From: an uncultured Candidatus Saccharibacteria bacterium | GTDB taxonomy: Bacteria > Patescibacteriota > Dojkabacteria > J137 | DNA: 64,000 nt | Reading direction: 5' to 3' | Assembly (NCBI GenBank): GCA_965230975.1 | Contig: OZ246402.1 | Span: 1,056,859 to 1,120,858, forward strand | Part shown: piece after piece, positions 1 to 64,000 of the stretch | Layout of the letters: each line of letters begins with the position of its first letter | How positions within the stretch are numbered: position 1 is the first letter of the stretch | The notes under the pieces: model-generated | Told to the model about the DNA's origin: nothing | Database searches by the model: none | What the model saw: only the letters and a program-made list of their open reading frames with translations | Program-made: the position numbers and the translations under genes

Positions 1-66
1 TTGTTTTGGTAGCAGGGTATTTAGTTATAATTACATCAGTAGGGCTATATATTTTATATAGAATAT

Positions 67-1107
67 ATGGTACTAAACGAAACTAAAAAACTGAGACTAC
101 TGTTAATATTGGGATTAATCATCCATATTATCTTTATATCTTTTTTATGGGGAGTCCAAAGAAACAATATTAATTTAAATTCAAAGTTAAGTTTTGATGA
201 AGATATTAAAGATGATAACAATGTATTAATTTCCTACCTAGAATCTTATAACCACGTTTTATATGGGTTAAGAGGGTTTGTAACTTCAAGTGAAAAAATT
301 ACTCAAGAAGAATGGAATTTATATACAAAATCTCTTAATATTACCGACACATACCCAGGTTTAAAAACCTTATTTTACCTACCTTACATACCACACAATA
401 GCAAAAACACTTTTATTAATAATTTGAAAAATGATTATAAAAATATTGCTTCTAACATTTCATTTAATTTAGAGTGGGAAAACAGAACTGCATACTTTCC
501 TGTACAATATACATATCCGTTTGAAGAAACAAAACTTATTATAGGGCAGGACTATATGCAATCAACAAATATATCTAGGGCAATTAATGACTCTATAGAT
601 AAGGGAATTGCAACTGCTACAGTCACAAAAGAGATTGAACAAACTCTACCTAAAGAGGTAGACTACTTGGTTTTCTTACCTATCTATAATAAATACCAAG
701 TTTTAGACACATTAGAACAAAGGCAAAATCAAATATTTGGTATAGTTGGATTAAGCCTAGACATAGATGAGCTTGTAGCTAAATCCTATACTAGTTTTAA
801 AAATAACAGACAAGTATATCTAGAGGTTTTTGATGTTACAGATAATTTACTTTCAAACAAAATTGTAGTGGCTGGCAATAGCGAAATTGCTAAAGAAAAC
901 AAAGGCTTTGATGTTTATAGTATATCTATAGGCGGTAGAAATTTAGAATTCAAATTCAAAGCAGAAGAATACTACAGAACAAATATAGTATTAATCAGAA
1001 ATACTGATATATTCTTTACCATTGTATTGTTACTTGGAATAGTAGCGCTTATATTAACTTATAGAATAATTAGTATTAAGCGACTTAAAACACAATACAG
1101 TATCTAA
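67..1107 (+). CDS. membrane-anchored CHASE-like extracytoplasmic sensor domain protein without a recognisable output domain
   Basis: ATG at 67. N-terminal TM helix (LLLILGLIIHIIFISFLW). Middle region has a CHASE-like pattern (QYTYPFEE...IIGQDYMQS...ATATVTKEIE). C-terminal TM helix (IFFTIVLLLGIVALILTY). No kinase, GGDEF or HD domain follows. Confidence 0.4.
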   Translation: MVLNETKKLRLLLILGLIIHIIFISFLWGVQRNNINLNSKLSFDEDIKDDNNVLISYLESYNHVLYGLRGFVTSSEKITQEEWNLYTKSLNITDTYPGLKTLFYLPYIPHNSKNTFINNLKNDYKNIASNISFNLEWENRTAYFPVQYTYPFEETKLIIGQDYMQSTNISRAINDSIDKGIATATVTKEIEQTLPKEVDYLVFLPIYNKYQVLDTLEQRQNQIFGIVGLSLDIDELVAKSYTSFKNNRQVYLEVFDVTDNLLSNKIVVAGNSEIAKENKGFDVYSISIGGRNLEFKFKAEEYYRTNIVLIRNTDIFFTIVLLLGIVALILTYRIISIKRLKTQYSI

Positions 1108-1163
1108 GGCTTAAAACCTGTTGTGCCCATTATCTTATAGTTTGGTATGATATAATATAGGGT

Positions 1164-1484
1164 ATGAGCATACCAATAGTAACAACAAATAACCCTAGAC
1201 CTACTGTAGAACATACAATACCAACTAATCCTACAGATTGCTTAAATGCTTTTAATAGAATGGGTGATATTATTATTCAAGTTTTTCCAACTTTCAATAG
1301 AGATGCAAATAATAAATTGTTATCTGTAGGGCTAACAATACAAAATTCTAATAATCAAATATTAAATACCTTGGTTGTAGACTCGTCTTCTCAAAGGACA
1401 ATAAACTACCAGTTTCAAACCTTTGCATTAACTGTAAATTTAGAGTTAGGATCTGTAAGTATAACTAACATAACAGAAAATTAA
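1164..1484 (+). CDS. hypothetical small protein (Thr/Asn/Pro-rich)
   Basis: 106-aa ORF with no recognisable motifs; low-complexity N-terminus. Confidence 0.25.
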   Translation: MSIPIVTTNNPRPTVEHTIPTNPTDCLNAFNRMGDIIIQVFPTFNRDANNKLLSVGLTIQNSNNQILNTLVVDSSSQRTINYQFQTFALTVNLELGSVSITNITEN

Positions 1485-1547
1485 AATCCCCACGTAACAT
1501 TTATAATCTTTTTATTGTATAATATTAACCTATTACAATAGATACCA

Positions 1548-2639
1548 ATGAATGGAAACAAACAAATTTTAGGAGATGTTACTAGTGAATTAAGTCTTAT
1601 TCTACAAACACATGCCAATCTATTCTCCAGTTTAAAACTAACAGAAGATATTGCAATTTCCATTGTTAATATGATTGGTGAATATCAAGTTAGCCTATTG
1701 GGTTATATTCAAAATAATGCACCTGCTAATATTCAACCACAACTAGAAACATTCTTAAATACTCAGGTGAATATATTATTACAAAAATATAGGGGTGAAA
1801 AATACAGCGATAATCCTTCAGTGCAAACAGATCTACTTATTGAACAAGGGAAACCATTTTTAAATGAATTAGACTACGTAACACTTATACTAGTTGCTCT
1901 TTATATTCAAAATTTATGTACCAAGTCAACATTAACAGGCGAAATCAGCATAAGTTCTATTACCTTAGATTTTATTAACTCGGATAGCGAACATGCCTTA
2001 CAAGATAACTCAGACTTACCTGCACTAATCAACCAAATAGTTTCAAAAAATCTAAATTTACAAAATATTAAATTAAAGTTAGAAATTGCACTTACTATTT
2101 TTAAACGAGAAATTGATTCACAACAGTTAGAATTATTACAAAAGGCCGGTGGAGAAGCAATGAATCTTGGCATTTCAAACGCAAGAGAATTTATAAAAAT
2201 AAATGGGCTAGAAGATGTACTAATCAAGTTATCTGAAGAGATTATAATATCCCTTTTAAATTTAGTTAATGAGCTTTGTGCTGAAATGCTAAATACAAAT
2301 AAACTTAATCTGAACCAATTCTCTAGTGGTGACATTGATTATGACACTTTTAGACAAAATATATATGGTTTTGCAGATTTAATTAAGCAAAGATTTAAGG
2401 CTAGAGTAAGTGAATTAATTTCAATAGAAAACTCACTTTCACAAACTATGCTAGAAGATAAAAACTTGGAAAGGCTTAGTGAGTTCTTTTATCAATTTTT
2501 TGAGATGAAGGTATTTAAACCAGTCTCGGATTTAGCAACAAATGAAACCACTACACAAGTCAATGACTTATATGGAAAGCTTATTCATATGCATATTGCA
2601 ATCTTAGTCTTGGTTCACTGGAATTCGAATCTAAGCTAA
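1548..2639 (+). CDS. hypothetical protein (predicted alpha-helical)
   Basis: 363-aa ORF with coding-like composition; no recognisable catalytic motif. Confidence 0.4.
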   Translation: MNGNKQILGDVTSELSLILQTHANLFSSLKLTEDIAISIVNMIGEYQVSLLGYIQNNAPANIQPQLETFLNTQVNILLQKYRGEKYSDNPSVQTDLLIEQGKPFLNELDYVTLILVALYIQNLCTKSTLTGEISISSITLDFINSDSEHALQDNSDLPALINQIVSKNLNLQNIKLKLEIALTIFKREIDSQQLELLQKAGGEAMNLGISNAREFIKINGLEDVLIKLSEEIIISLLNLVNELCAEMLNTNKLNLNQFSSGDIDYDTFRQNIYGFADLIKQRFKARVSELISIENSLSQTMLEDKNLERLSEFFYQFFEMKVFKPVSDLATNETTTQVNDLYGKLIHMHIAILVLVHWNSNLS

Positions 2640-2705
2640 TTCTATTTCAGGTTTGTTGCGTGCAGGCATTATATTTATTAATATTAATGTGTTGATTTAT
2701 TCTTT

Positions 2706-2963
2706 ATGCAAACCGAATTTGTTCAAAAAATTTCAGTCAATACTTTTAGTGATTATTTAAAAAGATTCACCAATGAGCTTGGCGATCCCACTTATTTTGT
2801 AAAACAAAATCTAGATAAAGAGTATTTTTGGGAAACTGAAAACTTTAAGTTTAGCTTAATTGAATCAGCCGATACAAAAACCTATTATTATCACATTGAG
2901 TCTTTTTGTGATAAATCACCTTTAGAGTTTCAACACGAGTTAAGAGTTAAACCTGATTTTTGA
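2706..2963 (+). CDS. hypothetical small protein
   Basis: 85-aa ORF starting with ATG at 2706; no motifs. Confidence 0.3.
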   Translation: MQTEFVQKISVNTFSDYLKRFTNELGDPTYFVKQNLDKEYFWETENFKFSLIESADTKTYYYHIESFCDKSPLEFQHELRVKPDF

Positions 2964-2966
2964 TAT

Positions 2967-4352
2967 TTACTTAAAATGAGTCCAATCTGTCCAAGCCATA
3001 TTTTTACCGCCTGATGCTGCAGCTACTGGATAATTTGTTCCGATTGCTTTATTAACTACCCACGGAATCCAAGAGTCGTCTCCTTCGGGTGCATAGTTGA
3101 TTTGGTATAATATGTCCATTGTTCTTTTAAGAGCATTATCCCCCGAGTTAATTGAAAGTTTTCCAGCTCTAGATAGCATTATGCTAGCAACAACATACCC
3201 TTGCATGCCTTCCCACATATAACCAGATTTTGTTGGTGGCCATGCAAATTCAGCGCCTCTTCGCCAATCTTCTGGCAAAACTCCAGATACATCAACCCCA
3301 TTTATTTTGCTTCCAACTTTATTAATTCCATATCTGTTAGTAGAATCTGCGTGCCAATTAGTGCTTTGACAGTAAAGATTGTTAGTTACAGTTTCTCCAA
3401 TGAATGCCCTGTGTGCATTTACAAGTCTTTGCAGTAATGCATCATCTTTTAAATATAAAGCAGCTGCAATAGCAGAGGCTCTTGCATGGCCACCCCAGTT
3501 ATTTGGGGCTCTTAATGCGGTACAGACTAATCCACCTAAACTGTTGCATGATTCTGCAACTCCTGACGAGTTACACAAATCTGAGCCTCCTGTATGTGGA
3601 GATACATCTGCATTTAGCATATTTCTGACCCAAGTTTCAAACTCTGGTGTTCTATATCCTATAATATCTGCCGAGATTATGTATGTTTGCAGTCCTCTAG
3701 ATAATTCTAATGACCTAGCTAAGGGAGAGTTCATTGCAGATTGTAAACCCTGTATAGTTTTATTTCGCATGTTAGTATCATCTAGTCTTACTGCAACTAA
3801 TGCTCCTGCAAGTGTTTTAATATCGTGTGATGAGTTGTTATCACTTAAATTTGCACTTCCCCAACTACTGTTAGCAGTGCTTACTATATTATTCCATGCG
3901 GAGTAACATAAGCTACCACTTGTACACCCGGTGTTACCAGCTATAGGCAATGCTTTAATCTCTTGTGGGGAAAGCCATATTCCAGTTGTTGGTGTTACTG
4001 GTGGGGGTGTAGTTACGCAGTAGTCAGTTTTTTTGTATACTTTTGCAAACTCTTGAAAGTCTGCAACATCTAAATAGCAATCATCTTTAATTATATCTAA
4101 GCTACAGTTTATGTTTGATTTTTTATAGTTTTGACCCAATGTTCCAAAATCTTGTATGTCTACCAATTGGTTATTATTAAAATCTCCTTTACAAATTGCT
4201 CCATTTGCTTTGACATGTGAGATATTTGGGTTTAAAGCGGGTGCAAGTATTATAGTAGAGCTTGCAATTAAAAAGATAGATGTAAATATTAAGGATCTTG
4301 TTGCATTTTTGTATTTGTTTATCATTTTTGTATGGTAAATATTAATTAGCAT
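2967..4352 (-). CDS. secreted protein, possibly a polysaccharide lyase-like (alpha/alpha toroid) enzyme with dockerin-like Asp/Asn repeats
   Basis: N-terminal signal peptide (KYKNATRSLIFTSIFLIASSTIILAPALN). Two D-x-N/D-rich segments (KGDFNNNQLVDIQDFG and DIIKDDCYLDVADFQEF). C-terminal region (NNWGGHARASAIAAALYL, WHADSTNRYG) is reminiscent of alginate-lyase/heparinase-like folds; the assignment is weak. Confidence 0.3.
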   Translation of the reverse strand: MLINIYHTKMINKYKNATRSLIFTSIFLIASSTIILAPALNPNISHVKANGAICKGDFNNNQLVDIQDFGTLGQNYKKSNINCSLDIIKDDCYLDVADFQEFAKVYKKTDYCVTTPPPVTPTTGIWLSPQEIKALPIAGNTGCTSGSLCYSAWNNIVSTANSSWGSANLSDNNSSHDIKTLAGALVAVRLDDTNMRNKTIQGLQSAMNSPLARSLELSRGLQTYIISADIIGYRTPEFETWVRNMLNADVSPHTGGSDLCNSSGVAESCNSLGGLVCTALRAPNNWGGHARASAIAAALYLKDDALLQRLVNAHRAFIGETVTNNLYCQSTNWHADSTNRYGINKVGSKINGVDVSGVLPEDWRRGAEFAWPPTKSGYMWEGMQGYVVASIMLSRAGKLSINSGDNALKRTMDILYQINYAPEGDDSWIPWVVNKAIGTNYPVAAASGGKNMAWTDWTHFK

Positions 4353-4455
4353 ATCATATTTTATTATTTTAAATTGTAAATTTTTATTTTGCTTTCTCGT
4401 TGTGTAAATGGGAATTATCTAATATAATTAGCCTACGTTCTTCAATAATGTTTGT

Positions 4456-4531
4456 GCTAGGGTAGCTCAGCTGGTAGAGCAGGGGCCTGAAGAGCCCTGT
4501 GTCGGCGGTTCAAGTCCGTCCCCTGGCACCA
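4456..4531 (+). tRNA. tRNA-Phe (anticodon GAA), 3' CCA encoded
   Basis: Cloverleaf readable. Acceptor GCUAGGG/CCCUGGC with one G-U pair. D-arm GCUC-AGCUGGUA-GAGC. Anticodon stem GGGGC/GCCCU with loop CUGAAGA (anticodon GAA). T-arm GGCGG-UUCAAGU-CCGUC. Discriminator A followed by CCA. Confidence 0.85.
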
Positions 4532-4537
4532 TTTATT

Positions 4538-5308
4538 TCAAATCCTGACATTTCCTTCCTGTTTTACAATCTCCCAAATCTTTGCGAATTGTTTATCGAT
4601 TATTTTTGGATCTACATGACTTGCAGGGTGAAAGTTAGGAATAATATAAATATCTTTAACTTTAATATACCCCTCAGATGGAAGATTATTAATAACTTCG
4701 GTGATTGTCTTTCCATAATCTAGTCGAAAGTACTTAGCTAATGACTCCCAAGCCATTCCACCTAGTGGCATTATTAGCTTAGGGTCAACAATCTCTATCT
4801 GTTTGATAAGGTATGGATATGAATGACTTAAACTTACTTTAGGTTCAAAATTATCATTACCCCGAAATAAATGACCTTTCCGAGTTAATAAAACTGCAAC
4901 TGTAAAAAAGAAAAGGTCCCAATCTTTCTGAGTAATATCTTTATTAAATATTCGTAGATAGTTATTAGTGAGTGATCGAATTATGAACTTTTCTGTCCTA
5001 GAAGAGAATCCATTAAATAAAAACTTTTCATAGTCAAAGTCATCCTTAGTTTTTTCAATTTTATAATCATCTATAAAATTTTGTAAAGCGCTATAAGGTC
5101 CCCAATCTTGTCCAATAATCATAATAGGAGAATCAGCTCTTCTAACCCAATCAAACCATTTATTTGGTATTTGGTTGTGAAGTGCATAATGATTTACTAA
5201 ACCCACATCTAGCTCTATATCCTTACGTTTAACAATATATTTCTCAAGTTTGTTATCCCTACTTAAACTATCAATTAATTTTTGCATCAACTTTTCTTTA
5301 TTTTGCAT
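4538..5308 (-). CDS. uracil-DNA glycosylase superfamily protein
   Basis: IMIIGQDWGPYSA resembles UDG motif A (GQDPY-like). IIPNFHPASHVD resembles motif B (HPSP-like). 256 aa. Located 6 bp from the tRNA-Phe 3' end. Confidence 0.45.
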   Translation of the reverse strand: MQNKEKLMQKLIDSLSRDNKLEKYIVKRKDIELDVGLVNHYALHNQIPNKWFDWVRRADSPIMIIGQDWGPYSALQNFIDDYKIEKTKDDFDYEKFLFNGFSSRTEKFIIRSLTNNYLRIFNKDITQKDWDLFFFTVAVLLTRKGHLFRGNDNFEPKVSLSHSYPYLIKQIEIVDPKLIMPLGGMAWESLAKYFRLDYGKTITEVINNLPSEGYIKVKDIYIIPNFHPASHVDPKIIDKQFAKIWEIVKQEGNVRI

Positions 5309-5339
5309 AGGATTATTATCTCATGAATTTTACTCTGGA

Positions 5340-5444
5340 ACTCATCTAATTTTCTTATCAATATTACTTAGCAAGAAACTCAAATTAAACTCATTTTTAT
5401 CGGAAAATGTCGGTTTCGGGGTAAACGTACACCGCTCACCAAAT
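5340..5444 (+). repeat. cassette-associated direct repeat, copy 1
   Basis: ...catctaattttcttatcaatatt...caaattaaactcatttttatcggaaaatgtcggtttcggggtaaacgtacaccgctcaccaaat. Core GTTT-N6-AAAC-GTACACCGCTCACCAAAT is shared with the other copies. Confidence 0.8.
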
Positions 5445-5483
5445 AAACCTCATATAATCTTTTCAAAAATGGTATAATTACAT

Positions 5484-5672
5484 ATGCACAATTGGAATAT
5501 AGACACCTCAAAATTTAAGGATAGAAAACAAAAGAAAATCTGGGAACTTGAGCAGAAGATTAATTATGGGTTAAAAGATACTAAACTCTCAAAAAGAGAT
5601 CTGAAAAAATACTTGCCTGAATTACGAATTGATAAAGACAAGAAGAAGTATATTGAATTTATTCTTCAATGA
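5484..5672 (+). CDS. small Lys-rich protein, putative partner (antitoxin-like) of the downstream AbiEii-type nucleotidyltransferase
   Basis: 62-aa ORF. Its stop overlaps the start of the next gene by 4 nt (ATGA), which suggests translational coupling. Confidence 0.35.
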   Translation: MHNWNIDTSKFKDRKQKKIWELEQKINYGLKDTKLSKRDLKKYLPELRIDKDKKKYIEFILQ

Positions 5673-6340
5673 AACCATTCCCAAATAAAGAACTACTAAC
5701 ACCTGAACAACTAAAATTTCTAGAGTTAGTAAACGAAAATACATCAATTAACAAATTATTTAAATTCTCAGGTGGAACAGCTCTAACAACATTTTATATT
5801 CCATACAGGTACTCAGACGATTTAGATTTTTTTTCAGAGCAGATCTTTGAACCTATTGGCATAACGAATTTTATTGCATCTCTAAAAAAGCAGCTAGGAT
5901 TTAATGAATATACATACACCGCATCGTTTAATAGAAATCTATACTTCTTAAGGTTTGACAATGGGTATGAACTCAAAATAGAATTTACTTACTATCCCTT
6001 TGCAACTATAAAACCTCCTTTGAAATTTGGGAACATTAATGTTGATTCTGAGTATGACCTTGCTGTAAACAAGCTTTTTACAATTTATCAAAATCCAAGT
6101 TTAAGACACTTTATGGATTTATATATGTTAATTAAAAAGTATGAATTCAGCTTTGAGGAAATTAAGAAAGATGCTCAAATAAAATTTGGAACATATATAG
6201 AGCATATTCAATTGGGTAGTCAACTTTTAAAGGTAGAATCACTTGAGGATTCTCCTAGACTCATTCAGCAATTAGATTCAAATTGGAAAAAATACTTTTT
6301 GAAAATGGCAAAAAATCTAAGTTCTACAGTCCTAGCTTAA
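5669..6340 (+). CDS. AbiEii/AbiGii-type nucleotidyltransferase toxin family protein (DUF1814-like)
   Basis: Motif FKFSGGTALTTFYIPYRYSDDLDFF matches the GGTAL...R(F/Y)SeDiDF signature of the AbiEii nucleotidyltransferase family. Confidence 0.55.
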   Translation: MKPFPNKELLTPEQLKFLELVNENTSINKLFKFSGGTALTTFYIPYRYSDDLDFFSEQIFEPIGITNFIASLKKQLGFNEYTYTASFNRNLYFLRFDNGYELKIEFTYYPFATIKPPLKFGNINVDSEYDLAVNKLFTIYQNPSLRHFMDLYMLIKKYEFSFEEIKKDAQIKFGTYIEHIQLGSQLLKVESLEDSPRLIQQLDSNWKKYFLKMAKNLSSTVLA

Positions 6341-6351
6341 GCAATTCTACT

Positions 6352-6433
6352 TACCTTCTTTTCAATATCAGGAATCACAAACACTAGATTATACTCTCTG
6401 GTTTTTGGGGTAAACACACCGCTCACCAAATTT
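6352..6433 (+). repeat. cassette-associated direct repeat, copy 2
   Basis: cttcttttcaatatcaggaatcacaaacactagattatactctctggtttttggggtaaacacaccgctcaccaaattt. Confidence 0.8.
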
Positions 6434-6488
6434 CCTCTTTGAAAGTTTATTTAGTAGAATTATATTATATTTGTTTAAGTAAATTTTT

Positions 6489-7433
6489 ATGGATAAATTC
6501 ACTAAATATAAATTTCTTATCACCGTCTATAACGTTAGTATTTTAATTAAAACTGATAGTGCAAACTTAGCTAATATATTAAAAGATGAATTATTATTGA
6601 GTCTTTTTTTACCTGACTTTTTTATTTCTTTACAAGAGGAAGAAAAGCTCACCTCTTTTGACTACTGTTTAACATGCATCCAATCTGATGAGAAGAAAGT
6701 ATTTTCTAACTTCAGGCGAGATGACTTTCTGCTACTTGATGATTGGATAAGTTTTAACAAATATAATTTTTTGGCATTTTTATTATCGTTATTTCAATCA
6801 AAGCTAATATTGAATTCTATTTACATATTGCACGCCGCTGCAGTGCAGTATAATGATATTGGTTTAATATTAATAGGAGATTCAGGTTCAGGTAAAACTA
6901 CCTCCATGCTCGAACTACTAAAGATAGACAAAGGTTTTAAAATAATTGGAAATAACCGAGTTGCAATTGAATCAAAAGAAACTTGTGTAATCAGAGGTGG
7001 CGCAACTGGTATATCGCTAAGAAAGAATATGGACATTAATGAATATATTGATATTCATGGTGGAAACCATATGGAAATCCATGGTGGGAGGAAGCTTTTT
7101 AGACCCGAATATAAATCTTCGGGTGAATTTAATAAAATCAGAAAAATTATTTTCATAGCACTAAGATTGAATCCTGGCGTCGAGGAATATTCGGATAATT
7201 TAGGCTTAGAAAACTCTCATTTACTACTATATCCTGAATTATTAGGAGTTAAAGATAGAGAAGTGGTTCTTTTCAACGGAACCCAAGCAATCCCTTTACT
7301 ATATAATGAGTATGAAGTTAAACAAAAGGTCATAGAAGATACTGCTAAAATAATCAATCAGTCAGAAATCATAAGAATTGCCGGTTCTTTAGAGTTTATA
7401 ACTAAAAAGATCCATGAATTAGTAAAAATTTAG
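6489..7433 (+). CDS. HPr kinase C-terminal-domain-like P-loop protein (HprK-like putative small-molecule or peptide kinase)
   Basis: ILHAAAVQYNDIGLILIGDSGSGKTTSMLELL resembles the HprK/P C-terminal P-loop region (H..AV...G.G.LI.G.SG.GKS). 314 aa. Confidence 0.4.
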   Translation: MDKFTKYKFLITVYNVSILIKTDSANLANILKDELLLSLFLPDFFISLQEEEKLTSFDYCLTCIQSDEKKVFSNFRRDDFLLLDDWISFNKYNFLAFLLSLFQSKLILNSIYILHAAAVQYNDIGLILIGDSGSGKTTSMLELLKIDKGFKIIGNNRVAIESKETCVIRGGATGISLRKNMDINEYIDIHGGNHMEIHGGRKLFRPEYKSSGEFNKIRKIIFIALRLNPGVEEYSDNLGLENSHLLLYPELLGVKDREVVLFNGTQAIPLLYNEYEVKQKVIEDTAKIINQSEIIRIAGSLEFITKKIHELVKI

Positions 7434-7479
7434 CAAGCAATAAATAAGAACTGATATCACACTCTTGATCTCTTATCAA

Positions 7480-7518
7480 TGTCTGTTTGGCTTACCAATA
7501 GACATCCCTCACAAAGTT
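7480..7518 (+). repeat. degenerate copy of the cassette-associated repeat
   Basis: tgtttggcttaccaatagacatccctcacaaagtt aligns to ggtttcggggtaaacgtacaccgctcaccaaat with about 12/17 identity in the core. Confidence 0.4.
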
Positions 7519-7562
7519 TTAAAACTCTTTCGTATTTCAGCTAATTCTTGTAAAATCCTTTT

Positions 7563-8324
7563 ATGGAAGAAAATGTAGTATTTAAAAATTCAAAAGGTGA
7601 TAATTTATCCGGAGTATTTCGTATTGTAAATAATGATATTAATACACATGTAGTGGTATTCGGACATGGATTTACCTCGAACAAAAATGGATCAGCAAAA
7701 GATCTTTCAATTAAGCTAGGTACTTTAGGCATAAACGCTTTCAGATTTGATTTTTATGGACATGGGGAAAGCGAAGGTAAATTTGAAAATATCACAGTAA
7801 GTGAAGGGGTAGACGATATGATACAAGCGATAAATTATGTTAAATCACGAGGATTCACGAAAGTTAGTTTGTTTGGTACTAGCTTTGGCGGACTTTGTTC
7901 AATAATCGCTGCATCTCGCGTCCAAAATCTTACCTTACTTGCTTTAAGAGCTCCAATGCCTGATTTCTATATTAGAGATTTAATGAAAAAATCAAAGCAA
8001 GACCTGGCTGATTGGAAAAGGAAAGGTTATAGAATATATAAACGTAGAGATGGTAGTGAACTTAATCTAAACTATTCTTTTTTTGAAGATTCTAAATCTA
8101 ATAGTGCTTTCATTGCAGGTGAAAAGATTGATATTCCTACATTTATAGTGGTAGGAGATCATGATGAATCCATACCCGTAATATTAAGTGAAATGCTGGC
8201 TAAATCTATTCCTAATTCAGAACTCAGGATCATAGAAGGTGGAGATCATTCATTCACGAATGAAAATCATGACAAAGAGGCAATAGATATTCTTTTCCAA
8301 TTTATACAAAATCATTTACACTAA
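7563..8324 (+). CDS. alpha/beta hydrolase fold protein
   Basis: HGFTSN oxyanion region, GTSFGG nucleophile elbow (GxSxG), and C-terminal GDHDE / GGDHSF acid/His region. 253 aa. Confidence 0.6.
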   Translation: MEENVVFKNSKGDNLSGVFRIVNNDINTHVVVFGHGFTSNKNGSAKDLSIKLGTLGINAFRFDFYGHGESEGKFENITVSEGVDDMIQAINYVKSRGFTKVSLFGTSFGGLCSIIAASRVQNLTLLALRAPMPDFYIRDLMKKSKQDLADWKRKGYRIYKRRDGSELNLNYSFFEDSKSNSAFIAGEKIDIPTFIVVGDHDESIPVILSEMLAKSIPNSELRIIEGGDHSFTNENHDKEAIDILFQFIQNHLH

Positions 8325-8382
8325 TTAGAGAGTTAGAGGATGAGACAGTACATATGGTCAAAGATACTAATTAAATGTGATT

Positions 8383-8470
8383 CTCTTAATCTCCTATTAA
8401 TATCATGAATAACAAACACTAAATTAAACTCTTTTGGTTTCCTTGCAAACGTACACCACTCACCAAATTT
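8383..8470 (+). repeat. cassette-associated direct repeat, copy 3
   Basis: ctcctattaatatcatgaataacaaacactaaattaaactcttttggtttccttgcaaacgtacaccactcaccaaattt. Confidence 0.8.
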
Positions 8471-8512
8471 CAATCTTGCAAAAAAGTCCATAGAATAATA
8501 GAATTAGTAATT

Positions 8513-9496
8513 ATGGACACAATTACTCCCTATGAATGGGGGCTTACAATTCCGAATATTCGATCTTTACAACCTGGATTACCTGAACAAACTTATGTGA
8601 TCTTAGAGAATTTAGATGCATATATAGAAAAGATAGTAACTTCTCTAAACAAGAAAGTTAAAAAGGCTACAAGATTAGGTGGATGGTCTTCGATAAATGT
8701 TAAATTAGATACAGAGGACAACCAAAGTTATGTAATCAAAATAGATCCATGGGTTGGAGTCTTAGTTACATCGGCAACGTTTTATACCTTAGTTAAAGAG
8801 CGATATCCTCAACAAAAAGTTCCTAGACTAGTTAAACTAGACGAATCAAAAGAAGTAATTCCTCATGAATTCTTAGTTTTAGAATATATTGAACACGACA
8901 GCACATCTACCTTCTCTACAGAAGATAAATATGGCGCTGGAAGATTGTTTGGAGATTTTTTAAAAGATATACACAAAATAAGGGTAGAGGGGTATGGCTC
9001 TCCACAAAGTACAGTGCGATGGAAGTTTAAGACATGGGCAGAGGCTCTGCGAAACTTTCTTAACTCTAGATACTTTTCCAAGGCATCAGAAATCTTTGAT
9101 CAAGAAACTATTGACTTCATCATGCAATTACCTACCAGAGCAGAGCCCTCAGAATCAATGCTATTACACGCCGATGTAAGTATTGAAAATTGCTTATTTA
9201 AGCGGGAGAATGACCAACTCCAGATTGCTGCAATAATTGACCCTGATACAACAGGAGGAGATCCTTATTGGGATTTGGCTATAGGAATCGGAAAGAACGA
9301 TGACTTTTCCAGAGGGATTGTTGAAAGTTATTTAGGAGTAGATGCTGAAAAAGAACTTAATTCAAGAAGATTCCTTATTCTTAGTCTGATATATCTCTTT
9401 TGGATTATAGGCTGGAGACAAACAATGGGATTGGATATAAGTGAATATAAAACAGAGTTCGAAGAACAACTAGCTAAATTAAAAGCCATTATTTAA
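8513..9496 (+). CDS. aminoglycoside/choline-kinase-like phosphotransferase (protein-kinase-like fold)
   Basis: LLHADVSIENCLF is a catalytic-loop HxD...N pattern. IIDPDTTGGDPYWDLA matches the APH-family D.D...GDP..DLA pattern. Confidence 0.5.
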   Translation: MDTITPYEWGLTIPNIRSLQPGLPEQTYVILENLDAYIEKIVTSLNKKVKKATRLGGWSSINVKLDTEDNQSYVIKIDPWVGVLVTSATFYTLVKERYPQQKVPRLVKLDESKEVIPHEFLVLEYIEHDSTSTFSTEDKYGAGRLFGDFLKDIHKIRVEGYGSPQSTVRWKFKTWAEALRNFLNSRYFSKASEIFDQETIDFIMQLPTRAEPSESMLLHADVSIENCLFKRENDQLQIAAIIDPDTTGGDPYWDLAIGIGKNDDFSRGIVESYLGVDAEKELNSRRFLILSLIYLFWIIGWRQTMGLDISEYKTEFEEQLAKLKAII

Positions 9497-9509
9497 CTCT
9501 TCTAATCTC

Positions 9510-9597
9510 ACGATCTACATCAACTAGAAGAAAGCTTAGATTAACATTCGAACTAGAGTGTAGGGGTTTCGTGGCAAACGAACACCGCTCACCATTT
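9510..9597 (+). repeat. cassette-associated direct repeat, copy 4
   Basis: cgatctacatcaactagaagaaagcttagattaacattcgaactagagtgtaggggtttcgtggcaaacgaacaccgctcaccattt. Confidence 0.75.
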
Positions 9598-9655
9598 AAA
9601 ACTGCTTTCATTTCCTTTGCTAATAATATAAAATTGGATATTTAAATCTCTTGCT

Positions 9656-11323
9656 ATGATTAGCTACTTAGAGCTTTGGGACAAATTACTATACTTCCTA
9701 GACAAAGATAAAAACAAATTCTTATTTTGGAACATTCCTTATATATTAAGTAATATATTTTCACTAATTCAACCTGTATTAATAGGTGCAATTATAAACT
9801 TCTTTGCTAATTACACTTCTGACAAACCCTTAGATGAGTTCTACTTATATTTAGGAATTTACCTATTAGGATCAGTACTGGCTCAGGTTCTAAGAATAAG
9901 TGCTCGAGGTAAGATGTTTGAGATCAAGGCTGATCTTGAATATAACATTAAAACCAAAGCATTTAATAATATTCAAAACAACGCAATTGACTGGAATCTA
10001 CAAGAGAATTCTGGAAATAAATTACAAAGAATTAATACAGGTACGTCATCTTTAATTGAAGTAGTAAGTCTATTAAGCAATGATATATTTTATATAGTAA
10101 TTAGTTTTATTGGAATTCTTTCATTCTTTACAATAACTAATTTTTCATTTTTAATATTTTTCCTACTATATGCCATTTTATATTTCATCTTATTAAAGTA
10201 TTGGAATAGAAAAAACCCCGAAATGTTAAAGAGATTAAATACAGCTAGAGAGCGTTCTTCAGGGAAAATGTTTGAGGGATTAAGTAATATTCTAACAATT
10301 AAAAGTTTAGGTGTAATAAATAGTTTTCAAAACTCAATTAACAATGCCCAAAATGAACAAAGAGAAGCTGTTAAGGCTTGGGAAAGGTTAGGAGTTTATA
10401 AATGGATTTCTCTTTCAACTTTTGATTTCTTATTCATTGCTGGGTTTTTTATCTTAATTGCAATTGGAATTACTTCTGCACAAATAAGTGCTGGTCTTGT
10501 TTATGTTTTGTATAGTTACTTTATGAATATGCAAGAGATTGCATCTAATTCAAATGGTGTACTTACACAATTAATAGAAATTAAGTCTAATGTTTCTAGA
10601 ATGCTTCCTATTTTTGATCAGGTAAACTATCAAGCTGGTAACAAAAGATTTCCAAAGAATTGGGATTCTCTCCTAATAAAAAATGGTAGCTTTGAATATT
10701 CAGCTGGTGATAATAAGTTAGTATTTAACAATATAAACTTTGAAGTAGTAAGAAATAGTTTTGTAGGTATTGTTGGTGAATCTGGGTCTGGCAAATCAAG
10801 CTTGTTAAAAGTATTAATAGGTTTATATAGAATCAAACAAGGGACTTATCGAATAGGTAACAGAAGCTTTTATGATATATCCCGAGAAGAGGTATTAAAC
10901 CAGATTACTGTTGTGCTACAAGATACAGAATTATTTAATGTAAGTCTTTTAGAGAATATAACTCTATTTAAAGAAGTCGATCTGGACAAATTAAAGTTAG
11001 CCTTAGAAGTTGCACACTTAGAAGATGTTATTAATGAGTTACCAGAAGGATTGAATACTTTAGTTGGAGAAAAAGGTGTCAAACTTTCTGGCGGCCAAAG
11101 ACAAAGGATAGGCATAGCAAGGGCAATTTATAAAGATTCTCAAATTATTTTGATGGATGAAGCAACTTCCAACCTTGATAATGAAACTGAGCAGTTAGTT
11201 ATGAATAATATACTGACTAAATTACAAAATAAAACTTTGATAGTAGTTGCCCATAGGTTATCTACTTTAGAAAAAGCAGATAAAATCTGTAGATTTAAAG
11301 ACGGTACTATTTTCCAAGAGTAG
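9656..11323 (+). CDS. ABC exporter, fused permease/ATPase (bacteriocin/multidrug-type)
   Basis: N-terminal half has multiple TM helices. C-terminal ATPase has Walker A GESGSGKSS, signature LSGGQRQRIGIARA, Walker B ILMDEATS, and H-loop AHRLS. Confidence 0.8.
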   Translation: MISYLELWDKLLYFLDKDKNKFLFWNIPYILSNIFSLIQPVLIGAIINFFANYTSDKPLDEFYLYLGIYLLGSVLAQVLRISARGKMFEIKADLEYNIKTKAFNNIQNNAIDWNLQENSGNKLQRINTGTSSLIEVVSLLSNDIFYIVISFIGILSFFTITNFSFLIFFLLYAILYFILLKYWNRKNPEMLKRLNTARERSSGKMFEGLSNILTIKSLGVINSFQNSINNAQNEQREAVKAWERLGVYKWISLSTFDFLFIAGFFILIAIGITSAQISAGLVYVLYSYFMNMQEIASNSNGVLTQLIEIKSNVSRMLPIFDQVNYQAGNKRFPKNWDSLLIKNGSFEYSAGDNKLVFNNINFEVVRNSFVGIVGESGSGKSSLLKVLIGLYRIKQGTYRIGNRSFYDISREEVLNQITVVLQDTELFNVSLLENITLFKEVDLDKLKLALEVAHLEDVINELPEGLNTLVGEKGVKLSGGQRQRIGIARAIYKDSQIILMDEATSNLDNETEQLVMNNILTKLQNKTLIVVAHRLSTLEKADKICRFKDGTIFQE

Positions 11324-11344
11324 AACTAAAATATTCTTACGATT

Positions 11345-11431
11345 TCTTCATCTAAATCAACTATCATGAAACTCAAGTTAAACTCATTCCCAGAGTAAGA
11401 TGGTTTCGGTGTAAACGCACACCGCTCACCA
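11345..11431 (+). repeat. cassette-associated direct repeat, copy 5
   Basis: tcttcatctaaatcaactatcatgaaactcaagttaaactcattcccagagtaagatggtttcggtgtaaacgcacaccgctcacca. Confidence 0.8.
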
Positions 11432-11501
11432 TACTATTACCTGATTATTGATAAATGATCTCACTTAAGTTATTGTAGTTAATATATATTAATAATCATC
11501 A

Positions 11502-12110
11502 ATGGACTCTGGGCAAAGCAGATATACAAGAGTAAGAAGAGATATTTCAGGAATGAGAGATACAATTCACACCGAAGCAGAGCAAATACCAGTAGAAAGA
11601 ACTGATATGATGTCCGTAGAAGATGCTTCACAGTTAGATGAGAAAAATCTAATATTTTCTACATCTATTTCTTCTAATCATCAAGGTCCAATAATCCAAC
11701 TTGAAATGAGAACAGATACACCTGGTAATGAAGACTTTAGTTTAGGACGAACATTATTTGCACAAGATCATAAAAAGATACCTAAGTATCTATTCGTCAA
11801 TACTGGTTATTTTACTACAGCTCCAACGGGTGCAGGTCTTGGTACAAAGATGTTTAATAAACTATCTAGAGTTTTTCAATATTTAGCCCGAGTAAAGCAG
11901 TCCCAAGTTGTTCATGCTATTCATCCGACTAATGAAAATAACAAAAGATTATATGAGAGATTAGGCTATCAACCTGATAATACTAAGCTTTACGATGATT
12001 CAGGCGAATTTCTTATAAAAACTTTCCAGCCCGAAACAGATACAAATAGCATATATTTGTATGGTGATGAAGTTAAACTACTTGCCCAACTTAGTATGTT
12101 TTATAGTTAA
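11502..12110 (+). CDS. GNAT-family N-acetyltransferase-like protein
   Basis: APTGAGLGTKMF is a Q/R-x-x-G-x-G/A acetyl-CoA motif. NKRLYERLGYQP is a GNAT motif B-like segment. Confidence 0.4.
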   Translation: MDSGQSRYTRVRRDISGMRDTIHTEAEQIPVERTDMMSVEDASQLDEKNLIFSTSISSNHQGPIIQLEMRTDTPGNEDFSLGRTLFAQDHKKIPKYLFVNTGYFTTAPTGAGLGTKMFNKLSRVFQYLARVKQSQVVHAIHPTNENNKRLYERLGYQPDNTKLYDDSGEFLIKTFQPETDTNSIYLYGDEVKLLAQLSMFYS

Positions 12111-12204
12111 TATAACCATTTATGCAAAATATTTCCCAACTTCTATAAAATTGGAACATATCTAACAACTCAGAATGCGAATCTTAAGTTTTGAAGTGTT
12201 ATTC

Positions 12205-12266
12205 AGAATAATAAACAAAAACCTAGTTAAAGCGTAGTTCGTGGTAGTTGTACACCGCTAACCAAT
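12205..12266 (+). repeat. cassette-associated direct repeat, divergent copy 6
   Basis: aataataaacaaaaacctagttaaagcgtagttcgtggtagttgtacaccgctaaccaatt. Confidence 0.55.
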
Positions 12267-12281
12267 TATTCCTATTTAGCG

Positions 12282-12719
12282 TTAATCTTGCAAAGAATAA
12301 ATTATATACCAAGGCTTTTCAGGCAATTCCTTTCTAATTCCTGCGTATACATTATGGATACTAGGCAAGTTCATCCACGGATCAACCCAACCAGTTTCTA
12401 CCTTTAAAAGATAATGCCCTATTGGATACTTTTTGCTTTTTCTAATTAAGGTAATTGAATTTAGTTTTGAAGCTAAACTTACTGATTCAGGAGTAACATC
12501 TCTTTTTGTATTGCAAAATTTTACTGCATAATTAAGTCCTTTAGAATTGAGATATTTTACAAGATCTGAGACTTTAATACCTTTATCCACCTTATAAAAG
12601 TTATTCTCAAAATCTGACTTTATTTCTAAATACTCTTTGTTGAGAAGATTAGCAAGACATGCAATACCACAACCATTTAAGTCATGTTGATGTTGGTATT
12701 CTTTAGAAATATTTTCCAT
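12282..12719 (-). CDS. stand-alone peptidase C39-like (papain-fold, bacteriocin-processing type) domain protein
   Basis: HDLNGCGIACLANLLNKEY matches the C39 catalytic-Cys motif (CG.ACL). Downstream His candidates (PIGHYLL). 145 aa. The only minus-strand gene in the repeat array. Confidence 0.4.
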   Translation of the reverse strand: MENISKEYQHQHDLNGCGIACLANLLNKEYLEIKSDFENNFYKVDKGIKVSDLVKYLNSKGLNYAVKFCNTKRDVTPESVSLASKLNSITLIRKSKKYPIGHYLLKVETGWVDPWMNLPSIHNVYAGIRKELPEKPWYIIYSLQD

Positions 12720-12754
12720 ATAGTAATTATAGCTTACTTATTGATATTCGATGA

Positions 12755-12834
12755 ATCTTCTTAACAATATCTGTAATAACAAACACTAAGTTAAACTCTT
12801 TGGGTTTTGGGGTAAACGGACATCGCTCACCAAA
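12755..12834 (+). repeat. cassette-associated direct repeat, copy 7
   Basis: cttcttaacaatatctgtaataacaaacactaagttaaactctttgggttttggggtaaacggacatcgctcaccaaagc. Confidence 0.8.
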
Positions 12835-12919
12835 GCATAAAACTTAAGAAGGTTTAAATACTAAAAGAATTAGCCTTTAAACGTGCCTTCAAATAAACCT
12901 TATTGTATAATTCCTAATC

Positions 12920-14122
12920 ATGACTGATTCTCAAAAACTGCTTTCTAGAAAATATTTAATATATAAACTATTCACAAACCTATGGTTTGTTAGTGCTGTA
13001 TGGCTATATTTTTATAGAATCTTTATTACAGATCAACAAGTAGGAATATTAGATGGAATAGCTTTTGCAATTGGACTGATTGCAGAAGTGCCCTCAGGTG
13101 CATTAGCAGACAAGTTTGGTAGAGATAAGCTTGTTAAAATCGGGCATATTCTTGCTGGATGTGGTTTATTGCTTCAAGCATTCAGCACAAGCTTGCCATT
13201 TTTTATTATTGGTCAAGCAACAATGATGATAGGGGTTTCTTTTGTTTCTGGTGCAGACGAGGCATTATTTTACGAAAATTTAAAATTTAACGAAAACTCA
13301 AAACAGTGGAGAAAACTAGTGACCAGAGGGTCTCAAGTTGGATTAATTGCAACATTATTTGCAACAATAGCAGGGGGTTGGCTTCATAATATAGACCCAA
13401 AAATCCCATGGGTCTTAAATGGCCTAACTTTTATTATTGCAGTAATAATGATTTGGAATATAAAAGATAAAAGAGAGCGGAAATCTAGGGGCAGTGTAGT
13501 TTCAGAAGTTAAAGATTATTTATTAGACATAAAAACTGGATTTGCACAATTTAAGTTACCTAAACTAAGATTGTATGTACCTTTTATTATTACAGTACAA
13601 GGTCTATTTTATACAACAGGATATGGATTACTAAGACTTGTATTACTTGATAGGTTTGGATTTAGTATATTTTTAGGATCTATTGCACTTGCATCTAGCA
13701 CAATTATCACTGTTGCCTTACTTTCCTACCTCCACAAATATTCTGATAAATTTAGTGAAAAAAGAGTTTTAACCTCAATTGGATTAGCAGCTGCTGCAAG
13801 CTTACTTTTATCATTAGCAAATATTGGGTTATGGGGATATATTGTCATATTAATCCTGTATGCTGGCGAACATGTTCTTCAACCCATAATCAGTGAAGTT
13901 TTAAATAAGAAAGCACCAGAAGATCAAAGAGCAACTACACTTTCAGTTGCATCGTTTTTTAAAACCTTGCCTTATGTAATTTTGGCCCCAATTATTGGCA
14001 CATTAAATAACGAAGGTAAGCTAGAATATTTTTTAATTATATGGGCTATCTTTATCTTTCTTGCTGTAGGGCTTTATGTAATTGTCAAAATGAAAGATTC
14101 TAAGATAAATATTAGCGAATAA
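12920..14122 (+). CDS. MFS-type transporter
   Basis: 400 aa with about 12 hydrophobic segments. The D-K/R-x-G-R-like loop (LADKFGRDK) between TM2 and TM3 is typical of the major facilitator superfamily. Confidence 0.6.
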   Translation: MTDSQKLLSRKYLIYKLFTNLWFVSAVWLYFYRIFITDQQVGILDGIAFAIGLIAEVPSGALADKFGRDKLVKIGHILAGCGLLLQAFSTSLPFFIIGQATMMIGVSFVSGADEALFYENLKFNENSKQWRKLVTRGSQVGLIATLFATIAGGWLHNIDPKIPWVLNGLTFIIAVIMIWNIKDKRERKSRGSVVSEVKDYLLDIKTGFAQFKLPKLRLYVPFIITVQGLFYTTGYGLLRLVLLDRFGFSIFLGSIALASSTIITVALLSYLHKYSDKFSEKRVLTSIGLAAAASLLLSLANIGLWGYIVILILYAGEHVLQPIISEVLNKKAPEDQRATTLSVASFFKTLPYVILAPIIGTLNNEGKLEYFLIIWAIFIFLAVGLYVIVKMKDSKINISE

Positions 14123-14462
14123 TAACCTCAATTCTAATATCAATCCTCTATATAAAAACTTGATATAATAAAAAATATTAATAAATAAACTATGGCAGAA
14201 TTAAAAACTAAAAAAACAAAATTTAACGCTTTTCTTAATGCCAAGCTTTCCTGCGGTTGAAAAATTGCTTTCAAAAGTAGGCAAACACAAAGCAAGCAAA
14301 GGTTGCTTATACATAAACAAACTTACAGATGTAAACTTAGAAGTAGTTGAGGAGATTATAAAAACATCCTTTTTAGAAATGAAAAAAGCTAATAATGTTT
14401 TATAAGCAATAAACAGTTGGGTATCCCCATTTTCCCAAAAAATAGCTTTCGCAAATAAATAT

Positions 14463-14870
14463 TTAAAACCAACCTTTGAATGGGTATAAAGGTGTATAAT
14501 CTACGGTTATTCCTAAATTATACATTGCTAAGCCCAAAGCTAAGCGATACTCCAAAAATTTAGGATTTAGTATTTCTAAATCAAAATTTCCCGAATCCAC
14601 CAATCTTATAAATTCCTTAAAACTTTGCAGCAACACATTAAGGTTTTCTAGCTCTAGTTTATTAGATTCCACCTCTTGCATCTTTAGATTTACCAATTCC
14701 TCTAAAAATGCTATTAGTCTATTAGGATCACCAAAGGCATAAATCAATTGATCGAAAGAGTCTATACTTTGCTCTAGAATTGTTAGCTCGTCTATGGCTC
14801 GTTCCAAACGTTCAATTCGAATATTATCATCAATCTGAATATTATCAGAAGGGTTGGGCAAGTACATCAT
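14463..14870 (-). CDS. hypothetical protein (acidic, probably coiled-coil)
   Basis: 135-aa ORF; no motifs. Confidence 0.3.
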   Translation of the reverse strand: MMYLPNPSDNIQIDDNIRIERLERAIDELTILEQSIDSFDQLIYAFGDPNRLIAFLEELVNLKMQEVESNKLELENLNVLLQSFKEFIRLVDSGNFDLEILNPKFLEYRLALGLAMYNLGITVDYTPLYPFKGWF

Positions 14871-15284
14871 AATACTTAAGCTAATTTCCAGATTATAACA
14901 TCACACAAGAAGTTGGTACACTTTAAATGTACCTTCTCAGGTATTTGCGACGCTCAAAACACCCCCTATACTTTAAATAGAGTGGTTATATGCAATCCTA
15001 TAGTACATCAACATTTGAGTGGATTACACCTTGCGATGAGTAAATATTTTAATCTAGTTTTTAATAATGGCCCTATTAAGTCTTACCAGTGAGCACTTAA
15101 CTATTAGCAAAGTTACAGAACATTCAATCCTATAGTTCCGTCAATTTTAGATTTTTCGAAATACCAATCTCTCCCTAACTTGTTCGACATCTTAAAATTG
15201 CGTATCATTTACAATTAAAATTATCACTTTCCTGAACAACTGCTTTTAAGGTAGAATATGTTTCATGAAGTCAAATTCAAAATT

Positions 15285-17189
15285 ATGAGCAAAATAAAAA
15301 AACTCCCACAAAACCTCGTTAATTTAATTGCAGCGGGTGAAGTAGTAGAAAGACCAGCATCTGCACTGAAAGAGATCCTAGAAAACGCTATAGACGCGAA
15401 ATCAACAAAAATAGTAGTTAGAATTGAAAATGCAGGTAATCAACTAATCCAGGTAGAAGATAACGGAGTAGGGATGGATCAAGCAGACGCACTTATGGCC
15501 TTTGAGCAACATGCTACTTCTAAAATCTCTACAGAAGAGGATTTAAACAAGATTTACACCTTAGGTTTTAGAGGAGAAGCTTTAGCAAGTATTAGCTCTG
15601 TATGCCAGAAATTAAACATAGAGACTAAACAAGAAAATGGCCAAGCTACAAAAGTTACCAACTCAAATGGCTCATTAACTCAAGAAGAATCAGCTAAAAC
15701 AAGTACCGGAACAATTCTAAGCGTTTACGGCCTTTTTGAAAATATTCCGGCAAGAAAAAAGTTTCTAAAAAACGAAGCAACAGAATTTAAACATATCGCG
15801 CAAACATTCATAAATACAGCTATTCCAAATTTAGATATTCACTTTGAACTTTGGCACAACAACAAAGAAATTTACAAACTAACAAAGGTCACTAATTTTA
15901 AAGACAGGATATTTGAAATTTGGGGAAACACAATCTCTAAACATATATTTGAACCCGTTGAATACAACTCTACAGGTTTAAAAGTCACAGCATTTTTAGG
16001 TAGCACTGAAGTGGGAAGAAAGAGTGGAGATATTCAATATGTATTTGTAAACAACCGATGCATAAACAACAAAACTATTTACCAGGCAGCGGTAGAAGGG
16101 TACCGAGGTTTTTTGCATAAAGACTTAAAGCCCACTTACTTTTACTTTTTACAAGTAGACCCTGCAGAAGTAGATGTAAATATTCACCCAAGAAAAAATG
16201 AAGTAAGGTTTAATAACAACCAACTAATTTTTCAAGCAATCTACACTATCACAAAAAAAACTCTTGAAAACAGCTCTAAACAAGCTTTAACCCAAGCAAT
16301 CAATTCCGAAAACAATCAAAGTGACAATCTATATAAATACGAAAGCAGTTTAAACAGGTCAACAAGTGATACGCTAACAAGCCCAAATACATTCACACCA
16401 GTGCAGAAGATTGCAAGTTATATGCCCAAAGTAGCAAGTGATCCAAACTCTACAAGTTACTTACAAAAAAGCTATTCAAAGCCTACAGTTCAAGATGCAC
16501 TTTCTTTTACGCGAATGCTTATAGAAAAAGATTCAACCACCAGTTCAAATTCGTTTACACCTGAAAATACGGAGATCGTAGATACCCCACTAACAAACAT
16601 CCAAAATTTAAATCCTCTCCAAGTTTTTAATACTTATATAGTATTTGAAAAAGGGGAAGATGTGATTTTTGTAGATCAACATGCCGCAGCAGAAAAGATT
16701 AATTTCGAAAGACTTTATAAAAGTTACGGGGCTATCAAAACAAAACCTATGCTTGTACCTGAAATAGTTAGTTTAAAAAAGTTTGAAAAAGAGGAGCTAT
16801 TATCAAGAAAAGAGGAGCTGGCAAAGAGCGGAATTATTATAGATGACTTTGGTAGCGATACTGTTCAAGTACTAGAAATTCCCGAGATTTTAGAAAAGCT
16901 AGATGTGACAAACTATATCCAAGAAATTCTTAACCCTTCAAACGAATTTAGTAAGACTTTTAATAAAGATGAATACAACAACCTAACATACGAAGCATAT
17001 ATTTTAATTGCTACCCAGGCCTGCCATGGGAGCATTAGAGCAGGTCAAAAGCTTTCTATTGAAGAGATGAAGAAAATTTTACTAGACTTACTTAGCCTTA
17101 AAAACCCTTACAACTGCCCTCATGGCAGGCCGGTTATGTGGCAACTTGAAAGAAGCGAAATAGAAAAAAGTTTTAAAAGGAAAATATGA
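15285..17189 (+). CDS. mutL: DNA mismatch repair protein MutL (endonuclease-type)
   Basis: N-terminal GHKL ATPase motifs (NLIAAGEVVERPASALKEILENAIDA, VEDNGVGM). C-terminal endonuclease motif FVDQHAAAEKINFE (DQHA-x2-E-x4-E) and the CPHGRP motif. Probable start at the internal ATG (MSKIKKL) rather than the 15258 ORF-track start. Confidence 0.85.
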   Translation: MSKIKKLPQNLVNLIAAGEVVERPASALKEILENAIDAKSTKIVVRIENAGNQLIQVEDNGVGMDQADALMAFEQHATSKISTEEDLNKIYTLGFRGEALASISSVCQKLNIETKQENGQATKVTNSNGSLTQEESAKTSTGTILSVYGLFENIPARKKFLKNEATEFKHIAQTFINTAIPNLDIHFELWHNNKEIYKLTKVTNFKDRIFEIWGNTISKHIFEPVEYNSTGLKVTAFLGSTEVGRKSGDIQYVFVNNRCINNKTIYQAAVEGYRGFLHKDLKPTYFYFLQVDPAEVDVNIHPRKNEVRFNNNQLIFQAIYTITKKTLENSSKQALTQAINSENNQSDNLYKYESSLNRSTSDTLTSPNTFTPVQKIASYMPKVASDPNSTSYLQKSYSKPTVQDALSFTRMLIEKDSTTSSNSFTPENTEIVDTPLTNIQNLNPLQVFNTYIVFEKGEDVIFVDQHAAAEKINFERLYKSYGAIKTKPMLVPEIVSLKKFEKEELLSRKEELAKSGIIIDDFGSDTVQVLEIPEILEKLDVTNYIQEILNPSNEFSKTFNKDEYNNLTYEAYILIATQACHGSIRAGQKLSIEEMKKILLDLLSLKNPYNCPHGRPVMWQLERSEIEKSFKRKI

Positions 17190-17665
17190 GAAAAAAACGT
17201 TTATTTATAATTTCGATTATAGTAGCTTTCAGTCTAATATTATCTATGGGGCTAGCATTTATAAGTGCTTTAAATATAGTTAATCAAACAACCATAGTTC
17301 CTCAAAACAAGGCAATATTATTGACCCAAAAGGGTGATATAGAATTAGAGCTTGCAAAAACTCAAAGCCAACATATGATCGGCTTAATGAATAGAACATC
17401 TATGGATTTAAACAAAGGGATGCTCTTTATTTTTGAAAAAGAGGAGCCAAGATCTTTTTGGATGAAAGATACTTTAATTTCTTTAGATATTATTTTTTTA
17501 GATAAAGATTTTAAAGTAGTCAAAATTCATAAAAGTACTTTACCAAACCAAACCGAACAAATATATTACTCACAAGCACCTGCCATGTATGTAATAGAAC
17601 TAAATAGTGGGGCATCTAATACTTACTTAATAAATGAAAGTGATATTTTAAAAATTCTCTTTTAA
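17186..17665 (+). CDS. DUF192 domain protein with N-terminal signal/TM
   Basis: GLMNRTSMDLNKGMLFIFEKEEPRSFWMKDTLISLDIIFLD matches the DUF192 core. Start overlaps the mutL stop (ATGA). Confidence 0.5.
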   Translation: MRKKRLFIISIIVAFSLILSMGLAFISALNIVNQTTIVPQNKAILLTQKGDIELELAKTQSQHMIGLMNRTSMDLNKGMLFIFEKEEPRSFWMKDTLISLDIIFLDKDFKVVKIHKSTLPNQTEQIYYSQAPAMYVIELNSGASNTYLINESDILKILF

Positions 17666-17846
17666 AGAATTTTTACACTTTGTTACTTTTGCATTTACCT
17701 TTACTGAATATACTATTAACAATCTAAGTTAAATTAAGAATAATTTAGATTTTGAGCAGAGAATTAGTTTATTAACTGCTCAATGGAGATATTTTAAGAA
17801 TTGCTACAACACGTTTGTTGCAATGCAGTCTTGGCCAAGAATCGAG

Positions 17847-17875
17847 TTGACAAACTTTGTTCTTTTACCTAGAAT
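17847..17875 (+). promoter_or_regulatory. consensus sigma70-type promoter (TTGACA-N17-TAGAAT)
   Basis: TTGACA at 17847-17852, a 17-nt spacer, and TAGAAT at 17870-17875. It is followed by an ORF-free transcript that ends at an intrinsic terminator. Confidence 0.5.
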
Positions 17876-17881
17876 GTGTAT

Positions 17882-17952
17882 AACAAAAGTACACAAAGCA
17901 GTAAAATAGTTAAAAGTGCAAGCAAAGATCCCCGAGTAAAATCGGGGTTTTT
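17882..17952 (+). ncRNA. candidate small RNA of about 70 nt (unknown family)
   Basis: Lies between the consensus promoter and the GC hairpin CCCCGA-GUAAAA-UCGGGG plus U5 (17930-17952). No start codon or ORF in the interval. Confidence 0.35.
17930..17952 (+). terminator. rho-independent terminator
   Basis: ccccgagtaaaatcgggg followed by ttttt. Confidence 0.6.
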
Positions 17953-18091
17953 GCTATCTATGGGGGTTAAATACAAATTATAAACTTACAAAAACGAAAT
18001 AACGTTAGCACTGCACCTTCACACCTGATAATTCTATGATATAATTTTATTGCTCCATACCGGAGAATTATTAAATTATTAACTTAAAAAT

Positions 18092-18706
18092 ATGAGTTAC
18101 TTAATTCCATCTGTAATAGAAAAATCAAGAGACGGAGAAAGAGCATACGATATTTATTCAAGACTTTTAAAAGATAGAATAATATTTGTAGGAACCCAAA
18201 TTGATGATCAAGTAGCAAACGCAGTTGTTGCTCAACTTTTATTTTTAGAAAAAGAGGACGCTAACAAAGATATTATTATGTACATTCACAGCCCAGGCGG
18301 AGTAGTTCACTCAGGCTTGGCAATGATAGATACAATGAACTACATTAAACCAGACGTAGTAACTGTTGCGATTGGTTCAACGGCTTCTATGGGAACAATG
18401 CTTTTAACATCTGGCAAAAAAGGAAAAAGATTTGCTTTGGAAAATGCAACTATTCATATGCACCAACCTTTAGGTGGCGCAGAGGGTCAGGCAAGTGATA
18501 TTGCAATTACTGCAAAAGAGATTTTAAGAATAAAAGACTTGTTAAGAGATATGATTGTTAAAGCAACAGGTCAAACTGCAGAGAAAGTAGAAAAGGATAT
18601 GGATAGAGACTTTTATTTAACAGCCCCTCAAGCAGTTGAATACGGGCTTATAGATAAAGTATTAACAAGAAACACTTTAGATAACGTAACTTCGGCTAGC
18701 AAATAA
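18092..18706 (+). CDS. clpP: ATP-dependent Clp protease proteolytic subunit
   Basis: Strong similarity pattern throughout ([67 protein letters not shown]); Ser-His-Asp triad context conserved. Confidence 0.9.
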
Positions 18707-18845
18707 GTTGCCGAATTTATAAGGAAAGTATAAAATCGGGATATTGTTAGGACAAAGCTAACAATTTGAGTACGAGGCCACGTTGTGGCACTAATGCGCC
18801 AATATGATTTTGCTACACTAACATTTGCAAAATCATTGGCTTATT

Positions 18846-18918
18846 GAGCAGTTAGCTCAGCTGGTAGAGCGCTCCCTTGACGTGGGAAAGGTCACAGGTT
18901 CGATCCCTGTACTGCTCA
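18846..18918 (+). tRNA. tRNA-Val (anticodon GAC), no encoded CCA
   Basis: Acceptor GAGCAGU/ACUGCUC with discriminator A. D-arm GCUC-AGCUGGUA-GAGC. Anticodon loop UUGACGU. T-arm ACAGG-UUCGAUC-CCUGU. Confidence 0.8.
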
Positions 18919-18996
18919 TTAAATCAAGAATTATGCAAAAGAAATGCAGCAGAATTCTATTGATTTAACGAGTGCAGCTTGTCTGCCTCATTAAAA

Positions 18997-19038
18997 TTAT
19001 GATTCTACAAATGAGTGAAGTAGAATCATTTAATTTTA
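18997..19038 (+). terminator. hairpin downstream of tRNA-Val (possible terminator)
   Basis: attatgattctac - aaatgagtgaa - gtagaatcat forms an 11-12 bp stem and is followed by ttaatttt. Confidence 0.35.
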
Positions 19039-19077
19039 ATAGTGTCGCTAGTCCACCTAATTCAACCGCAAATTATC

Positions 19078-19803
19078 ATGAACACAGGATCCCCCTTTAA
19101 ATACCCTATCTCACAAAAAATATTTTATGGTGATGATGAGTTTCATATAAAAGTATTCAACATTATAGAATCTCCTGAAAAGTATCTAATTAGAAGAGTC
19201 CGAATTCCCCCCAATTCAGAAGAATTGCTATTAAGAAAACTATTGGTTGCACAAAAAGCATTTCTTGAGCTTGGCGAATTTGGATTACTTTTACCTAAAT
19301 TCCAAATTATAAAAGCTTGGCTTCCAAAAGATAGAGAGCCTAGTTTTATGATTTTAACCGAGATAATTAAAGGGTATTCACTCCCTATGTTAGAAGTTAT
19401 CGAGAAAAATCAACAAGAGGTGCATAACACCATTACTAATTGGCTTATAAACTTAATCACTTATACCCAATTCAAATACACCCAAAATGGAGACTATCCA
19501 TCTGATCTCTTACCACATCAATTTGTTTTTGGGGAAAATAATGAAGGGCAAAAGGGCGTGTATTGGGTAGATTTAGATCCTATAACAGAATTACTTAACC
19601 ATGATATTTACGGCTCTATTGAAATTTTTTTAGAAAGATATTTAGGATTTATAGTAATTCGTATACTTGATTTTGAACAAAGGACGAGTCTGACATTAAC
19701 CCAGGCTAGAGAACATTTAGAAACATTTTTTCAAGTACTAGAAACAAATAGTGAGTATAAAGAGTTAGTTCAATTACATAAAGGATATTTGTCTAAAGGT
19801 TAA
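19078..19803 (+). CDS. protein-kinase-like-fold protein, paralogue 1
   Basis: Start placed at ATG (MNTGSPFKYPI), which matches the paralogue start MNSQSPFRYPI. VYWVDLDP is a DFG-like Mg-binding segment. Confidence 0.4.
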   Translation: MNTGSPFKYPISQKIFYGDDEFHIKVFNIIESPEKYLIRRVRIPPNSEELLLRKLLVAQKAFLELGEFGLLLPKFQIIKAWLPKDREPSFMILTEIIKGYSLPMLEVIEKNQQEVHNTITNWLINLITYTQFKYTQNGDYPSDLLPHQFVFGENNEGQKGVYWVDLDPITELLNHDIYGSIEIFLERYLGFIVIRILDFEQRTSLTLTQAREHLETFFQVLETNSEYKELVQLHKGYLSKG

Positions 19804-19879
19804 TACTTACAACTTACGCTAATAAAATGCATCTAAATAACTATATATGATAATATCCATCTATCTTTAGATTTAACTA

Positions 19880-20611
19880 ATGAATTCACAATCGCCCTTT
19901 AGGTATCCAATAGAGGATCAACCTTTTAAAATTTCCCCAAAAGCTAAAAAGTTCTTTAATGTATTGAAAAGCCCTAACGCGAAATTGCTTAGGTTAGTTT
20001 ACGATGCTCCAGATTACGATACAGAATCTGATATACAATCTATATTAGAAATTTATCAAGAAATGCTTGTATTTATTAATATACCGAAAATTTTTATAAT
20101 AAAAACTAAATTAGAACAAGATGATGCGCCACATGGGAGTTATGTTTTTATTACAGAGATTATTAATGGAGAGTGTATTGAAAATATTGATTTTCAAATA
20201 ATAAATAAAAATGAATTTATACAGGCAATGTCAAAATTTCTTATTGAATTAATCGACTATATAAACTACAAACACATAGTAGGTGGAGCCTTCTTAATAG
20301 ATGTAAAACCTGATGCATTAATGTATGGTGCAAATGAAGCGGGAGTTAAGGGGATTTATTTTATAGACTGGACACCTCTTATGGATTACATTGATAATGA
20401 TGATAAAGATGCAGTCGAAGGGTTTATTGATTACTATTTAAACTTTATAAAAAACCGAATAGATTATTACGAAAGAAAATTTAAGTGCTCTTTTAACGAT
20501 GTAAGAATACATCTATTGCCATTTATAAAAGTACTAGAAGAGGAGGGGTATCGTAAAAGATTTTTAGATAATATACGAGATGGATTTAAACTAAGCAAAC
20601 TTGAAAACTAG
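19880..20611 (+). CDS. protein-kinase-like-fold protein, paralogue 2
   Basis: FLIDVKPDALMYG is an HRDxKPxN-like catalytic loop. GIYFIDWTPL is a DFG-like segment. Shared N-terminus with the upstream paralogue. Confidence 0.4.
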   Translation: MNSQSPFRYPIEDQPFKISPKAKKFFNVLKSPNAKLLRLVYDAPDYDTESDIQSILEIYQEMLVFINIPKIFIIKTKLEQDDAPHGSYVFITEIINGECIENIDFQIINKNEFIQAMSKFLIELIDYINYKHIVGGAFLIDVKPDALMYGANEAGVKGIYFIDWTPLMDYIDNDDKDAVEGFIDYYLNFIKNRIDYYERKFKCSFNDVRIHLLPFIKVLEEEGYRKRFLDNIRDGFKLSKLEN

Positions 20612-21358
20612 CTACGACTCGTAATAGCTACTATTTTCCACCAAACCTATAATTTCGTAAAACGTTTCTTTATTAATATAAACTTCCGATTTATTAGATT
20701 GAAGAACCTTATAAAGACTTGACCTATAAAATCCATGTATTTCGCTTAAAACAAATTCAACACATTTTATAAATTGATCTAACAGACCACACCAATCCTC
20801 TTCAGATGAACATCTATAAGAAACCGATCTATTATTCTCAAAAAGCATAGCTCTATCAAAGTCAATTAACGATAAAAACAAAGATTGCCCATAAAAAATA
20901 GCTGTTATATTTCTTGCTAGAATATCTCCATGAGTAACAAAAAACTCTTTGGAATTAATTAATTGGGGATTATCTGATGGAGAAATTTTAATTGAATGAA
21001 AATATTCTAAGCTTCTTCCAAGATCCCTAAAAGCATTACATATATTTTGAATATTAAATCTTGGATCTGGATTCAACTCAAAACTTCGTATAAAATGGTC
21101 TATCCTCGTTCCCTTATAAGGCAAAAGAACAAATTTTAAGCCATTCCAATCAATAAAAGTTTTAATATGTGGCAAATGAGAATCATCAATTCGTTTCAAA
21201 ATTTCAAACTCATTGTTTTGATTCGAAATTCGCTTAATATAATACAGAATACCACTTGATTCATCGACCACTGGTGTTCCAAAAGCATAATAGTTATCTA
21301 GAATTTTTTTAACTTCTTCGATAAGAAAATCTTGCAACCCAGTATATTTATTTTGCAA
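20612..21358 (-). CDS. protein-kinase-like-fold protein (APH/atypical kinase)
   Basis: FVTHGDILARNI is an HGD catalytic loop. LIDFDRA is a DFD/DFG Mg-binding loop. Start is probably TTG. The stop abuts the stop of the convergent gene at 20611. Confidence 0.45.
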   Translation of the reverse strand: MQNKYTGLQDFLIEEVKKILDNYYAFGTPVVDESSGILYYIKRISNQNNEFEILKRIDDSHLPHIKTFIDWNGLKFVLLPYKGTRIDHFIRSFELNPDPRFNIQNICNAFRDLGRSLEYFHSIKISPSDNPQLINSKEFFVTHGDILARNITAIFYGQSLFLSLIDFDRAMLFENNRSVSYRCSSEEDWCGLLDQFIKCVEFVLSEIHGFYRSSLYKVLQSNKSEVYINKETFYEIIGLVENSSYYES

Positions 21359-21530
21359 TTTAAATATTTTTAAGATCTTGGATTATATATAAAGTAGTAA
21401 GTTCTTACAACTTGCCTTTATTTCTTTCTCGTACGATAATTAGTAGTCAATTTTCAATAGGGTTTTGATTATTTAAAAGATTATGTACGTCTTATTAAAT
21501 AGCCCTAATTAGTTAATTACAGTTAAAAAT

Positions 21531-23060
21531 ATGTTCAACTTTACACCAATTGCAGATGAAGCTAAGCATACAGCAGCCCATGTTTTAGCAGCCGCAGTAC
21601 TTAAAACTTTCCCTAAAGCAAAAATAGGAGTAGGCCCAGTTACTAAACAGGGCTTTTATTACGACTTTGAAATTGCAAGAAAAATCTCAGAAAAAGATAT
21701 AGAAAAAATCGAAAAAGAAGCTAATAAAATAAGAAAACAAGGCCATAACATGCAACAAATCTTTATGGATAAAGATGAAGCATTAAATATGGTATTACAA
21801 AGAGGCCAAATATACAAAGCCGAATTGCTAAAAGGCATTCCAGATCAAGATATAAGTTTTTACAAGCTAGATGACTTTATTGATTTATGCAGAGGCCCTC
21901 ATATAAAGAACACAAAAGAATTAGGACCAATCAAAATAGTAAAAGTAGAAGAATCCCATTGGCAAGATGATGAATCCAGGCCAATTTTACAAAGAATATA
22001 CGGGCTAACATTTGCATCAGAACCTGAACTCGAAGAATACTATCTTTTAAAAAAAGAAGAAAAGGAGAGAGATTACACGTCAGTTATAGAAAGAGATAAC
22101 TTGGGTAGAGTGGTTGGCAATAGCATGCTACTTAACGAAAGTGGTAGTCAACTTTTAGGCAAGATCGAAAAACTTATAAACTCCTATTTTTGGAATAACA
22201 GATTTACAGACATATATGTAAATAATGTAGATAATTTAGAAGAGCTTTTTGAGCACCTAGACACAGCATTTCAATACAAGATTAGAAGCCCAAGAGAATT
22301 CCCAATAACACTTAAATCTCAAGCATTTGTAGAGGACGATTTTTTAAACGAATCCACTCAACTTCATAGAGTTATTGCCGTTAAACAATATTTTACAACA
22401 CTCGATCTTTTTGAAAGAATGCCCTTAATAAACAGAATCGTGGACTTTTTTAAGGCATTAGATTTCGATTTAAGAGCAGAAATATTTTGCTCATCTGACA
22501 AAGACCCTTTTATAGAAGCACTTTCCAACATTTTGCAAAAAGATGGTGTTTCTCATACAAAAGTAGTTTCTCAATATAACCCAGATATTCGAATTAGATT
22601 TGTAGGTCACGATATACTAAATAGAAGCTGGAACATTTCAGAACTAATTATTAAACAAAATCAAAAATTTAAAAATTATAGAGACAATCTGAATGTAATA
22701 CACATGAATATTAACCCTTTTAGGGTACTTGCATATATTCTAGAAAATACAAAAGGTAAACTACCTAGAATACTATCTCCAAACGAGATTGTAATAATCC
22801 CTATTGGGAAGAAACACGCTGAATATGCACAAGCTGTAGCACAATTTGTAAATAACCTAGGGTATATCTCTTCTACAGATTTAACCTCAAAAAGCATTAA
22901 TAAGAAGGTTTTCTTGGCTAACAAAAAGAATTCTACATTACAAATAATTGTAGGGGATAAAGAGCAAACAACTAATAGTGTTTCTTTAAGACATTTAGAT
23001 AAAGATTTAGGCTTAATTAAACTAGAAGATCTAAGTATTAATTTAAGTAAAATTCTTTAA
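21531..23060 (+). CDS. threonyl-tRNA synthetase-like protein with a ThrRS N2/editing-like domain, a degenerate core and an anticodon-binding-like C-terminus
   Basis: N-terminus HTAAHVLAAAVLKTFPKAKIGVGPVTKQGFYYDFEI matches the ThrRS N2 region (HS.AH.L..A......K...GP....GFYYD). RIYGLTF matches RIYGTAW. C-terminus LPRILSPNEIVIIPIGKKHAEYAQAVAQFV...IIVGDKE resembles the anticodon-binding domain. Class II motifs 2 and 3 (HRNE, GFTQDD) are not found. It sits in the canonical thrS position upstream of infC-rpmI-rplT. Confidence 0.5.
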   Translation: MFNFTPIADEAKHTAAHVLAAAVLKTFPKAKIGVGPVTKQGFYYDFEIARKISEKDIEKIEKEANKIRKQGHNMQQIFMDKDEALNMVLQRGQIYKAELLKGIPDQDISFYKLDDFIDLCRGPHIKNTKELGPIKIVKVEESHWQDDESRPILQRIYGLTFASEPELEEYYLLKKEEKERDYTSVIERDNLGRVVGNSMLLNESGSQLLGKIEKLINSYFWNNRFTDIYVNNVDNLEELFEHLDTAFQYKIRSPREFPITLKSQAFVEDDFLNESTQLHRVIAVKQYFTTLDLFERMPLINRIVDFFKALDFDLRAEIFCSSDKDPFIEALSNILQKDGVSHTKVVSQYNPDIRIRFVGHDILNRSWNISELIIKQNQKFKNYRDNLNVIHMNINPFRVLAYILENTKGKLPRILSPNEIVIIPIGKKHAEYAQAVAQFVNNLGYISSTDLTSKSINKKVFLANKKNSTLQIIVGDKEQTTNSVSLRHLDKDLGLIKLEDLSINLSKIL

Positions 23061-23151
23061 TTAAAAACCATTACAAAGCATTATAATATTGCCTTATAGC
23101 AATACTTTTGCTATCATTGAAGGGTCTAAATTTTAACCAGAATACTAACTT

Positions 23152-23685
23152 ATCAAAATAGTTCGAAAAAGAGCAAAAGCTGCTCCACAAATACAAAATT
23201 ACGATGTTAACGAAAGAATACGTCTAAATAGTTTTGTAGTAATAGACGAAAATGGCGATAACCTAGGTCAATTAAATAAATTTGAAGCAATTCAAATTGC
23301 CAAAGAAAAAGAATTAGATTTAGTTTTGGTATCACCAAATCCAGAACATCCAGTTGCAAAAATAGTAGATTGGTCTAAATTTAAATACGAAAAAAGTAAA
23401 AAGGCTAGAAAAAATCAAAGCAAAAAAGTTGATAATAAAGAGTGGAAGTTTAGCCCTAAAATACAAGACAACGAAATTGAGTTTAAAATAAACCAAATTA
23501 AAAAGTTCTTAGAAAAAGAAGATGGAGTAGCAAAAATAACTGTCCATTGGGAAAGAAAAACTACCCCAGACATGCTTACTTCAACTTTTCAAAAAGTAAA
23601 GGCTAGGTTTGAAGAATTTGCAAAACCTGTAAGTGAAATGGCAAGAGAGGGCAAAAACTTAAGTATAATAATTAGAAAACTTTAA
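23152..23685 (+). CDS. infC: translation initiation factor IF-3 (non-ATG start, probably ATC/ATA)
   Basis: The reading frame extends upstream of the 23326 ORF-track start to a stop at 23146-23148. The N-domain is present (VIDENGDNLGQLNKFEAIQIAKEKELDLVLVSPNPEHPVAKIVDWSKFKYE). The C-domain is present (EIEFKINQIKKFLEKEDGVAKITVHWERK). No in-frame ATG lies at the N-terminus, consistent with the atypical infC start codons known in other bacteria. Confidence 0.75.
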   Translation: MKIVRKRAKAAPQIQNYDVNERIRLNSFVVIDENGDNLGQLNKFEAIQIAKEKELDLVLVSPNPEHPVAKIVDWSKFKYEKSKKARKNQSKKVDNKEWKFSPKIQDNEIEFKINQIKKFLEKEDGVAKITVHWERKTTPDMLTSTFQKVKARFEEFAKPVSEMAREGKNLSIIIRKL

Positions 23686-23728
23686 ATTAGTATCGTAATA
23701 ACTTTGTATTACGAAAACGTAAAAAAAT

Positions 23729-23938
23729 ATGAAGACATACAAATTAAAAACTCACAAAGGCACTGCAAAAAGGCTTAGAGTAACAGCTACGGGCAAAATA
23801 ATGAGAAAGAAAATGCAATTAAAAAACAATGCTCACCTTAAGAGCAAAAGAAAAGCATCTAGAAAATTAAATCCTGAATCTTTTGTTATTACATCTAAAG
23901 GTAATATTAAAAGAGTAAAAAGATTATTAAATATTTAA
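23729..23938 (+). CDS. rpmI: 50S ribosomal protein L35
   Basis: MKTYKLKTHKGTAKRLRVTATGKIMRKK matches the L35 pattern (K.KT..G.aKRf..T..GK). Basic, 69 aa. Position is between infC and rplT. Confidence 0.8.
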   Translation: MKTYKLKTHKGTAKRLRVTATGKIMRKKMQLKNNAHLKSKRKASRKLNPESFVITSKGNIKRVKRLLNI

Positions 23939-23959
23939 TTGAATTTAAGGTAAAGAACC

Positions 23960-24301
23960 ATGAGAATTAAAAGAGGAACTACAAAAAATCAAAAACACAA
24001 AAAGATTTTAAAGCTTGCTAAAGGTTATAGAATGTCTTATAGCAAACTATACAGAAGAGCTAAAGAAGCAGTTAGACATGCTGGGCAATATAGTTACGCT
24101 CATAGACAACACAGAGGCGCTCAAATAAGAGAACAATGGATTGAAGTAATTTCTGCTGCATTAACTAAACACAATTTAAGTTACAGCAAATTTATAGGTG
24201 GCTTAAAAAAGCACAAAGTAGAGTTAGACAGAAAGGTATTAGCAGAGTTAGCGGTTTACCACCCAGCTCATTTTGATAGCGTTGTAGAAGCTACAAAATA
24301 A
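23960..24301 (+). CDS. rplT: 50S ribosomal protein L20
   Basis: MRIKRGTTKNQKHKKILKLAKGY...AGQYSYAHRQHRGAQIREQWIEVISAA...LSYSKFIGGLKK is highly L20-like. Confidence 0.85.
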   Translation: MRIKRGTTKNQKHKKILKLAKGYRMSYSKLYRRAKEAVRHAGQYSYAHRQHRGAQIREQWIEVISAALTKHNLSYSKFIGGLKKHKVELDRKVLAELAVYHPAHFDSVVEATK

Positions 24302-24327
24302 TAATCATAAACTTAAAACAATAGTAA

Positions 24328-24356
24328 AACCTCTCAATTAGTTGAGAGGTTTTTTT
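24328..24356 (+). terminator. rho-independent terminator after rplT
   Basis: aacctctcaa-ttag-ttgagaggtt (10-bp perfect stem) followed by ttttt. Confidence 0.8.
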
Positions 24357-24387
24357 ATGCTAAAATCCTTTAAATTATTATCTAAAA

Positions 24388-25044
24388 ATGAAACACTGGG
24401 AATTTGAGGTTGATAAAGATTTAAATATTGACTTAGTTAACTTATCCGGCTTTGAATTTTTATATTATCTACTAAGACTAGAGTTAATAAATGCTGGCAG
24501 TACCGCTTTAATATTTTATGATAAAAATACAAATAATATTGTGCGATTTCATATTGACGATTCCATTAACTATAGATTAACTATCCTCTTCCTACAGATA
24601 TTAAAATATAAATATAAAAGTATTAAGAAAATACAAATCATACTAGACGATTTTACTAAAAGTCTGAGACATCAATTAGATGAGCCCATTACAGAATGCT
24701 CGAATTTAAGAATAAGGATAGAATACAATAACACTCACTTCGAAACCAATCCCGAACAATTTCTTCCAATAAATACTGCATTTACAGTAAATGGCAAAAT
24801 AGTAGCTTATACTATGAGGTTTGTTGATGGACAAACTTATTGGGAGTTACAGGAACTTTCAAGATCCCAATTACTTGATCCTAGTATTAAATTAAAAATA
24901 GACAATTATAATTTATATCAAGAAATCTTTGACCTTATAGGAGATGATCCCAATGTAAATACAATAAATGGAGCTACTATTAAAAACCTTGTAGGAAATA
25001 GGGGAAAAGACATTTATATAGACCTTTCCCCCGAAGAGTGCTAA
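24388..25044 (+). CDS. hypothetical protein
   Basis: 218-aa ORF; no motifs. Confidence 0.35.
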   Translation: MKHWEFEVDKDLNIDLVNLSGFEFLYYLLRLELINAGSTALIFYDKNTNNIVRFHIDDSINYRLTILFLQILKYKYKSIKKIQIILDDFTKSLRHQLDEPITECSNLRIRIEYNNTHFETNPEQFLPINTAFTVNGKIVAYTMRFVDGQTYWELQELSRSQLLDPSIKLKIDNYNLYQEIFDLIGDDPNVNTINGATIKNLVGNRGKDIYIDLSPEEC

Positions 25045-25047
25045 TAA

Positions 25048-28000
25048 TTAAGGATTTTTACTTACATTTACAACGCTACTTTGTCCTGATTCAACTTGAC
25101 CAGTACTGCTAGAAATCCCTGCTGTAACATAAAATTTGTAAGTAGCTGTTTCGTTAGATACTCCTAAACCCCAAATATATCTGTATCTATTACCCCCAAT
25201 ACTACTCATATTTCCTAACAAAGTTGTTGTGGTATTTGAACCAACTGTTTTAATTTGATAAATTTGAACATTTGATAATGACCTGCCCACCACATTGTAT
25301 CGAATTTCAATGTTATGTGTTAAAGGGTTAACGGTCGTACCATAAGTTAAGTTGCTTGGAGGCATAGTTTCAAACGAGATATTTGAAGTTATGCCATCCC
25401 CTACAGTTACAATAATTGCGGCACTTGTGTTTGTTATTCCGTTACTATCTGTTGCTCTTGCTCGAAATTCATACTTACCTTCATCTAAACCTAATCCTGC
25501 AATATTACATGTAATATCAAAGCTATCGTAATTTGTACTAGTACAAGATGGAATGTTTTGATTATCTAGTAAGAATTGTAAACTAGTAATCGATCCATTT
25601 GTAGTATAAACACCACCACCAATATTAATAGAATTAGAAGTTACATTGGCTTTAGATATACTAAAGAATGGTCCTGATACACCGCCAGACCTATCTATTG
25701 TGCAAGGATCTGTAACACCACCATTTGGGAATCTACCTTCAGATGCGTTTGCATTCTCTCTCATGTACTTATCAAGTTCATCTTGAAAATCAGGTACAGG
25801 TGACTTGTAGTACTTAAAGCTAGCTTCTTCTGCTTTACCCATAGCAATATCTATAGGTCTAGCTTTCTTATCTCGTTGATCTGTACAAATCATTACTTTA
25901 TTAACCAAAATGTCTCTAGCTGGGGTTCTATCATTAATTAACCAACCTCTTGCAGTACCCAAACAACCTTCGTCATTACAATCACCTCCACCTTCATAAA
26001 CAAAACCTGGTCTTGTAAATGGAGTTTTAGCAGAGAATAGAGGAGAGTTACCAATATCTCTTAAATATTCTTTTACCCAAGGAGTTATTAAATATGGAGG
26101 GAATCCATATGTTTGATCCATTGGTTCATTATTATTATTTCCACCCCAAGCCAAATTAACAAAATCAGGTGACCAAGTTACCAACCATGCATCTCTACTA
26201 TCCTGTGAGGTACCTGTTTTTGCAGCTAAGTCTCTTTGATCCCAAGATATGCCTTCTAAGTTCTTTAAGGATTGATTTAATAAGTAAACAGCCTGAGGGT
26301 CACCCACAGTTTTTCTTTCTGTAGTTGCTTCGTAAATAACATTTCCATCTTTATCTTCGATTTTTAAAATTGGATTAAGTTTTACTAAATCTCCATTATT
26401 TGCAAATACAGAAAATGCTTGCACATGTTCGTCCCCATAATTATCAGAACCACCTAATATTACAGATGGGCCTTCTTGTCCAGTATATGTTGTATAACCC
26501 CATTCTTTAGCTACATTCACGTAATTATCTACACCTATCATTTGAATAACTTGAATTGCGGGCATATTTCTAGAAGCTCGTAACATGTCGTCTGCGCTAC
26601 CCATACCTAAATAGCTACCATTCCAGTTTTTAATTGAATAAACTCTGCCTGCACCATCTACTAAGTCAAATGGGAAATCTGGCAATACACTTTTTGTAAA
26701 CAATTTACCTTCTTTATAAGCAGTATAGTAACCCAATGGTTTTGCCATTGACCCAATAGACTGAAGTGTTCTAAAGATATTTACTTGCCCATTAAATTTA
26801 CAGTTTATTCCGTTTGCATCACACCCACTACTTGGAGCAGAGTAGGATTTTGAACCTGCCATAGCTATAATTTGCCCTGTTCCAGGTTGGGTAGTCATAA
26901 CTGCAGCATTATTCATGTTTGCATAGCTACCTTGTTCAACAGCTCTTGCAACGTACCCTTCTGCAATTTGTTGTATTTGATAGTCTAAAGTGGTTGTTAT
27001 TTTATAACCACCTTTTTGCAATTCTTCTATGGTAAATGGTTCTTCGCCATTCTTATAATTCTTTTTAGTTAAGTAATCCATTACATAATCAACAAAATGA
27101 CCGGCCTTTGTACTAAACACAGGTGGAACAAATTTTAATTCTTCGTATCTTGCTTGTTCAATTGATTCTGCTGTCAGGGTGTCGTCCATTTCTGGATCTT
27201 CGTAGTTAGATCTTATTTGTGAATTTATTTTATCTTTCTTTTGCTCCATTTGACCTAAAATATATAGTTGTCTACATTTATATTTATATGCTTTTACAAC
27301 TGGGTTACCGTTTTTATCTGTATAGGTATCGCCATCAACTGTAACATCAGATTCTGCAAGTATTGCACCATCACTAACTTTGCAATAAAGCTCTTCTTTG
27401 TTGGAACCTAAAGTAGGAGATAGTCTTATTGGGTCTTGAATTATTGCACCCAAAACTGTTGCCTCTGCTAATGTTAAATCTTTTGGTTCTTTACCAAAAT
27501 AAAAATTTGCAGCTGTTTTAATTCCATAAATATTTGAACCAAAAGGTGCAACTCTTAAATACATTTCTAAAATTTGATCTTTATCATATTGCTGTTCTAC
27601 CTTTACAGCTAATAGTAACTCTTTGATTTTTCTTTCTATTGATACAGAGCTACCAATTCCAGGAGCAGTAATTTTAACTAGCTGTTGAGTAACTGTTGAA
27701 CCTCCACAAACTGTTGCGCCACCACTTCTTAAACCTGCAATACCGCATCTTAAAATTGCTGCTGGGTCAAAACCTTGGTGAGTGTAAAAATCAACATCTT
27801 CTGCGGCTAAGAAAGACCATTTTACAGTTTCTGGTATTTGAGATATGTCTACAGGGTCACTGTTATATTCGTTAAAAACTCTTCTTAAGGTAACTTCTCC
27901 TGTTCTATCGTATATTTCACTGGCAACTGGCCTGTCTGGGAAAACTTGTTCTGGGCTTGGCAATTGGTCGTTTAATTCTTGCAAGTAAGCAAATACTCTT

Positions 28001-28248
28001 AAACCACCTATCAAACCTGCAATTAATAAAACACCTCCTAGTATTAGGGCAACTTTTCTAAATTTTTTCCATTGTATTCTTCTTTTTTTAGAAGTTCCAA
28101 ATGCGACTTTTTTTAGTCTATTTTCTTTTATTGCATCTAGCCTTGATCTTGGCATAGATACAGATGTTTGCAATGTTGTTTTTTTAGGTTTCATACGATT
28201 ATTAGTGCGCCTTGGGGTACTACTAAAAGTTGATAGTTTTTTTGCCAT
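25048..28248 (-). CDS. penicillin-binding protein 1A homologue (bifunctional transglycosylase/transpeptidase) with a long C-terminal Ig-like extension
   Basis: N-terminal basic cytoplasmic tail plus TM helix. GT51 motifs (EDVDFYTHQGFD; GGSTVTQQLVK). Transpeptidase motifs (SIGSMAKP as SxxK; KTGTS as KTG). About 250 C-terminal residues are rich in T/S/G/N with beta-strand-like Ig/Big repeats. Confidence 0.8.
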   Translation of the reverse strand: MAKKLSTFSSTPRRTNNRMKPKKTTLQTSVSMPRSRLDAIKENRLKKVAFGTSKKRRIQWKKFRKVALILGGVLLIAGLIGGLRVFAYLQELNDQLPSPEQVFPDRPVASEIYDRTGEVTLRRVFNEYNSDPVDISQIPETVKWSFLAAEDVDFYTHQGFDPAAILRCGIAGLRSGGATVCGGSTVTQQLVKITAPGIGSSVSIERKIKELLLAVKVEQQYDKDQILEMYLRVAPFGSNIYGIKTAANFYFGKEPKDLTLAEATVLGAIIQDPIRLSPTLGSNKEELYCKVSDGAILAESDVTVDGDTYTDKNGNPVVKAYKYKCRQLYILGQMEQKKDKINSQIRSNYEDPEMDDTLTAESIEQARYEELKFVPPVFSTKAGHFVDYVMDYLTKKNYKNGEEPFTIEELQKGGYKITTTLDYQIQQIAEGYVARAVEQGSYANMNNAAVMTTQPGTGQIIAMAGSKSYSAPSSGCDANGINCKFNGQVNIFRTLQSIGSMAKPLGYYTAYKEGKLFTKSVLPDFPFDLVDGAGRVYSIKNWNGSYLGMGSADDMLRASRNMPAIQVIQMIGVDNYVNVAKEWGYTTYTGQEGPSVILGGSDNYGDEHVQAFSVFANNGDLVKLNPILKIEDKDGNVIYEATTERKTVGDPQAVYLLNQSLKNLEGISWDQRDLAAKTGTSQDSRDAWLVTWSPDFVNLAWGGNNNNEPMDQTYGFPPYLITPWVKEYLRDIGNSPLFSAKTPFTRPGFVYEGGGDCNDEGCLGTARGWLINDRTPARDILVNKVMICTDQRDKKARPIDIAMGKAEEASFKYYKSPVPDFQDELDKYMRENANASEGRFPNGGVTDPCTIDRSGGVSGPFFSISKANVTSNSINIGGGVYTTNGSITSLQFLLDNQNIPSCTSTNYDSFDITCNIAGLGLDEGKYEFRARATDSNGITNTSAAIIVTVGDGITSNISFETMPPSNLTYGTTVNPLTHNIEIRYNVVGRSLSNVQIYQIKTVGSNTTTTLLGNMSSIGGNRYRYIWGLGVSNETATYKFYVTAGISSSTGQVESGQSSVVNVSKNP

Positions 28249-28406
28249 TGATTTAACTTTTAAGGTATAGAATTACTTACAAATTATTGTCTTAGATAGT
28301 ATAGCAGATGGTTAAAACAAGATAAAAGATAAAAAGATAGAGTAATAATCTAAACTAGGTAATAAATAGCTTTAAAGCTTTGTAGTTATATTAGTCTTTA
28401 TATTTC

Positions 28407-28961
28407 CTACTGAAAACTAATATTTGCACCTTCAAATTGTATTATTTGCTTTTTTCTTTCTTTTCCACCTCCGTAATTGCCTAATTTGCCATTGGAATTT
28501 ATTACGCGGTGACAAGGCACTACATAGGCGATTGGGTTGTGCCCAATCGCCGTGCCAACAGCGCGAAGGGCATTAGAATTTATTGATTCTGCAATCTTTT
28601 TATAGGTAGATAGCTGGCCTAAAGGAATTCTTAATAAAGATTTCCAAACTTGAATTTGAAATTGTGTACCCTTAAATAAAACCTTTATTTGAGAATCAAG
28701 GTTATTAAAGATTATGTCAAAATACTTTTTTGTAAGTGATTCATCTTCTTTTATTAAAGATTTGTTCCAAAATTTTGATAGTTCATTTATTGAAGTTTGT
28801 TTGTCTTTTAAAACAAAATTTAAATAGCAAATAGAATTGTGTGTAATACCAATAATAATTTCCCCAAATGGGGTAGAGTGAAAGCCATAAAAAACAGTAG
28901 ATACATTATGTAGTTTTTTGTACTCAGATGGGCTAATTGTTTCAACTAAAATTTTATTCAC
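28407..28961 (-). CDS. ogt: methylated-DNA-protein-cysteine methyltransferase
   Basis: Active-site PCHRVINSNGKLGNYGGG (PCHRV motif) and the upstream HTH (LGQLSTYKKIAESINSNALRAVGTAIGHNPIA). Confidence 0.75.
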   Translation of the reverse strand: MNKILVETISPSEYKKLHNVSTVFYGFHSTPFGEIIIGITHNSICYLNFVLKDKQTSINELSKFWNKSLIKEDESLTKKYFDIIFNNLDSQIKVLFKGTQFQIQVWKSLLRIPLGQLSTYKKIAESINSNALRAVGTAIGHNPIAYVVPCHRVINSNGKLGNYGGGKERKKQIIQFEGANISFQ

Positions 28962-29033
28962 GATTTTAGATTAGCATGGGTGTACCAATTGATGCATAAA
29001 TTTGAATTTATATTATATAATCTTGCCCAAATG

Positions 29034-30137
29034 AATAATGGACCTACTATTCCCAACTACAAATTATCAGAAAAAGAAGATGCCTGTTTTAGAAATGAGA
29101 GATATTGGGTAGAAGCATTAGCAGCAATTCTTAAAGATATTGATTCTATGCCCAAACCGATAGCTCCTATTAAAATAAATATTCTTTTTAATAAACAAAG
29201 TACCCCTGTTTATGCTCCTTTCAAATCTCCCAATTTTATGGATGAAGGCTATGGAGAAACAACGGGGCTTGTTTTAGTAGAAGGGCAAGCTTTTGTAATT
29301 AATCTTAGAGGAAATATACTTAGAAGATCCAGTTTGAGTTTAGGAATAATAAATTTAATTTCTAATTATTGCCCGATTCCAGAACTTAGGGATTTTGGTA
29401 TTACACAAAAAGATTTGAGCCTTGAAAAAATCGATAATTTAGACATGGAATTATTTTATGAGGGTAAAGCTACAATAAATGACCAATATCGACAATATGA
29501 AAGTATAAGATACCTTTTGCAAATTTTAGAAATTGATAAACAAACAAAGCTTCAAATAATCTACACTTGGGCTCGAAGTATTATCTTTGATGATAAACTA
29601 TTTGAATCCTTTACAAGAGATTTGAAGCATTGCCTTTTCGAACTTCCAGAAGTTAAACTTGTTATTTTAAAAGCTATACTGGATAACAATTCTAAAGTAT
29701 CCGAAGATATGATTAACTCAGTTTTAAGAAGTAGTGCAGATTATAGCGAGGCTGATGTTGCAAGTTTAATAAGCTTAATTATAGACCCTAGAAATGCCAC
29801 ACTTATTGATATAAATGAGTTAAATGTCATTAGTTTAATAGAATTAGCCATAGAAATTAATAGAGGTGACTTATTGCTAGAAATTTGTGGATACGACTTT
29901 CCATATAAAAATACCTTTTCTTATATAAGTATAAACGCCTTATTTGCAGAGCCTTTTAAGTTGCCATACTTAAAATTACTGGTTTCTATTATCACTTCAA
30001 ATAAATTTGCCCATGCCCATCTTATTAATACTTTGCATACTAGTATTATTTATAAATGGCTGGTTTACTTTGGTGTGAAAGATGTTTACCTATCTAAAAT
30101 TGCACAACTTTACCCTATAGCAAAATCGCCGTTTTAG
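29034..30137 (+). CDS. hypothetical protein, distant paralogue of the 41125-42201 product
   Basis: Shares RNERYWVEAL / NETYWVEAL, DMELFYEGKATINDQYRQYES / DWDLYFDGRASISNRFLQYKS, and a similar helical C-terminal half. Start placed at ATG (MNNGPT) by analogy with the paralogue; the ORF track begins at GTG 28980. Confidence 0.4.
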   Translation, partial: NNGPTIPNYKLSEKEDACFRNERYWVEALAAILKDIDSMPKPIAPIKINILFNKQSTPVYAPFKSPNFMDEGYGETTGLVLVEGQAFVINLRGNILRRSSLSLGIINLISNYCPIPELRDFGITQKDLSLEKIDNLDMELFYEGKATINDQYRQYESIRYLLQILEIDKQTKLQIIYTWARSIIFDDKLFESFTRDLKHCLFELPEVKLVILKAILDNNSKVSEDMINSVLRSSADYSEADVASLISLIIDPRNATLIDINELNVISLIELAIEINRGDLLLEICGYDFPYKNTFSYISINALFAEPFKLPYLKLLVSIITSNKFAHAHLINTLHTSIIYKWLVYFGVKDVYLSKIAQLYPIAKSPF

Positions 30138-30365
30138 TGGTACAATAGCAACCAATTGTTCACCCCAAAAACCATTTAAAAACTTTTTGAAAGTTTTCCC
30201 CTGTTTCAAGGGTTATTTTTGGGCCTTGTTGCTAAGTAATTGGTAATTATTTTACTTATTATCTTTTTAATATGCACAAACCAAATAATCTCTTTATTCT
30301 TACTAATAGTTGAACTAGAATAGCGATACTATTTTTTATAATTCTTAATTATTTTTTTTATAACT

Positions 30366-32180
30366 ATGCCCGAATCTAAAGAAAAAAAGAAAGAAGCGAA
30401 AAATACTTTTAAAAACTTGATATGGGTTTTAAAGCTAAACTTTAAATATTTCCCGTTCATGACCATTGCCAGGATTCTTGGCTTTATAAACCAATATGCA
30501 TCTGGATTAATAAACTCATTTATTATGGGGATTTTAATTGATGGAGCAATCAAATATGTTAACCATAGCGCAGATAGTAGCCAAGTGATTTACGGGCTTG
30601 GGATTTATGGCGCATTCTACTTACTAAGAACATCTATTGGAGCAATTAGAAATTATTCAGAAAACTTAGCTTCGCCAAGATTAAACTGGGAAGTTCCAGA
30701 ACTAATGCTTTTAGCTAAAATGGGGGAATTATCAACAGCATCAATTGAAAGTCCAGAGATTCAAAATAAGATTACAAGATACAGAGAGAATAGGTATGCA
30801 TACGGCAACATGACACGGTCATTATTTAATATTATCGGAGTAGTAGTGACCTTTATAATTGCAATTGTTCCCGTAATAAACCTTTACCCAACAATTGCAT
30901 TAGTATTAATTATAGCTGCGATTCCAAGCTTGATACTTAATAAGACTATGATTGATAGATTGTGGAAGATTGATAAAGATACAACAGTATTAAATAGAAG
31001 AGGGTGGAATATGTCATATATGATTTCTAACCCTGCAAGTTTAAAAGAAGTTAAGTTATTAAATGCTTATGAATATTTAAAAAAATATTTTTTGGAATAC
31101 ACTAACACATTCTTTAACATGCGAAAAGGTGTTTACACACAATGGTCTCTTATAGGTATTATTTTTGATTTAATTTATGGGGTTTTAATACTAATAGGAA
31201 TTTATTTTGTTATAGATTCTGCATTAAATGGATTAATATCAATTGGTCAAATCGCTTTCTTTACCGCTGCATTGCTTTCTATAGGTAGTCAATTAGATAC
31301 TTTTGCCATTTATATTGCAGAGTATATGGGAATGAATACAAAAATAAACGAGATGAAGTTCTTACTAGACTACAAAGAAATTGAGCGACCATTTACCAAA
31401 AAAGTCGGTAAGTTAGCAAATCCACCATTAATCAAATTAAATAATATTAGTTTTAAATACCCGAATCAGAAGAAGAGTGTTATCAAGAACTTAAATTTAG
31501 AGATTAAACCAGGGGAGAAGATTGCCATAGTTGGTGAGAATGGAGCCGGAAAAACTACATTAGTAAAATTAATCTCAAATATTTATGCTGTTACAAGTGG
31601 AGAGATTTTAGTAGATAATAGCAATTTAAATGAAATTGAGCCATCAACTTGGTATGAAAATCTGGGAGTATTGTACCAAGATTACAACACATACACCGAT
31701 TTAACTGCAAAGGACAATATTGCCCTTGGTCAGCCAGATGAACCTACAAATATTAAAGCGGTTATAGATGCTGCAAAGAAGGCAGATGCTTATGAATTTA
31801 TTATGGATTACAAAGATAAGTTTGATCAAATTTTAAGCGAAAGATACGAAGGTGGAATTAGACCTTCTACAGGTCAGTGGCAAAAAATTGCTATTGCTAG
31901 GTTCTTTTATAGAAATGCCCCTATTTTGATATTAGACGAACCAACAGCTTCGATCGATGCAGTTGCAGAAGCTAATATTTTTGATCGAATTTACAAGTTT
32001 ATTGAAAATAAAACTGTGATTATTATCTCTCACAGATTTTCTACTGTAAGAAATGCAGATAGAATTATTGTAATGGATAAAGGAGAGATTGTAGAGCAGG
32101 GAACCCATAAAGAGCTTTTGGCATTAAATGGAATGTATGCAAATGCGTATAATACACAAGCAAAAGGGTATAGAGATTAA
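30366..32180 (+). CDS. ABC transporter, fused permease/ATPase (exporter)
   Basis: Six-TM N-terminal domain. Walker A GENGAGKTT. Signature STGQWQKIAIARFF (degenerate LSGGQ). Walker B ILILDEPTAS. H-loop SHRFS. Confidence 0.8.
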   Translation: MPESKEKKKEAKNTFKNLIWVLKLNFKYFPFMTIARILGFINQYASGLINSFIMGILIDGAIKYVNHSADSSQVIYGLGIYGAFYLLRTSIGAIRNYSENLASPRLNWEVPELMLLAKMGELSTASIESPEIQNKITRYRENRYAYGNMTRSLFNIIGVVVTFIIAIVPVINLYPTIALVLIIAAIPSLILNKTMIDRLWKIDKDTTVLNRRGWNMSYMISNPASLKEVKLLNAYEYLKKYFLEYTNTFFNMRKGVYTQWSLIGIIFDLIYGVLILIGIYFVIDSALNGLISIGQIAFFTAALLSIGSQLDTFAIYIAEYMGMNTKINEMKFLLDYKEIERPFTKKVGKLANPPLIKLNNISFKYPNQKKSVIKNLNLEIKPGEKIAIVGENGAGKTTLVKLISNIYAVTSGEILVDNSNLNEIEPSTWYENLGVLYQDYNTYTDLTAKDNIALGQPDEPTNIKAVIDAAKKADAYEFIMDYKDKFDQILSERYEGGIRPSTGQWQKIAIARFFYRNAPILILDEPTASIDAVAEANIFDRIYKFIENKTVIIISHRFSTVRNADRIIVMDKGEIVEQGTHKELLALNGMYANAYNTQAKGYRD

Positions 32181-32212
32181 TAGCTTGTAAAAAGGTTATA
32201 ACAAGGGGAGGC

Positions 32213-33280
32213 TTAAGCCTCCCCTTGGGCTTCATATCCAAATACTTCATTTAAACTTAATCTTAGTTGGTTAACCGCATCAAAATAATCTGGTATAGCT
32301 TGCTCATCTCCTGCAAATTTCCAATCTCCAAGTAATGATTTAACACTCATAAAATAATCTGCAATTAAGTTAATCTCACCTAATACTTTATAATCAGTAA
32401 TATTACCTAAAAGAGCATTATGCAGTCTATTATCTAAGATTTGAATATCTTCTTGTAAGTTGTAGCCTCTTGGATCATTCTTGAAGACTTTATTAAAAAT
32501 TCCAATATACCCATTCTTCCCAATGATATTGCCTAGATGATAGTTTATATATGGGACCTTTAAATTTTGAATACCATCTAAAATTTGCTCCTGTAAATCA
32601 TTAGGAACATCTTTATATACTAAGTATTCTCTTAAGTTTAAGTAGATTACAACCATTCGTAGTCTGAAGTCTGCGTCTTGAACTAGTTCAAGTTGTGATA
32701 AATCCTTTTCATTAACTGGTGATGCTAATAAACCTGGGAATATGTGCATTACATCATATGATCCAGAATATACTAAGTCTGTACCACTCAAAACAGGCCT
32801 ATATTCTTTTAACTCTGCAAGTATGACTTGAACTTCTGAATTTGTAAGTTCAATAGTACTACCGCTAGTTCTTAAAGCCCTCATAAGCTCATTGTACCTA
32901 TACTCAAGTAGGTAGGAGAGTACTGATTCTTCAATTCTGGAAAGTAAGTATTCTTTCCCGAGTAATCTGGTTGCAAGACCTTCATTTTTGAACCTTCGTG
33001 CTTTCCTAAGTTGTTGTTTAGGTATACCTTGTAAAATTTGTATTGCTAACGTTTCTACACAACTATCTAATAATCTATCTTCAACCTCACTTTCAATTGA
33101 ATTTCTTCTATTCCAAATTTCTTCTTTAATTTTTACTATTACTTCTAGTTTTGGTTGTGTAAATAGATAATCAATTAATTTTGGGCTTATGCCTTTGCTT
33201 AGAAAGAAGCTGTAAACTTTGCTTGGCATTCTTTGAGAAGGGACGTAATCTTCTACAACTTCAGGTAACGAAGGTTTCAT
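32213..33280 (-). CDS. hypothetical protein
   Basis: 355-aa ORF; no motifs. Convergent with the ABC transporter gene. Confidence 0.35.
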   Translation of the reverse strand: MKPSLPEVVEDYVPSQRMPSKVYSFFLSKGISPKLIDYLFTQPKLEVIVKIKEEIWNRRNSIESEVEDRLLDSCVETLAIQILQGIPKQQLRKARRFKNEGLATRLLGKEYLLSRIEESVLSYLLEYRYNELMRALRTSGSTIELTNSEVQVILAELKEYRPVLSGTDLVYSGSYDVMHIFPGLLASPVNEKDLSQLELVQDADFRLRMVVIYLNLREYLVYKDVPNDLQEQILDGIQNLKVPYINYHLGNIIGKNGYIGIFNKVFKNDPRGYNLQEDIQILDNRLHNALLGNITDYKVLGEINLIADYFMSVKSLLGDWKFAGDEQAIPDYFDAVNQLRLSLNEVFGYEAQGEA

Positions 33281-33373
33281 ATTTTATTATTAAATTTGTG
33301 GCGATTATAGCATAAGAATTTTCAAGAAAAGGAAACCTGTCGAATTAGAAATGAATGCCGGAAATCCCAAGCC

Positions 33374-33775
33374 TTACTCGCTTGTTTGCCCATCAAATGA
33401 TTCGGTATCGGTTTCAGCTTCTTGCTTAGTGTTATGTACAATTCCATCTTGATGATGTGCTGGTGAATAGAGTGTATACATTTTCAGTGGCTCTGTTGCA
33501 GAAGTATTAATAACATTATGTTGAGACCCTGCTGGTACTATCACAACATCGCCATCGTGCACCTCGTATTCTGAATCATTTATTACTACTTTGCCTTCAC
33601 CGCTTTCAAATCTAAAAAACTGATCTGTATTTTCGTGTGTTTCTACGCCTATATCTTCTTGTGGCATTAAACTCATCATTACTAGTTGAGAATATTGGCC
33701 TGTATATAGAACTGTTCTAAAGGTATTATTCTGATTTACTAATTCTTCAATGTTTACTTTATATCCCTTTTTCAT
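33374..33775 (-). CDS. cupin-domain protein
   Basis: GVETHENTDQFFRFESGEGKVVINDSEYEVHDGDVVIVPAGSQHNVIN matches the cupin two-motif pattern G(X)5HXH...G(X)5PXG(X)2H. Confidence 0.55.
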   Translation of the reverse strand: MKKGYKVNIEELVNQNNTFRTVLYTGQYSQLVMMSLMPQEDIGVETHENTDQFFRFESGEGKVVINDSEYEVHDGDVVIVPAGSQHNVINTSATEPLKMYTLYSPAHHQDGIVHNTKQEAETDTESFDGQTSE

Positions 33776-33878
33776 ATGAGCATGTTAAGAAGTATACTTC
33801 AGTTTACTCCTTTTAAGTGAATACGATCAAGGGACCTTCAAATGGAAATAAAATAAGGCAAGTTACCAAGAAAATTAC

Positions 33879-34766
33879 TTAATTAAAGGTTTGACTTAAC
33901 AATTCTGATGCAGGGTAAAAAATAGAGTAAACATCAATATCTAACTTCCCATTTTCAACGTAAGCTTTTCGTCTTTCGTTTCTTGTAGCAAAATCAAATT
34001 GAGGGTCTACCTTACTGGCTTTGTGATCAAAGAATCTATGGCCAACTAACTTATCTTCTCTTAAAAAAGTGAATGTTGCATATGGTTTTCCATCATCTGC
34101 AATTTCGTAAAGTTTTGGATTATAAACCCAAGAGCCTTCGCTTACGATTCCAACACATTCAGGGTTACTTTTTACAATTTGCCGAATCTTTCTCATTGCA
34201 TCTTCATAATAAGCTCTATCCCAATGTTCAAATGGAGTAGTGATTCCATATTGTTTAAGTGCTAATCTTTCCTTATTCGAAATTACATGCCTATGTACAA
34301 CGCTATTTCCAATAACAACGCCGTATTCTTTTTTTAGAAGTTCTAAGTATTTAAACGAATATTTATCATTAAGGATTGTTAACTCTAGTGCCAACCCGGA
34401 ATTTAATAAGAGCCACTTTCTGGTGCAGTATTTTATTAGCCAGTTCTTATCTACAAAAAGTTCAACAATCTTTTCTTGTGCTAATTCTAAAGAATTGATG
34501 TTTTTAATTTCTAGAATCTCTTGGGTTAAAGCGTTCAAAAGAATATCTCTGTTTTTATTTACTTCGATAGGTATTGTATATTTTGCATATTCAAATGGGG
34601 TATTAATAAAATATTCTAGTCGCTTTAATAACCTACTAACAAAGAACTTGGAAAAACCATTTCTATAAATATAGTCTTCCAAAACATATTGTGCATTACG
34701 TCCGTATCTGGAATTTATTACAGAGTCTATCAGGTCTAAATTTGAATCAAACTGCTTATGGAACAT
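33879..34766 (-). CDS. hypothetical protein
   Basis: 295-aa ORF; no motifs. Confidence 0.35.
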   Translation of the reverse strand: MFHKQFDSNLDLIDSVINSRYGRNAQYVLEDYIYRNGFSKFFVSRLLKRLEYFINTPFEYAKYTIPIEVNKNRDILLNALTQEILEIKNINSLELAQEKIVELFVDKNWLIKYCTRKWLLLNSGLALELTILNDKYSFKYLELLKKEYGVVIGNSVVHRHVISNKERLALKQYGITTPFEHWDRAYYEDAMRKIRQIVKSNPECVGIVSEGSWVYNPKLYEIADDGKPYATFTFLREDKLVGHRFFDHKASKVDPQFDFATRNERRKAYVENGKLDIDVYSIFYPASELLSQTFN

Positions 34767-34821
34767 GACTAATTATAATGTAAGAGGGTGGTTTTGATTA
34801 GGGGTAAATGAGTATTATTGG

Positions 34822-34875
34822 CGGAGAGGGTGAGATTCGAACTCACGGTCCCTCGCGGGACGCCCGTTTTCAAGA
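34822..34875 (-). repeat. 54-bp direct repeat: duplicated 3' half of tRNA-Ser (anticodon loop to 3' end, followed by CCA at 34819-34821)
   Basis: cggagagggtgagattcgaactcacggtccctcgcgggacgcccgttttcaaga is identical to 35631-35684. This copy is followed by tgg (CCA on the minus strand), while the intact gene downstream is not. Confidence 0.85.
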
Positions 34876-34969
34876 GATACTTTCATTTGAAACTATCAAA
34901 GAAGAATACTACTTACCAAACTCTAAGTTATTTTTTATAATAATTTTAATTAGATATTAAATTGTTATC

Positions 34970-35614
34970 ATGTTTTTTGGAACAGAGCCTGAATGGTTGC
35001 CAACTGATACGCTTTTTGAAAAAGGAAAGAATATTGGGTTAACTGAAAATGAATATAGAAAATGGCAAAATTCTCATGCTAGAGTCCTTGAAGTTGGAAC
35101 TGGTACTAGAGGTTCGGCACTTAAAGAATTATTGGAAGATAAGATTGATTGCATTGGATTAGAACCAGGTATTCTCTATAAAGAAGATGATAATTATAGT
35201 CTTTATGAAACAGATCAATTATTAAAAGATAGGGTTGCTCCATTAAATGCTTGTGACGCTATGGATCATCCAGATATAAAAAAGAATGGTCTTGTAGACT
35301 ATGTTTTTGCTCAATCTGCTAATTTTGCAACATATACAAAATCGAAATTTGACTTGATTAATCAAATTCTTGGATTAATTTTTGCCCTTAAAAGAACTAG
35401 GGATTCTTATTTAACATTTGAAGTAAGAAATGATGATTTAAGATTTAGCTTTCGAGGAAATACTGAAAGATTTAATTTAAAAGAATTTCTTTTAAGAATA
35501 AATGCTAGGTACTATGTTAGAACAACGGTATATGGAACTAAATACTTAGTTATATATAGGATTAAAGATAGTGGAAAAGATATAGTGAGTGATCTAGAGA
35601 AAGCCTTGCATTAA
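34970..35614 (+). CDS. class I SAM-dependent methyltransferase-like protein
   Basis: VLEVGTGTRGSAL is a motif I-type E/DxGxGxG sequence. 214 aa. The sole gene between the tRNA-Ser direct repeats. Confidence 0.4.
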   Translation: MFFGTEPEWLPTDTLFEKGKNIGLTENEYRKWQNSHARVLEVGTGTRGSALKELLEDKIDCIGLEPGILYKEDDNYSLYETDQLLKDRVAPLNACDAMDHPDIKKNGLVDYVFAQSANFATYTKSKFDLINQILGLIFALKRTRDSYLTFEVRNDDLRFSFRGNTERFNLKEFLLRINARYYVRTTVYGTKYLVIYRIKDSGKDIVSDLEKALH

Positions 35615-35630
35615 AAGTAACCCTTTTAAA

Positions 35631-35715
35631 CGGAGAGGGTGAGATTCGAACTCACGGTCCCTCGCGGGACGCCCGTTTTCAAGACGGGTACGTTAGACCA
35701 CTCCGTCACCTCTCC
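35631..35715 (-). tRNA. tRNA-Ser (anticodon UGA), long variable arm, no encoded CCA
   Basis: Reverse complement reads GGAGAGG-UG-ACGG...GGUCUAA...CCCGU-CUUGAAA-ACGGG, a long variable arm CGUCCCGCGAGGGACCG, then GUGAG-UUCGAAU-CUCAC-CCUCUCC-G. Confidence 0.85.
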
Positions 35716-35740
35716 CAAAAGCAAAAGTCTTTGCTTTTGG
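35715..35740. other. perfect 11-bp inverted repeat immediately upstream of tRNA-Ser
   Basis: ccaaaagcaaa-agtc-tttgcttttgg. Confidence 0.5.
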
Positions 35741-35869
35741 TTCGCACACAATCTGTGATTTTGTGCAATCAAAAACATTGACGGCTTAATTTTACTTCAC
35801 TTGCAAGCTCTTGGTAAGCTTTTTGAGACTTGTAATTTTAACGTAAAAAGTGGTTTATGACTAGTAATA

Positions 35870-36661
35870 TTAATCTAAATCTACCTTAGCGTTATTCAGA
35901 AAGTTATACGAACCTAAGTTATCACTTTCTTCATCGAAATCATATTCCACTAATCCTTGTTTTTTAGGTTTGAACTCCCAATATCCACCCTCCTGTTCCA
36001 TCAACAAATCCATTCCATCTTCAAAAGTATTGGCAACAATCACTTCTGTCGCCCTATTAATTTCAACTCCATTAGCTTTTGGTGATGAGAAATTCACATT
36101 GAAAATATTTGCAGGAGAGACAAAGTACCATTTCTCTGGGGTAGATTTAGATTTCAGAATGCCTACTACATGACCACTCATTCCGAAGTGATTAGTATCA
36201 CTGGCGTAAACAGCATAGTAATCAAATTCATTTGGATTATGCTTCTTTACATAATTCATTACTCCGTAAACTGACAAACCACAAAGAAAACTCGTCAGTT
36301 GCCAAAAATAAATAATAGAAGACTGCTGATCTTGAGTAATCCAATCTTTACCCTTAAATTTTTCTCTTGCAAATTCAATGTAATTTTTTAAGTAAGTTAA
36401 TTTTTCAATTAAACCCAGTCTCGTAGCTAGTTGAGATTTCAAAAATTCAAGGTCAATTTCTGGTCTTCTGATTTGATTCTGACCCGTAAAGTCTGCCAAA
36501 ATATTTTCTGGAATCAATCCTTTTCTTCTAGGTCCACGTTTTGAAAGAAAGGTTTCCATATTATCATATGAATAAATCACCGCTTCCCTAACAACCATTA
36601 ATCGAGGGTCTTCCCTTAATGATTCTGGATCTCTTATTGACTTTATTTGTGCGTATGACAT
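35870..36661 (-). CDS. hypothetical protein (possible Cys-His-Asp hydrolase fold)
   Basis: 263 aa. Candidate catalytic residues lie in SFLCGLSVYG ... MSGHVVG. Assignment is weak. Confidence 0.3.
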   Translation of the reverse strand: MSYAQIKSIRDPESLREDPRLMVVREAVIYSYDNMETFLSKRGPRRKGLIPENILADFTGQNQIRRPEIDLEFLKSQLATRLGLIEKLTYLKNYIEFAREKFKGKDWITQDQQSSIIYFWQLTSFLCGLSVYGVMNYVKKHNPNEFDYYAVYASDTNHFGMSGHVVGILKSKSTPEKWYFVSPANIFNVNFSSPKANGVEINRATEVIVANTFEDGMDLLMEQEGGYWEFKPKKQGLVEYDFDEESDNLGSYNFLNNAKVDLD

Positions 36662-36902
36662 ATCCCAATTTTATCAGATTTCATACTCAATACACAGAAT
36701 TAGATTAAAATATGCTATAATCTTGGGTTAGCAAATTTTTTAAAAGCTTCATTCAATAATATTTACAGATTTTGGAGCTTTTCAAATACCAAATAAGGTA
36801 TGCTCCGAAAGCTATGTAAATAAATACATAAAGACTTCCGGTTGTAAGGTTTGCATAATTGTTGGGAATTCCAACTAAATAATTTTTTAAAAGGACGCAC
36901 GC

Positions 36903-38549
36903 ATGTATAACGATAGAAACAATTCTACCAATAGAGGTAGTTCTAGATCTAATAGTCGACCATCTAGCAATAGAGGTTCAAGCTTTAATAGATCAAACGA
37001 TAGAGAATCATTTAATAAATCATCTGACAAAAGAAAATCAGACTTCTTATCTACACCTGTAAAAAGAGAATTTAGCAGCGAAAGAAGATTTGAAGATAGA
37101 AGAGAACCATCAAGAGGTTCTAACTTTAACAGAAGAGAGGATTCTAGACCTTCATTTGAAAGAAGAGAGTCAAAACCATTTTCTGATAGAAGAGAATCAA
37201 GTAGACCAAGCTTTAGTGAAGCTAGAGGTGCAAGAGGAGAGAGAAGCGAAGGAGAAAGATCATCAAATTATCCAAAAAGAGAAGGATCTAGCTTTCACAG
37301 AGAATCATCTAACAGAAGTAGCGAAAGCTCTTTTGGTAATAGAAGAAGTTTTGGTGGAAATAGAAATGGCGGAAGCAGATTTGGGAACAGAGGTGGTGGT
37401 AGGAGAGGTGGTAGAGGTGTTGCAAAACAACTTGATGAATCTTTATTTATTCAAGAAGCAAAGCCGATCGAAACACAAGAACCATACAAACCACAATTCA
37501 GATTTGATGAACTTCCAATTAGCAATGTTTTAATTGAAAACATTAAAAGAAAGGGCTTTTTAGACCCAATGCCTATTCAAGACCAATCAATCCCACACAT
37601 TTTAGATGGAAAGGATATTGTTGGTATTGCAAATACAGGTACTGGTAAAACTGGAGCTTTCTTAATTCCTTTAATCGAAAAAGTAGTTAAAGGCAGACAT
37701 AACAAAGTTTTGATTTTAGCCCCAACAAGAGAACTTGCAGAGCAAATAGAAGAGGAGTTATTCACTTTAACAAAAGAATTAAGAATTTATGGGGTTAAGT
37801 GTATTGGTGGAGACAATATTCAAAAACAAATTTACCAACTAAGACGTGGTTATAATTTTGTTATTGGTACACCAGGTAGAGTAGAAGACTTAATCGAAAG
37901 AAGAATGATTGATTTATCTACTTTTCACACTATTGTTTTAGACGAAGTAGATAGAATGTTGGATATGGGATTTGTAGATGAAATTAAAGAGATTATTTCA
38001 ATGTTACCCGAAGACAAACAATCTTTATTCTTTTCTGCAACTGTAGATAATAAAGTAGAAGCTTTAATGAAAACTATCTTAAAACCAGATTACGTTAAAG
38101 TTTCTGTAAAAACAGGTGTAACTTCTCACAATATTCATCAAAATGTTGTTTACTTTTCTGATTCCGAAGAGAAGATGGAAAAGCTTAAAAAGACATTAAA
38201 CGAATATGCAGATAAGAAAGTTTTAATTTTTGTTAATACCAAAAGAGAGGTAGATAAACTAGACGATCTTTTATACAAAGAGAACTACGAAGTTACCGCT
38301 ATTCACGGAGACAAAAGACAAAACTGGAGAAAGAAATCTATTGAAAGATTTAAGAGTGGTAAATCTAATATCTTAGTTGCAACAGATGTTGCGGCCCGTG
38401 GTTTAGATATTTCTGGAGTAGCATTAGTTTTAAACTTTGATATTCCAAATAATCACGAAGACTATATTCATAGAATTGGTAGAACAGGTAGAGCAAACCA
38501 AATGGGTAACGCTTTGACTTTTATACAAAGAAGAAACAGAGGATACTAA
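36903..38549 (+). CDS. DEAD-box (DEVD variant) ATP-dependent RNA helicase with a ~190-aa N-terminal R/S/E-rich and RGG low-complexity region
   Basis: Q-motif and motif I (GKDIVGIANTGTGKT). Ia (PTRELAEQ). II (LDEVD). III (SAT). VI (HRIGRTGRA). N-terminus is rich in RS, RE and FNR repeats and ends in GGGRRGGRG. Confidence 0.85.
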   Translation: MYNDRNNSTNRGSSRSNSRPSSNRGSSFNRSNDRESFNKSSDKRKSDFLSTPVKREFSSERRFEDRREPSRGSNFNRREDSRPSFERRESKPFSDRRESSRPSFSEARGARGERSEGERSSNYPKREGSSFHRESSNRSSESSFGNRRSFGGNRNGGSRFGNRGGGRRGGRGVAKQLDESLFIQEAKPIETQEPYKPQFRFDELPISNVLIENIKRKGFLDPMPIQDQSIPHILDGKDIVGIANTGTGKTGAFLIPLIEKVVKGRHNKVLILAPTRELAEQIEEELFTLTKELRIYGVKCIGGDNIQKQIYQLRRGYNFVIGTPGRVEDLIERRMIDLSTFHTIVLDEVDRMLDMGFVDEIKEIISMLPEDKQSLFFSATVDNKVEALMKTILKPDYVKVSVKTGVTSHNIHQNVVYFSDSEEKMEKLKKTLNEYADKKVLIFVNTKREVDKLDDLLYKENYEVTAIHGDKRQNWRKKSIERFKSGKSNILVATDVAARGLDISGVALVLNFDIPNNHEDYIHRIGRTGRANQMGNALTFIQRRNRGY

Positions 38550-38571
38550 AACCCTACAAAAGTAAATTCAA

Positions 38572-38597
38572 CCCCCTGACTTGTCGGGGGGTTTTTG
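38572..38597 (+). terminator. rho-independent terminator after the helicase gene
   Basis: ccccctgac-ttg-tcgggggg followed by tttttgt. Confidence 0.75.
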
Positions 38598-38656
38598 TAT
38601 TTGAATTTATAAATTATTTAAATTATTATCTGAATATATAAGTTTAATTTATAAAC

Positions 38657-39199
38657 ATGAATAATCAGTTGAGGTTTAAAGAAATTCAAGATTCTGAAAT
38701 TGGCTCTGCGGCAGCTCTTATTGTAAATGAAGAAGGAAAGGTTTTAGCATTTGCAAGAGATGGGAATCCAAATAATCTTGGACTAATTGCAGGAAGTAGA
38801 GAAAGAGATCCCATTTCACACAAATTCAATGAAAGTCCATTCGAGTGTATGCATAGAGAATTGAGAGAAGAGTTAATAACTTCAGATCTAGATAAAAAGA
38901 TTCAAGTTAAGCCTTCAGACTTTATTTTCGAAGAAGAACCAATTTATGTAGCCAAACCTCAAGATGATCATCCTTACTGCGCAACTTATATGGTTAAATA
39001 TATTGGTTCTCAAAAATATTTCCCGATTATCTTCTATCATGAAGATTCATATATAGAGGATTCAAAAGTAATCATCACTAAACTTGAAGGGTACGCTATG
39101 TGGGTAGACCCTAAAGATATAATAAGCAATGAGATGTCTGCTTTTAAAGAGTACAATACGGAGCTTCTTAGAATAGCTGGACTTATTAAAGAAATGTAA
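38657..39199 (+). CDS. hypothetical protein, possibly a degenerate Nudix-fold protein
   Basis: GLIAGSRERDPISHKFNESPFECMHRELREELI loosely fits the Nudix box G-x5-E-x7-REUxEExGU. Confidence 0.3.
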   Translation: MNNQLRFKEIQDSEIGSAAALIVNEEGKVLAFARDGNPNNLGLIAGSRERDPISHKFNESPFECMHRELREELITSDLDKKIQVKPSDFIFEEEPIYVAKPQDDHPYCATYMVKYIGSQKYFPIIFYHEDSYIEDSKVIITKLEGYAMWVDPKDIISNEMSAFKEYNTELLRIAGLIKEM

Positions 39200-39298
39200 A
39201 AGCATATCAGCCCTAAAAAAGTTGATATGCTTTTTTAATGGTTTCTATTTAAGTAAGTACATTGATGTGGCATAATATTGAAAGTTAAGAATATTTTT

Positions 39299-39856
39299 AT
39301 GAATATAACGCCAACCACACCCAATGCAGATAGTTTAGACTATTTTGAAAAGGCAACTGCATTTTCAAAATACCTTAAAGATCTTGATGTAAAACTTAAA
39401 GAAGCAAACGCAGGCGAAATAACCTATGTAGCAAATACACATGAAGATTTGCTTCGATTCAGAGAGAAGGTAAGACTTGTAAAAGCACTAGAAAACCCTA
39501 CCTCACAATCATATAAATCATTAAAAACCGAGTATGAAAGTAAACAACATCGAACTCTAGCAGACGATGAGTTTGCAATCGAAGTACAAACTGATATAGA
39601 TACGCACGATCATTATTTTCAACAAGCTAGAGAAGATGGCAAAATGGGGGTTGCCAATGTAATTTGTGGAATACAAATAAAAAAAACTTATGATTCCCAA
39701 GAGAGATTGATTGTAGAAATTAGAGAGCAAGCAAATAAGCTTGGTTTAGAAATTGAAACCGAGAGCATTGAAGAACTTGATACGGATGAAGTAATTAATG
39801 ACTTTTGGTTTTATATAGTAAATGTAAAGGCAAGTGATGGGGTTGGGAGTAACTAG
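39299..39856 (+). CDS. hypothetical protein, tandem paralogue family member 1 (C-terminal DGVGSN motif)
   Basis: Start at ATG (MNITPTT) by alignment with paralogue 2. N-terminus ATAFSKYLKDLDVKLKEAN resembles AKLFSDFIQELDKKLQSIY. Ends ...SDGVGSN. Confidence 0.4.
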   Translation: MNITPTTPNADSLDYFEKATAFSKYLKDLDVKLKEANAGEITYVANTHEDLLRFREKVRLVKALENPTSQSYKSLKTEYESKQHRTLADDEFAIEVQTDIDTHDHYFQQAREDGKMGVANVICGIQIKKTYDSQERLIVEIREQANKLGLEIETESIEELDTDEVINDFWFYIVNVKASDGVGSN

Positions 39857-39990
39857 TTCAACGTAAACTGTTTTATGAAAGAAATATAAGACACTTCAAA
39901 CAAGCATTCATATCTTGCTACAAGGTGTAGATAATGGTGTAGATTAAACAATTTCTACAACAAAAACTACTATGCTATAATCGCCGGATT

Positions 39991-40581
39991 ATGACAACAC
40001 AGCCAGTTGGTGAGCCTCACCCATTAGATTCTACAACAAGAGCAAAACTCTTTAGCGACTTTATTCAAGAACTAGATAAAAAGCTTCAGTCAATTTATGT
40101 TGGTGGAGTTATAGTTCTAGATAATCCTCTTGTAAATATCCAATATTTAGAATCTCAGATAACTGATTTTGAAAGAAAACTATTTGGTACTGAACTTATT
40201 ATAGAATGGGAATTAAATAAATCGATAGTTGGAGAAGATTACTCTATTGAAGATACTAAAGATTATATTCAACATCAAATAGAGATATTAAACAGAAGAT
40301 TGAAAAAGGCTTTAAATAGTTTAAGCACTGGAACTTATGAGTTTAATTTGAGAGTAGTAATTCCTCAAAAGAATTATCCCCCTTTAATAAATGCTATGGA
40401 ATGGGGAGTTGAATATCCAGATGGAAGCCAAATAAGTCTTCCAATAGAAATCGTAGATATTATTAATAACAAAGCTAGTGAATTAAACGGAAGGGTAGTT
40501 GAGGGGGGAACATTTGTAGAAAGACCATATGATGGAGTTGGGTCAAATGAAGTTATAGTTAATCTAATGGTAAGTTTTTAA
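39991..40581 (+). CDS. hypothetical protein, tandem paralogue family member 2 (DGVGSN motif)
   Basis: Shares the N-terminal helical segment and the C-terminal YDGVGSN with member 1. Confidence 0.4.
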   Translation: MTTQPVGEPHPLDSTTRAKLFSDFIQELDKKLQSIYVGGVIVLDNPLVNIQYLESQITDFERKLFGTELIIEWELNKSIVGEDYSIEDTKDYIQHQIEILNRRLKKALNSLSTGTYEFNLRVVIPQKNYPPLINAMEWGVEYPDGSQISLPIEIVDIINNKASELNGRVVEGGTFVERPYDGVGSNEVIVNLMVSF

Positions 40582-40590
40582 ATATAAATT

Positions 40591-41124
40591 ATGCAAGGAG
40601 ATATTCAATTTAACGACAATATTCCTCTATACGAACAAAAGATGCTAGAACTAAGAGCTTTTCTTGAGCAACTAGCTAAAGATACAGATGTATATATTGC
40701 ACAAATACAAATAGAGTTAGATAGTATTCATGATTATCAATCAATTATGGCTGAATTGAGTGAAAAAAGAAAATGGGTAGAAGATGTAAGTCAGGCAAAA
40801 CTCCAAGACGGAACTCTTTTACGAGATTTTTTACCTGAATATTCAATAGAACAATTAGTTGACTACATATTAAGAAAGATAAAGAGACTGGAAGGAAGAC
40901 TTGAAGAGTTAGATGAGTTAGTGGATAGAGAATGTTCCAAAATGTCTTTTAGACTATATGTTACGGACAGAGAAGAGTCTTTAAGTCTAATAAATTTAGT
41001 ATTGAATAAAATAAATTCATTAGGTGGCAAAATTACTAGACGCGAATATGCAAATTTCTTACCTAATGTACTACATAACCCTTACTTTATTGATGTTGAA
41101 TTTAGTGAATTTGATAACAACTAA
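40591..41124 (+). CDS. hypothetical protein, probable third member of the tandem family (coiled-coil)
   Basis: N-terminus MLELRAFLEQLAKDTD parallels the first helix of members 1 and 2. Its stop is followed directly by the start of the next gene. Confidence 0.35.
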   Translation: MQGDIQFNDNIPLYEQKMLELRAFLEQLAKDTDVYIAQIQIELDSIHDYQSIMAELSEKRKWVEDVSQAKLQDGTLLRDFLPEYSIEQLVDYILRKIKRLEGRLEELDELVDRECSKMSFRLYVTDREESLSLINLVLNKINSLGGKITRREYANFLPNVLHNPYFIDVEFSEFDNN

Positions 41125-42201
41125 ATGAAATCCGATGTGCTAGACTTACCTTTAAATTTACTAGAAGATCCTTATTGTGGTTTAAACGAAACTTATTGGG
41201 TAGAAGCGTTGGTTGAAAAAGATTTAGACCGGGTTTATTTCCCAACCATACAATATAAACAAGTCACCTTTCAAATAGACCCCAGAACAAAAGTAGTTGT
41301 AATGGTTCCTTTTAAAATTCAAGCAGGAGTAGAAAGTGGATTAGTATATATCAATGGCATTTTAAAAATAATAACCATACGTAATAATAAAGTTGAAATC
41401 TATAGAAGATCTGCACTAAGTAAAGGCATTGAAGATCAAATCAATAGTAAATTTAAAATCCCTCACATACAAATGCAAGAAGAATTCGAAGAGGAGATAG
41501 AAGAAAGTGATTGGGATTTATATTTTGATGGGAGAGCAAGTATAAGCAATAGATTCTTACAGTATAAAAGCACTCTTGCCTTTTTAATATTGTCCGATGT
41601 ACCTTTAGAAACCAAAAATAATTTGATACACCAATGGATACTAAGCCTAGACCCCCTAATAATAAATGACGCTTTTATAAGATCAATAATTTATTATGCA
41701 AGGCATTTACCCACGATAATTGATTCAATAATAGAAAAAATAGCTCACAACAATCTACCAATAACTCAAGAATCATTTTTAGAAATTACAAAGAATTTTT
41801 GTTACAGTCAGCATAGTGCAAAAGAATTACTTGAAATTATTACTAACCTAAACTTTCAAAACCCACAAATTATAACTAAATTCTCTTTTGAGCATATAAC
41901 TAGGGCAATTATTACAAAACAAGAATACCCCTTGATCTTGCAAATACTAAAAGATGACTTTGTCCTAAATAATTATATCGATAGCTATTTTATTCGCTCA
42001 CTAAGAAGGTTTATATTAGAAATGGAAGATCCCATTGAGGATTGTTGCAAAATATTAGATTTATTATTAGAGACAGGAGTATCTAGAATTAACGAAGAGC
42101 TTGCCTATACATTGGTTAAAATTATAAGCGAGGATAGCCTTAGACTTTCTTATTTAAAGATAATTCAAACAAAATTCAAAAGGGCGAATCAAGAACCTTA
42201 A
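41125..42201 (+). CDS. hypothetical protein, paralogue of the 29034-30137 product
   Basis: Conserved blocks NETYWVEALVEKDLD and DWDLYFDGRASISNRFLQYKSTLAFLILSD, with a helical-repeat C-terminal half. Confidence 0.4.
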   Translation: MKSDVLDLPLNLLEDPYCGLNETYWVEALVEKDLDRVYFPTIQYKQVTFQIDPRTKVVVMVPFKIQAGVESGLVYINGILKIITIRNNKVEIYRRSALSKGIEDQINSKFKIPHIQMQEEFEEEIEESDWDLYFDGRASISNRFLQYKSTLAFLILSDVPLETKNNLIHQWILSLDPLIINDAFIRSIIYYARHLPTIIDSIIEKIAHNNLPITQESFLEITKNFCYSQHSAKELLEIITNLNFQNPQIITKFSFEHITRAIITKQEYPLILQILKDDFVLNNYIDSYFIRSLRRFILEMEDPIEDCCKILDLLLETGVSRINEELAYTLVKIISEDSLRLSYLKIIQTKFKRANQEP

Positions 42202-42287
42202 GCTTTGCTATTTAAACTTGTAAATATTAACTTACTAATACTATAATCTTAATAACTAAAGATTTTACTTCTTGAAACTATTTATTT

Positions 42288-42911
42288 ATGGAAACTATAA
42301 AGCTAAATATTGCAATCCGTTTTGAAGATCAAATACTTGACCAAATAGGCGAATTACTTGAAGGGCTAGATGAAAGATATGAAGTTAAATATATTGCCGA
42401 TAATAAAAATTCTATACCCCATATTACTTTGTACCAAAATATCTTTCCTGCAAAAAAGTTAGATGAAATAGAGCAATTACTTGCAGATATAGTTGGTAAT
42501 ACATCTGAATTTACTTTAAGGTTTAATAGATTAATTCATAATAGAAGCACTATTTGGGCAGGATTTGAAAGAACTCCAGAGCTTATTAGCCTTCACCAAA
42601 GAATTACAGAAGAAGTTCAACCTTTAAGAGAAGGTTTGGTAGAAGAGCAATTTAAAGAAGATCACCCTGTATATTTGGCCTTGCCTCCTCAAAAAAAAGA
42701 GATGCTACAAAAGTGGGGTCACCCTTATGTTATGGATACTTTTGACCCACATATTTCTTTATTAAAACTTGTAGATAGAGAGCTTGTTTATGTTGTTTTG
42801 AATAGAATTAATTGGAATTTAATGAAGATTCCTGTAGCAAAAATTGCAATTTATAAGGGTGGAGAAGAGGGCACATGTAAAGAACTTATTAAAGAATTTG
42901 ATTTAGCGTAA
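42288..42911 (+). CDS. 2H phosphoesterase superfamily protein (LigT/ThpR-like 2',5' RNA ligase / cyclic phosphodiesterase fold)
   Basis: Two H-x-T/S-x motifs: PHITLYQ and PHISLLK. 207 aa. Confidence 0.55.
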   Translation: METIKLNIAIRFEDQILDQIGELLEGLDERYEVKYIADNKNSIPHITLYQNIFPAKKLDEIEQLLADIVGNTSEFTLRFNRLIHNRSTIWAGFERTPELISLHQRITEEVQPLREGLVEEQFKEDHPVYLALPPQKKEMLQKWGHPYVMDTFDPHISLLKLVDRELVYVVLNRINWNLMKIPVAKIAIYKGGEEGTCKELIKEFDLA

Positions 42912-42936
42912 CGCTTTAAAAGTTATTACAAAACAG

Positions 42937-42959
42937 GGACCCCGACTTTGTCGGGGTCC
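42937..42959. terminator. bidirectional intrinsic terminator between convergent genes
   Basis: ggaccccgac-ttt-gtcggggtcc (10-bp perfect stem), with T-rich tracts on both strands. Confidence 0.7.
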
Positions 42960-42976
42960 TTTAAATTTATTTTGAT

Positions 42977-44212
42977 TTAGATTTCAGTAGGGAAAAACCT
43001 TATTGCTTCAACCACTGGAGATTCAGAGCCAGATCGACCCCAAGCAAAAACATACTTACTTGAAAAATTCACTTGTGATAAAAGATTTCTGGTACCATTT
43101 ACATCAAACAAAGAAAATATGTAACCAAAAGGAATATGCTTAAACCTTTCTGAATTTCCATTATTACCTACCAAAGCAATAATGTGTTTTTTCATTGCAG
43201 TTATAGTTGATTTTTTACTTGGTTCGATTTCATTTAGCACTTGATTTAAATAATCAGGTACTTTTGAAATAGGCATATTAAACAATTCCATGACTCTATC
43301 ATTACCTAACGCTTCCCAAAACTTTGTTAAGGCTTTTTTAAAGTCATGTTCAAACATGGTAAACCTATTAAGATTATTTCTTTCGATCTCTTCTGGAGTA
43401 CTTTCTGGGTTTAATTTTTTAAAACGTTCTTCTATACCATCAAATGCTTCGTTAAATAAACCATCTTCAACAGCTCGATAGATAGGTAATTTCCTTCCAA
43501 AATAAGAACCCAATGTTCTATCTTTAAAAGAGTTATATGTTAATTTTTCAGAAATAGCATGATTAACAACCCCTATAAACAAAGGTGTGATTATATTACC
43601 CCTAGCAGTTCTTGCTACTTCCACTTTACCTGGGACAGTTATTTGAGCTGACATCTCTTCTAGTAATTCAATATCTGACTCTTCTAAGTCACTTGCAAAA
43701 TTAGACCCTAGGCAAGATCTAACAAAAACACTAAGTTCTGTCTCTTCAAAACTAAAATCTGGATACTTTTCAATTAATTCATAAGCTTCCAAAAGCATTA
43801 ACTCATCTTGTGGGGTTTTGTTTCCTGATTCAAAGACTGATTCTACTTGTGTTATTAAGTAACTTTGCATTAATTTTGTATCTAGTTTTTCTAAAGACAT
43901 TAATGCTTGTAAATTTGCTTCGGACAAATATTGCAAAGCAGATCTGTATTCATCTGAAATTTTATTAGTGGTAAATACTTCTTCATCAAATTCAATTAAG
44001 ATATCTTGTAAATCATCTAATTCTCCTATCATTAATGTTTCTTCCTGCCTTCTTTTAAGCAACTCTATTTTCTGAGAAAGTTCAAGAGCAGAGATATCTG
44101 ATATTACTAATGGGTTTGAGGCATCTAAATTCTGTCTTATAACTGCTAACATAAAAATATTCGATTGAGACATTTGTGTAAGGATAATATTTAAAGTAGC
44201 CAATGTTACCAC
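42977..44212 (-). CDS. hypothetical protein
   Basis: 411-aa ORF; acidic N-terminal half; no motifs. Confidence 0.35.
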   Translation of the reverse strand: MVTLATLNIILTQMSQSNIFMLAVIRQNLDASNPLVISDISALELSQKIELLKRRQEETLMIGELDDLQDILIEFDEEVFTTNKISDEYRSALQYLSEANLQALMSLEKLDTKLMQSYLITQVESVFESGNKTPQDELMLLEAYELIEKYPDFSFEETELSVFVRSCLGSNFASDLEESDIELLEEMSAQITVPGKVEVARTARGNIITPLFIGVVNHAISEKLTYNSFKDRTLGSYFGRKLPIYRAVEDGLFNEAFDGIEERFKKLNPESTPEEIERNNLNRFTMFEHDFKKALTKFWEALGNDRVMELFNMPISKVPDYLNQVLNEIEPSKKSTITAMKKHIIALVGNNGNSERFKHIPFGYIFSLFDVNGTRNLLSQVNFSSKYVFAWGRSGSESPVVEAIRFFPTEI

Positions 44213-44312
44213 GCCCTGTCGTTTTGTTAAAGCCAGGCATGATAAAATAGTACTTTAAAGTACTGGAGAGTGTACATTTGTTAAGTCTGTAATTCTTAGT
44301 GCTAGTTAATTC

Positions 44313-45326
44313 TTAGCTTAAATTACTTGCAATAACTATGTATGGTGTTTGCCCTAAATATCCAATTTGTCTTGATTCCACTTTGTGATTAGGGAAATAA
44401 TCCTTTAAAAACTTAACCATCAAATCCGGTTTGGTTAATATAAAACCTAAAGCAGACTTTTCTTTTAAAATTCTTGCATATTCTTTAACAGAACCTTCGT
44501 AAAGGTCTGTAATACTTTCTACTTTGATTTGAGAATCCCAAGGGTAATTAGAAACAGCAATGTCAAAAGAGTTATCTTCCCATTCTGTTTGTAATGCATC
44601 TTGAGCCTTAATTTCTGGGTCTTTTACACCAAACTTTGTTGAAAGAGTAGTAATAGCTGTATTTACTGCCGTTGGATTAATATCTCCACCTTTAACTTTG
44701 TGGCCAAATAGTATTCCTTCTGCTAAAAATGTTCCAGAACCGCAAAAATTGTCCACCAAATCCAATTCTTTTAAATTACCCGAAACCATTCTTATAATAC
44801 TTGCAGCTATTGTGGGCCTTAAAGAGCCCAAAAACATTTGCCTTACTGCGTAATCTCGGTCCTTTAAGGCCCGTTTAAAGACTCTTAAACCAACAAAAAG
44901 ATTGGTTTCTTCAATAATTACTCTTAGGTTGTAATCAGATTCATCTTCTCTAGAAACTTCTAATCCTAACAGGTCTTTTACAACTTCGTGCATAAATCCT
45001 TCTATTAGTTTCTTATCAACCTTAGCGTTTTTATATACAGAAACAGTAACGCTTACTTTTTTACCAGGTTTTCTAATCTCATTTATTTTTACTACAGCTT
45101 CTTTAACAGGATCTTCTAAATCATTTACAAACTCGTTGTAGTAAGTTGTTTTTTTGATTTTGATAAATACATCATCTACGGTTGTTAAAGTAGAGCATTT
45201 TTGTAAGTCATCAATTTCAAAATTTATATATTTTTGAGAAACTTCTAAATTTTGACCACCGATTTCTTTAATTTCTTCTGCAGATATGTCTTCTAAACCT
45301 TTTGTAACTGTTGCTAAAATTTTCAT
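44313..45326 (-). CDS. THUMP-domain RNA methyltransferase (Trm14/RlmL-like N2-guanine/N6-adenine MTase family)
   Basis: N-terminal THUMP-like domain. Motif I DNFCGSGTFLAEG. Motif IV variant AVSNYPWDS, a DPPY/NPPW-like sequence. Confidence 0.5.
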   Translation of the reverse strand: MKILATVTKGLEDISAEEIKEIGGQNLEVSQKYINFEIDDLQKCSTLTTVDDVFIKIKKTTYYNEFVNDLEDPVKEAVVKINEIRKPGKKVSVTVSVYKNAKVDKKLIEGFMHEVVKDLLGLEVSREDESDYNLRVIIEETNLFVGLRVFKRALKDRDYAVRQMFLGSLRPTIAASIIRMVSGNLKELDLVDNFCGSGTFLAEGILFGHKVKGGDINPTAVNTAITTLSTKFGVKDPEIKAQDALQTEWEDNSFDIAVSNYPWDSQIKVESITDLYEGSVKEYARILKEKSALGFILTKPDLMVKFLKDYFPNHKVESRQIGYLGQTPYIVIASNLS

Positions 45327-45403
45327 ATTTTTGGTAATTAATCTTGTGCATTATAGCTTTTTATTAGTAATAAAACTAATCAAAAGCATTGCTGAAATAC
45401 TTG

Positions 45404-46084
45404 CTAAGGATTCTCTTTAATATACTTTTTGAAAAACTTATTTACATTATCTAAATCTCTTTGGTACATCCATTCCCAATTATCATTTTTTCTAATGTCT
45501 ATAGATTGCGGGAAATCAATAATGTAAGGCTTTGAATTCCAAACCAAAATATTATGTTCAGATAAATCCCCATGAAAAATTCCGTTGTCTAAAAATATTT
45601 GAATAGAGGAGAGTATCTCTTTATAAAATATACTTGCAATTTCGGAAGTAAGTTTGACCGAAACTAGTTTTGGTGCTGGCAAATTAAAGTCTCCTAAATA
45701 TTCCATTAAAATTGCATTATCTGTGAAATCATATACTTTCGGAAGACTTGCCCCTAACTCATAAAACTTTTCTAGCATGTAAAACTCTCTACTTGTCCAA
45801 AGTTTATGAATTATCTGCCTACCATACTTTGTTTTTTTAGAAACTGCTTTTCTTACACTCCTTTCTTTGAAATGTTTACCTTTAATGTACTGCGAATTTG
45901 AACTTTTAATAATATTTTCTTTATAAACTTTCAAAGCAAAAAGTTCTTTGCCTTTTTCTATTTTATTAGTCGAAACTAGCCACACAGAAGCCTCCTTTCC
46001 AGATTTGATAGGCTTTATAAGTTCTAAGTCTATATATTTCTTTTGCAAACGTGCAACCTCGCTAACTGCATTTGTTTGATGCAT
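45404..46084 (-). CDS. RIO-type serine/threonine protein kinase
   Basis: Nucleotide loop SGKEASVW. ALKVYK contains the conserved Lys. Catalytic loop HGDLSEHNILV. Metal-binding loop IIDFPQS. 226 aa. Confidence 0.6.
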   Translation of the reverse strand: MHQTNAVSEVARLQKKYIDLELIKPIKSGKEASVWLVSTNKIEKGKELFALKVYKENIIKSSNSQYIKGKHFKERSVRKAVSKKTKYGRQIIHKLWTSREFYMLEKFYELGASLPKVYDFTDNAILMEYLGDFNLPAPKLVSVKLTSEIASIFYKEILSSIQIFLDNGIFHGDLSEHNILVWNSKPYIIDFPQSIDIRKNDNWEWMYQRDLDNVNKFFKKYIKENP

Positions 46085-46566
46085 ATTTTAATTTTGCTCT
46101 TTAGAAGCTATCAAAAAGAATTTGTGAATGAATTACGTGCAGACTTGTTTATAAATTGAGATTTAAGTTTTGAGGAGATTTACTTTAGTGTAACTACCTC
46201 TTTTGTTTTCTTTTGAATTGCTGTCATAAAGAGATAGTTAATAAGTAATGGTGATAATTATACCATCTTGCAAAGAATTAACCATTATTGGTTCAATCAA
46301 GTTCAGACTTTCAAAATTGAGATACTCTCTTTTATGTGCGTACAAAAATTACACCTGTGGGTGCACTTACTCTCGTAAAATTAGTTATACAGATAAGACT
46401 TATAGAAACCGTAACCTTCTAAAGTCTTAATGGATAGGCATTGAAAAAAGTGTTGTGCAAGTGCAATTTTTACAGTGTATCAAAAGACACCTTTTACCTT
46501 GTAAAATTTCAATGCTATACTATTTTTACATCGCCAAAGCGAGATATTATTAATAAATTATAAAAT

Positions 46567-47079
46567 ATGATTGTAAGAAATCCAGAACAACGAGTTGCAG
46601 TATTAGTAGATGTTCAAAACCTATATTACAGTGCAAAAAACTTATATAAACAAAAAGTAAACTTTAAAAATTTATTAGACTTAGCTGTGCAAGGTAGAGT
46701 ACTAACAAGAGCAATCGCTTATGTTATAAATGCCCAACCAGGAGAAGATAATGAATTTTTTGAAGCAGTTAATAATGCTGGCTTTGAGGTAAAAGAAAAA
46801 CCGCTTCAAACTTTCTTTGGTGGAGCAAAAAAAGGAGACTGGGACGTTGGAATAGCTATGGATGCAGTAAGACTTGCTTCTAAAGTAGATTCAATTGTAT
46901 TAATTTCTGGAGATGGAGACTTTAGACCAGTTGTAAGTTATTTACAGTCTGCAGGTTGCCTTGTAGAAGTTGTAGCATTTGAGAAAACAGCAAATAACGA
47001 CTTAATGAAAGAGGCAGATGACTTTACAAATATGGATGAATACCACGAAGATTTATTATTTAGAGATAGACGTAAGTAA
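46567..47079 (+). CDS. NYN/LabA-like (PIN-like) domain protein
   Basis: VAVLVDVQNLYYS and LISGDGDF are the hallmark motifs of LabA/NYN domains. Confidence 0.6.
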   Translation: MIVRNPEQRVAVLVDVQNLYYSAKNLYKQKVNFKNLLDLAVQGRVLTRAIAYVINAQPGEDNEFFEAVNNAGFEVKEKPLQTFFGGAKKGDWDVGIAMDAVRLASKVDSIVLISGDGDFRPVVSYLQSAGCLVEVVAFEKTANNDLMKEADDFTNMDEYHEDLLFRDRRK

Positions 47080-47875
47080 TCACCTCAAAAATTTCTCAAC
47101 TAATTTGATAACTTCTGCTAAATCTGAAAATATTGATTCTACACATTCTTTATTATAGTGTTTTGATTGATCCTTTTCTGAAAGACTGCTTAAATGAATC
47201 TTATTGCGAAGTATTCTAATTTTTTCAGATTTATCATATAAGTCTTTATTTAAAACATTAATTTTCAATAAATACCTGTTAATTTCATTAAAATTGGAAT
47301 CTTTCTTTAGCACCTTTGACTTTTTGATTCTATTAGACAATACTAGATCTACTTCTTCATTTTTGTAAAGTTCTTTCACAAACTCATATTCTATATCTGT
47401 ATATCCTAATTCCTCCATGCTGATAACTTTAGTTTCATAAATATCTAATGCTAGATAATTTAAAAGACATTCTAGTATAGAGGCTGAGTGTATAATAATA
47501 TCTTTAAATATAAGAAAACTTATAGGTTCTTCTAATTCATATGCTTTCTCTAGGGAAACTAAAAAAAGAGTATATATGAATGAATTTACTAAATTTGTTT
47601 TTTTGACATCATCAGAAATATAGTCAAATTTATGGCTTATAATTTCTTTATCAAAAAAATCAAATACTGAAAAAAGCTTACTTCTTGAGGCTGTCATAAG
47701 ATAGTATTGAAGCAAGTGATGGATATCCAATCGACTTAAGCTTACTTACAAGCTCAGCATTCTTTCTCATAATCTCTGTGCTTATTTTCTTTTCTGCTTT
47801 AGGTAGAGATTTTTTTAGAATTTTAGACTCTTGTTTCATCAAATACATGATAATACTTTTTAATAAATTATTCAT
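47080..47875 (-). CDS. hypothetical protein; two overlapping ORFs (47678-47875 and 47080-47730) may be one gene with a frameshift or misplaced start
   Basis: The ORFs overlap by 53 nt in different frames on the same strand. The upstream ORF has a plausible ATG at 47875. Confidence 0.25.
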
Positions 47876-48134
47876 CTAAGTATAAAATACATTTCTTACA
47901 AAATCCTTTCAGTTTCAAATTTCTTTAAGTTTCTGTATCTGGTAAAATCATATCGTATATGAAAAAAACAAAACAAAAACTTAGACACAGTATATTGTGG
48001 TGGGGAATGATTTTACTAATTATTTCTAGCATAGTTTTGCCACCGCTATTCCTACTCTTTCAAGTAGCTGCAAAATAAGGTTTAAATAATTAACAGGTTT
48101 ACAAATCAGGTACACAAGCTGTTAAAATATCTGT

Positions 48135-50129
48135 ATGCAGCTAACCGATTCTGTTACAACATTAAAATATATAAGTAGCAAGTACGCTTTACTATTAGAA
48201 AAGTTAGATATTTATACTGTTAAAGATCTTCTCACTTACTTTCCATTTAAATATGTAGATACATCTGAAGTCACCTCAATAAAAGATATGATCTTAAGCG
48301 AAGATTTTACCAAGGTATATCAAATATCTGGACAAATATCTTCTTTTAGAAATGGGTACTTAAGATCTCGTAGAACTCTGCAATCTGCCAAACTAACAGA
48401 TGAAACAGGCAACATAAAATGCATTTGGTTTAACCAGCCATTCTTAGAAAACGCACTTAAGGCTGGCAAGAAGTTTATATTTTCAGGTCATATAAAAAAA
48501 GGGAAGAGTGGATTTACCTTTTATCCAAATTTTTACGAAGAAATTAAAGAAGATAAAGATACCGTGCACCTTGCGAGAATAACGCCAGAATATTATTTAA
48601 CACAAGGACTTTCTAAAAAATGGTTACGAAATCGAATTAAAGAGTTAATAGATAAAATTGACCAAATTGAAATCCCCAACGAAATTGAAAGGGGAAATTT
48701 AAAAGAGTGGATCAGCAATGTTCACTTTCCAACAAGCTATAATACGCTAGACCAGTCAATAAAGAACCTTTCAATTTACGAGTTTGTAGATATTCAATTA
48801 AAAATCATAGAAGCAAAAAATCTAAGTCAAACCAAGCCGGCTGTTCAAATAAATTCATCAAACATGATGAAAGATTTTGAACACATACTAAGTGTAATAC
48901 CTTTTCAGCTTACTGTTGATCAAAAAAAAGTTGTAAACAACCTTATTCAAGGTATCTCTCAGGGAATTCTAATAAATTCTTTAGTGCAAGGAGATGTTGG
49001 TAGTGGCAAAACAATAATTGCTTTTATTTTAACTTATCTTTTGGCTAAACAAGGTTTTCAAAGTGTAATACTTGCGCCTACAACAATACTCGCTAAGCAA
49101 CACTACCTTAACTTTACAAATCTTTTAAAAGAGCAAAATATTAGCGTAGAGCTTGTATCATCTGAAAATAAAAAGTCACAAAGTGAAGATATTTTAATAG
49201 GTACATCTGCAGTGTTAGCAAGAAAGGCCAACTTAATAAAAAATTTAGGATTAGTGATAGTAGATGAACAACACCGTTTTGGCGTAAGCCAAAGAGAAGA
49301 GTTATTAAAGCCACTTGAGCAGGCTTTAGAATCTCAAAAATTTTATCCGCACTTTATTAATATGACCGCAACACCTATACCAAGAACAATTGCCCAAGCA
49401 TTATTTGGAGATGTTTTAGTTGAAACAATTAATACAAAACCTGCTGGTAGACAACCAATACAAACACTTTTGGTACCAGATGCAAAAAGAGAAGATAGTT
49501 ACAAATGGATCTCACAAAAAATTAAAGATGGAGATCAAGCTTATTGGGTGTGCCCACTAATTACAGAGTCCGAAGTTATTAGTGCTAAGTCAGCAGAAGA
49601 AGTTTTTGAAAGTTTAAAAAAAGAAAAACATTTAAAACAATTTAAAGTTGCTTTACTGCATGGCAAAATGAAAGACTCAGAAAAATCAATAATCCTTCAA
49701 GATTTTAAAGAAAAAAAGTACGATATACTTGTTTCTACAAGCGTTATAGAAGTTGGTATAGATGTAGCAAATGCTACAATTATGGTTATAGAAAATGCTG
49801 AAAGATTTGGTTTAGCGCAACTTCACCAAATCAGGGGTAGAGTTGGCAGAGGTGTTAAAGAGAGCTATTGTTTATTGTTTTTTGACAAATCTCTTAAAGC
49901 AAAAGGGATAGATAGATTAAAATTTCTTACAGAGAATGATAATGGTCTTAAAATATCTGAATTTGACCTACAAACCAGAGGTCCTGGAGAGATTTATGGT
50001 TTTAGGCAATCAGGCATTCCTAAACTTAAAATTGCCAACTTTGCCAATTTAGAACTTGTTAAAGATAGCCGAAAGATTGCAGATAAGCTTTATAATCAAG
50101 GGATTAGAAAGCTTGAACTATTCAATTAA
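48135..50129 (+). CDS. recG: ATP-dependent DNA helicase RecG
   Basis: Wedge/OB N-terminus. Helicase motifs GDVGSGKT, VIVDEQHRFGV, MTATPIPRT, HQIRGRVGRG. 664 aa. Confidence 0.85.
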   Translation: MQLTDSVTTLKYISSKYALLLEKLDIYTVKDLLTYFPFKYVDTSEVTSIKDMILSEDFTKVYQISGQISSFRNGYLRSRRTLQSAKLTDETGNIKCIWFNQPFLENALKAGKKFIFSGHIKKGKSGFTFYPNFYEEIKEDKDTVHLARITPEYYLTQGLSKKWLRNRIKELIDKIDQIEIPNEIERGNLKEWISNVHFPTSYNTLDQSIKNLSIYEFVDIQLKIIEAKNLSQTKPAVQINSSNMMKDFEHILSVIPFQLTVDQKKVVNNLIQGISQGILINSLVQGDVGSGKTIIAFILTYLLAKQGFQSVILAPTTILAKQHYLNFTNLLKEQNISVELVSSENKKSQSEDILIGTSAVLARKANLIKNLGLVIVDEQHRFGVSQREELLKPLEQALESQKFYPHFINMTATPIPRTIAQALFGDVLVETINTKPAGRQPIQTLLVPDAKREDSYKWISQKIKDGDQAYWVCPLITESEVISAKSAEEVFESLKKEKHLKQFKVALLHGKMKDSEKSIILQDFKEKKYDILVSTSVIEVGIDVANATIMVIENAERFGLAQLHQIRGRVGRGVKESYCLLFFDKSLKAKGIDRLKFLTENDNGLKISEFDLQTRGPGEIYGFRQSGIPKLKIANFANLELVKDSRKIADKLYNQGIRKLELFN

Positions 50130-50368
50130 ATAAGTCCAGAAATATTTTCTGATAACTTACCAAACATATCTTGCAAATTTTCTGCTTTAATTAAAGCTAA
50201 GACTCCTTCTGTTCCACCAAAAATAATAATCTTGTCTCCTTCTTTTATATTATATTTTAGCCTTGCTTCTTGCGGAATTACTATCTGACCCTTAATTCCA
50301 ACTACTGCGCTTCCATAAAATTCTGCACCTTTATTATCTTGATTATTTTTTTTCTTGTCTTTTTGCAT
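50126..50368 (-). CDS. AbrB/MazE/SpoVT-type swapped-hairpin DNA-binding domain protein
   Basis: GIKGQIVIPQEARLKYNIKEGDKIIIF matches the AbrB-N/SpoVT pattern. Its stop overlaps the recG stop (convergent). Confidence 0.4.
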   Translation of the reverse strand: MQKDKKKNNQDNKGAEFYGSAVVGIKGQIVIPQEARLKYNIKEGDKIIIFGGTEGVLALIKAENLQDMFGKLSENISGLI

Positions 50369-50577
50369 TTTTATTGTTCTGACTAATTAAATAGGCTGCA
50401 ATAGCTCCAACAGCCAAACTGACTGCAACTACTGCTACTGCATTTGTTTTTTGCTTTTTCTTCATTCTTATTACATATATTAAATAATATTTTGATTTAT
50501 TTTTTAATTATACTTGACATTTGAGAATATTACCAGTTATTATCAGTCATACTAGTAATACTTATTATACTAAATTT

Positions 50578-51045
50578 ATGGATAGTACATTTACACAAAA
50601 GCCGAATATGGAAAACATAATTGGCAATTTAGGGGAGTTATTTCAAGCAATATTGCAAGCACTTTCAAAAAACCAAGAGGTTATACTAGAGAGCGGAGCA
50701 GAGTCGATTAATCAAGGGTTACATACATTTGCACAAAAATTAAAACCACATGTTGCTACAATAGTAAATGATGTAGGACAATCATTGCCCCCTAGAGAAT
50801 CTGATATTTACTCTTTAGTTAACAGCATGCTTGGTGACCCCGGAAATAACTTGTTTAAGAAAATAAGAAATAAGGCAATTTCGTGGATAGGGTCAAGAGG
50901 AATTAAAATGGCATCTAGCTTCTTAAGCAGCAAAATTGAAAACATTTCTGATTCTAACATGCCAAATCAAAGAACAGTTACCAGTAGTTCGTTAGAAAGA
51001 ATTTTTGAGAATCTACTATTTTCTTTATCAAGAATAATAAATTAA
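50578..51045 (+). CDS. hypothetical protein
   Basis: ORF track starts at TTG 50521; the first ATG (MDSTFTQK) is at 50578; no motifs. Confidence 0.3.
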   Translation: MDSTFTQKPNMENIIGNLGELFQAILQALSKNQEVILESGAESINQGLHTFAQKLKPHVATIVNDVGQSLPPRESDIYSLVNSMLGDPGNNLFKKIRNKAISWIGSRGIKMASSFLSSKIENISDSNMPNQRTVTSSSLERIFENLLFSLSRIIN

Positions 51046-51081
51046 AGAAACCAATTATTTAGTTATTAAAAAATTTTTAAT

Positions 51082-51501
51082 ATGAGCAAAGATAAATTAG
51101 TTTTTGGGAAACTCTTAAGATTTTCACTTTATCTGCTAGATAATGAATTTACAACCAGCAAAAAAGAAGAAGTATTAGAGGTGTTTTCAAGTAATCTAAT
51201 AGATTTTATGAGAGATACTATACTTATTAACCTCAAGGCAGAAGATATTAAGATATTTACTGCAAATCTTGAAAGATACCCTAAAGCAGAAGAATTTGAA
51301 ATTCTTATTGAGAATGTATTAGATAAGGATAGTTCTTTTGCAGTAATAAACAGATTCTTAATAGAATTCGTATTGTTGTATATTAAAAATTCTAAAAAGG
51401 AGTTTCTGAACGAAATTTATAGTGCCAGCATGTACTATCAGTTTGAAGATGATTTAATTTCATCAACAAATACTAGGTTTATTTCCGCTTTAAATGCGTA
51501 A
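51082..51501 (+). CDS. hypothetical protein
   Basis: 139-aa ORF; no motifs. Confidence 0.3.
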   Translation: MSKDKLVFGKLLRFSLYLLDNEFTTSKKEEVLEVFSSNLIDFMRDTILINLKAEDIKIFTANLERYPKAEEFEILIENVLDKDSSFAVINRFLIEFVLLYIKNSKKEFLNEIYSASMYYQFEDDLISSTNTRFISALNA

Positions 51502-51584
51502 AACATACCATGGTTTGCTTGGTTTAAATTGAGTTATTTATGCAAATAAACTAGAATCGTTTTATTGCTATTAAATTTTAACCT

Positions 51585-52097
51585 ATGAACTCAATACCAA
51601 CTTCTAGAGTTGATACCAATTCAAAAGATAATTTTAAATACGAAGTAAATAATATAGTTGAGGGGATAAGGGATTTATCAATTGTCATGAATAAATTTGC
51701 AGATGATTTACTTAAATTGTATCAATCAGAAGCCTATCCTTCTCATATACGTTTAATTCTTAGAGCAACTCTAGTTAGTTCTGCTGACAGAACTTTATCT
51801 ACAACAAAGAATATAAATGAATTACTGCCTTCTTTAGAGGATTTGAATAATGCTAGCAGAATACTAAAACTCCTTAACAGAATTTATACTCACTTAAACT
51901 CACACAAGAATCAGATAGAAAGCTTGCGGGTTATTGATTCCAAACATTTTGAATTAATTTCAAATCAATACTATGTACTTATAGAAATAGTAAAAAATTT
52001 AATAGATTTTTTAGTAAATCAAGGAATCACACCAGAACAAGAAGACCCTCTGCCACAACCAAGGCCAATACAGTCTCTTATTATAGTCGAAGCCTAG
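51585..52097 (+). CDS. hypothetical protein
   Basis: 170-aa ORF; no motifs. Confidence 0.3.
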   Translation: MNSIPTSRVDTNSKDNFKYEVNNIVEGIRDLSIVMNKFADDLLKLYQSEAYPSHIRLILRATLVSSADRTLSTTKNINELLPSLEDLNNASRILKLLNRIYTHLNSHKNQIESLRVIDSKHFELISNQYYVLIEIVKNLIDFLVNQGITPEQEDPLPQPRPIQSLIIVEA

Positions 52098-52168
52098 AAT
52101 CTTAGGATTTATACAAAAATAAAATACTGCTATAATCCATCAGATAATCAAATCAGGCAGTTAAATAT

Positions 52169-52642
52169 ATGTTAAAAACAAGAAAACACGAAAAAGATAT
52201 TATTGTTATTTTAGATAATATTAGGTCTGCATATAACGTCGGTGCTATTTTAAGAACCGCCGACGGTGCAGGGGTTAAAAAAGTATATATTTGTGGTATT
52301 TCACCTACAGCTCAACACCCAAAAGTCACAAAAACGGCTCTTGGAGCAGAGGGATTTGTTGAATCTAAATACTTTTCAACAACTAAAGAAGCAATTGAAA
52401 GTGCAAAAGCAGAGGGGTACTTAGTATGTGCAGTAGAGCAATCTAAAGACTCTGTCTCGGTAGAAGAGGTAAAAGAAGAGGGTAGGTTGTGTCTAATTTT
52501 TGGTAACGAAATAACCGGTGTAGAACTTCCGACACTGGAAATTTGTAACAAAATACTAGAAATTCCAATGTTTGGACAAAAAAACTCACTTAATGTAGCA
52601 ACAACAGCAGGAATAGTTTTATATTATCTAGTATTAGATTAA
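52169..52642 (+). CDS. SpoU/TrmH-family (SPOUT) RNA 2'-O-methyltransferase, TrmL-like size
   Basis: IVILDNIRSAYNVGAILRTADGAGV (motif 1), LIFGNEITGV, and the C-terminal knot region NSLNVATTAGIVLY. Confidence 0.65.
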   Translation: MLKTRKHEKDIIVILDNIRSAYNVGAILRTADGAGVKKVYICGISPTAQHPKVTKTALGAEGFVESKYFSTTKEAIESAKAEGYLVCAVEQSKDSVSVEEVKEEGRLCLIFGNEITGVELPTLEICNKILEIPMFGQKNSLNVATTAGIVLYYLVLD

Positions 52643-52651
52643 AATATATTC

Positions 52652-53194
52652 ATGGATAACAACCCAAGAATAATTCAAGGCAAATACAAGGGTAGAAAGT
52701 TAAAAGTCCCCCCAGAAGGCACTAGACCATTCACAGACAGAGTAAAAAAGACACTTTTTGATATCTTACAAGGTCAAGTTGAAGGTAAAACAGTCCTAGA
52801 CTTATTTGCTGGTTCTGGCAATCTTGGTTTAGAAGCACTAAGCGCAGATGCGGCTCACGTTACATTCGTAGACGATTCAATGGATGCGATTAAGTCCATT
52901 TCAGAAAACATTAAAATAATGCAGTTGGAGCATTATACAAACGTTATAAAAATTGACTATAAAAAGTTTATAAAAGATAACAAAGAGGCTTTTGACATAA
53001 TATTCATAGACCCTCCATTTAAACTAATTAAGAAATTAAACTTTGAAGACTTCTTATCTCTAATGCACCAAGACACTTTAATAATTTTTAAAAGTAATAA
53101 TCAGCTTAACAAAGCCGAACTCCCACTTGAAACAGTAGATGAAAGAAAAATCGGCATAAATTACTTATATTTCTTAAAAAAGAGGCATGAATAA
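52652..53194 (+). CDS. rsmD: 16S rRNA (guanine966-N2)-methyltransferase RsmD-like
   Basis: VLDLFAGSGNLGLEALS (motif I) and IIFIDPPF (DPPF/DPPY motif IV). 180 aa. Confidence 0.65.
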   Translation: MDNNPRIIQGKYKGRKLKVPPEGTRPFTDRVKKTLFDILQGQVEGKTVLDLFAGSGNLGLEALSADAAHVTFVDDSMDAIKSISENIKIMQLEHYTNVIKIDYKKFIKDNKEAFDIIFIDPPFKLIKKLNFEDFLSLMHQDTLIIFKSNNQLNKAELPLETVDERKIGINYLYFLKKRHE

Positions 53195-53765
53195 TAAAAA
53201 TGCGATTTTATTACATGGAACTTGTGACAAAGAAGAATACTTTAACAGCCAATATCCATCCTTATCTAATAGTCATTGGTTTCCATGGCTTCAAAAACAA
53301 TTGATAATAAATGGAATATCTACGCAAACACCAGAAATAACAGAGGCTTACAGTCCCAATTATGCAGTTTGGAAACAGGAATTTGAAAGATACAGTATTA
53401 ACGAAAATACAATTTTAGTAGGGCATAGTTGTGGCGGAGGATTCCTAGTTAGATGGCTAAGTGAAACCGACATAAAAGTTAATAAAGTAATACTTGTAGC
53501 TCCTTGGCTTGACCCTAACAGAGTAAAAACTACAGATTTCTTTAATTTTAAAATAGATTCAAAAATCCTAGAAAGAGCTAACAGCATAACAATATTCACT
53601 TCTGAAAATGACGAATCTGACATATTAGAATCAGTCAGATTAATTAAGGGCTCCATACCCAGCATTCCAGTTGTCAGTTTTAAAAATCACGGACATTTCA
53701 CCTTCGAAGATATGGGAAGTGTAGAGTTTACAGAGTTACTTGAAGAGATCAAAAAGCAGGCTTAG
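53187..53765 (+). CDS. alpha/beta hydrolase, YdeN/RBBP9-type serine hydrolase family
   Basis: ILVGHSCGG is the nucleophile elbow. C-terminal FKNHGHF is the His region. 192 aa. Confidence 0.5.
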   Translation: MNNKNAILLHGTCDKEEYFNSQYPSLSNSHWFPWLQKQLIINGISTQTPEITEAYSPNYAVWKQEFERYSINENTILVGHSCGGGFLVRWLSETDIKVNKVILVAPWLDPNRVKTTDFFNFKIDSKILERANSITIFTSENDESDILESVRLIKGSIPSIPVVSFKNHGHFTFEDMGSVEFTELLEEIKKQA

Positions 53766-53922
53766 AATAAAGAAATACAGAGCTCTATAATTCTAATAAA
53801 TTTATAGCTTCAAATAATTAAAGATGCTAAAATACCAGGTGATACAGTTAATCAGTAGTAAATCTAAAAACTTGGAATTAGCACTGATAGAACTGTAATA
53901 TTTAAATTTTAAAGAAGAAATC

Positions 53923-54138
53923 ATGGCAGCAACACCAAAACACAGAAGATCCGCATCAAAGAAAAGATCTACAAGAGCTTCAAACAGATACGATGTATTA
54001 TTAAATAAAGCTAGAGTAGTAAAGAAAAACGGCGGGGCAATTGTTCATAAAGATAAAAAGACAGGTGCAATTCACCCAAGCCACACTGTTTCAAAAGAAA
54101 ACCCAGAATACAAAGGTAGAAAATTCGTAACTAAATAA
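53923..54138 (+). CDS. rpmF: 50S ribosomal protein L32
   Basis: MAATPKHRRSASKKRSTRASNRYD...YKGRKFVTK is the typical L32 pattern (MAVPK.RTSKS... and a C-terminal GRKV). Confidence 0.65.
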   Translation: MAATPKHRRSASKKRSTRASNRYDVLLNKARVVKKNGGAIVHKDKKTGAIHPSHTVSKENPEYKGRKFVTK

Positions 54139-54149
54139 GCCTTAACAAA

Positions 54150-54638
54150 ATGAGTGATACTCAAGATCAAACTCAACTTAAGGATCCACGACATTTAGCC
54201 AGGTTATTGGCTTTACAATACCTATATTCAAAATATTTTGCTCAAAAATATGACATTGCAAATAATGTCTTTGAACCACAAACACTTTTGGAAGCTATTG
54301 ATGAAAGCAAGTTTGATAAAAACTTGTACATAAAAATAATAGACGGGGTAGAAAAATACCAAAAAATCATAGACGACATAATTCAAGAAATGGCACCTCA
54401 ATGGCCTTTAGAACAACTAAACCCAATAAACCTAATAATCTTAAGAATATCTATTTGGGAAGGCTTTATTGGAGATATAACACCTCCAAAGGTAGCAATT
54501 AATGAGGCAATAGAACTAGACAAAGCACTTTCTACAGTCTCAAATAGTGCATTTATCAATGGAGTATTAGGTAATATTTATGCAGACCAAAATCTACAAA
54601 AAAGATTAAAAGATCAACTAGAACAAAACTATGGATAA
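54150..54638 (+). CDS. nusB: transcription antitermination factor NusB
   Basis: RHLARLLALQYLYS, and EAIELDKALSTVSNSAFINGVLGNI is a NusB C-terminal helix pattern. Confidence 0.7.
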   Translation: MSDTQDQTQLKDPRHLARLLALQYLYSKYFAQKYDIANNVFEPQTLLEAIDESKFDKNLYIKIIDGVEKYQKIIDDIIQEMAPQWPLEQLNPINLIILRISIWEGFIGDITPPKVAINEAIELDKALSTVSNSAFINGVLGNIYADQNLQKRLKDQLEQNYG

Positions 54639-55347
54639 TCTATCAAAATTAGAACAATTATCCCAAATAATTGGGGTTAAATTTAATAACTGGAATCTTT
54701 TAACAGAAGCTCTAACCCACAGATCTTATGTAAACGAGCATAAAGAAGAATCACTCTCTCATAACGAAAGGTTAGAGTTTTTAGGAGATGCTGTTTTAGA
54801 ACTTTCAATAACCAAGTTTCTATTCAATACCTATTCAGATTTCATGGAAGGTGATTTAACTAGCTTTAGAGCAGCACTTGTAAAAACAGAAAGTTTAGCA
54901 GAAGAAGCCCTTAGACTAAATTTTGGTGATTTTTTATTAATGAGTAAAGGAGAGGAATCAACAGGCGGAAGGGAGAGACAATATATATTAGCTAACTCTG
55001 TAGAAGCAATTATTGGAGCAATTTATCAAGACCAAGGTTTTGATGTTGCAGATGAATTTATTTTGAAAAATATAGCATACAAGGCAGATAAAATAATCCA
55101 AAACAGAAGTGATATTGATTCTAAATCAAAACTACAAGAAATAACACAAGAAGGGTTTAAAATAACCCCTAACTACCAATTAATAAGTGCTAAAGGGCCG
55201 GATCATAATAAAATTTTTGAAATGGGTGCATACCTAGGTGACAAATTAATGGCCAGCGGAACAGGCAAAAGCAAACAAGAAGCAGAACAAAATGCGGCAA
55301 AAAAGGTTATTGAAAATTGGGAAGCTATAAAAACCAAACTAAGTTAA
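54631..55347 (+). CDS. rnc: ribonuclease III
   Basis: RNase III signature ERLEFLGDAVLEL. Catalytic E/D in ANSVEAIIGAIY. C-terminal dsRBD (KSKLQEITQ...GPDHNKIFEM...GTGKSKQEAEQNAAKK). Confidence 0.9.
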   Translation: MDNLSKLEQLSQIIGVKFNNWNLLTEALTHRSYVNEHKEESLSHNERLEFLGDAVLELSITKFLFNTYSDFMEGDLTSFRAALVKTESLAEEALRLNFGDFLLMSKGEESTGGRERQYILANSVEAIIGAIYQDQGFDVADEFILKNIAYKADKIIQNRSDIDSKSKLQEITQEGFKITPNYQLISAKGPDHNKIFEMGAYLGDKLMASGTGKSKQEAEQNAAKKVIENWEAIKTKLS

Positions 55348-55450
55348 CTTTTACCTTTTTTGCCGCCGATATTGCGAATTATCGCCTAATTTGTTAATAT
55401 ACAAAGCACAATTTCGCGTTTTATACTTTTAATTTTGTAAATTTTAAAAC

Positions 55451-55768
55451 ATGGTAAAGATAAGATTAAGCAGAGTAGGTAGAAAGAATTTAGCTCATTA
55501 TAGAGTTGTTGCTGTACAGGCTAGAGAAAAACGAGATACCAATGCAATTGAATTGCTAGGACATTATTCTCCATTTACAAAAGAATTAGTATTAAATGAA
55601 GAAAGAATTAAATACTGGTTATCTGTAGGTGCACAACCAACAGAAGTTGTAAAAAACTGGTTAATTAAAAAGAATTTAATAGAAGCTCCAAAAAACAAAA
55701 GAACTTATGCTAAAAAAGGTGGAAAGCAAAACGAAGAAAGAAAAGCAAAAGAGGTTGTAGCACAGTAA
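55451..55768 (+). CDS. rpsP: 30S ribosomal protein S16
   Basis: MVKIRLSRVGRKNLAHYRVVAVQAREKRD is a canonical S16 N-terminus. Confidence 0.85.
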   Translation: MVKIRLSRVGRKNLAHYRVVAVQAREKRDTNAIELLGHYSPFTKELVLNEERIKYWLSVGAQPTEVVKNWLIKKNLIEAPKNKRTYAKKGGKQNEERKAKEVVAQ

Positions 55769-55793
55769 TTCTATTCTAAAATAAACTTTAAAA

Positions 55794-55823
55794 GAACCCC
55801 GATAATTATCGGGGTTCTTTTTT
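55794..55823. terminator. bidirectional intrinsic terminator between rpsP and the convergent pilO
   Basis: gaaccccgata-att-atcggggttc followed by tttttt; the opposite strand is also T-rich. Confidence 0.75.
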
Positions 55824-55981
55824 ACCTATCCTTTTAAATTTCTGTGTAATTTGTTGAATATGTAAGTAAATCTGCAAATATATTTAGATTGAATTATCTT
55901 TATAATGAGTAATTGCTAAAAACTAAATCAATTTAGTAAATTATAGACTGGAGCAGAGCAATGGAGTATTAAGTTGAAGAT

Positions 55982-56680
55982 CTATAAAATCTTACTTTCA
56001 ATATACTTTAATACAACATCATTAATTTTTGAATCTACTGGAACTTGCAAATATTGCTCTTTTAAGAGCTGTTCATTTGCAATATTAAATTGATATTTAT
56101 CTATTCTTAATCTTAAAGTAGTGATTTGAACATTATTTACAGCAGCTCCAGTTAACTCCATTTCTCGTACAATTACAAAGTCATCTATAGAACTCAAATC
56201 TGATATAAAGCTTAGTGTATTTTGATAATTGCCGTTAATTTCAAAAAAGAATGGGATTTCTAGTAAACTTAAACCCATATAATTTATATTTTGAGCGTTG
56301 GTATTTATATCTGACTCACTTAATCTTTGAGTTACTATTGTTAAAGAGTTGGATTTAATTAAATTAGTAATTTTGTCTCTAAAGGCAACCACCTGGGAAC
56401 TTTCGGTTGGAGCAGTTTGGTCTATAATTCTTAGTTGTGCAAGTGAAAGATTGCTATTTTGGCTTAATAAATCTAGTGATTTCAGTTGTTCATTTTTCGA
56501 ATCTGCAGTTTTAGAAAGAATAGATATCTCATCTAAGCTTTTAAATATTTCATTGACTTTTGGAACAACCAAAAACAAAACAATCCCTAAAAATCCAAGT
56601 ACAGATAATAAAGGTACTATATAAAACTTTAACACCCTTTTATAAGCTAACTTTTGTTCTAGTTTTAAAGTTCGATCCAC
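55982..56680 (-). CDS. pilO: type IV pilus assembly protein PilO-like
   Basis: N-terminal TM (FYIVPLLSVLGFLGIVLFLVV) followed by a coiled-coil and a periplasmic domain. Position is after pilM and pilN. Confidence 0.5.
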   Translation of the reverse strand: MDRTLKLEQKLAYKRVLKFYIVPLLSVLGFLGIVLFLVVPKVNEIFKSLDEISILSKTADSKNEQLKSLDLLSQNSNLSLAQLRIIDQTAPTESSQVVAFRDKITNLIKSNSLTIVTQRLSESDINTNAQNINYMGLSLLEIPFFFEINGNYQNTLSFISDLSSIDDFVIVREMELTGAAVNNVQITTLRLRIDKYQFNIANEQLLKEQYLQVPVDSKINDVVLKYIESKIL

Positions 56681-56681
56681 T

Positions 56682-57239
56682 TTATATATTTGTTAATTTA
56701 AATGAAATAGTGCAGTTTACAGTTGATAATTTACTTTGCTGGGATAGATTTCTAATAATAAAATGTTCAATTGAATCTATTTGTGATGCATTAGCTGATA
56801 TTTTATTAACCTCAGCATAAGTGTTCATAATTAAGGTAACTTCAAAAACACCATCTAATTGTCTGGCATATTTTGTAATAATAGTACCCTCGCTACCTTC
56901 AACTAATTTATTTGCCACTTCAATTAACTTTGTTAATTTAATATCTTGTTCAACAATTGGACTTAATGCGCTTGATTTAACAAATAACTCGCCATTAATT
57001 TGCTTTATTCCGTTATACCCTAAAATCCTTGAATCTAATTGACTAACTACAGTTTCTAAGTTAGCTTTCCTTGTATCAATTAAGAGTAATTTACCTATAG
57101 AAAATACCGCAAATATTACTACTGCAAAAAGTATTAGCAGGGTAGCATAAAGAACTGAATTATCGCGTTCTTCTATAGAAGCTATCTCTTCTTTAGATTT
57201 TGGTGGTAATAGATTAAAAGTAATAGCTTTATTGCTCAT
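56682..57239 (-). CDS. pilN: type IV pilus assembly protein PilN-like
   Basis: Short cytoplasmic N-terminus, a single TM (YATLLILFAVVIFAVFSI), then a coiled coil. Overlaps the pilM stop. Confidence 0.55.
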   Translation of the reverse strand: MSNKAITFNLLPPKSKEEIASIEERDNSVLYATLLILFAVVIFAVFSIGKLLLIDTRKANLETVVSQLDSRILGYNGIKQINGELFVKSSALSPIVEQDIKLTKLIEVANKLVEGSEGTIITKYARQLDGVFEVTLIMNTYAEVNKISANASQIDSIEHFIIRNLSQQSKLSTVNCTISFKLTNI

Positions 57240-58285
57240 AAAATTCCTTTTAAGGCCAACCCAATAGATACATTAAATGAATTAATAGAATTAGGATTAA
57301 AAACCTGACTTGATTGTGGGTCTACTTCTAGATTTTTTATTGGATTTACAACTTCTGTAGCTATATTAAATTTTTGGTTAACAAATTTATCAAGCCAGTT
57401 TAAATGTGCACCACCTCCAGTTAAATATATTTTTTGTATTTCCTTTCCGCCAATTTTATCTTTGTAATAATTTATAGTTCTTTCAACTTCACTCATCATT
57501 ATTTGCATAATAGGGTCTATTGATTTAGCAATTTTACCCTCTCCTTCATTAGGATTCATTCCATAAGCTAATTTATACTTTTCTGCCAGTTGCATGTCGA
57601 TCCCATAATCTGCTGCAATTACTTTCGTGAAAGCGTCAGAACCTGTGCCTATACTTTGTGAAAATATTACGACTCCATTTCTGGAAAGTATTAAGCTTGT
57701 GCTATCAGCACCCATATCAATAATTAATGCATCTGAATTTTGTGGCATAGAGTAGTTGTGTTGAACCATTCTTGCAATAGCCAATGCCTCTGTTTCAACT
57801 GCCAGTAAGTTTAAGCCTGTATTTTCAACTACAAGTTGCAACCTAGAAATTAGTTGCTTTGGAGCCGCAACAACATACCAATTAACCATCTGCTTGCCTT
57901 CAGATTCGAAACTATTGATTTCTAAAAAAGAAACATTTACATTATCTAGAGGTATTGGAACTAGTGGCTTTAAAGCATAGTTAATAGCATCATTAATATC
58001 TTTCTCATCTAATCTTGGCAGAGTTATTAGTCTTGAAAAAACTGAAACTTCTGGTACAGATATTACGCAATTCTTTGTAGTCAAATTGCCCGATTTCACT
58101 GCCTTTCCAATTTCTTTAGATAGAGTAGTAACCCCTTCTTCAGAATCGTTTTCCAACAGGCCTACAGCAGTAGGCATTCTATATGCGTTTACAATTCTTA
58201 GTTTATTCGCTTCATTTTTTACTTGAACTAATTTAATAGAATCATGCCCAAGGTTTAATCCAAAAAATTCAGGTAAATTCGCCAT
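57236..58285 (-). CDS. pilM: type IV pilus assembly ATPase-like protein PilM (actin-like fold)
   Basis: Actin/FtsA-like phosphate motifs (GLNLGHDSIKLV; IIDMGADSTSLIL; IYLTGGGAHL). 349 aa. Confidence 0.75.
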   Translation of the reverse strand: MANLPEFFGLNLGHDSIKLVQVKNEANKLRIVNAYRMPTAVGLLENDSEEGVTTLSKEIGKAVKSGNLTTKNCVISVPEVSVFSRLITLPRLDEKDINDAINYALKPLVPIPLDNVNVSFLEINSFESEGKQMVNWYVVAAPKQLISRLQLVVENTGLNLLAVETEALAIARMVQHNYSMPQNSDALIIDMGADSTSLILSRNGVVIFSQSIGTGSDAFTKVIAADYGIDMQLAEKYKLAYGMNPNEGEGKIAKSIDPIMQIMMSEVERTINYYKDKIGGKEIQKIYLTGGGAHLNWLDKFVNQKFNIATEVVNPIKNLEVDPQSSQVFNPNSINSFNVSIGLALKGIL

Positions 58286-58371
58286 TTTTTTATTCTAATA
58301 AATATGTCCTACTCAATTTATACATAAACATAATAATGTAGTTTCAATGCGAATTCAATTAAACTTATGAG

Positions 58372-59262
58372 TTAATTTATAGTTACAACTCCTTGAGCTA
58401 ATAAAGCATAATCTAAAAGCCCTAGCGTTTGGGGGTAAATGGGTATTTGAGTCACTATATTAACAATTGGAGTTTCATCATCGCTTGAATCATAAGAATT
58501 ACCTTTAAAGACCCTAACCTGATCTTGGAATAAACCTGGTGTGACTGCAGATAGGTCTAGCTCAATACTTGCATTATTTGTTGTCATTCTTGGAATTATT
58601 ACAAGCTTAACTGGATTTTCCGAAGCAGTTAATGAGCTTGAGAAATTAATTCTTCTACCAAATATATTTCCTGGATAAGCTGGGTTTTCTAAGTATGTGA
58701 ATGGAGAACCAGCAGATGGAGCAGAAGTGTAAACACTTGCTGGATTATAGACATCAGATTTGGATCGATAGTTACCAGACGCATCTGTATATACCAATAT
58801 AAATTCAACGCTTGCTTGTTGACTTGCAGGAACCCCCTGTTTTTCCCAATATAAATCTAAGTAATCTTTATAACCTGTCATATTTATTTCGAGTCCTCTA
58901 TCTTTAAATACTTGATAATCTACATATGATTTTTCGTTTGAAATTACAATATTTGAATTATAAGCTGCAGAGGCTAGGGTATAAGAACAATTGTATTTAC
59001 TTGTAGATTCCTGAAAACAGTTATATGGTGCACTGGACAAACTAGAAAGGGGGGTCTCGTAACGACCGAATGACCGAATAAGCTCTTTCGTTTTATCTTC
59101 TACAGCAGCGTAAATTTGATCATACTTTCTATTACTACTAACCTCTTTAACATCTCTAGAATTAATTAAAATAATAGTGATTGTTATGATACTTAATATA
59201 GTAAGTACTAATAATGTTATTAATAAAATTTGACCTTTATATTTTTTGTTATTGTAGTTCAT
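58372..59262 (-). CDS. type IV minor pilin / PilX-like protein
   Basis: N-terminal class III signal-like segment KKYKGQILLITLLVLTILSII; 296 aa. Confidence 0.5.
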   Translation of the reverse strand: MNYNNKKYKGQILLITLLVLTILSIITITIILINSRDVKEVSSNRKYDQIYAAVEDKTKELIRSFGRYETPLSSLSSAPYNCFQESTSKYNCSYTLASAAYNSNIVISNEKSYVDYQVFKDRGLEINMTGYKDYLDLYWEKQGVPASQQASVEFILVYTDASGNYRSKSDVYNPASVYTSAPSAGSPFTYLENPAYPGNIFGRRINFSSSLTASENPVKLVIIPRMTTNNASIELDLSAVTPGLFQDQVRVFKGNSYDSSDDETPIVNIVTQIPIYPQTLGLLDYALLAQGVVTIN

Positions 59263-59794
59263 AATTTCTTAAAGAAAATGATGATTGTTTAATTACATTA
59301 TTAATACCTAACGTACCATTAGAGTGACTTGCACTAATAGTTAGTATTAAATTTGGGCTTCCGCTAGAGCCTGTTTGAGAGAAGCCCGATTCAAACTTAA
59401 AATAAGTAATATTAACATTACTAGATATAGTATATACATTACTGAAACTATTTGTCGAGCTATCGTATTTATCTTTACAAATCTTTGTATCTGATTGGCA
59501 TCTATACCATCTATACTGAATGCCATCTATATAAAAATCACAAGAAGTACCTTCGCTATTACAACTTGGTGCAAAATCGGAATTTTTAAAATCCCTACCT
59601 ACTAAATTCATCACATTAGCTAGTTCTTCTCTTACTAAACTTCTACCAAGACCAACTGCGGTTATCTTAAAACTGAGTATCATAAACTCCATCATCATAA
59701 TTGTACAAAAAGCAATGATAGATAAACTCACAATTACTTCTAGTAAAGAAAATGCTTTCTTATTCTTTTTATGTGATCTCAACAAATTTTTCAT
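59249..59794 (-). CDS. type IV minor pilin (prepilin-type N-terminal cleavage/methylation domain)
   Basis: KKNKKAFSLLEVIVSLSIIAF: -1 Ala, +1 Phe, +5 Glu. Confidence 0.6.
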   Translation of the reverse strand: MKNLLRSHKKNKKAFSLLEVIVSLSIIAFCTIMMMEFMILSFKITAVGLGRSLVREELANVMNLVGRDFKNSDFAPSCNSEGTSCDFYIDGIQYRWYRCQSDTKICKDKYDSSTNSFSNVYTISSNVNITYFKFESGFSQTGSSGSPNLILTISASHSNGTLGINNVIKQSSFSLRNYELQ

Positions 59795-60323
59795 ATCTTG
59801 TTACTTGATAGTTTTCAACAACAACTCCAGCAGTTGTAATATAAGATAATTCTAATGCAATATTATAAGTAGTAATTATTCCTCCGCTTCCAGATACAGG
59901 GGTAACTGAAACCTTTAAGCAAATAGGGAAGGGCCTGTCAGTATTTCCAAGACTTTCAATATTAAACTCGCTGTTTAAAGCACAAGTTTCACCATTTTGG
60001 TTTGTAGCTTTTTTTAAGTAACCTTTTCGTGAAATTGAGTTTTCAAATTCTATAGTGTAAACAGTTTTTATGCCACCCTGAGATAATTCTGTAAAGCCAC
60101 CTTGTAAGACTTTTACTGGTTCAGGGCTTCTTAACAGTTCAAATGCCTGCAAGAAAATATCATTCGCAGTATCTTGTATTTCATTATCTTTAATTATTGC
60201 ATTTGCCCTAATAACAACTGTCATTGCAGATACAATTGTCAAAGAAATTATAGCCAATACGACAATAACCTCTATTAAAGATACTCCCTTATAATTTTTT
60301 TTACTAGAATGAAAGCAGGTCAT
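59769..60323 (-). CDS. type IV minor pilin
   Basis: KNYKGVSLIEVIVVLAIISL: Gly at -1 and Glu at +5. Confidence 0.6.
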   Translation of the reverse strand: MTCFHSSKKNYKGVSLIEVIVVLAIISLTIVSAMTVVIRANAIIKDNEIQDTANDIFLQAFELLRSPEPVKVLQGGFTELSQGGIKTVYTIEFENSISRKGYLKKATNQNGETCALNSEFNIESLGNTDRPFPICLKVSVTPVSGSGGIITTYNIALELSYITTAGVVVENYQVTRYEKFVEIT

Positions 60324-60852
60324 ATGCTAAATCAATTGTTATTATTTTTGTAAAATTAGTACGTGTATGCGTTAAGGTTATAGTACAAAGGCTACTTGAT
60401 GGGCTAGATTGGTATATTCCAGTTGCACTAATAGCTTCTTGACTAATTAAAACTGAATCAGCATTGATAATCTCAAAACCTATGCCTGGACAACTAGAGG
60501 ATATTGTAACCTCGGTACTTGATGCACTTGGGTTAGATGTTTCATCTTTTAAACAACCTATTAAGTTAGATAAACCCAGTTTATTACAGTATATAAAGTC
60601 ATAAACATTGTTTTCAAATTTCAACCCATAAAAATCAGGTGCTATAAATGTTCTAGAAGCTCCTGGTGGATTATATGCAACAGAGTTATTAGCTTTATTT
60701 CTTTGGGTTTTAATTGCTGTAGTCAAATCAGTATAAACAGAATTAAGTTCAACAGTAGCCCTGTAAGCTACTATACCATATATACCCAACGCAGTAATCA
60801 CAATAATAATTGCCATTACCACAACTGCTTCAACCAGGGTGTAACCTTTCAT
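60304..60852 (-). CDS. type IV minor pilin
   Basis: MKGYTLVEAVVVMAIIIV: Gly at -1 and Glu at +5. Confidence 0.6.
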   Translation of the reverse strand: MKGYTLVEAVVVMAIIIVITALGIYGIVAYRATVELNSVYTDLTTAIKTQRNKANNSVAYNPPGASRTFIAPDFYGLKFENNVYDFIYCNKLGLSNLIGCLKDETSNPSASSTEVTISSSCPGIGFEIINADSVLISQEAISATGIYQSSPSSSLCTITLTHTRTNFTKIITIDLAYDLLSF

Positions 60853-60919
60853 TATTTTTATTTAATCTTTTAACAGTATATTTATTATCGCAAAGCACTT
60901 CAATACTTTATGGATTTAT

Positions 60920-61687
60920 TTAAAAGATCCTAAACAAATTAAGTATGCTATCACTGGTAGATAGTGCTACACAGAAACCTAGAAATATAAAGGGGACTAA
61001 AGGAATCAATGTATTGTGGAACTTTCGTTTAAATAAGGATATGACAATTCCTACTATGCTTGCCAACATTAATGTAACCAAATAGGCAGTAATACTTCTT
61101 GAAATACCTAGCGCAAGGCCTATTGAAAGCATTAGATAAACGTCTCCCATACCCATTCCTTGTTCTTTTGTTAGTTTTACCACTATATAAAAAATCAAAC
61201 CTAAGCCTATTCCACTTAGTAGGTTTACTGGGTTACCTAATAGGAATATTTTATCTTGAGTTAATACTGACACTACCGCAACAATGACGTTAAATGTAAT
61301 CACGACTGTTAGAAAAGAAAAAAGTGGAACAACCGGAATTTCATAATACAGTAAATCATATATCGCTAAATATAATAATAAACTAATCGAAATGAAGAGA
61401 AATACTATATGCAAAAAGTAGGTTAAATTAGCTAAGTTGTATATGTTAAGATTATTTATGATTACAAAAAAGAATAGCGCAGCAAGAACAGAAAGGGTTA
61501 AGGACAAAATATATTTAGTATAAGTCTTTTTTGATACCAAGGGATTTAGCAAATATAAATTATGCAGTGTTAATAATTTTCTAATTTTATTATGTGCATT
61601 GGAATCTCTCTTAATTGCAAATATAAAAGATACCCTTCCTATAAATAAGAAAAGTATTATTAGAAAAAAAATTAGGTAGTAGTTCAT
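60920..61687 (-). CDS. pilD: prepilin leader peptidase / N-methyltransferase PilD
   Basis: Multi-TM protein with the conserved D-containing loops (GMGMGDVYLMLSIGLALG). Start placed at the internal ATG (MNYYLIFF) because the ORF-track start lies inside the upstream terminator hairpin. Confidence 0.7.
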   Translation of the reverse strand: MNYYLIFFLIILFLFIGRVSFIFAIKRDSNAHNKIRKLLTLHNLYLLNPLVSKKTYTKYILSLTLSVLAALFFFVIINNLNIYNLANLTYFLHIVFLFISISLLLYLAIYDLLYYEIPVVPLFSFLTVVITFNVIVAVVSVLTQDKIFLLGNPVNLLSGIGLGLIFYIVVKLTKEQGMGMGDVYLMLSIGLALGISRSITAYLVTLMLASIVGIVISLFKRKFHNTLIPLVPFIFLGFCVALSTSDSILNLFRIF

Positions 61688-61713
61688 AAAAAAAAGGGAG
61701 GGTAACCCCTCCC
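61688..61713 (-). terminator. intrinsic terminator/attenuator between the major pilin gene and pilD
   Basis: On the minus strand: gggaggg-gtta-ccctccc followed by T8. Confidence 0.7.
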
Positions 61714-61728
61714 TTTTAAAAATCGATC

Positions 61729-62190
61729 TTATAAAGCAGCTGTTCCTAAAGTACAAGCTGTACCATTACCAAATGCACTATTATTACCATTCTCTAAAGC
61801 AGCTCTTAGTGAATAATCACTTCTAGTAGCAGTAGCAGAGTAGCAGTAATCTGTGCCATCAGCAGTAGTTGATGCAGCATTTGTAGTAGGGCCTGACAAT
61901 GTAATAGCTCTTGTACCAACACTAATATTAGTATTAGAAACTAATGTTACTGTTGTAGCAGATGCAACGGCTGTTGCATTCAATGTTGGATAAACACCTT
62001 GTGCACCTCTTAAAGCTTCAACTTCTAAGTTGATAGATTCTAAAGTAGCAACTCTTTGTGTGTCTCTTACAGACCTTTGAACTGTTGCTAGTCCTAATAC
62101 ACTTAGTCCTACCAAAATTGCAATAATTGCCATTACGACAATAAGTTCAACAAGGGTAAATGCTTTTGCATTTGTATCTCTTGTGACCAT
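61729..62190 (-). CDS. pilA: type IV major pilin
   Basis: MVTRDTNAKA|FTLVELIVVMAIIAILVGL is a class III signal with Ala at -1 and Glu at +5. Ala/Thr/Ser-rich globular domain. C-terminal Cys pair (DYCYS...NGTACT). Confidence 0.75.
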   Translation of the reverse strand: MVTRDTNAKAFTLVELIVVMAIIAILVGLSVLGLATVQRSVRDTQRVATLESINLEVEALRGAQGVYPTLNATAVASATTVTLVSNTNISVGTRAITLSGPTTNAASTTADGTDYCYSATATRSDYSLRAALENGNNSAFGNGTACTLGTAAL

Positions 62191-62258
62191 ATTACAAATA
62201 GATAAAAAATAAAATAAACAACTGGTTACCCAATTATTACAGTAACATATATATAGAA

Positions 62259-63488
62259 TTAATTAACTAAGCTACCAACCTGAAAAATAGGAAGGTAAAT
62301 TGCTACAGCTAAAAACCCTACCATACCCCCTGCCACAACCATAATAAGAGGTTCCATCAGCTTTGTCAAATTGCTTGTTAGTTGCTCTAATTCAGATTCA
62401 TATAATTTACCCATATCCTCAAGTATCTGATCTACTTTTCCTGTCTCTTCGCCAGTAGCCATAATTCTTAATAAAACGTTTGGGAATGCCAACTCGTCAT
62501 TGTATTTTGCCAAAGCTATAGATAGTGGCACGCCTTTTGTAACTTCATCAATAGCCCTAGTCATAATATCTTTAAAGATTTGGTTTGAAGAAGAATTAAT
62601 TACTATATTCACAGTTTCTATAATTTGAACCCCGCTAACTAGTAACATAGAAGTTAATCTGCAAAATTGAACTACCTCATATTTAACTATTACCTTTCCG
62701 AAAACTGGTATTCTTAACTTTAATTTATCGATAAGTCTAAGTCCCTTAGGAGTGCTATAAATATATCTGTAGAGCATTATACCTGCAACAATTAATATGG
62801 CCAATATAGCCAAGAATGCAGGGTTACCAAATAAAGTACCTACATCAACTAAGAATTGTGTTATAGCTGGAATTTCTTTTTTACCTAAACTGTAATATAA
62901 ATCTTTTACTTGAGGAACCATTACCGTAATCATTAAGAACATTACAACTACCAAAACTACCATAATAATAGCAGGGTATATCATTGCACCCGTAATCTTA
63001 CCCCTTAGATTTTTACTCTTTTCTAAATCTACAGATATTTTTTCTAACATCTCGTTTAAATTTGCACTTTTCTCACCGGCAGCCATCAAGTTTATATGTA
63101 TATCACTAAATATACCTTTTTCTTTTTTAAAAGCCTCTGAAAGGGAAGAACCTGCCTCAATACTTTTATATACATTTGTTAATTGTGATTTAAGTCCTTT
63201 TTTTTCTGTTTGTTGTACCAAAATATCTATAGCTTGAATTATAGGAATCCCTGCACTGATCATTGTTGATAATTGTTTTGCAATTACTAACTTTTCTTTT
63301 AATGGAACACCACCAATATCTGAAGAGAAGAGTTTTTGAAACTCTGCACCTAACTTTTCGTTTATAGATACAATTGTATAACCTCTTTCGTATAAAAATT
63401 TAGCTACTTCATCTCTTGTATTAGCTTCTTTCTCACCTGTAATTCTTTTACCGTTTTTATCAATTACTACAAAGTTGTATCCTGTCAT
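62259..63488 (-). CDS. pilC: type IV pilus inner-membrane platform protein PilC
   Basis: GspF/PilC family two-repeat architecture, with conserved segments in LSTMISAGIPIIQAIDIL and LLVSGVQIIETVNIV. 409 aa. Confidence 0.8.
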   Translation of the reverse strand: MTGYNFVVIDKNGKRITGEKEANTRDEVAKFLYERGYTIVSINEKLGAEFQKLFSSDIGGVPLKEKLVIAKQLSTMISAGIPIIQAIDILVQQTEKKGLKSQLTNVYKSIEAGSSLSEAFKKEKGIFSDIHINLMAAGEKSANLNEMLEKISVDLEKSKNLRGKITGAMIYPAIIMVVLVVVMFLMITVMVPQVKDLYYSLGKKEIPAITQFLVDVGTLFGNPAFLAILAILIVAGIMLYRYIYSTPKGLRLIDKLKLRIPVFGKVIVKYEVVQFCRLTSMLLVSGVQIIETVNIVINSSSNQIFKDIMTRAIDEVTKGVPLSIALAKYNDELAFPNVLLRIMATGEETGKVDQILEDMGKLYESELEQLTSNLTKLMEPLIMVVAGGMVGFLAVAIYLPIFQVGSLVN

Positions 63489-63490
63489 AT

Positions 63491-64000
63491 TTATTTATTT
63501 AACAACATATCTATTTCATTAGGTTTTAAGCTATAGGTTTTTGCTGTTTGAGTTGAAATCTTACCTTCTTTAATCATTTGAACTAAAGATTTCTCTAACG
63601 AAACCATGCCTTCTTCTGCACTTGTTTGAATTACATTGTCAATTAAGAATACTTTACCCTCTCTAATTGCATTTTGTACTGCTGTATTTGCAATAACCAA
63701 TTCAATTACCGGTATCCTTCCTCCGGTAGCCATTGGGATTAATCGTTGAGATGTTACAGCTCTAATAACTGAAGCTAATTGTAATCTTATTTGTGATTGT
63801 CTCTCTGCAGGGAAAACATCAATAATTCTATCTATACTTTGAGATGCGCTATTTGTATGTAATGTAGCGAATACCAAATGTCCAGTTTCTGCAACTTGTA
63901 AAGCTGCTTCAATGCTCTCTAAATCTCTCATTTCTCCAACCAATACAATATTAGGGTCTTGTCTTAATACGGACTTAAGAGCATTCGGCCATGACATAAA
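63491..64000 (-). CDS. pilT: type IV pilus retraction ATPase PilT-family (C-terminal part; gene continues beyond the window)
   Basis: VLVGEMRDLESIEAALQVAETGHLVFATLHTNSASQSIDRIIDVFP matches the PilT His-box / C-terminal region. Confidence 0.7.
   Translation of the reverse strand, partial: FMSWPNALKSVLRQDPNIVLVGEMRDLESIEAALQVAETGHLVFATLHTNSASQSIDRIIDVFPAERQSQIRLQLASVIRAVTSQRLIPMATGGRIPVIELVIANTAVQNAIREGKVFLIDNVIQTSAEEGMVSLEKSLVQMIKEGKISTQTAKTYSLKPNEIDMLLNK

What the first reader, a model, noticed from the sequence alone, without database searches (positions are those of the whole stretch)
5340..12840. Integron-like array of repeat-delimited accessory gene cassettes next to tRNA-Phe
Seven clear copies and two degenerate copies of a 60-100 nt direct repeat occur in one orientation. 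The core is GTTT-N6-AAAC-GTACACCGCTCACCAAAT, with a conserved left arm (caatatc.g.ataacaaacactaaattaaactc or catctaaatcaacta...ttaaactc). Copies lie at about 5340, 6352, 7480, 8383, 9510, 11345, 12205 and 12755. Each copy sits 40-80 bp upstream of a different, functionally unrelated accessory gene. The genes are an AbiEii toxin pair, an HprK-like P-loop protein, a hydrolase, an APH-like kinase, an ABC exporter, a GNAT acetyltransferase, a C39-like peptidase (inverted) and an MFS transporter. I saw the repeat nowhere else in the 64 kb. Co-oriented single-gene cassettes separated by a family of imperfect repeats is the architecture of integron cassette arrays. The gene content (TA, acetyltransferase, transporters, kinases) is typical of such arrays. 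However, no canonical attC cores (RYYYAAC / GTTRRRY) are evident and no tyrosine recombinase lies nearby. Each repeat is followed by a TATAAT-like box about 25 bp downstream, so a shared operator or promoter module (a regulon of acquired genes) is the main alternative. Either way this is a structured, probably mobile, accessory locus that is likely undescribed for this lineage.
Basis: partly seen in the sequence, partly recalled or inferred. Interest (0 to 1): 0.85.

Follow-up and report, generated by a model that had tools for sequence, protein, structure and literature searches.

The report
Mini-gene repeats bounding swappable gene modules
Next to a tRNA gene in an uncultured Dojkabacteria (candidate phyla radiation) genome, eight unrelated accessory genes are each separated by a copy of a roughly 100-base repeat that is really a fragment of a tiny protein-coding gene on the opposite strand, and a sister strain has swapped a block of these genes with one breakpoint inside a repeat, so this looks like a gene-shuffling locus that is not an integron.

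Summary
The repeat is real. The 13-mer core occurs seven times, on one strand only, between 5.3 and 12.9 kb (0.18 expected). A profile finds six strong copies, one weak copy and no others; an eighth, decayed copy at 7462-7516 was identified by eye only. The genome is a Candidatus Dojkabacteria (CPR) genome.

It is not an integron. No attC-like hairpin, covariation or Rfam match was found. No recombinase was found among about 47 ORFs scanned. Most modules carry their own -10 box just before the ATG, outside the repeat.

Three new findings:
- The repeat carries a significant protein-coding signature on the minus strand (FGERCxFTPKP...NEFNLxFxIxDIDKKIR). It has no stops, in-frame indels and excess synonymous change (P<2e-4). 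It is known only as 43-54 aa ORFs of this lineage, and most window copies lack a start codon.
- A sister strain replaces window 4532-9494 (five modules) with one Fic-like gene. The breakpoints lie exactly after the tRNA-Phe CCA and at the left-arm/core joint of one repeat.
- Core halves are homogenised within the genome, whereas left arms are old and diverse.

Best reading: the repeat is the recombination joint of a strain-variable module array. The enzyme and mechanism are unresolved.

The parts
4456..4531 (+). tRNA-Phe (GAA). It is the fixed outer boundary of the array; strain variants diverge at the base immediately after its CCA.
   Evidence: ARAGORN and Rfam. L008 is 100% identical to the window up to 4531 and unrelated after it. 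L009 also ends on this tRNA end.
4538..5308 (-). UDG-superfamily gene, the tRNA-proximal module. A Fic-like gene (L008) or a 194-aa gene (L009) takes its place in other strains.
   Evidence: Pfam UDG E 3e-7.
5340..5446 (-). Element E copy 1. The minus-strand peptide GLFGERCTFTPKPTFSDKNEFNLSFLLSNIDKKIR runs 5449-5345. There is no start codon; a TGA stop lies directly upstream.
5484..6340 (+). Module 1: a 62-aa ORF (5484-5672) plus an AbiEii nucleotidyltransferase (5669-6340).
   Evidence: Pfam AbiEii E 1e-12. TATAAT lies 5 nt before the ATG.
6344..6433 (-). Element E copy 2. It is frameshifted by a 2-nt deletion in the core.
6489..7433 (+). Module 2: an HprK-like P-loop protein. It is an orphan: the only database hit is its own 98% identical copy.
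7462..7516 (-). Element E copy 3, degenerate. It keeps the start of the left arm and a roughly 60% core; the middle is deleted.
   Evidence: Alignment and reading. It is below the nhmmer threshold.
7563..8324 (+). Module 3: an alpha/beta hydrolase.
8333..8491 (-). Element E copy 4 (element 8382-8471), contained in an intact 52-aa ORF with an ATG (MDFFARLKFGEWCTF...).
   Evidence: (P0122)
8513..9496 (+). Module 4: an APH-family kinase.
9489..9611 (-). Element E copy 5 (element 9496-9599), contained in an intact 40-aa ORF (MKAVLNGERCSF...). The strain breakpoint lies at 9564/9565, the left-arm/core joint.
9656..11323 (+). Module 5: an ABC exporter. Its best NCBIfam match is the NHLP-type bacteriocin exporter subunit, below the cut-off.
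11333..11436 (-). Element E copy 6. There is no start codon; TAA and TAG stops lie directly upstream.
11502..12110 (+). Module 6: a weak GNAT-like protein.
12200..12266 (-). Element E copy 7, degenerate. The core matches 12 of 13 bases (1 mismatch) and the left arm is decayed.
12282..12719 (-). Module 7: a weak C39-like peptidase. It is the only internal module on the minus strand and starts 7 nt after the stop codon of the frame running through E copy 8.
12746..12837 (-). Element E copy 8. There is no start codon; a TAA stop lies directly upstream.
12920..14122 (+). Module 8: an MFS transporter, the last gene preceded by an E copy.

Best explanation
The locus is a strain-variable accessory island anchored at the 3' end of tRNA-Phe in a Dojkabacteria genome. 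It consists of eight self-promoted, mostly single-gene modules. Consecutive modules are joined through one copy of a 90-110 bp bipartite element, E.

E is not a promoter, a structured RNA or an attC site. It is a segment of 32-37 codons from a tiny lineage-specific gene that reads on the opposite strand. It has two halves:
- A 'core' half (GGTTT-N6-AAAC-NN-ACACCGCTCACCA, encoding FGERCxFTPKP). This half is kept nearly uniform within the genome and stays with the module on its right.
- A 'left-arm' half (encoding NEFNLxFxIxDIDKKIR). This half is old and diverse and travels with the module on its left.

Shown: modules are exchanged in register at the joint between the halves and at the tRNA end.

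Inferred: E works as the recombination joint that lets modules be added, lost or replaced while keeping one orientation. The most likely agent is a trans-acting recombinase encoded outside this window that recognises the DNA-constrained core. Short-homology, in-register recombination between E copies is the fallback.
For: - E is confined to the array, with one copy per spacer, all in one orientation. Eight of eight co-oriented is about 1 in 128 by chance.
- L008 comes from the same species (98.7-100% identical flanks). It replaces window 4532-9494 by a 210-aa Fic-like gene. There are 19 mismatches in 9497-9564 and none from 9565 to 10409, so the breakpoint sits at the left-arm/core joint. The other breakpoint lies directly after the tRNA CCA. 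The hybrid mini-ORF stays in frame (P0123).
- L009 has a third gene between the tRNA-Phe end and an E copy.
- Core and left arm have discordant histories. Cores are 73-93% identical within the window but 60-73% identical to L007/L009. Left arms are 47-76% identical within the window and up to 75% identical to L007. The Spearman correlation between the two identity matrices is -0.12.
- The core carries DNA-level constraint beyond coding: pS is 0.31 in the core against 0.69 in the left arm.
- The coding signature is significant: no stops, a synonymous fraction of 0.31 against 0.147 in the null (P<2e-4), and linker lengths of 0, 12 or 15 nt.
- Promoter-like signals lie outside E.
- Relatives lack the array upstream of MutL.
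Against: - Only one strain polymorphism was found. Allelic replacement through long flanking homology could have moved it, so the joint could be an old scar.
- No recombinase was found among about 47 of roughly 60 window ORFs. Many ORFs have no hit at all, and the rest of the 1.19 Mb genome could not be searched.
- The GTTT/AAAC mini-palindrome is not conserved in L007/L009 (alignment).
- No excised circle or empty site was seen.
- Why a recombination joint should keep an amino-acid-level signature is unexplained.
- Exact identity blocks between resident copies are only 7-16 nt, which is poor substrate for RecA.
Confidence: 0.42

Rival explanations
1. E is simply a family of small genes (orfE, about 40-54 aa). 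It could be a small regulator or an antitoxin-like partner that accompanies accessory genes. Modules accumulated at a tRNA hot spot and most orfE copies have since decayed. E would then play no direct part in recombination.
For: The amino-acid-level selection is significant. Intact ATG-started ORFs exist in the window (8333-8491 and 9489-9611) and in L007, L008 and L009. In five places the ORF lies 7-33 nt upstream of, or overlaps, a co-directional gene: UDG-like, C39-like, two Fic-like genes and a 194-aa gene.
Against: Three well-preserved window copies have a stop codon directly upstream and no start codon; one is frameshifted and two are decayed. The conserved block has neither a conserved start nor a conserved stop. 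Strict co-orientation and the one-per-spacer pattern are not expected from passive accumulation. The core is more uniform than coding requires. There is no Pfam or PDB sequence match, and the structure model is poor.
Confidence: 0.2
2. The core of E is a shared operator or upstream regulatory site that places all modules under one regulator. This would be a regulon of acquired genes, or a propagated 'mobile promoter'.
For: On the core side, every window copy with a plus-strand gene to its right (7 of 8; the exception is copy 7 at 12200-12266, followed by the minus-strand C39-like gene) and the E copies of L008 and L009 have that gene starting 43-88 nt away. The core shows DNA-level conservation beyond coding. 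In two copies a TTGAAA or TTGCAA hexamer starts exactly 11 nt after CACCA.
Against: The distance from core to ATG or -10 box varies (43, 48, 61, 62, 71 and 88 nt). Promoter-like pairs are not enriched (41 found against 53 expected) and lie outside the conserved block. Six of nine array genes have their own -10 box 5-8 nt before the ATG. In L007 the core overlaps the 3' end of a glycosyltransferase gene and no gene starts there. The 3-periodic substitution pattern of the left arm is not that of an operator.
Confidence: 0.13
3. The array is a tandem accretion of small integrase-less integrative elements (CIME-like) at the tRNA-Phe attachment site, with each E an attR-type scar.
For: The array abuts the tRNA 3' end and the variants differ from the first base after CCA. 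All E copies have the same orientation as the tRNA. The core ends in CACCA like the tRNA. CACCAAATTTCA is shared by the tRNA junctions of L008/L009 and by E copies at 6424 and 8461.
Against: There is no copy of the tRNA-Phe 3' part anywhere in the array. The 12-mer similarity is not significant (3 found against 0.67 expected; 3% of shuffles reach 3). The observed internal breakpoint lies 30 nt to the left of CACCA. No integrase was found.
Confidence: 0.1
4. The locus is a true integron cassette array without a nearby integrase (CALIN).
For: The cassettes are co-oriented with one repeat each, and the array contains a toxin-antitoxin-like pair.
Against: There is no attC-like imperfect palindrome. 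Single-strand folds differ between copies, with z-scores from +0.2 to -3.7. There is no covariation. RYYYAAC/GTTRRRY boxes are absent from the ends. Cassettes have their own promoters. The repeats are conserved in sequence and coding.
Confidence: 0.03

Closest known systems
Chromosomal integron cassette arrays and CALIN (PMC4889954; bioRxiv 10.1101/2022.02.28.482270)
   Same: Both have co-oriented, mostly single-gene accessory modules with one repeat per module. Repeats are homogeneous within a species. Module content varies between strains with a breakpoint inside a repeat.
   Different: Here there is no intI, no attC secondary structure and no R/L boxes. The repeat is conserved in sequence and reads as a protein segment. 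Modules carry their own promoters. The array is anchored on a tRNA end rather than on attI.
pdif (Xer) modules of Acinetobacter plasmids (PMC6449649, PMC13141974)
   Same: Both have discrete accessory modules, including toxin-antitoxin pairs, bounded by short sites. In pdif modules a recombinase encoded elsewhere is thought to act on those sites, so no local recombinase gene is needed.
   Different: pdif sites are 28-bp XerC/XerD sites in alternating orientation on plasmids. E is about 100 bp, lies in direct orientation on the chromosome and has no recognisable dif-like half-sites.
tRNA-linked genomic islands built by tandem accretion of integrative or cis-mobilisable elements (own knowledge)
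   Same: Both are located at a tRNA 3' end, have serial modules separated by direct repeats, and vary between strains at the tRNA-proximal end.
   Different: The repeats here are not copies of the tRNA 3' part. No integrase was found, and modules are only 0.6-1.8 kb.
Putative mobile promoters (PMC3488235)
   Same: In both, a homologous intergenic sequence lies upstream of non-homologous genes.
   Different: The conserved block here excludes the -35/-10 signals. It shows codon-periodic substitutions on the opposite strand.
Orphan modules of polymorphic toxin loci and silent cassettes of antigenic-variation loci; Rickettsia palindromic elements (own knowledge)
   Same: All involve a repeated, start-less coding segment under amino-acid-level conservation that serves, or could serve, as in-register recombination homology. 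Rickettsia palindromic elements are short repeats with coding capacity.
   Different: No full-length master gene containing the segment exists in the window or among 1.84 billion representative proteins. No variable domain is fused downstream. E is not palindromic and has not been shown to be dispersed.

Membership tests
Integron / CALIN | attC sites: imperfect palindromes that fold as single strands, with R''/L''-L'/R' boxes (RYYYAAC...GTTRRRY) | tested here: not met
   Alifold on both strands gives -2 and -8 kcal/mol with 0 compensatory pairs. Individual ssDNA folds differ between copies and none pairs the two ends. Rfam finds nothing at E<=1. IntegronFinder itself was not available.
Integron / CALIN | intI tyrosine recombinase next to the array (required for a complete integron, not for CALIN) | tested here: not met
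   No Phage_integrase or other recombinase family was found among about 47 ORFs of the 64 kb. About 15 short ORFs and the rest of the genome were not scanned.
Integron / CALIN | Promoterless cassettes expressed from a common Pc | tested here: not met
   A -10-like hexamer lies 5-8 nt before the ATG in 6 of 9 array genes. -35/-10 pairs lie after the core in three modules. This rests on sequence prediction only.
Integron / CALIN | Cassette presence/absence variation with breakpoints in the repeats | tested here: met
   In L008 against the window, the breakpoint lies at 9564/9565 inside E copy 5. This is a single case.
tRNA-targeting integrative element array | Direct repeats that are copies of the tRNA 3' segment | tested here: not met
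   The 23-nt tRNA-Phe 3' end (up to 3 mismatches) occurs only in the tRNA itself. Only CACCA(AATTTCA) is shared, and that is not significant.
tRNA-targeting integrative element array | Integration boundary at the tRNA 3' end | tested here: met
   Window, L008 and L009 diverge 0-1 nt after the CCA.
Shared promoter / operator (regulon, mobile promoter) | The conserved block contains, or is phased with, the promoter of each gene | tested here: not met
   The spacing is variable (43-88 nt to the ATG). Promoter-like sites lie outside the block and are not enriched. L007 is a counter-example.
Structured cis-regulatory RNA / small RNA | Conserved secondary structure with covariation, or an Rfam match | tested here: not met
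Protein-coding small ORF family | Open frame, codon-periodic substitutions, in-frame indels | tested here: met
   There are 0 stops in 8 x 28 codons (P=6e-4). The synonymous fraction is 0.31 against 0.147 in the null (P<2e-4). pN/pS is 0.39 in the left arm. Indels are 12 or 15 nt.
Protein-coding small ORF family | Every copy has a start codon and is translatable | tested here: not met
   Only 2 of 8 window copies have an ATG. Three have a stop directly upstream of the conserved block.
Dispersed intergenic repeat (REP/MITE/RPE type) | Copies scattered over many unrelated loci of the genome | tested here: inconclusive
   There are none outside the array in 64 kb plus about 7 kb. The other roughly 1.1 Mb of the genome could not be read. 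The window-type core pattern is absent from the GTDB representative genomes and IMG/VR, and the only JGI metagenome match is a chance one.

The most novel reading that the evidence does not exclude
A previously unknown gene-capture system of CPR bacteria. Its recombination site would be embedded in a translated mini-gene. The tRNA-Phe 3' end would serve as the primary docking site. An unidentified trans-acting recombinase would insert, excise and reshuffle self-promoted single-gene modules. This would be a functional analogue of the integron built from unrelated parts.
Probability: 0.15. Interest if true: 0.85.

Novelty: new variant of a known kind. Interest (0 to 1): 0.62.

Why it matters
CPR/Patescibacteria have tiny genomes, and little is known about how they acquire and shuffle accessory genes. 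This locus is a compact, repeat-delimited module array with direct evidence of module replacement between strains. It fails every defining test of the integron and of tRNA-scar islands. Its boundary element carries an amino-acid-level signature, which is unusual for a recombination or regulatory site.

If the element proves to be an active recombination site, it would define a new cassette system. It would also provide a sequence handle (profile plus peptide motif) for finding such arrays in other uncultured lineages. If it proves to be a decayed small-gene family, it is still a clear example of how a hot spot at a tRNA is organised in a streamlined genome.

Tried and rejected
- tRNA-derived repeat: the core ends in CACCA but has no T-arm. 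It gets no tRNA CM hit and does not resemble the tRNA-Phe 3' end. A resemblance to a tRNA-Val 3' end in relative L005 covers only about 10 nt.
- Fragment of a larger gene (displaced target-gene end): no full-length paralogue exists in the window. A profile search of 1.84 billion proteins returned only 43-54 aa ORFs.
- Ribbon-helix-helix (Arc/Mnt-like 'FNL' strand) reading of the peptide: I found no support in Pfam, in PDB sequence search or in the AF2 model (pLDDT 61).
- RiPP precursor or one biosynthetic cluster: the peptides lie on the opposite strand, mostly lack starts and have tails of 0-17 aa.
- Public-collection pattern scans: the window-type core gave 0 hits in GTDB genomes and 0 in IMG/VR. 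The single JGI metagenome hit (L003) was a chance match in coding DNA. A codon-degenerate pattern gave one chance hit in IMG/VR (L016, 42% GC, coding).
- The MutL-anchored scan of GTDB genomes found no relative.
- Further exact-protein look-ups (GNAT, MFS, 461-aa, 135-aa, UDG) found only the two known arrangements.

Full report
**The observation**

The 13-mer ACACCGCTCACCA (up to 2 mismatches) occurs seven times in the 64 kb. All seven are on the + strand, between 5429 and 12832. Shuffles give 0.18. The longer form GTTT-N6-AAAC-NN-ACANCNCTNACCA occurs five times against 0.10 expected.

A nucleotide profile of the whole element finds the following:
- Six strong copies: 5340-5446, 6344-6433, 8382-8471, 9496-9599, 11333-11436 and 12746-12837.
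- One weak copy at 12238-12270.
- Nothing else in the window or in about 7 kb further left (L010).

The copy near 7480 is decayed. It keeps the start of the left arm and a roughly 60% core. One copy fills every intergenic spacer between the UDG-like gene (4538-5308, minus strand) and the MFS gene (12920-14122). tRNA-Phe lies at 4456-4531.

HprK-like, GNAT and C39 are weak hits below the Pfam cut-offs.

**The organism**

MutL homologues place the window in Candidatus Dojkabacteria (Patescibacteria/CPR). The window's own contig is 1.19 Mb. The next MutL relatives are 66% and about 50% identical. Synteny downstream of MutL is conserved in a relative (L005). The DNA upstream of MutL is unrelated in L004 and L005, so the array sits in a variable region.

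**What the repeat is not**

It is not a structured nucleic acid:
- Consensus folding of either strand gives -2 and -8 kcal/mol with no compensatory pair.
- Single-strand DNA folds differ from copy to copy, with z-scores from +0.2 to -3.7. None pairs the two ends as an attC site would.
- Rfam gives nothing at gathering score or at E<=1.

It is not the promoter:
- Sigma-70-like pairs are not enriched (41 found against 53 expected).
- Where they occur upstream of module genes they lie after the core, in non-conserved DNA: 6439-6468, 8476-8504 and 11448-11476.
- Shine-Dalgarno motifs are almost absent in this genome (2 of 62 genes).
- Six of the nine array genes have a -10-like hexamer 5-8 nt before the ATG. 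This suggests leaderless transcripts from module-specific promoters.
- The distance from core to ATG varies between 43 and 88 nt.

It is not a tRNA scar. No partial copy of the tRNA-Phe 3' end exists in the array.

No recombinase family was found among about 47 window ORFs scanned with Pfam, NCBIfam or PHROGs. Many ORFs have no hit at all, and the rest of the genome is out of reach.

**What the repeat is**

Read on the minus strand, the copies translate to one peptide: xFGERCxFTPKP, then 0-5 residues, then NEFNL[SV]F[VLM][IL]xD[ILV]D[KR][KRE]IxR. The evidence that this is a coding signature is as follows:
- Indels between copies are 12 or 15 nt. The single exception is a 2-nt deletion that frameshifts the copy at 6344-6433.
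- In the left-arm half only this frame is free of stops. It has the highest mean BLOSUM62 score (2.51 against -0.12 to 1.06 for the other frames).
- I used eight copies: five from the window and three from related contigs. The left arm has pN/pS 0.39, and five different Leu codons occur at one invariant Leu.
- A column-permutation test keeps column variability and relatedness. It gives a synonymous fraction of 0.31 against a null mean of 0.147 (0 of 5000 permutations reach it). It gives P=6e-4 for the absence of stops.

A profile search of 1.84 billion representative proteins finds the segment only in four clusters of 43-54 aa ORFs. One of these is the window's own ORF at 8333-8491. No long protein matches.

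In the window only two copies have an ATG (8333-8491, 52 aa; 9489-9611, 40 aa). Three well-preserved copies have a stop codon directly upstream of the conserved block and no start codon. The block therefore has neither a conserved start nor a conserved stop.

No Pfam family or solved structure matches the peptide. An AlphaFold model is poor (pLDDT 61, one helix). My impression of an Arc/Mnt-like 'FNL' strand is not supported by any test.

**Strain comparison**

The small ORFs led to three related contigs.

L008 (Logan SRR8831206, 4958 bp) is from the same species:
- Positions 1-3365 equal window 12860-9495 (98.7% identical).
- Positions 4036-4958 equal window 4531-3609 (100% identical).
- Between them lies a 210-aa Fic-like gene. 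The Pfam Fic hit has E 1e-4, and the motif HFFEDSNGRIAR is present. This gene replaces window 4532-9494.
- The replaced segment holds the UDG-like gene and the AbiE, HprK-like, hydrolase and APH modules.
- Mismatches are 19 in 9497-9564 and none from 9565 to 10409.
- So one breakpoint is the base after the tRNA CCA. The other is the joint between left arm and core of the element at 9496-9599.
- The hybrid mini-ORF remains in frame (P0123).

L009 is a more distant relative. It has the order tRNA-Phe end, a 194-aa gene, E, then a divergent gene.

L007 has the order glycosyltransferase, E, then a Fic-like gene, all co-directional. An E copy therefore does not need a gene starting on its core side.

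All other contigs found repeat the window arrangement at 100% identity.

A cluster of 12 SNPs lies in 12336-12544, between otherwise identical flanks. It suggests that recombination with diverged DNA occurs at this locus.

**Two halves with different histories**

- Cores are 73-93% identical within the window but only 60-73% identical to L007/L009.
- Left arms are 47-76% identical within the window and up to 75% identical to L007.
- The two identity matrices are uncorrelated.
- Within the window, synonymous divergence is 0.31 in the core and 0.69 in the left arm. The core therefore carries a DNA-level constraint or is homogenised.
- Exact identity blocks between resident copies are only 7-16 nt.

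**Interpretation**

The shown facts fit an array of modules whose boundaries are E copies. Each core stays with the module to its right. Each left arm travels with the module to its left. The tRNA-Phe end is the fixed outer boundary.

I infer that E is the recombination joint of the array. The DNA-constrained core, strict co-orientation and the in-register breakpoint favour a trans-acting site-specific enzyme encoded elsewhere.

Several points keep short-homology recombination, or plain allelic replacement of an old scar, in play:
- No recombinase was found.
- The mini-palindrome is not conserved in relatives.
- There is only one polymorphism.

Why the joint keeps an amino-acid-level signature is unexplained.

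Rival readings:
- E is only a decayed small-gene family.
- The core is an operator.
- The E copies are attR-type scars of tRNA-targeting elements.
- The array is a true integron. This is essentially excluded.

**Comparison with known systems**

The locus works most like a chromosomal integron array or the pdif modules of Acinetobacter plasmids (PMC4889954, PMC6449649, PMC13141974). It meets none of their defining sequence features. It resembles 'mobile promoters' (PMC3488235) only superficially. A literature search found nothing linking Dojkabacteria with gene cassettes.

I rate it a new variant of a known kind (repeat-delimited cassette array), with about a 15% chance that it is a categorically new capture system.

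Noticed in passing
window, all 62 ORFs listed: Shine-Dalgarno-like motifs precede only 2 of 62 genes. Many genes have a TATAAT-like hexamer 0-9 nt before the ATG, so leaderless mRNAs may be the rule in this genome.
   Followed up: partly
window 12336-12544 vs L008: Twelve SNPs cluster in about 200 nt of the C39-like gene, between stretches with none (11229-12335 and 12545-12860). This looks like a short gene-conversion or import tract.
   Followed up: no
L005 7440-7721: In a relative, tRNA-Val(TAC) is preceded about 190 nt upstream by an inverted 19-nt copy of its own 3' end and by a degenerate copy of its 5' half. This may be a scar of integration at that tRNA.
   Followed up: no
window 6489-7433: The HprK-like P-loop protein has no homologue among 5.8 billion clustered proteins apart from a 98% identical copy of itself. 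It appears to be an orphan gene.
   Followed up: partly
L002 end (= window 12790) and L008 end (= window 12860); L011/L002 overlap at window 4502-4532: Independent short-read assemblies break at the tRNA-Phe 3' end and inside or just after the last E copy. The exact MFS protein was not found in those two samples. This may point to further junction variants, or only to low coverage.
   Followed up: partly
tRNA junctions of L008 and L009; window 6424-6435 and 8461-8472: CACCAAATTTCA follows the tRNA-Phe end in L008 and L009 and also ends two E cores. In L009 a 14-nt near-repeat (TTTGAAAT[T/C]TGGTG) brackets the E-plus-gene unit. The count of this motif in the window is not significant.
   Followed up: partly
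window 21531-23060 (and L005 17411-18949): A 509-aa ThrRS-like protein scores far below the thrS cut-off (197 against 384 bits). The matches are in two stretches: the N-terminal part of the thrS model (residues 12-195), a region that also hits alanyl-tRNA editing (AlaX-like) models, and the C-terminal anticodon-binding region (residues 405-501). A 512-aa counterpart in L005 carries the tRNA_SAD and HGTP_anticodon Pfam domains. This may be an unusual or truncated synthetase.
   Followed up: no
window 55982-63488: A type IV pilus / competence-like gene set is present (PilM, weak PilO, prepilin peptidase, PilC-like T2SSF). It could be relevant to DNA uptake in this lineage.
   Followed up: no
window 42977-44212: A 411-aa protein has a weak hit to a virion RNA polymerase domain (PF21867, E 2.5e-4, below the cut-off).
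   Followed up: no

What the first reader, a model, noticed from the sequence alone, without database searches (positions are those of the whole stretch)
21531..23060. ThrRS-like gene at the canonical thrS position lacks recognisable class II catalytic motifs and the TGS domain
The gene sits immediately upstream of infC-rpmI-rplT, as thrS does in most bacteria. The product starts directly with the N2/editing-like domain (HTAAHVLAAAV...GFYYDFEI...RIYGLTF). It ends in an anticodon-binding-like domain. The roughly 250-aa middle shows no HRNE (motif 2) or GFTQDD / motif 3 Arg signature. The editing-site HxxxH is altered to HxxxA. At 509 aa it is more than 100 residues shorter than a canonical ThrRS. 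This may be a highly divergent ThrRS or a pseudo-synthetase paralogue. Either would be notable in a reduced genome.
Basis: partly seen in the sequence, partly recalled or inferred. Interest (0 to 1): 0.55.

Follow-up and report, generated by a model that had tools for sequence, protein, structure and literature searches.

The report
Catalytically dead ThrRS kept for proofreading
In this candidate-phylum (Dojkabacteria) bacterium, the gene at the usual threonyl-tRNA synthetase position has lost its tRNA-charging site but keeps an intact proofreading domain and tRNA-anticodon-binding domain, so it most likely only removes serine wrongly attached to tRNA-Thr, and the enzyme that actually charges tRNA-Thr is still unidentified.

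Summary
The ORF (21531-23060, +, 509 aa) is real and lies upstream of infC-rpmI-rplT. Profile, motif and structure analyses agree that the class II core fold survives but the active site is gone. The segment carrying the zinc-ligand Cys, the TQDDAH end of motif 2, the motif 2 Arg/Glu and the motif 1 Pro are deleted or replaced, and these positions are not conserved among relatives.

All six experimentally defined N2 editing residues are invariant in 55 relatives (H13, H17, K96, D118, C120, H124). The anticodon-binding domain is conserved. The whole gene, dead core included, is under strong purifying selection.

Synteny shows an orthologue decaying in place, not a paralogue. Some Dojkabacteria keep a canonical ThrRS at this locus, others a full-length form with degenerate motifs, others this shortened form.

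Best reading: a tRNA-Thr-specific trans-editing factor (Ser-tRNA-Thr deacylase), a bacterial-type counterpart of the crenarchaeal ThrRS-ed. I found no publication describing it. The main gap is that the partner catalytic ThrRS was not located with the available tools. Absence of the TGS domain is ordinary in this neighbourhood.

The parts
21531..23060 (+). thrS-derived gene, 509 aa: N2 editing domain, degenerate class II core, anticodon-binding domain
   Evidence: ORF. Identical protein in 4 assemblies. AF2 model with pLDDT 91.9. Best fold matches are full-length bacterial ThrRS 1qf6/1nyq, TMq 0.69-0.72. pN about 0.09 against saturated pS when compared with the closest relative.
21531..22070 (+). 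N2 (ThrRS/AlaRS-type) editing domain, residues 1-180
   Evidence: Pfam tRNA_SAD E = 3.2e-12. Aligns to E. coli ThrRS 71-248 and S. aureus 73-280. 49 near-invariant positions within residues 1-195, and mean pairwise identity 53.5% for residues 1-180.
21567..21581 (+). HXXXH editing motif (H13-T-A-A-H17), equivalent to E. coli H73/H77
   Evidence: Alignment to 1qf6. Invariant in 55 family members. Motif definition from PMC12003907 and PMC3592468.
21882..21902 (+). D118-L-C120-R-G-P-H124: the CXGXH editing motif plus Asp, equivalent to E. coli D180/C182/H186. K96 (21816-21818) is equivalent to K156.
   Evidence: Alignment to 1qf6. D118, C120, G122, P123, H124 and K96 are invariant in the family.
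22071..22715 (+). Linker helix and degenerate class II core (residues 181-395). The fold is kept, but catalytic motifs 1-3 and the zinc site are lost.
   Evidence: No Pfam tRNA-synt_2b. Deletions of the zinc-Cys segment and of TQDDAHIF. Motif 1 Pro lost in 49 of 55. Only 8 of 200 positions near-invariant. Sheet retained in the model. Core-plus-ABD ThrRS fragments align over about 395 columns at 15-18% identity. Family profile matches E. coli core residues 191-392, E = 4e-25. Length held at 202-227 aa.
22716..23057 (+). HGTP-type anticodon-binding domain (residues 396-509)
   Evidence: Pfam HGTP_anticodon E = 4.6e-11. Aligns to ThrRS ABDs. G475, E478, R487 and G494 invariant. pN 0.054.
23152..23685 (+). 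infC (IF3), downstream operon partner, with a non-canonical start codon (ATC or ATA near 23152-23160)
   Evidence: Translation from 23152 gives full IF3_N (E = 8e-25) plus IF3_C. The first ATG/GTG/TTG ORF (23326) lacks the N-domain.
23729..23938 (+). rpmI (L35)
   Evidence: ORF. PF01632 on the identical locus.
23960..24301 (+). rplT (L20)
   Evidence: ORF. PF00453 on the identical locus.
24326..24353 (+). Intrinsic-terminator-like hairpin closing the thrS-like/infC/rpmI/rplT unit
   Evidence: 12-bp stem followed by a T run. No + strand terminator-like site between 21531 and 24326.
18845..18919 (+). tRNA-Val(GAC), a synteny marker that sits directly upstream of the thrS-like gene in other Dojkabacteria

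Best explanation
The gene is the orthologue of the bacterial thrS of a Dojkabacteria (CPR/WS6) lineage. It has permanently lost aminoacylation and is kept as a tRNA-Thr-specific proofreading enzyme.

Proposed mechanism:
1. The C-terminal anticodon-binding domain docks tRNA-Thr. This is inferred from a conserved ThrRS-type ABD.
2. The catalytically dead class II core acts as a rigid spacer, and possibly a dimerisation scaffold, holding the ABD and the N2 domain in the ThrRS geometry. The fold, its constant length and purifying selection are shown. The spacer role is inferred.
3. The 3' end of a mischarged Ser-tRNA-Thr enters the N2 pocket, where the invariant H13/H17/K96/D118/C120/H124 site hydrolyses the ester. 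Residue conservation is shown. Activity is inferred from E. coli ThrRS and from the Anabaena T1-SYY mutant.
4. A separate ThrRS that lacks adequate editing charges tRNA-Thr. It may act as a free enzyme or as a heterodimer partner. This step is inferred, and the partner was not found.
For: Loss of synthesis:
- No tRNA-synt_2b domain, and TIGR00418 scores at about half its cut-off.
- The zinc-Cys segment, motif 2 R/E, TQDDAH and motif 1 Pro are deleted or replaced, and those positions are unconserved across 55 relatives.

Retained editing:
- HXXXH and CXGXH plus the K156/D180 equivalents are invariant.
- N2 is the most conserved region (53.5% mean identity against 24.4% for the core).

Retained tRNA module: Pfam HGTP_anticodon, with invariant G475/E478/R487/G494.

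Still a folded, selected protein:
- pLDDT 91.9, with ThrRS as the best fold match.
- The family profile still detects the E. coli core.
- pN is 0.05-0.10 against saturated pS in all three regions.
- Core length is constant at 202-227 aa.

Orthology and a graded series:
- A canonical form (P0140, GCA_016932045.1), full-length degenerate forms (P0098, P0058, OLB20) and short forms (P0001, P0009, P0011) occupy the same locus.
- About 70 clusters at 50% identity have intact editing motifs but only 0-5 of 7 catalytic residues.

Precedents:
- Crenarchaeal ThrRS-cat/ThrRS-ed (PMC7373986, PMC3592468).
- Anabaena T1-SYY lacks synthetic activity but edits Ser-tRNA-Thr made by T2 in trans and forms heterodimers with T2 (PMC4787780).
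Against: - No catalytic ThrRS partner was located. There is none in the 64-kb window.
- There is none within 10 kb of the gene in six other Dojkabacteria loci (contexts).
- No P0056-like ThrRS (52% identity or more) lies on any family-bearing contig, judged by contig-length fingerprint, including four 1.11-1.19 Mb contigs. This negative is weak, because only the top 120 hits are listed and whole genomes could not be read.
- Motif 1 is degenerate, so dimerisation is uncertain.
- Part of the ABD motif common to relatives (KIRxAE) has diverged in this protein's sub-lineage (KKVFLAN).
- No biochemical data exist.
Confidence: 0.68

Rival explanations
1. It is a deacylase or tRNA-handling protein with a different or broader substrate than Ser-tRNA-Thr. 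Examples are general Ser/Gly/Ala-tRNA clearance as done by AlaX, or quality control under a particular stress. It would use the ThrRS scaffold only as an RNA-binding platform.
For: The N2 domain belongs to the same superfamily as AlaX/AlaRS editing domains, and NCBIfam AlaXM and alaS give weak hits on residues 11-141. Part of the ABD motif has drifted in this sub-lineage. The partner ThrRS was not found.
Against: The editing residues are those of ThrRS N2, including the K156 and D180 equivalents. The ABD is ThrRS-type and its best matches are ThrRS ABDs. AlaXM scores 54 bits against a cut-off of 300. Dojkabacteria AlaRS genes nearby carry their own tRNA_SAD editing domain.
Confidence: 0.13
2. 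It is a non-enzymatic pseudo-synthetase, for example a regulator of the infC-rpmI-rplT operon or of its own mRNA (as E. coli ThrRS represses thrS translation), or a tRNA-Thr chaperone or sequestering protein.
For: The gene appears to be co-transcribed with infC-rpmI-rplT, since no terminator precedes 24326. It keeps both RNA-binding modules. The thrS autoregulation precedent is from my own knowledge, not from a tool.
Against: A purely binding role would not require invariance of all six catalytic editing residues over a divergence down to about 30% identity. No tRNA-like or known leader RNA was detected in the window.
Confidence: 0.1
3. It is still the cell's ThrRS, with a radically remodelled active site.
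For: It occupies the canonical thrS position. No second ThrRS was seen. In this protein, H391 and R398 align with the E. coli zinc ligand H511 and motif 3 R520.
Against: The segment carrying the zinc-ligand Cys and the TQDDAH strand are deleted, motif 2 Arg/Glu and motif 1 Pro are gone, and H391/R398 are not conserved beyond the 5 closest relatives. Only 8 of 200 core positions are near-invariant, and none is an Arg/Lys/His candidate for ATP or amino-acid binding. Related genomes show a stepwise decay series typical of lost function.
Confidence: 0.04
4. It is a pseudogene, or a decaying remnant on its way to loss.
For: Catalytic motifs are lost and the core is about 70 aa shorter.
Against: The intact ORF of constant length occurs in at least 55 clusters at 90% identity, and about 70 clusters at 50% identity (short plus longer degenerate forms) show the same pattern. 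pN is much lower than pS in every region. The fold is predicted with high confidence. The editing site is invariant.
Confidence: 0.02

Closest known systems
Crenarchaeal ThrRS-ed (Ser-tRNA(Thr) hydrolase, NCBIfam NF011500), which works with ThrRS-cat
   Same: Same logic. A ThrRS-derived protein without aminoacylation activity keeps an editing domain and a tRNA-binding C-terminal part, and clears Ser-tRNA-Thr made by a separate editing-less ThrRS (PMC7373986, PMC3592468). There is a weak sequence match over the C-terminal region (residues 366-487, E = 3.8e-4).
   Different: The editing module is unrelated. ThrRS-ed uses the archaeal DTD-like domain, whereas this protein uses the bacterial N2 (HXXXH/CXGXH) domain. 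NF011500 scores 19.5 bits against a cut-off of 362. The host is a bacterium. The gene is the in-place orthologue of the ancestral bacterial thrS. The partner ThrRS-cat has not been identified here.
Canonical TGS-less bacterial ThrRS of Dojkabacteria/Patescibacteria (e.g. P0140, P0056; about 585 aa)
   Same: Same locus and neighbours. Same domain order: N2, class II core, ABD. N2 is about 50% identical. Same overall fold.
   Different: The canonical forms keep 7 of 7 catalytic residues and pass Pfam tRNA-synt_2b. This protein keeps 0-1 of 7, has five deletions in the core (18, 11, 8, 12 and 9 aa), and fails tRNA-synt_2b and the TIGR00418 cut-off.
Anabaena apo-T1 / T1-SYY in the duplicated T1/T2 ThrRS system
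   Same: A bacterial N2-bearing ThrRS subunit without synthetic activity edits, in trans, the Ser-tRNA-Thr produced by a second, editing-poor ThrRS, and can heterodimerise with it (PMC4787780).
   Different: In Anabaena the inactive state is conditional (zinc loss) or engineered, and T1 is otherwise a complete enzyme. Here the loss is permanent, genetic and lineage-wide, with the active site deleted.
AlaX free-standing editing proteins
   Same: Same editing-domain superfamily and the same zinc-type motifs, and they act in trans (PMC12003907).
   Different: By my recollection AlaX proteins are small editing-domain proteins without a synthetase core or an HGTP ABD, and they act on Ser-tRNA-Ala. 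AlaXM scores 54 bits against a cut-off of 300.

Membership tests
Threonine--tRNA ligase (ThrRS, TIGR00418 / EC 6.1.1.3) | Class II catalytic core recognised by Pfam tRNA-synt_2b (PF00587) | tested here: not met
   Only tRNA_SAD and HGTP_anticodon are found, even at E <= 10. All 55 family members lack PF00587 in the precomputed annotation.
Threonine--tRNA ligase (ThrRS, TIGR00418 / EC 6.1.1.3) | Score at or above the curated equivalog cut-off of TIGR00418 | tested here: not met
   196.8 bits against a cut-off of 383.65. The best stretch covers only residues 12-195.
Threonine--tRNA ligase (ThrRS, TIGR00418 / EC 6.1.1.3) | Class II motif 2 Arg/Glu (E. coli R363/E365) and the FTQDDAH strand (D383, zinc ligand H385) | tested here: not met
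   R-x-E is replaced, TQDDAHIF is deleted, and the positions are unconserved in the family.
Threonine--tRNA ligase (ThrRS, TIGR00418 / EC 6.1.1.3) | Zinc ligands Cys334/His385/His511 (E. coli numbering, from my own knowledge of the 1qf6/1evl literature) | tested here: not met
   The Cys-bearing segment (..KPMNC) and the first His are deleted. H391 aligns with H511 in this protein but is not conserved in the family.
Threonine--tRNA ligase (ThrRS, TIGR00418 / EC 6.1.1.3) | Motif 3 Arg (E. coli R520) and motif 1 Pro | tested here: not met
   R398 aligns with R520 only in this protein and 4 close relatives. Motif 1 Pro is lost in 49 of 55 members, and is Asn here.
Threonine--tRNA ligase (ThrRS, TIGR00418 / EC 6.1.1.3) | Overall ThrRS fold and domain order (N2, core, ABD), and position upstream of infC-rpmI-rplT | tested here: met
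   Foldseek top hits are 1qf6/1nyq, E about 1e-39, TMq 0.69-0.72. Synteny.
Threonine--tRNA ligase (ThrRS, TIGR00418 / EC 6.1.1.3) | Thr activation and tRNA-Thr aminoacylation activity | not testable with these tools
   Needs ATP-PPi exchange and charging assays.
N2-type ThrRS/AlaRS editing domain (tRNA_SAD superfamily) | HXXXH and CXGXH motifs (PMC12003907); H73/H77 pivotal (PMC3592468) | tested here: met
   H13-TAA-H17 and C120-RGP-H124 align to E. coli H73/H77 and C182/H186. Invariant in 55 of 55.
N2-type ThrRS/AlaRS editing domain (tRNA_SAD superfamily) | Additional ThrRS editing residues K156 and D180 (E. coli; from my own knowledge of the Dock-Bregeon and Waas/Schimmel work) | tested here: met
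   K96 and D118 align to them and are invariant.
N2-type ThrRS/AlaRS editing domain (tRNA_SAD superfamily) | Hydrolysis of Ser-tRNA-Thr but not Thr-tRNA-Thr | not testable with these tools
   Needs deacylation assays.
Crenarchaeal ThrRS-ed (Ser-tRNA(Thr) hydrolase, NF011500) | Archaeal DTD-like editing domain, and a score at or above the NF011500 cut-off | tested here: not met
   NF011500 scores 19.5 bits against a cut-off of 362 and matches only residues 366-487. The N-terminal domain is bacterial N2, not DTD-like.
Crenarchaeal ThrRS-ed (Ser-tRNA(Thr) hydrolase, NF011500) | Co-occurrence with a separate, editing-less catalytic ThrRS (ThrRS-cat) in the same genome | tested here: inconclusive
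   None in the window or in 10-kb flanks of six loci. None among the top 120 relatives of a canonical Dojkabacteria core by contig fingerprint. Whole genomes could not be scanned.
AlaX free-standing editing proteins (NF040865 AlaXM) | Stand-alone editing domain without synthetase core or ABD, and a score at or above the cut-off | tested here: not met
   54 bits against a cut-off of 300. This protein has a core-fold domain and an HGTP ABD.

The most novel reading that the evidence does not exclude
The short-form and degenerate-form Dojkabacteria have no conventional ThrRS anywhere in their roughly 1.1-1.2 Mb genomes. Thr-tRNA-Thr would then be made by a non-homologous or unrecognisably diverged enzyme, or supplied through the host relationship, with this protein as the surviving proofreader of that unknown route.
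Probability: 0.08. Interest if true: 0.95.

Novelty: new variant of a known kind. Interest (0 to 1): 0.64.

Why it matters
If this is right, it is the first bacterial-type (N2-domain) example of a synthetase permanently reduced to a tRNA-specific trans-editing factor. It would be a convergent mirror of the crenarchaeal ThrRS-cat/ThrRS-ed split.

Related genomes preserve a natural decay series: canonical enzyme, then loss of zinc ligands, then loss of the ATP motifs, then deletions. That series shows the order in which a class II active site erodes while editing stays under selection.

It argues that Ser/Thr proofreading is indispensable even in about 1.2 Mb symbiont-like genomes.

It poses a directly testable question: which enzyme charges tRNA-Thr in these organisms, and why does it lack editing?

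It has a practical consequence too. Annotation pipelines label some of these proteins 'threonine--tRNA ligase' (P0058, P0068, and the JGI names). That can make a genome look complete for ThrRS when the labelled gene cannot charge tRNA.

Tried and rejected
Searching for the catalytic partner:
1. phmmer and a canonical-ThrRS HMM against all six-frame ORFs of the window found only the gene itself.
2. The same HMM on 10-kb flanks of Dojkabacteria loci L006, L007, L008 and L012 found only the thrS-like gene and AlaRS.
3. A large protein search with the core plus ABD of the nearest canonical relative (P0056), read against the contig-length fingerprints of family-bearing genomes, gave no match. It did show that some Dojkabacteria keep a canonical ThrRS.
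4. Contexts of P0057, P0061 and P0088 showed ordinary thrS-infC loci of unrelated bacteria.
5. The single genome-contig scan was largely wasted.
6. tblastn against plasmids, to obtain an archaeal-type ThrRS seed, returned only bacterial thrS and Klebsiella plasmid fragments.
7. No available query had a realistic chance of placing an unknown-type partner among the 120 listed hits.

Other checks that led nowhere:
- tRNA-Thr identity elements: no tRNA-Thr gene in the window or in the fetched Dojkabacteria loci.
- A T-box or other leader RNA: none at Rfam gathering thresholds.
- Eight searches of the paper library (PMC open-access and bioRxiv full text) found no description of this protein class in CPR bacteria.

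Rejected ideas:
- A mis-called start hiding a TGS domain: there is a stop 6 codons upstream.
- An assembly artefact: the identical protein occurs in 4 assemblies.
- 'Three paralogous inserted ORFs' upstream: only two are paralogous.
Full report
**The object.** The window is AT-rich, about 31% G+C. The ORF at 21531-23060 (+) encodes 509 aa and lies directly upstream of infC, rpmI and rplT. The identical protein, with the same neighbours, occurs in four independent public assemblies, so it is not an assembly artefact. A stop codon lies 6 codons upstream of the ATG, so no N-terminal domain is hidden by a mis-called start.

**Profile searches.** Pfam finds only tRNA_SAD (residues 108-157, E = 3.2e-12) and HGTP_anticodon (420-492, E = 4.6e-11). 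It finds no tRNA-synt_2b and no TGS, even at E <= 10. NCBIfam thrS (TIGR00418) scores 196.8 bits against a curated cut-off of 383.65, and its best stretch covers only residues 12-195. Against PDB sequences, residues 11-215 align with the N2 domain and linker of S. aureus and E. coli ThrRS, and residues 396-500 align with their anticodon-binding domains. Residues of about 200-395 are unmatched by single-sequence search.

**The family.** A search of 5.8 billion protein clusters returns 55 clusters of 501-555 aa with the same two-domain Pfam pattern. Identity to the query falls as low as 29%. Every member that carries an organism name is Candidatus Dojkabacteria, formerly WS6, a CPR lineage.

I aligned these with canonical ThrRS and tabulated the key positions:
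- The editing motifs HxxxH and D-x-C-R-G-P-H are unchanged in all 55.
- The zinc-Cys motif (KPMNCPGH), motif 2 (YRYE and RVRGFTQDDAHIF) and motif 3 (HRAxxGSxERF) are absent.
- Those catalytic positions are not conserved even within the family.

The alignment shows that the active site is excised, not merely mutated:
- A segment of about 30 aa ending in ..KPMNC is deleted.
- The octapeptide TQDDAHIF is deleted.
- The HR of motif 3 is deleted.
- Two further core segments of 12 and 9 aa are deleted.

The class II motif 1 proline is lost in 49 of 55 members. It is kept in 30 of 31 canonical sequences.

H13-T-A-A-H17 is itself the HxxxH motif and aligns with E. coli H73/H77. The published definition of the N2 site is HXXXH plus CXGXH, with the Cys essential (PMC12003907; PMC3592468). 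Here these are H13/H17 and C120/H124. The equivalents of E. coli K156 and D180 (K96, D118) are also present, and all six residues are invariant in the family. Absence of TGS is not unusual, because 22 of 31 canonical relatives in the alignment are also under 600 aa, the length class whose members lack the TGS family PF02824. In this protein H391 and R398 do align with the zinc ligand H511 and motif 3 R520. They persist only in its 5 closest relatives, so they look like remnants.

**Is the middle a remnant or a domain?** An AlphaFold2 model built on a 90-sequence alignment is confident, with mean pLDDT 91.9 and pTM 0.80. It keeps a large antiparallel sheet in residues 259-394. Foldseek against the PDB puts full-length bacterial ThrRS first (1qf6 and 1nyq, E about 1e-39, TMq 0.69-0.72). 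Core-plus-ABD ThrRS fragments align over about 395 columns at only 15-18% identity. A profile of the family also detects the E. coli catalytic fragment by sequence, from profile positions 323-516 to chain residues 191-392, E = 4e-25. So the middle is a trimmed ThrRS class II core.

Conservation by region:

| Region | Residues | Near-invariant positions | Mean pairwise identity |
|---|---|---|---|
| N2 | 1-195 (positions), 1-180 (identity) | 49 of 195 | 53.5% |
| Core | 196-395 (positions), 181-395 (identity) | 8 of 200 | 24.4% |
| ABD | 396-509 | 11 of 114 | 37.4% |

The core's length is nevertheless held at 202-227 aa. Against the closest relative (84% identical), non-synonymous divergence is 0.10, 0.095 and 0.054 in N2, core and ABD. 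Synonymous sites are saturated, at pS 0.58-0.87. The whole protein is therefore under purifying selection. The core is constrained as a structure, not at catalytic residues.

**Orthologue, not paralogue.** The block MurB-MutL-DUF192-ClpP-tRNA-Val-[ThrRS-like]-infC-rpmI-rplT-(pheS-pheT)-PBP1 is shared by three kinds of genome:
- Those with the short form: this window, P0011 and P0009.
- Those with a full-length form whose catalytic residues are degenerate: P0098 in GCA_021463645.1, P0058, and WS6 OLB20.
- In looser form, a Dojkabacteria genome with a fully canonical ThrRS: P0140 in GCA_016932045.1.

An exhaustive HMMER search of 1.84 billion cluster representatives, followed by residue classification, gives about 33 short clusters and about 35 longer ones (549-594 aa). 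Nearly all have intact editing motifs but only 0-5 of 7 catalytic residues, and they rank ahead of the 7-of-7 canonical enzymes. In some intermediates the zinc ligands are gone while motif 2 R/E and motif 3 R remain (P0274, P0276). That suggests the order of decay: zinc site, then ATP motifs, then deletions.

**Mechanism.** Shown:
- The synthetic site is lost.
- The N2 catalytic constellation is intact.
- The ABD is a conserved ThrRS type.
- The ThrRS architecture is retained.
- Purifying selection acts on all parts.

Inferred: the protein binds tRNA-Thr through the ABD. The dead core then holds N2 in the right geometry, so that N2 hydrolyses Ser-tRNA-Thr made by another, editing-poor ThrRS.

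Two precedents support this. Crenarchaeota split the job between ThrRS-cat and ThrRS-ed. In Anabaena, a zinc-site mutant of T1 with no synthetic activity retains full editing, clears the Ser-tRNA-Thr made by T2 in trans, and heterodimerises with T2.

The gene appears to be co-transcribed with infC-rpmI-rplT, because the only + strand terminator-like site follows rplT at 24326-24353. No T-box or other known leader RNA was found.

**The gap.** I could not find the catalytic partner:
- It is not in the window.
- It is not within 10 kb of the gene in six other Dojkabacteria loci (for L006, L007, L008 and L012; Pfam gene contexts for the others).
- No protein at least 52% identical to the canonical Dojkabacteria core lies on any family-bearing contig, including four contigs of 1.11-1.19 Mb.

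These negatives are weak, because the tools list only the top hits and cannot read whole genomes. Dojkabacteria are known to have acquired an archaeal-type TyrRS (PMC5370408), so an archaeal-type or otherwise foreign ThrRS is plausible. This remains untested.

**Comparison and novelty.** The protein works like the crenarchaeal ThrRS-ed but is not a member of that family. Its editing domain is the unrelated bacterial N2 type, and NF011500 scores 19.5 bits against a cut-off of 362. It is ThrRS by descent and fold but fails every catalytic membership criterion. It is not AlaX. Eight full-text literature searches found no description of a catalytically dead, N2-bearing ThrRS in CPR or other bacteria. 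I therefore rate it a new variant of a known kind.

My confidence by claim:

| Claim | Confidence |
|---|---|
| No aminoacylation activity | about 0.93 |
| Editing-competent | about 0.8 |
| Full trans-editing model with an unidentified partner | about 0.68 |

Noticed in passing
window 23149-23685: infC is annotated mechanically as a 119-aa ORF starting at TTG 23326, but the frame is open from 23149. Translation from 23152 gives a complete IF3_N (E = 8e-25) plus IF3_C. The real start must be a non-canonical codon (ATC at 23152 or ATA at 23158). This fits the unusual-start autoregulation known for infC, which I recall from my own knowledge.
   Followed up: partly
window 19042-21358: Three ORFs without Pfam hits lie between tRNA-Val(GAC) and the thrS-like gene. 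In other Dojkabacteria loci (L006, L007, L008, L012) the tRNA directly precedes the gene. The first two ORFs (19042-19803 and 19880-20611) are paralogues (31% identity, E = 2e-33). The third (20612-21358, minus strand) is unrelated and contains a kinase-like HGD...N...DFD pattern, seen by eye only.
   Followed up: partly
window 24388-25044; L006, L007, L093: In Dojkabacteria with canonical or full-length degenerate thrS, pheS-pheT lie downstream of rplT: directly after it in L006 and L007, and after three intervening genes in L093. In the short-form lineages (this window, L008, L096) pheST are absent from this position. In the window an unannotated 218-aa ORF sits there instead.
   Followed up: no
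proteins P0274, P0276, P0272, P0273, P0290: Some 570-593 aa relatives have lost some or all of the three zinc ligands but keep one or more of the motif 2 Arg/Glu and motif 3 Arg residues. They may be intermediates in the decay, or enzymes with altered amino-acid specificity. A few others (P0284, P0296, P0349) have lost the editing motifs as well.
   Followed up: no
proteins P0058, P0068 and JGI-named P0011, P0013, P0015: Public annotation names catalytically degenerate members 'threonine--tRNA ligase' or 'threonyl-tRNA synthetase'. Others are named 'His/Gly/Thr/Pro-type tRNA ligase C-terminal domain-containing protein' or 'hypothetical protein'. Genome-completeness or pathway calls that rely on these names would wrongly count a ThrRS.
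   Followed up: no
plasmid collection: Several hundred Klebsiella and E. coli plasmids carry a ThrRS fragment covering only about 60% of the core-plus-ABD query (39.6% identity). It is annotated as threonine--tRNA ligase or as a TGS domain-containing protein. This is unrelated to the finding.
   Followed up: no
window 42977-44212 (minus strand): A 411-aa ORF gives a sub-threshold Pfam hit to vRNAP_dom_2, a virion DNA-directed RNA polymerase domain (E = 2.5e-4, 21.7 bits against a cut-off of 27). It may be a prophage or phage-derived gene.
   Followed up: no
L006 1536-3533; L007 1776-3674: Dojkabacteria AlaRS genes about 8 kb upstream of the thrS locus are short (632-665 aa), with tRNA-synt_2c plus tRNA_SAD. 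They presumably lack the C-terminal C-Ala domain.
   Followed up: no

What the first reader, a model, noticed from the sequence alone, without database searches (positions are those of the whole stretch)
34819..35715. Minimal integrated element: 54-bp duplication of the tRNA-Ser 3' half bracketing a single methyltransferase gene
The intact tRNA-Ser(UGA) gene on the minus strand lacks an encoded CCA. An exact 54-bp copy of its segment from the anticodon loop to the 3' end lies 809 bp away, and this copy is followed by CCA. That is the expected signature of the displaced original 3' end after site-specific integration into the tRNA gene (attL/attR). The region in between carries only a class I SAM-methyltransferase-like gene and no integrase. 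This looks like the remnant of, or a very small cargo delivered by, a tRNA-targeting integrase.
Basis: seen in the sequence. Interest (0 to 1): 0.55.

Follow-up and report, generated by a model that had tools for sequence, protein, structure and literature searches.

The report
Single-gene insertion into a tRNA-Ser gene
An 809-bp piece of DNA carrying one methyltransferase-like gene sits in a serine tRNA gene with the repeat signature of site-specific integration and is absent from a sibling strain, so it is a real but very small, integrase-less example of a well-known kind of mobile-DNA insertion.

Summary
An intact tRNA-Ser(UGA) lies at 35631-35715 on the minus strand and is not followed by CCA. 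An exact 54-nt copy of its anticodon-loop-to-3'-end segment lies 809 bp away (34822-34875) and is followed by CCA. Between them is one 214-aa ORF, which belongs to a rare family (23 representatives) with a class I SAM-methyltransferase fold.

Contigs from a related strain in an independent metagenome show the same tRNA running uninterrupted through the 54 nt. There it is followed by C(CA) and the same downstream flank. They match the window once exactly the 809-bp unit is removed. So the unit is a strain-specific insertion and the CCA-bearing fragment is the displaced original 3' end.

The 5' edge of the repeat lies 1 nt before the anticodon loop, the commonest crossover subsite of tRNA-targeting tyrosine integrases. 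No recombinase is encoded in the unit or anywhere in the 64-kb window. The 54-mer was not found on any viral, GTDB or JGI contig.

Best reading: an integrase-made insertion that is now an integrase-less, att-flanked single-gene islet (CIME-like). I could not tell whether it is a decay remnant or a cassette moved in trans. This is a known kind of element at unusually small size, and of moderate interest.

The parts
35631..35715 (-). Intact tRNA-Ser(UGA) gene, 85 nt, no encoded CCA (followed by TTT). Its 3' 54 nt are the attL-side repeat copy.
   Evidence: ARAGORN; Rfam tRNA 58.7 bits; cloverleaf fold; sequence
35631..35684 (-). Repeat copy 1 (attL-like core). Covers tRNA position 31 (1 nt before the anticodon loop) to the discriminator base.
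   Evidence: the repeat finder, 54/54 identical; position mapped from the cmscan alignment
34876..35630 (.). 755 bp of inserted unique DNA. Together with one repeat copy it forms the 809-bp unit that is absent from the related strain.
   Evidence: Window minus 35630..34822 aligns end to end with the L014+L001 reconstruction
34970..35614 (+). Cargo gene, 214 aa: a divergent class I SAM-dependent methyltransferase-like protein. It is convergent with the tRNA, with 16 nt between the stop codon and the tRNA 3' end.
   Evidence: ORF; 23-member family; conserved LE[VI]GxGxG, EP and A..NF motifs; Pfam Methyltransf_25/23/11/12 in relatives; AF2 pLDDT 91.2; Foldseek PDB matches are all SAM methyltransferases
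34913..34941 (+). Promoter-like site (TTACCA-17-TATAAT, 10 of 12) inside the insert, 29 nt upstream of the cargo ATG
   Evidence: Consensus scan. This is a pattern match only; 7 sites were found against 5.3 expected in the region.
34822..34875 (-). Repeat copy 2 (attR-like): the displaced 3' fragment of tRNA-Ser. It cannot form a tRNA on its own.
   Evidence: the repeat finder; fold lacks acceptor and anticodon stems; ARAGORN and Rfam call no tRNA here
34819..34821 (-). CCA following the displaced fragment: the native 3' context of the tRNA gene
   Evidence: Sequence. The same CCA plus flank follows the tRNA 3' end in related-strain contig L001, and L014 shows the intact tRNA followed by C.
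33879..34766 (-). Conserved 295-aa gene downstream of the original tRNA 3' end. It is the chromosomal flank and anchors the empty-site comparison.
   Evidence: Homologs at 80%, 51% and 50% identity; contigs L001, L004, L005; no family hits

Best explanation
**What happened.** A small DNA circle recombined with the chromosomal tRNA-Ser(UGA) gene at or 3' of the anticodon loop (Campbell-type, site-specific). The circle carried one gene and a 54-bp stretch identical to the anticodon-loop-to-3'-end part of the tRNA gene.

**Result.**
- The incoming 54 bp now completes the tRNA. The gene stays functional but loses its encoded CCA, so it needs the CCA-adding enzyme, as this genome's tRNA-Val already does.
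- The original 54 bp, its CCA and the native downstream flank were pushed 809 bp away.
- The cargo is a promoter-equipped gene for a divergent SAM-dependent methyltransferase of unknown substrate.

**The recombinase.** It was most likely a tRNA-targeting tyrosine integrase using the anticodon subsite. It is not encoded in the unit or within about 30 kb on either side. It therefore either acted in trans or was lost.

**Present state.** The locus is an integrase-less, att-flanked islet of the kind called a cis-mobilizable element (CIME).

**Shown:** the repeat anatomy, the CCA asymmetry, the absence of the unit from a sibling strain, the methyltransferase fold, and the absence of a local recombinase.

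**Inferred:** the integrase, the circular intermediate, whether the polymorphism arose by gain or by precise loss, and the enzyme's activity.
For: - **att-like anatomy:** An exact 54-nt direct repeat has one copy inside an intact tRNA and one as a 3' fragment in the same orientation.
- **Canonical subsite:** The 5' edge of the repeat is 1 nt before the anticodon loop. [quoted passage not shown]
- **Sibling strain lacks the unit:** L014 runs through the whole tRNA plus C, and L001 carries CCA and the flank. The joined sequence equals the window minus exactly 809 bp. L013, from a third run, also passes the 30-nt point of the repeat without breaking.
- **Same strain has the repeat:** The same-strain contig L006 breaks exactly 30 nt into the repeat.
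- **Mildly foreign composition:** Cargo GC3 is 0.158 against 0.223 +/- 0.034 for window ORFs, and its codon distance ranks 50 of 58. The conserved flank gene ranks 14 of 58.
- **Patchy family:** Only 23 representatives exist among 1.84 billion clusters, and the nearest relative is 45% identical.
- **No recombinase nearby:** None is found in the window.
- **Known category:** CIMEs are defined as elements that kept attL and attR but lost their integration and transfer genes (PMC5704250).
Against: - No integrase has been identified, and the rest of the 1.19-Mb genome could not be read.
- No attP-bearing donor was found. The 54-mer is absent from IMG/VR, GTDB representatives and JGI metagenomes. 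The cargo family is absent from IMG/VR.
- The unit has only 94 + 16 nt of non-coding DNA. That is too little for the arm-type sites of lambda-like integrases, and there is no pseudogene debris of a decayed larger element.
- The element-side arm next to the core (GTATC) has no symmetry with the anticodon stem.
- The empty site is reconstructed from two contigs joined by a 28-nt overlap at a graph branch, not read on one contig. A different occupant with an att of 32 nt or less in that strain cannot be excluded.
Confidence: 0.6

Rival explanations
1. Integrase-independent insertion. In a donor lineage the methyltransferase gene natively lies next to tRNA-Ser. A fragment comprising the tRNA 3' half plus that gene circularised, or entered by transformation, and integrated by RecA-dependent single crossover (or homology-facilitated illegitimate recombination) through the 54 bp of tRNA homology.
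For: - It gives the same final structure: direct repeat, intact tRNA, displaced fragment.
- No integrase is in the window.
- The two closest cargo homologs also sit directly beside tRNA genes without any repeat: tRNA-Gly in L007 and tRNA-Met in L010. A native 'tRNA, then this gene' arrangement therefore exists as a possible donor.
- Composition is close to the host, suggesting a donor from the same lineage.
Against: - A random breakpoint has only a few per cent chance of falling within 1 nt of the anticodon-loop edge, which is the canonical integrase subsite (my estimate; subsite data from PMC4383910).
- 54 bp is near the lower limit for RecA-dependent recombination (general knowledge).
- It requires circularisation of an 809-bp fragment.
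- No donor with this tRNA sequence was found in any collection.
Confidence: 0.2
2. The adjacency to a tRNA reflects the biology of the gene family itself. Either the methyltransferase-like protein is functionally tied to tRNA genes, or it belongs to a self-propagating unit that targets them. On this view the insertion is not a by-product of a conventional island.
For: Three of the five family loci with DNA lie directly beside a tRNA gene (window, L007, L010). L008 and L011/L012 do not. Leaving out the ascertained window case, that is 2 of 4 against roughly 10% expected (about 3 tRNA genes per 60 genes here), binomial p of about 0.05 (my calculation).
Against: - The sample is tiny.
- Three different tRNAs and both orientations are involved.
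- No repeats are present at the other loci.
- The fold is an ordinary small-molecule-type SAM methyltransferase with no nuclease or recombinase domain.
- tRNA genes are general hot spots for accessory genes.
Confidence: 0.05
3. Local rearrangement or assembly artefact: the 54-nt repeat arose by misassembly or by local duplication, with no foreign DNA involved.
For: Short repeats at tRNA genes are a classic source of assembly errors. The source is a single NCBI contig of unknown assembly quality.
Against: - Independent k=31 assemblies of two sequencing runs of the same strain break at the repeat exactly as a real two-copy repeat predicts (L004, L005, L006).
- The DNA between the copies is unique and carries an intact gene with conserved family motifs.
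- A tandem duplication would duplicate the intervening DNA, which occurs only once.
Confidence: 0.03

Closest known systems
tDNA-integrated genomic islands and prophages as defined by Islander (Hudson, Lau & Williams 2015, PMC4383910)
   Same: - The target tRNA is regenerated, and its displaced 3' fragment in direct orientation marks the two ends.
- The identity block starts at the anticodon loop (subsite A, the commonest).
- The unit is present in some close strains and absent in others.
   Different: - There is no integrase gene inside.
- At 0.8 kb it is far below Islander's 2-kb length filter, and below the 3.5-kb smallest integrase-bearing island reported for Klebsiella.
- Such pipelines would discard it by design.
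CIMEs, cis-mobilizable elements (Pavlovic et al. 2004, as reviewed in PMC5704250)
   Same: It is flanked by intact attL and attR, lacks integration and transfer genes, and lies at the 3' end of a tRNA gene. Its attR could still serve as a target for an incoming element.
   Different: - Described CIMEs are decayed ICEs or IMEs of Firmicutes, which I recall as several kb long (from memory).
- Here there is a single intact gene with no debris of a larger element, the host looks like a small-genome Patescibacteria/CPR-type bacterium (my inference from gene content and 31.6% GC), and descent from an ICE or IME is not shown.
Integron gene cassettes
   Same: The size and logic are similar: one ORF plus one short recombination site, no recombinase of its own, moved by a recombinase encoded elsewhere.
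   Different: - The recombination site is a tRNA 3' half rather than an attC hairpin.
- There is no intI/attI platform and no cassette array.
- The gene has its own promoter-like site.
- This is an analogy only.
PYG1 of Pyrococcus yayanosii and similar archaeal islands (PMC9897764)
   Same: A partial and a complete tRNA gene copy (44-bp direct repeats there) bracket inserted DNA. The partial copy can be mis-annotated as a tRNA.
   Different: PYG1 is about 21.4 kb, and the similar insertions in that dataset are about 9-23 kb of viral DNA. Here the insert is 0.8 kb and has no integrase.

Membership tests
tDNA-targeting integrative island (Islander definition) | Intact tRNA gene plus a cognate fragment of it in the same orientation on the same replicon | tested here: met
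   54/54-nt direct repeat; a full tRNA and a 3' fragment
tDNA-targeting integrative island (Islander definition) | The fragment is an end fragment whose inner boundary lies at a canonical crossover subsite (anticodon loop, T loop, or T/acceptor junction) | tested here: met
   The boundary is 1 nt 5' of the anticodon loop and the fragment runs to the discriminator base; subsites per PMC4383910
tDNA-targeting integrative island (Islander definition) | Tyrosine integrase gene (PF00589) inside the island | tested here: not met
   The only ORF is methyltransferase-like. No recombinase is found in any window ORF.
tDNA-targeting integrative island (Islander definition) | Length 2-200 kb | tested here: not met
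   The unit is 809 bp
tDNA-targeting integrative island (Islander definition) | Variable presence: an unoccupied attB in related genomes | tested here: met
   L014 plus L001 from one run reconstruct tRNA, CCA, flank without the unit. Caveat: the two contigs are joined by a 28-nt overlap at a graph branch.
CIME (cis-mobilizable element) | Retains both attL and attR | tested here: met
   Both 54-nt copies are intact and identical
CIME (cis-mobilizable element) | Lacks integration and transfer genes | tested here: met
   A single methyltransferase-like ORF
CIME (cis-mobilizable element) | Derived by decay of an ICE or IME | tested here: inconclusive
   There are no pseudogene remnants, since only 94 + 16 nt are non-coding. 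No related larger element was found.
CIME (cis-mobilizable element) | Excisable or mobilisable by the integrase of an element that integrates next to it | not testable with these tools
   This needs read-level junction searches or experiments
Integron gene cassette | attC site (imperfect palindrome) and residence in an array next to intI/attI | tested here: not met
   The recombination site is a tRNA half. There is no integrase and no array in the window.
Insertion sequence / transposon with target-site duplication | Transposase gene, terminal inverted repeats, short target duplication (about 2-15 bp) | tested here: not met
   No transposase; no inverted repeats at the unit ends; the duplication is 54 bp
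Class I SAM-dependent methyltransferase (cargo protein) | Rossmann-like seven-strand fold with a GxGxG SAM-binding loop and an acidic residue at the end of strand 2 | tested here: met
   AF2 pLDDT 91.2; PDB Foldseek top hits are all SAM methyltransferases, E down to 5e-7, TM 0.45-0.56; invariant E41, G43, G45, E65, P66; Pfam methyltransferase domains in relatives
Class I SAM-dependent methyltransferase (cargo protein) | Significant match of the protein itself to a curated methyltransferase family | tested here: not met
   The best match is Methyltransf_23 at E = 0.033, 14.4 bits against a cutoff of 27. There are no NCBIfam, PHROG or PADLOC hits.
Class I SAM-dependent methyltransferase (cargo protein) | SAM binding and methyl transfer to a defined substrate | not testable with these tools
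   This needs biochemistry

The most novel reading that the evidence does not exclude
The 809-bp unit is not a dead remnant. It is a working minimal cassette: one gene plus a tRNA 3' half as its only cis-acting site, captured and released by a recombinase encoded elsewhere in the genome or on a visiting element. It would be a tRNA-based counterpart of integron cassettes in a reduced-genome bacterium. The position of the two nearest homologs of the cargo gene beside other tRNA genes would then be traces of the same traffic.
Probability: 0.15. Interest if true: 0.6.

Novelty: new member of a known kind. Interest (0 to 1): 0.35.

Why it matters
- **A blind spot in island finders.** Island-finding pipelines require an integrase and a minimum length of 2 kb or more. 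Insertions like this one are therefore systematically invisible, and the displaced tRNA fragment risks being annotated as a tRNA or pseudogene.
- **A clean worked example.** Single accessory genes can enter a very small bacterial genome through a tRNA attachment site and differ between sibling strains.
- **If still mobile.** The unit would define about the smallest conceivable integrative element and would point to a trans-acting recombinase worth finding.
- **Limits.** As it stands it does not challenge current understanding of tRNA-targeted integration.

Tried and rejected
**Searches that found nothing useful**
- Left-flank protein in GTDB species genomes and its four-member alignment in JGI metagenomes.
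- The exact 54-mer in IMG/VR, GTDB representatives and JGI metagenomes, and a 33-mer core in IMG/VR.
- Cargo family in IMG/VR: the alignment was too diverse, and the three-sequence alignment gave no relative.
- blastn of 34700-35800 against phage and plasmid records gave only about 80% generic tRNA-Ser similarity, for example in Ralstonia phages and C. difficile plasmids.
- Pfam, PHROGs, PADLOC and NCBIfam on the cargo ORF and both flanking ORFs.
- The word-indexed protein search for the cargo and the 263-aa ORF returned only self hits.
- The exact-protein look-up of the cargo gene is not on record. Its absence from Logan samples is therefore uninformative.

**Checks that came back negative or unusable**
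- Decayed tRNA-fragment repeats at the homolog loci L007 and L009/L010: none above shuffled controls in direct orientation.
- AF2 of the 263-aa ORFan without an alignment: pLDDT 38.7, unusable.
- Williams 2002 (PMC100330) is not held, so subsite statements are cited from PMC4383910 and the Klebsiella preprint.

**Readings considered and rejected**
- Transposon target duplication: 54 bp is far too long, and there is no transposase or terminal inverted repeat.
- SSV-type split integrase: no ORF crosses either repeat.
- Integron cassette: no attC, intI or array.
- Intron or homing-endonuclease insertion: the tRNA is uninterrupted.
- Tandem duplication: the intervening DNA is single-copy.
- Compositional island: GC is indistinguishable from the flanks at 1-kb scale.

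Full report
**1. The observation**

The window carries three tRNA genes. One is tRNA-Ser(UGA) at 35631-35715 on the minus strand, confirmed by Rfam at 58.7 bits and by a cloverleaf fold with a long variable arm.

The repeat finder reports a single exact 54-nt direct repeat, 34822-34875 and 35631-35684, 809 bp apart. A 24-nt core of it occurs only at these two places even with three mismatches allowed. No shuffle of the window produced a match.

In tRNA sense the repeat starts at canonical position 31, one base before the anticodon loop CUUGAAA, and ends at the discriminator base. The full gene is followed by TTT and the fragment by CCA. The fragment alone cannot fold as a tRNA.

**2. What lies between the copies**

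The 755 bp between the copies hold one ORF (34970-35614, plus strand, 214 aa).
- It is preceded by 94 nt containing a TTACCA-17-TATAAT promoter-like site (a pattern match only).
- It is followed by 16 nt before the tRNA 3' end, so gene and tRNA are convergent.

Evidence on the protein:
- Its own Pfam match is sub-threshold (Methyltransf_23, E = 0.033).
- The word-indexed search found only itself.
- The exhaustive HMMER search found 23 representatives, the nearest 45% identical.
- The family alignment keeps LE[VI]GxGxG, an EP at the end of the next strand, and A..NF.
- Nine relatives match Methyltransf_25, and others match Methyltransf_23, _11 and _12.
- An AlphaFold model built on that alignment is confident (pLDDT 91.2, pTM 0.89).
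- Its best PDB matches are all SAM-dependent methyltransferases acting on small molecules: MtmC, glycine/sarcosine N-methyltransferases, and sugar C-3' methyltransferases (E about 1e-6, TM 0.45-0.56, about 15% identity). Viral-structure matches are equally generic.

The cargo is therefore a real, probably active, divergent class I methyltransferase of unknown substrate.

**3. Context**

The window is ordinary chromosome of a small, AT-rich (31.6% GC) bacterium. It encodes MutL, ClpP, ThrRS, RecG, RNase III, a PBP, ABC transporters and type IV pilus genes. The source is a 1.19-Mb NCBI contig. My guess of a Patescibacteria/CPR-type organism is an inference.

No ORF of 150 aa or more in the window matches a recombinase family. 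The precomputed Pfam tables for about 10 kb on either side show none. Motif heuristics found none.

GC does not mark the insert at 1-kb resolution. The cargo gene is mildly atypical: GC3 is 0.158 against 0.223 +/- 0.034, and its codon distance ranks 50 of 58. The conserved flank gene ranks 14 of 58.

**4. The empty site**

Relatives of the flanking genes exist only in Logan and ENA assemblies.

*The same strain (runs SRR12762303/04).* Contigs stop at the repeat exactly as a k=31 graph predicts for a two-copy repeat.
- L006 ends 30 nt into it from the tRNA side.
- L004 and L005 begin inside its last 28 nt and continue CCA, flank and the 295-aa gene.

*A sibling strain (run SRR12404957).* This was reached through the 90% cluster of the neighbouring DEAD-box helicase.
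- Contig L014 contains the whole, identical 85-nt tRNA. It passes through all 54 nt without a break and ends one base later with C, not T.
- Contig L001 from the same run begins 27 nt before the tRNA end and reads CCAATAAATACTC…, followed by a 294-aa gene 80% identical to the window's flank gene.
- The two contigs overlap by 28 nt. Their union aligns almost perfectly with the window after removal of exactly 35630..34822, which is 809 bp.
- Flank identities are 95-99%.

*A third run.* L013 also runs 42 nt into the repeat region without the 30-nt break.

*Conclusion and caveat.* The 809-bp unit is strain-specific and the CCA-linked fragment is the original 3' end. The join lies at a graph branch. 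The contig start positions imply another sequence in that metagenome sharing about 29 nt of the tRNA end plus CCA. An unrelated occupant with an att of 32 nt or less cannot be formally excluded. What is directly read is that the intact tRNA there is followed by C and that no second path enters the 54-mer.

**5. Mechanism**

The anatomy is the textbook outcome of recombination between an attP carrying the tRNA 3' part and attB in the gene. [quoted passage not shown] A boundary one base from the anticodon loop is unlikely for a random break. I therefore favour integrase-mediated insertion (0.6).

Because the unit has no recombinase, it fits the published category of CIMEs: elements that kept attL and attR but lost their integration and transfer genes (PMC5704250).

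Two sub-scenarios remain open.
- **Decay of a larger island.** Against it: both att copies are perfect, there is no debris, and only 110 nt are non-coding.
- **A minimal cassette moved in trans.** Against it: no donor, helper or second copy was found in IMG/VR, GTDB or JGI.

The main rival (0.2) is a RecA-dependent Campbell insertion of a circularised fragment from a lineage where this gene natively neighbours tRNA-Ser. The two nearest homologs do sit directly beside tRNA-Gly (L007) and tRNA-Met (L010) without repeats.

One consequence of the insertion holds under either mechanism. The tRNA has lost its encoded CCA and acquired a new 3' trailer. It now depends on CCA addition, as tRNA-Val in this window does, whereas tRNA-Phe encodes CCA.

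**6. Comparison, novelty and verdict**

Functionally this is a tDNA-integrated islet. By membership it fails two Islander criteria (integrase inside, length of 2 kb or more) and meets the CIME criteria that can be tested. It resembles an integron cassette only by analogy.

I found no report of an att-flanked tRNA insertion this small in the literature searches. Those searches cover open-access papers only.

I rate it a new member of a known kind, with interest 0.35.

Noticed in passing
window 35868-36707 (ORF 35870-36661, minus strand): A second strain-specific segment lies on the other (5') side of the same tRNA. The 263-aa ORFan has no homolog other than itself among 5.8 billion clusters. 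In the related strains L013 and L014 it is replaced by about 18-30 unrelated nt. An imperfect 16-nt inverted repeat (14 of 16) sits just inside its two ends, at 35867-35882 and 36696-36711 (pair I4). The single-sequence AF2 model was unusable.
   Followed up: partly
window 35716-35722 versus L013/L014 positions about 76-170: Directly 5' of the tRNA, the related strains carry about 70 extra nt containing two perfect hairpins (for example CAAACTTGACCTACTAGTCAAGTTTG). The window has only a short hairpin (AAAAGCAAAGACTTTTGCTTTT). Both sides of tRNA-Ser are therefore variable among close strains.
   Followed up: no
window 5412-12841 (copies at 5412, 6401, 8436, 9565, 11402, 12235, 12803): Seven copies of a conserved intergenic motif of about 32 nt, GGTTTCGGGGTAAACGnACACCGCTCACCAAA. 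In three copies it is extended upstream to about 76 nt. Most copies lie just upstream of a plus-strand gene; the genes in this stretch include AbiEii-like, HPr-kinase-like, hydrolase, APH-like kinase, ABC transporter and MFS. No Rfam family matches. It could be a shared operator, promoter or leader.
   Followed up: partly
L007:1647-2407; L010:43-814; L009:5566-5579: The two closest homologs of the cargo gene also lie directly beside tRNA genes. One is 39 nt downstream of tRNA-Gly on the same strand. The other is convergent with tRNA-Met, 40 nt apart, the same geometry as in the window. Neither has a direct repeat. L009 has an isolated 14-nt T-arm-like match in inverted orientation, about 270 nt upstream of the gene.
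   Followed up: partly
starts of L001, L004 and L013; end of L014: The contig ends do not all fall at the k-1 positions expected from the 54-nt repeat alone: 27-28 nt before the tRNA end, and 42 nt into the repeat. This implies further sequences in those metagenomes that share the tRNA-Ser 3' end (plus CC or CCA) but differ downstream. They could be other strains, isoacceptors or other occupants of the same site.
   Followed up: no
window 4456-4531 and 18845-18919: CCA encoding is mixed in this genome. tRNA-Phe is followed by an encoded CCA, while tRNA-Val is not.
   Followed up: yes
window 28980-30137 and 41125-42201: Two ORFs of 385 and 358 aa with no Pfam match share similar N-terminal sequence (…ERYWVEAL… / …ETYWVEAL…). 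They also share a 27-nt DNA repeat (29093 and 41184, D18). This suggests a paralogous family of unknown function.
   Followed up: no
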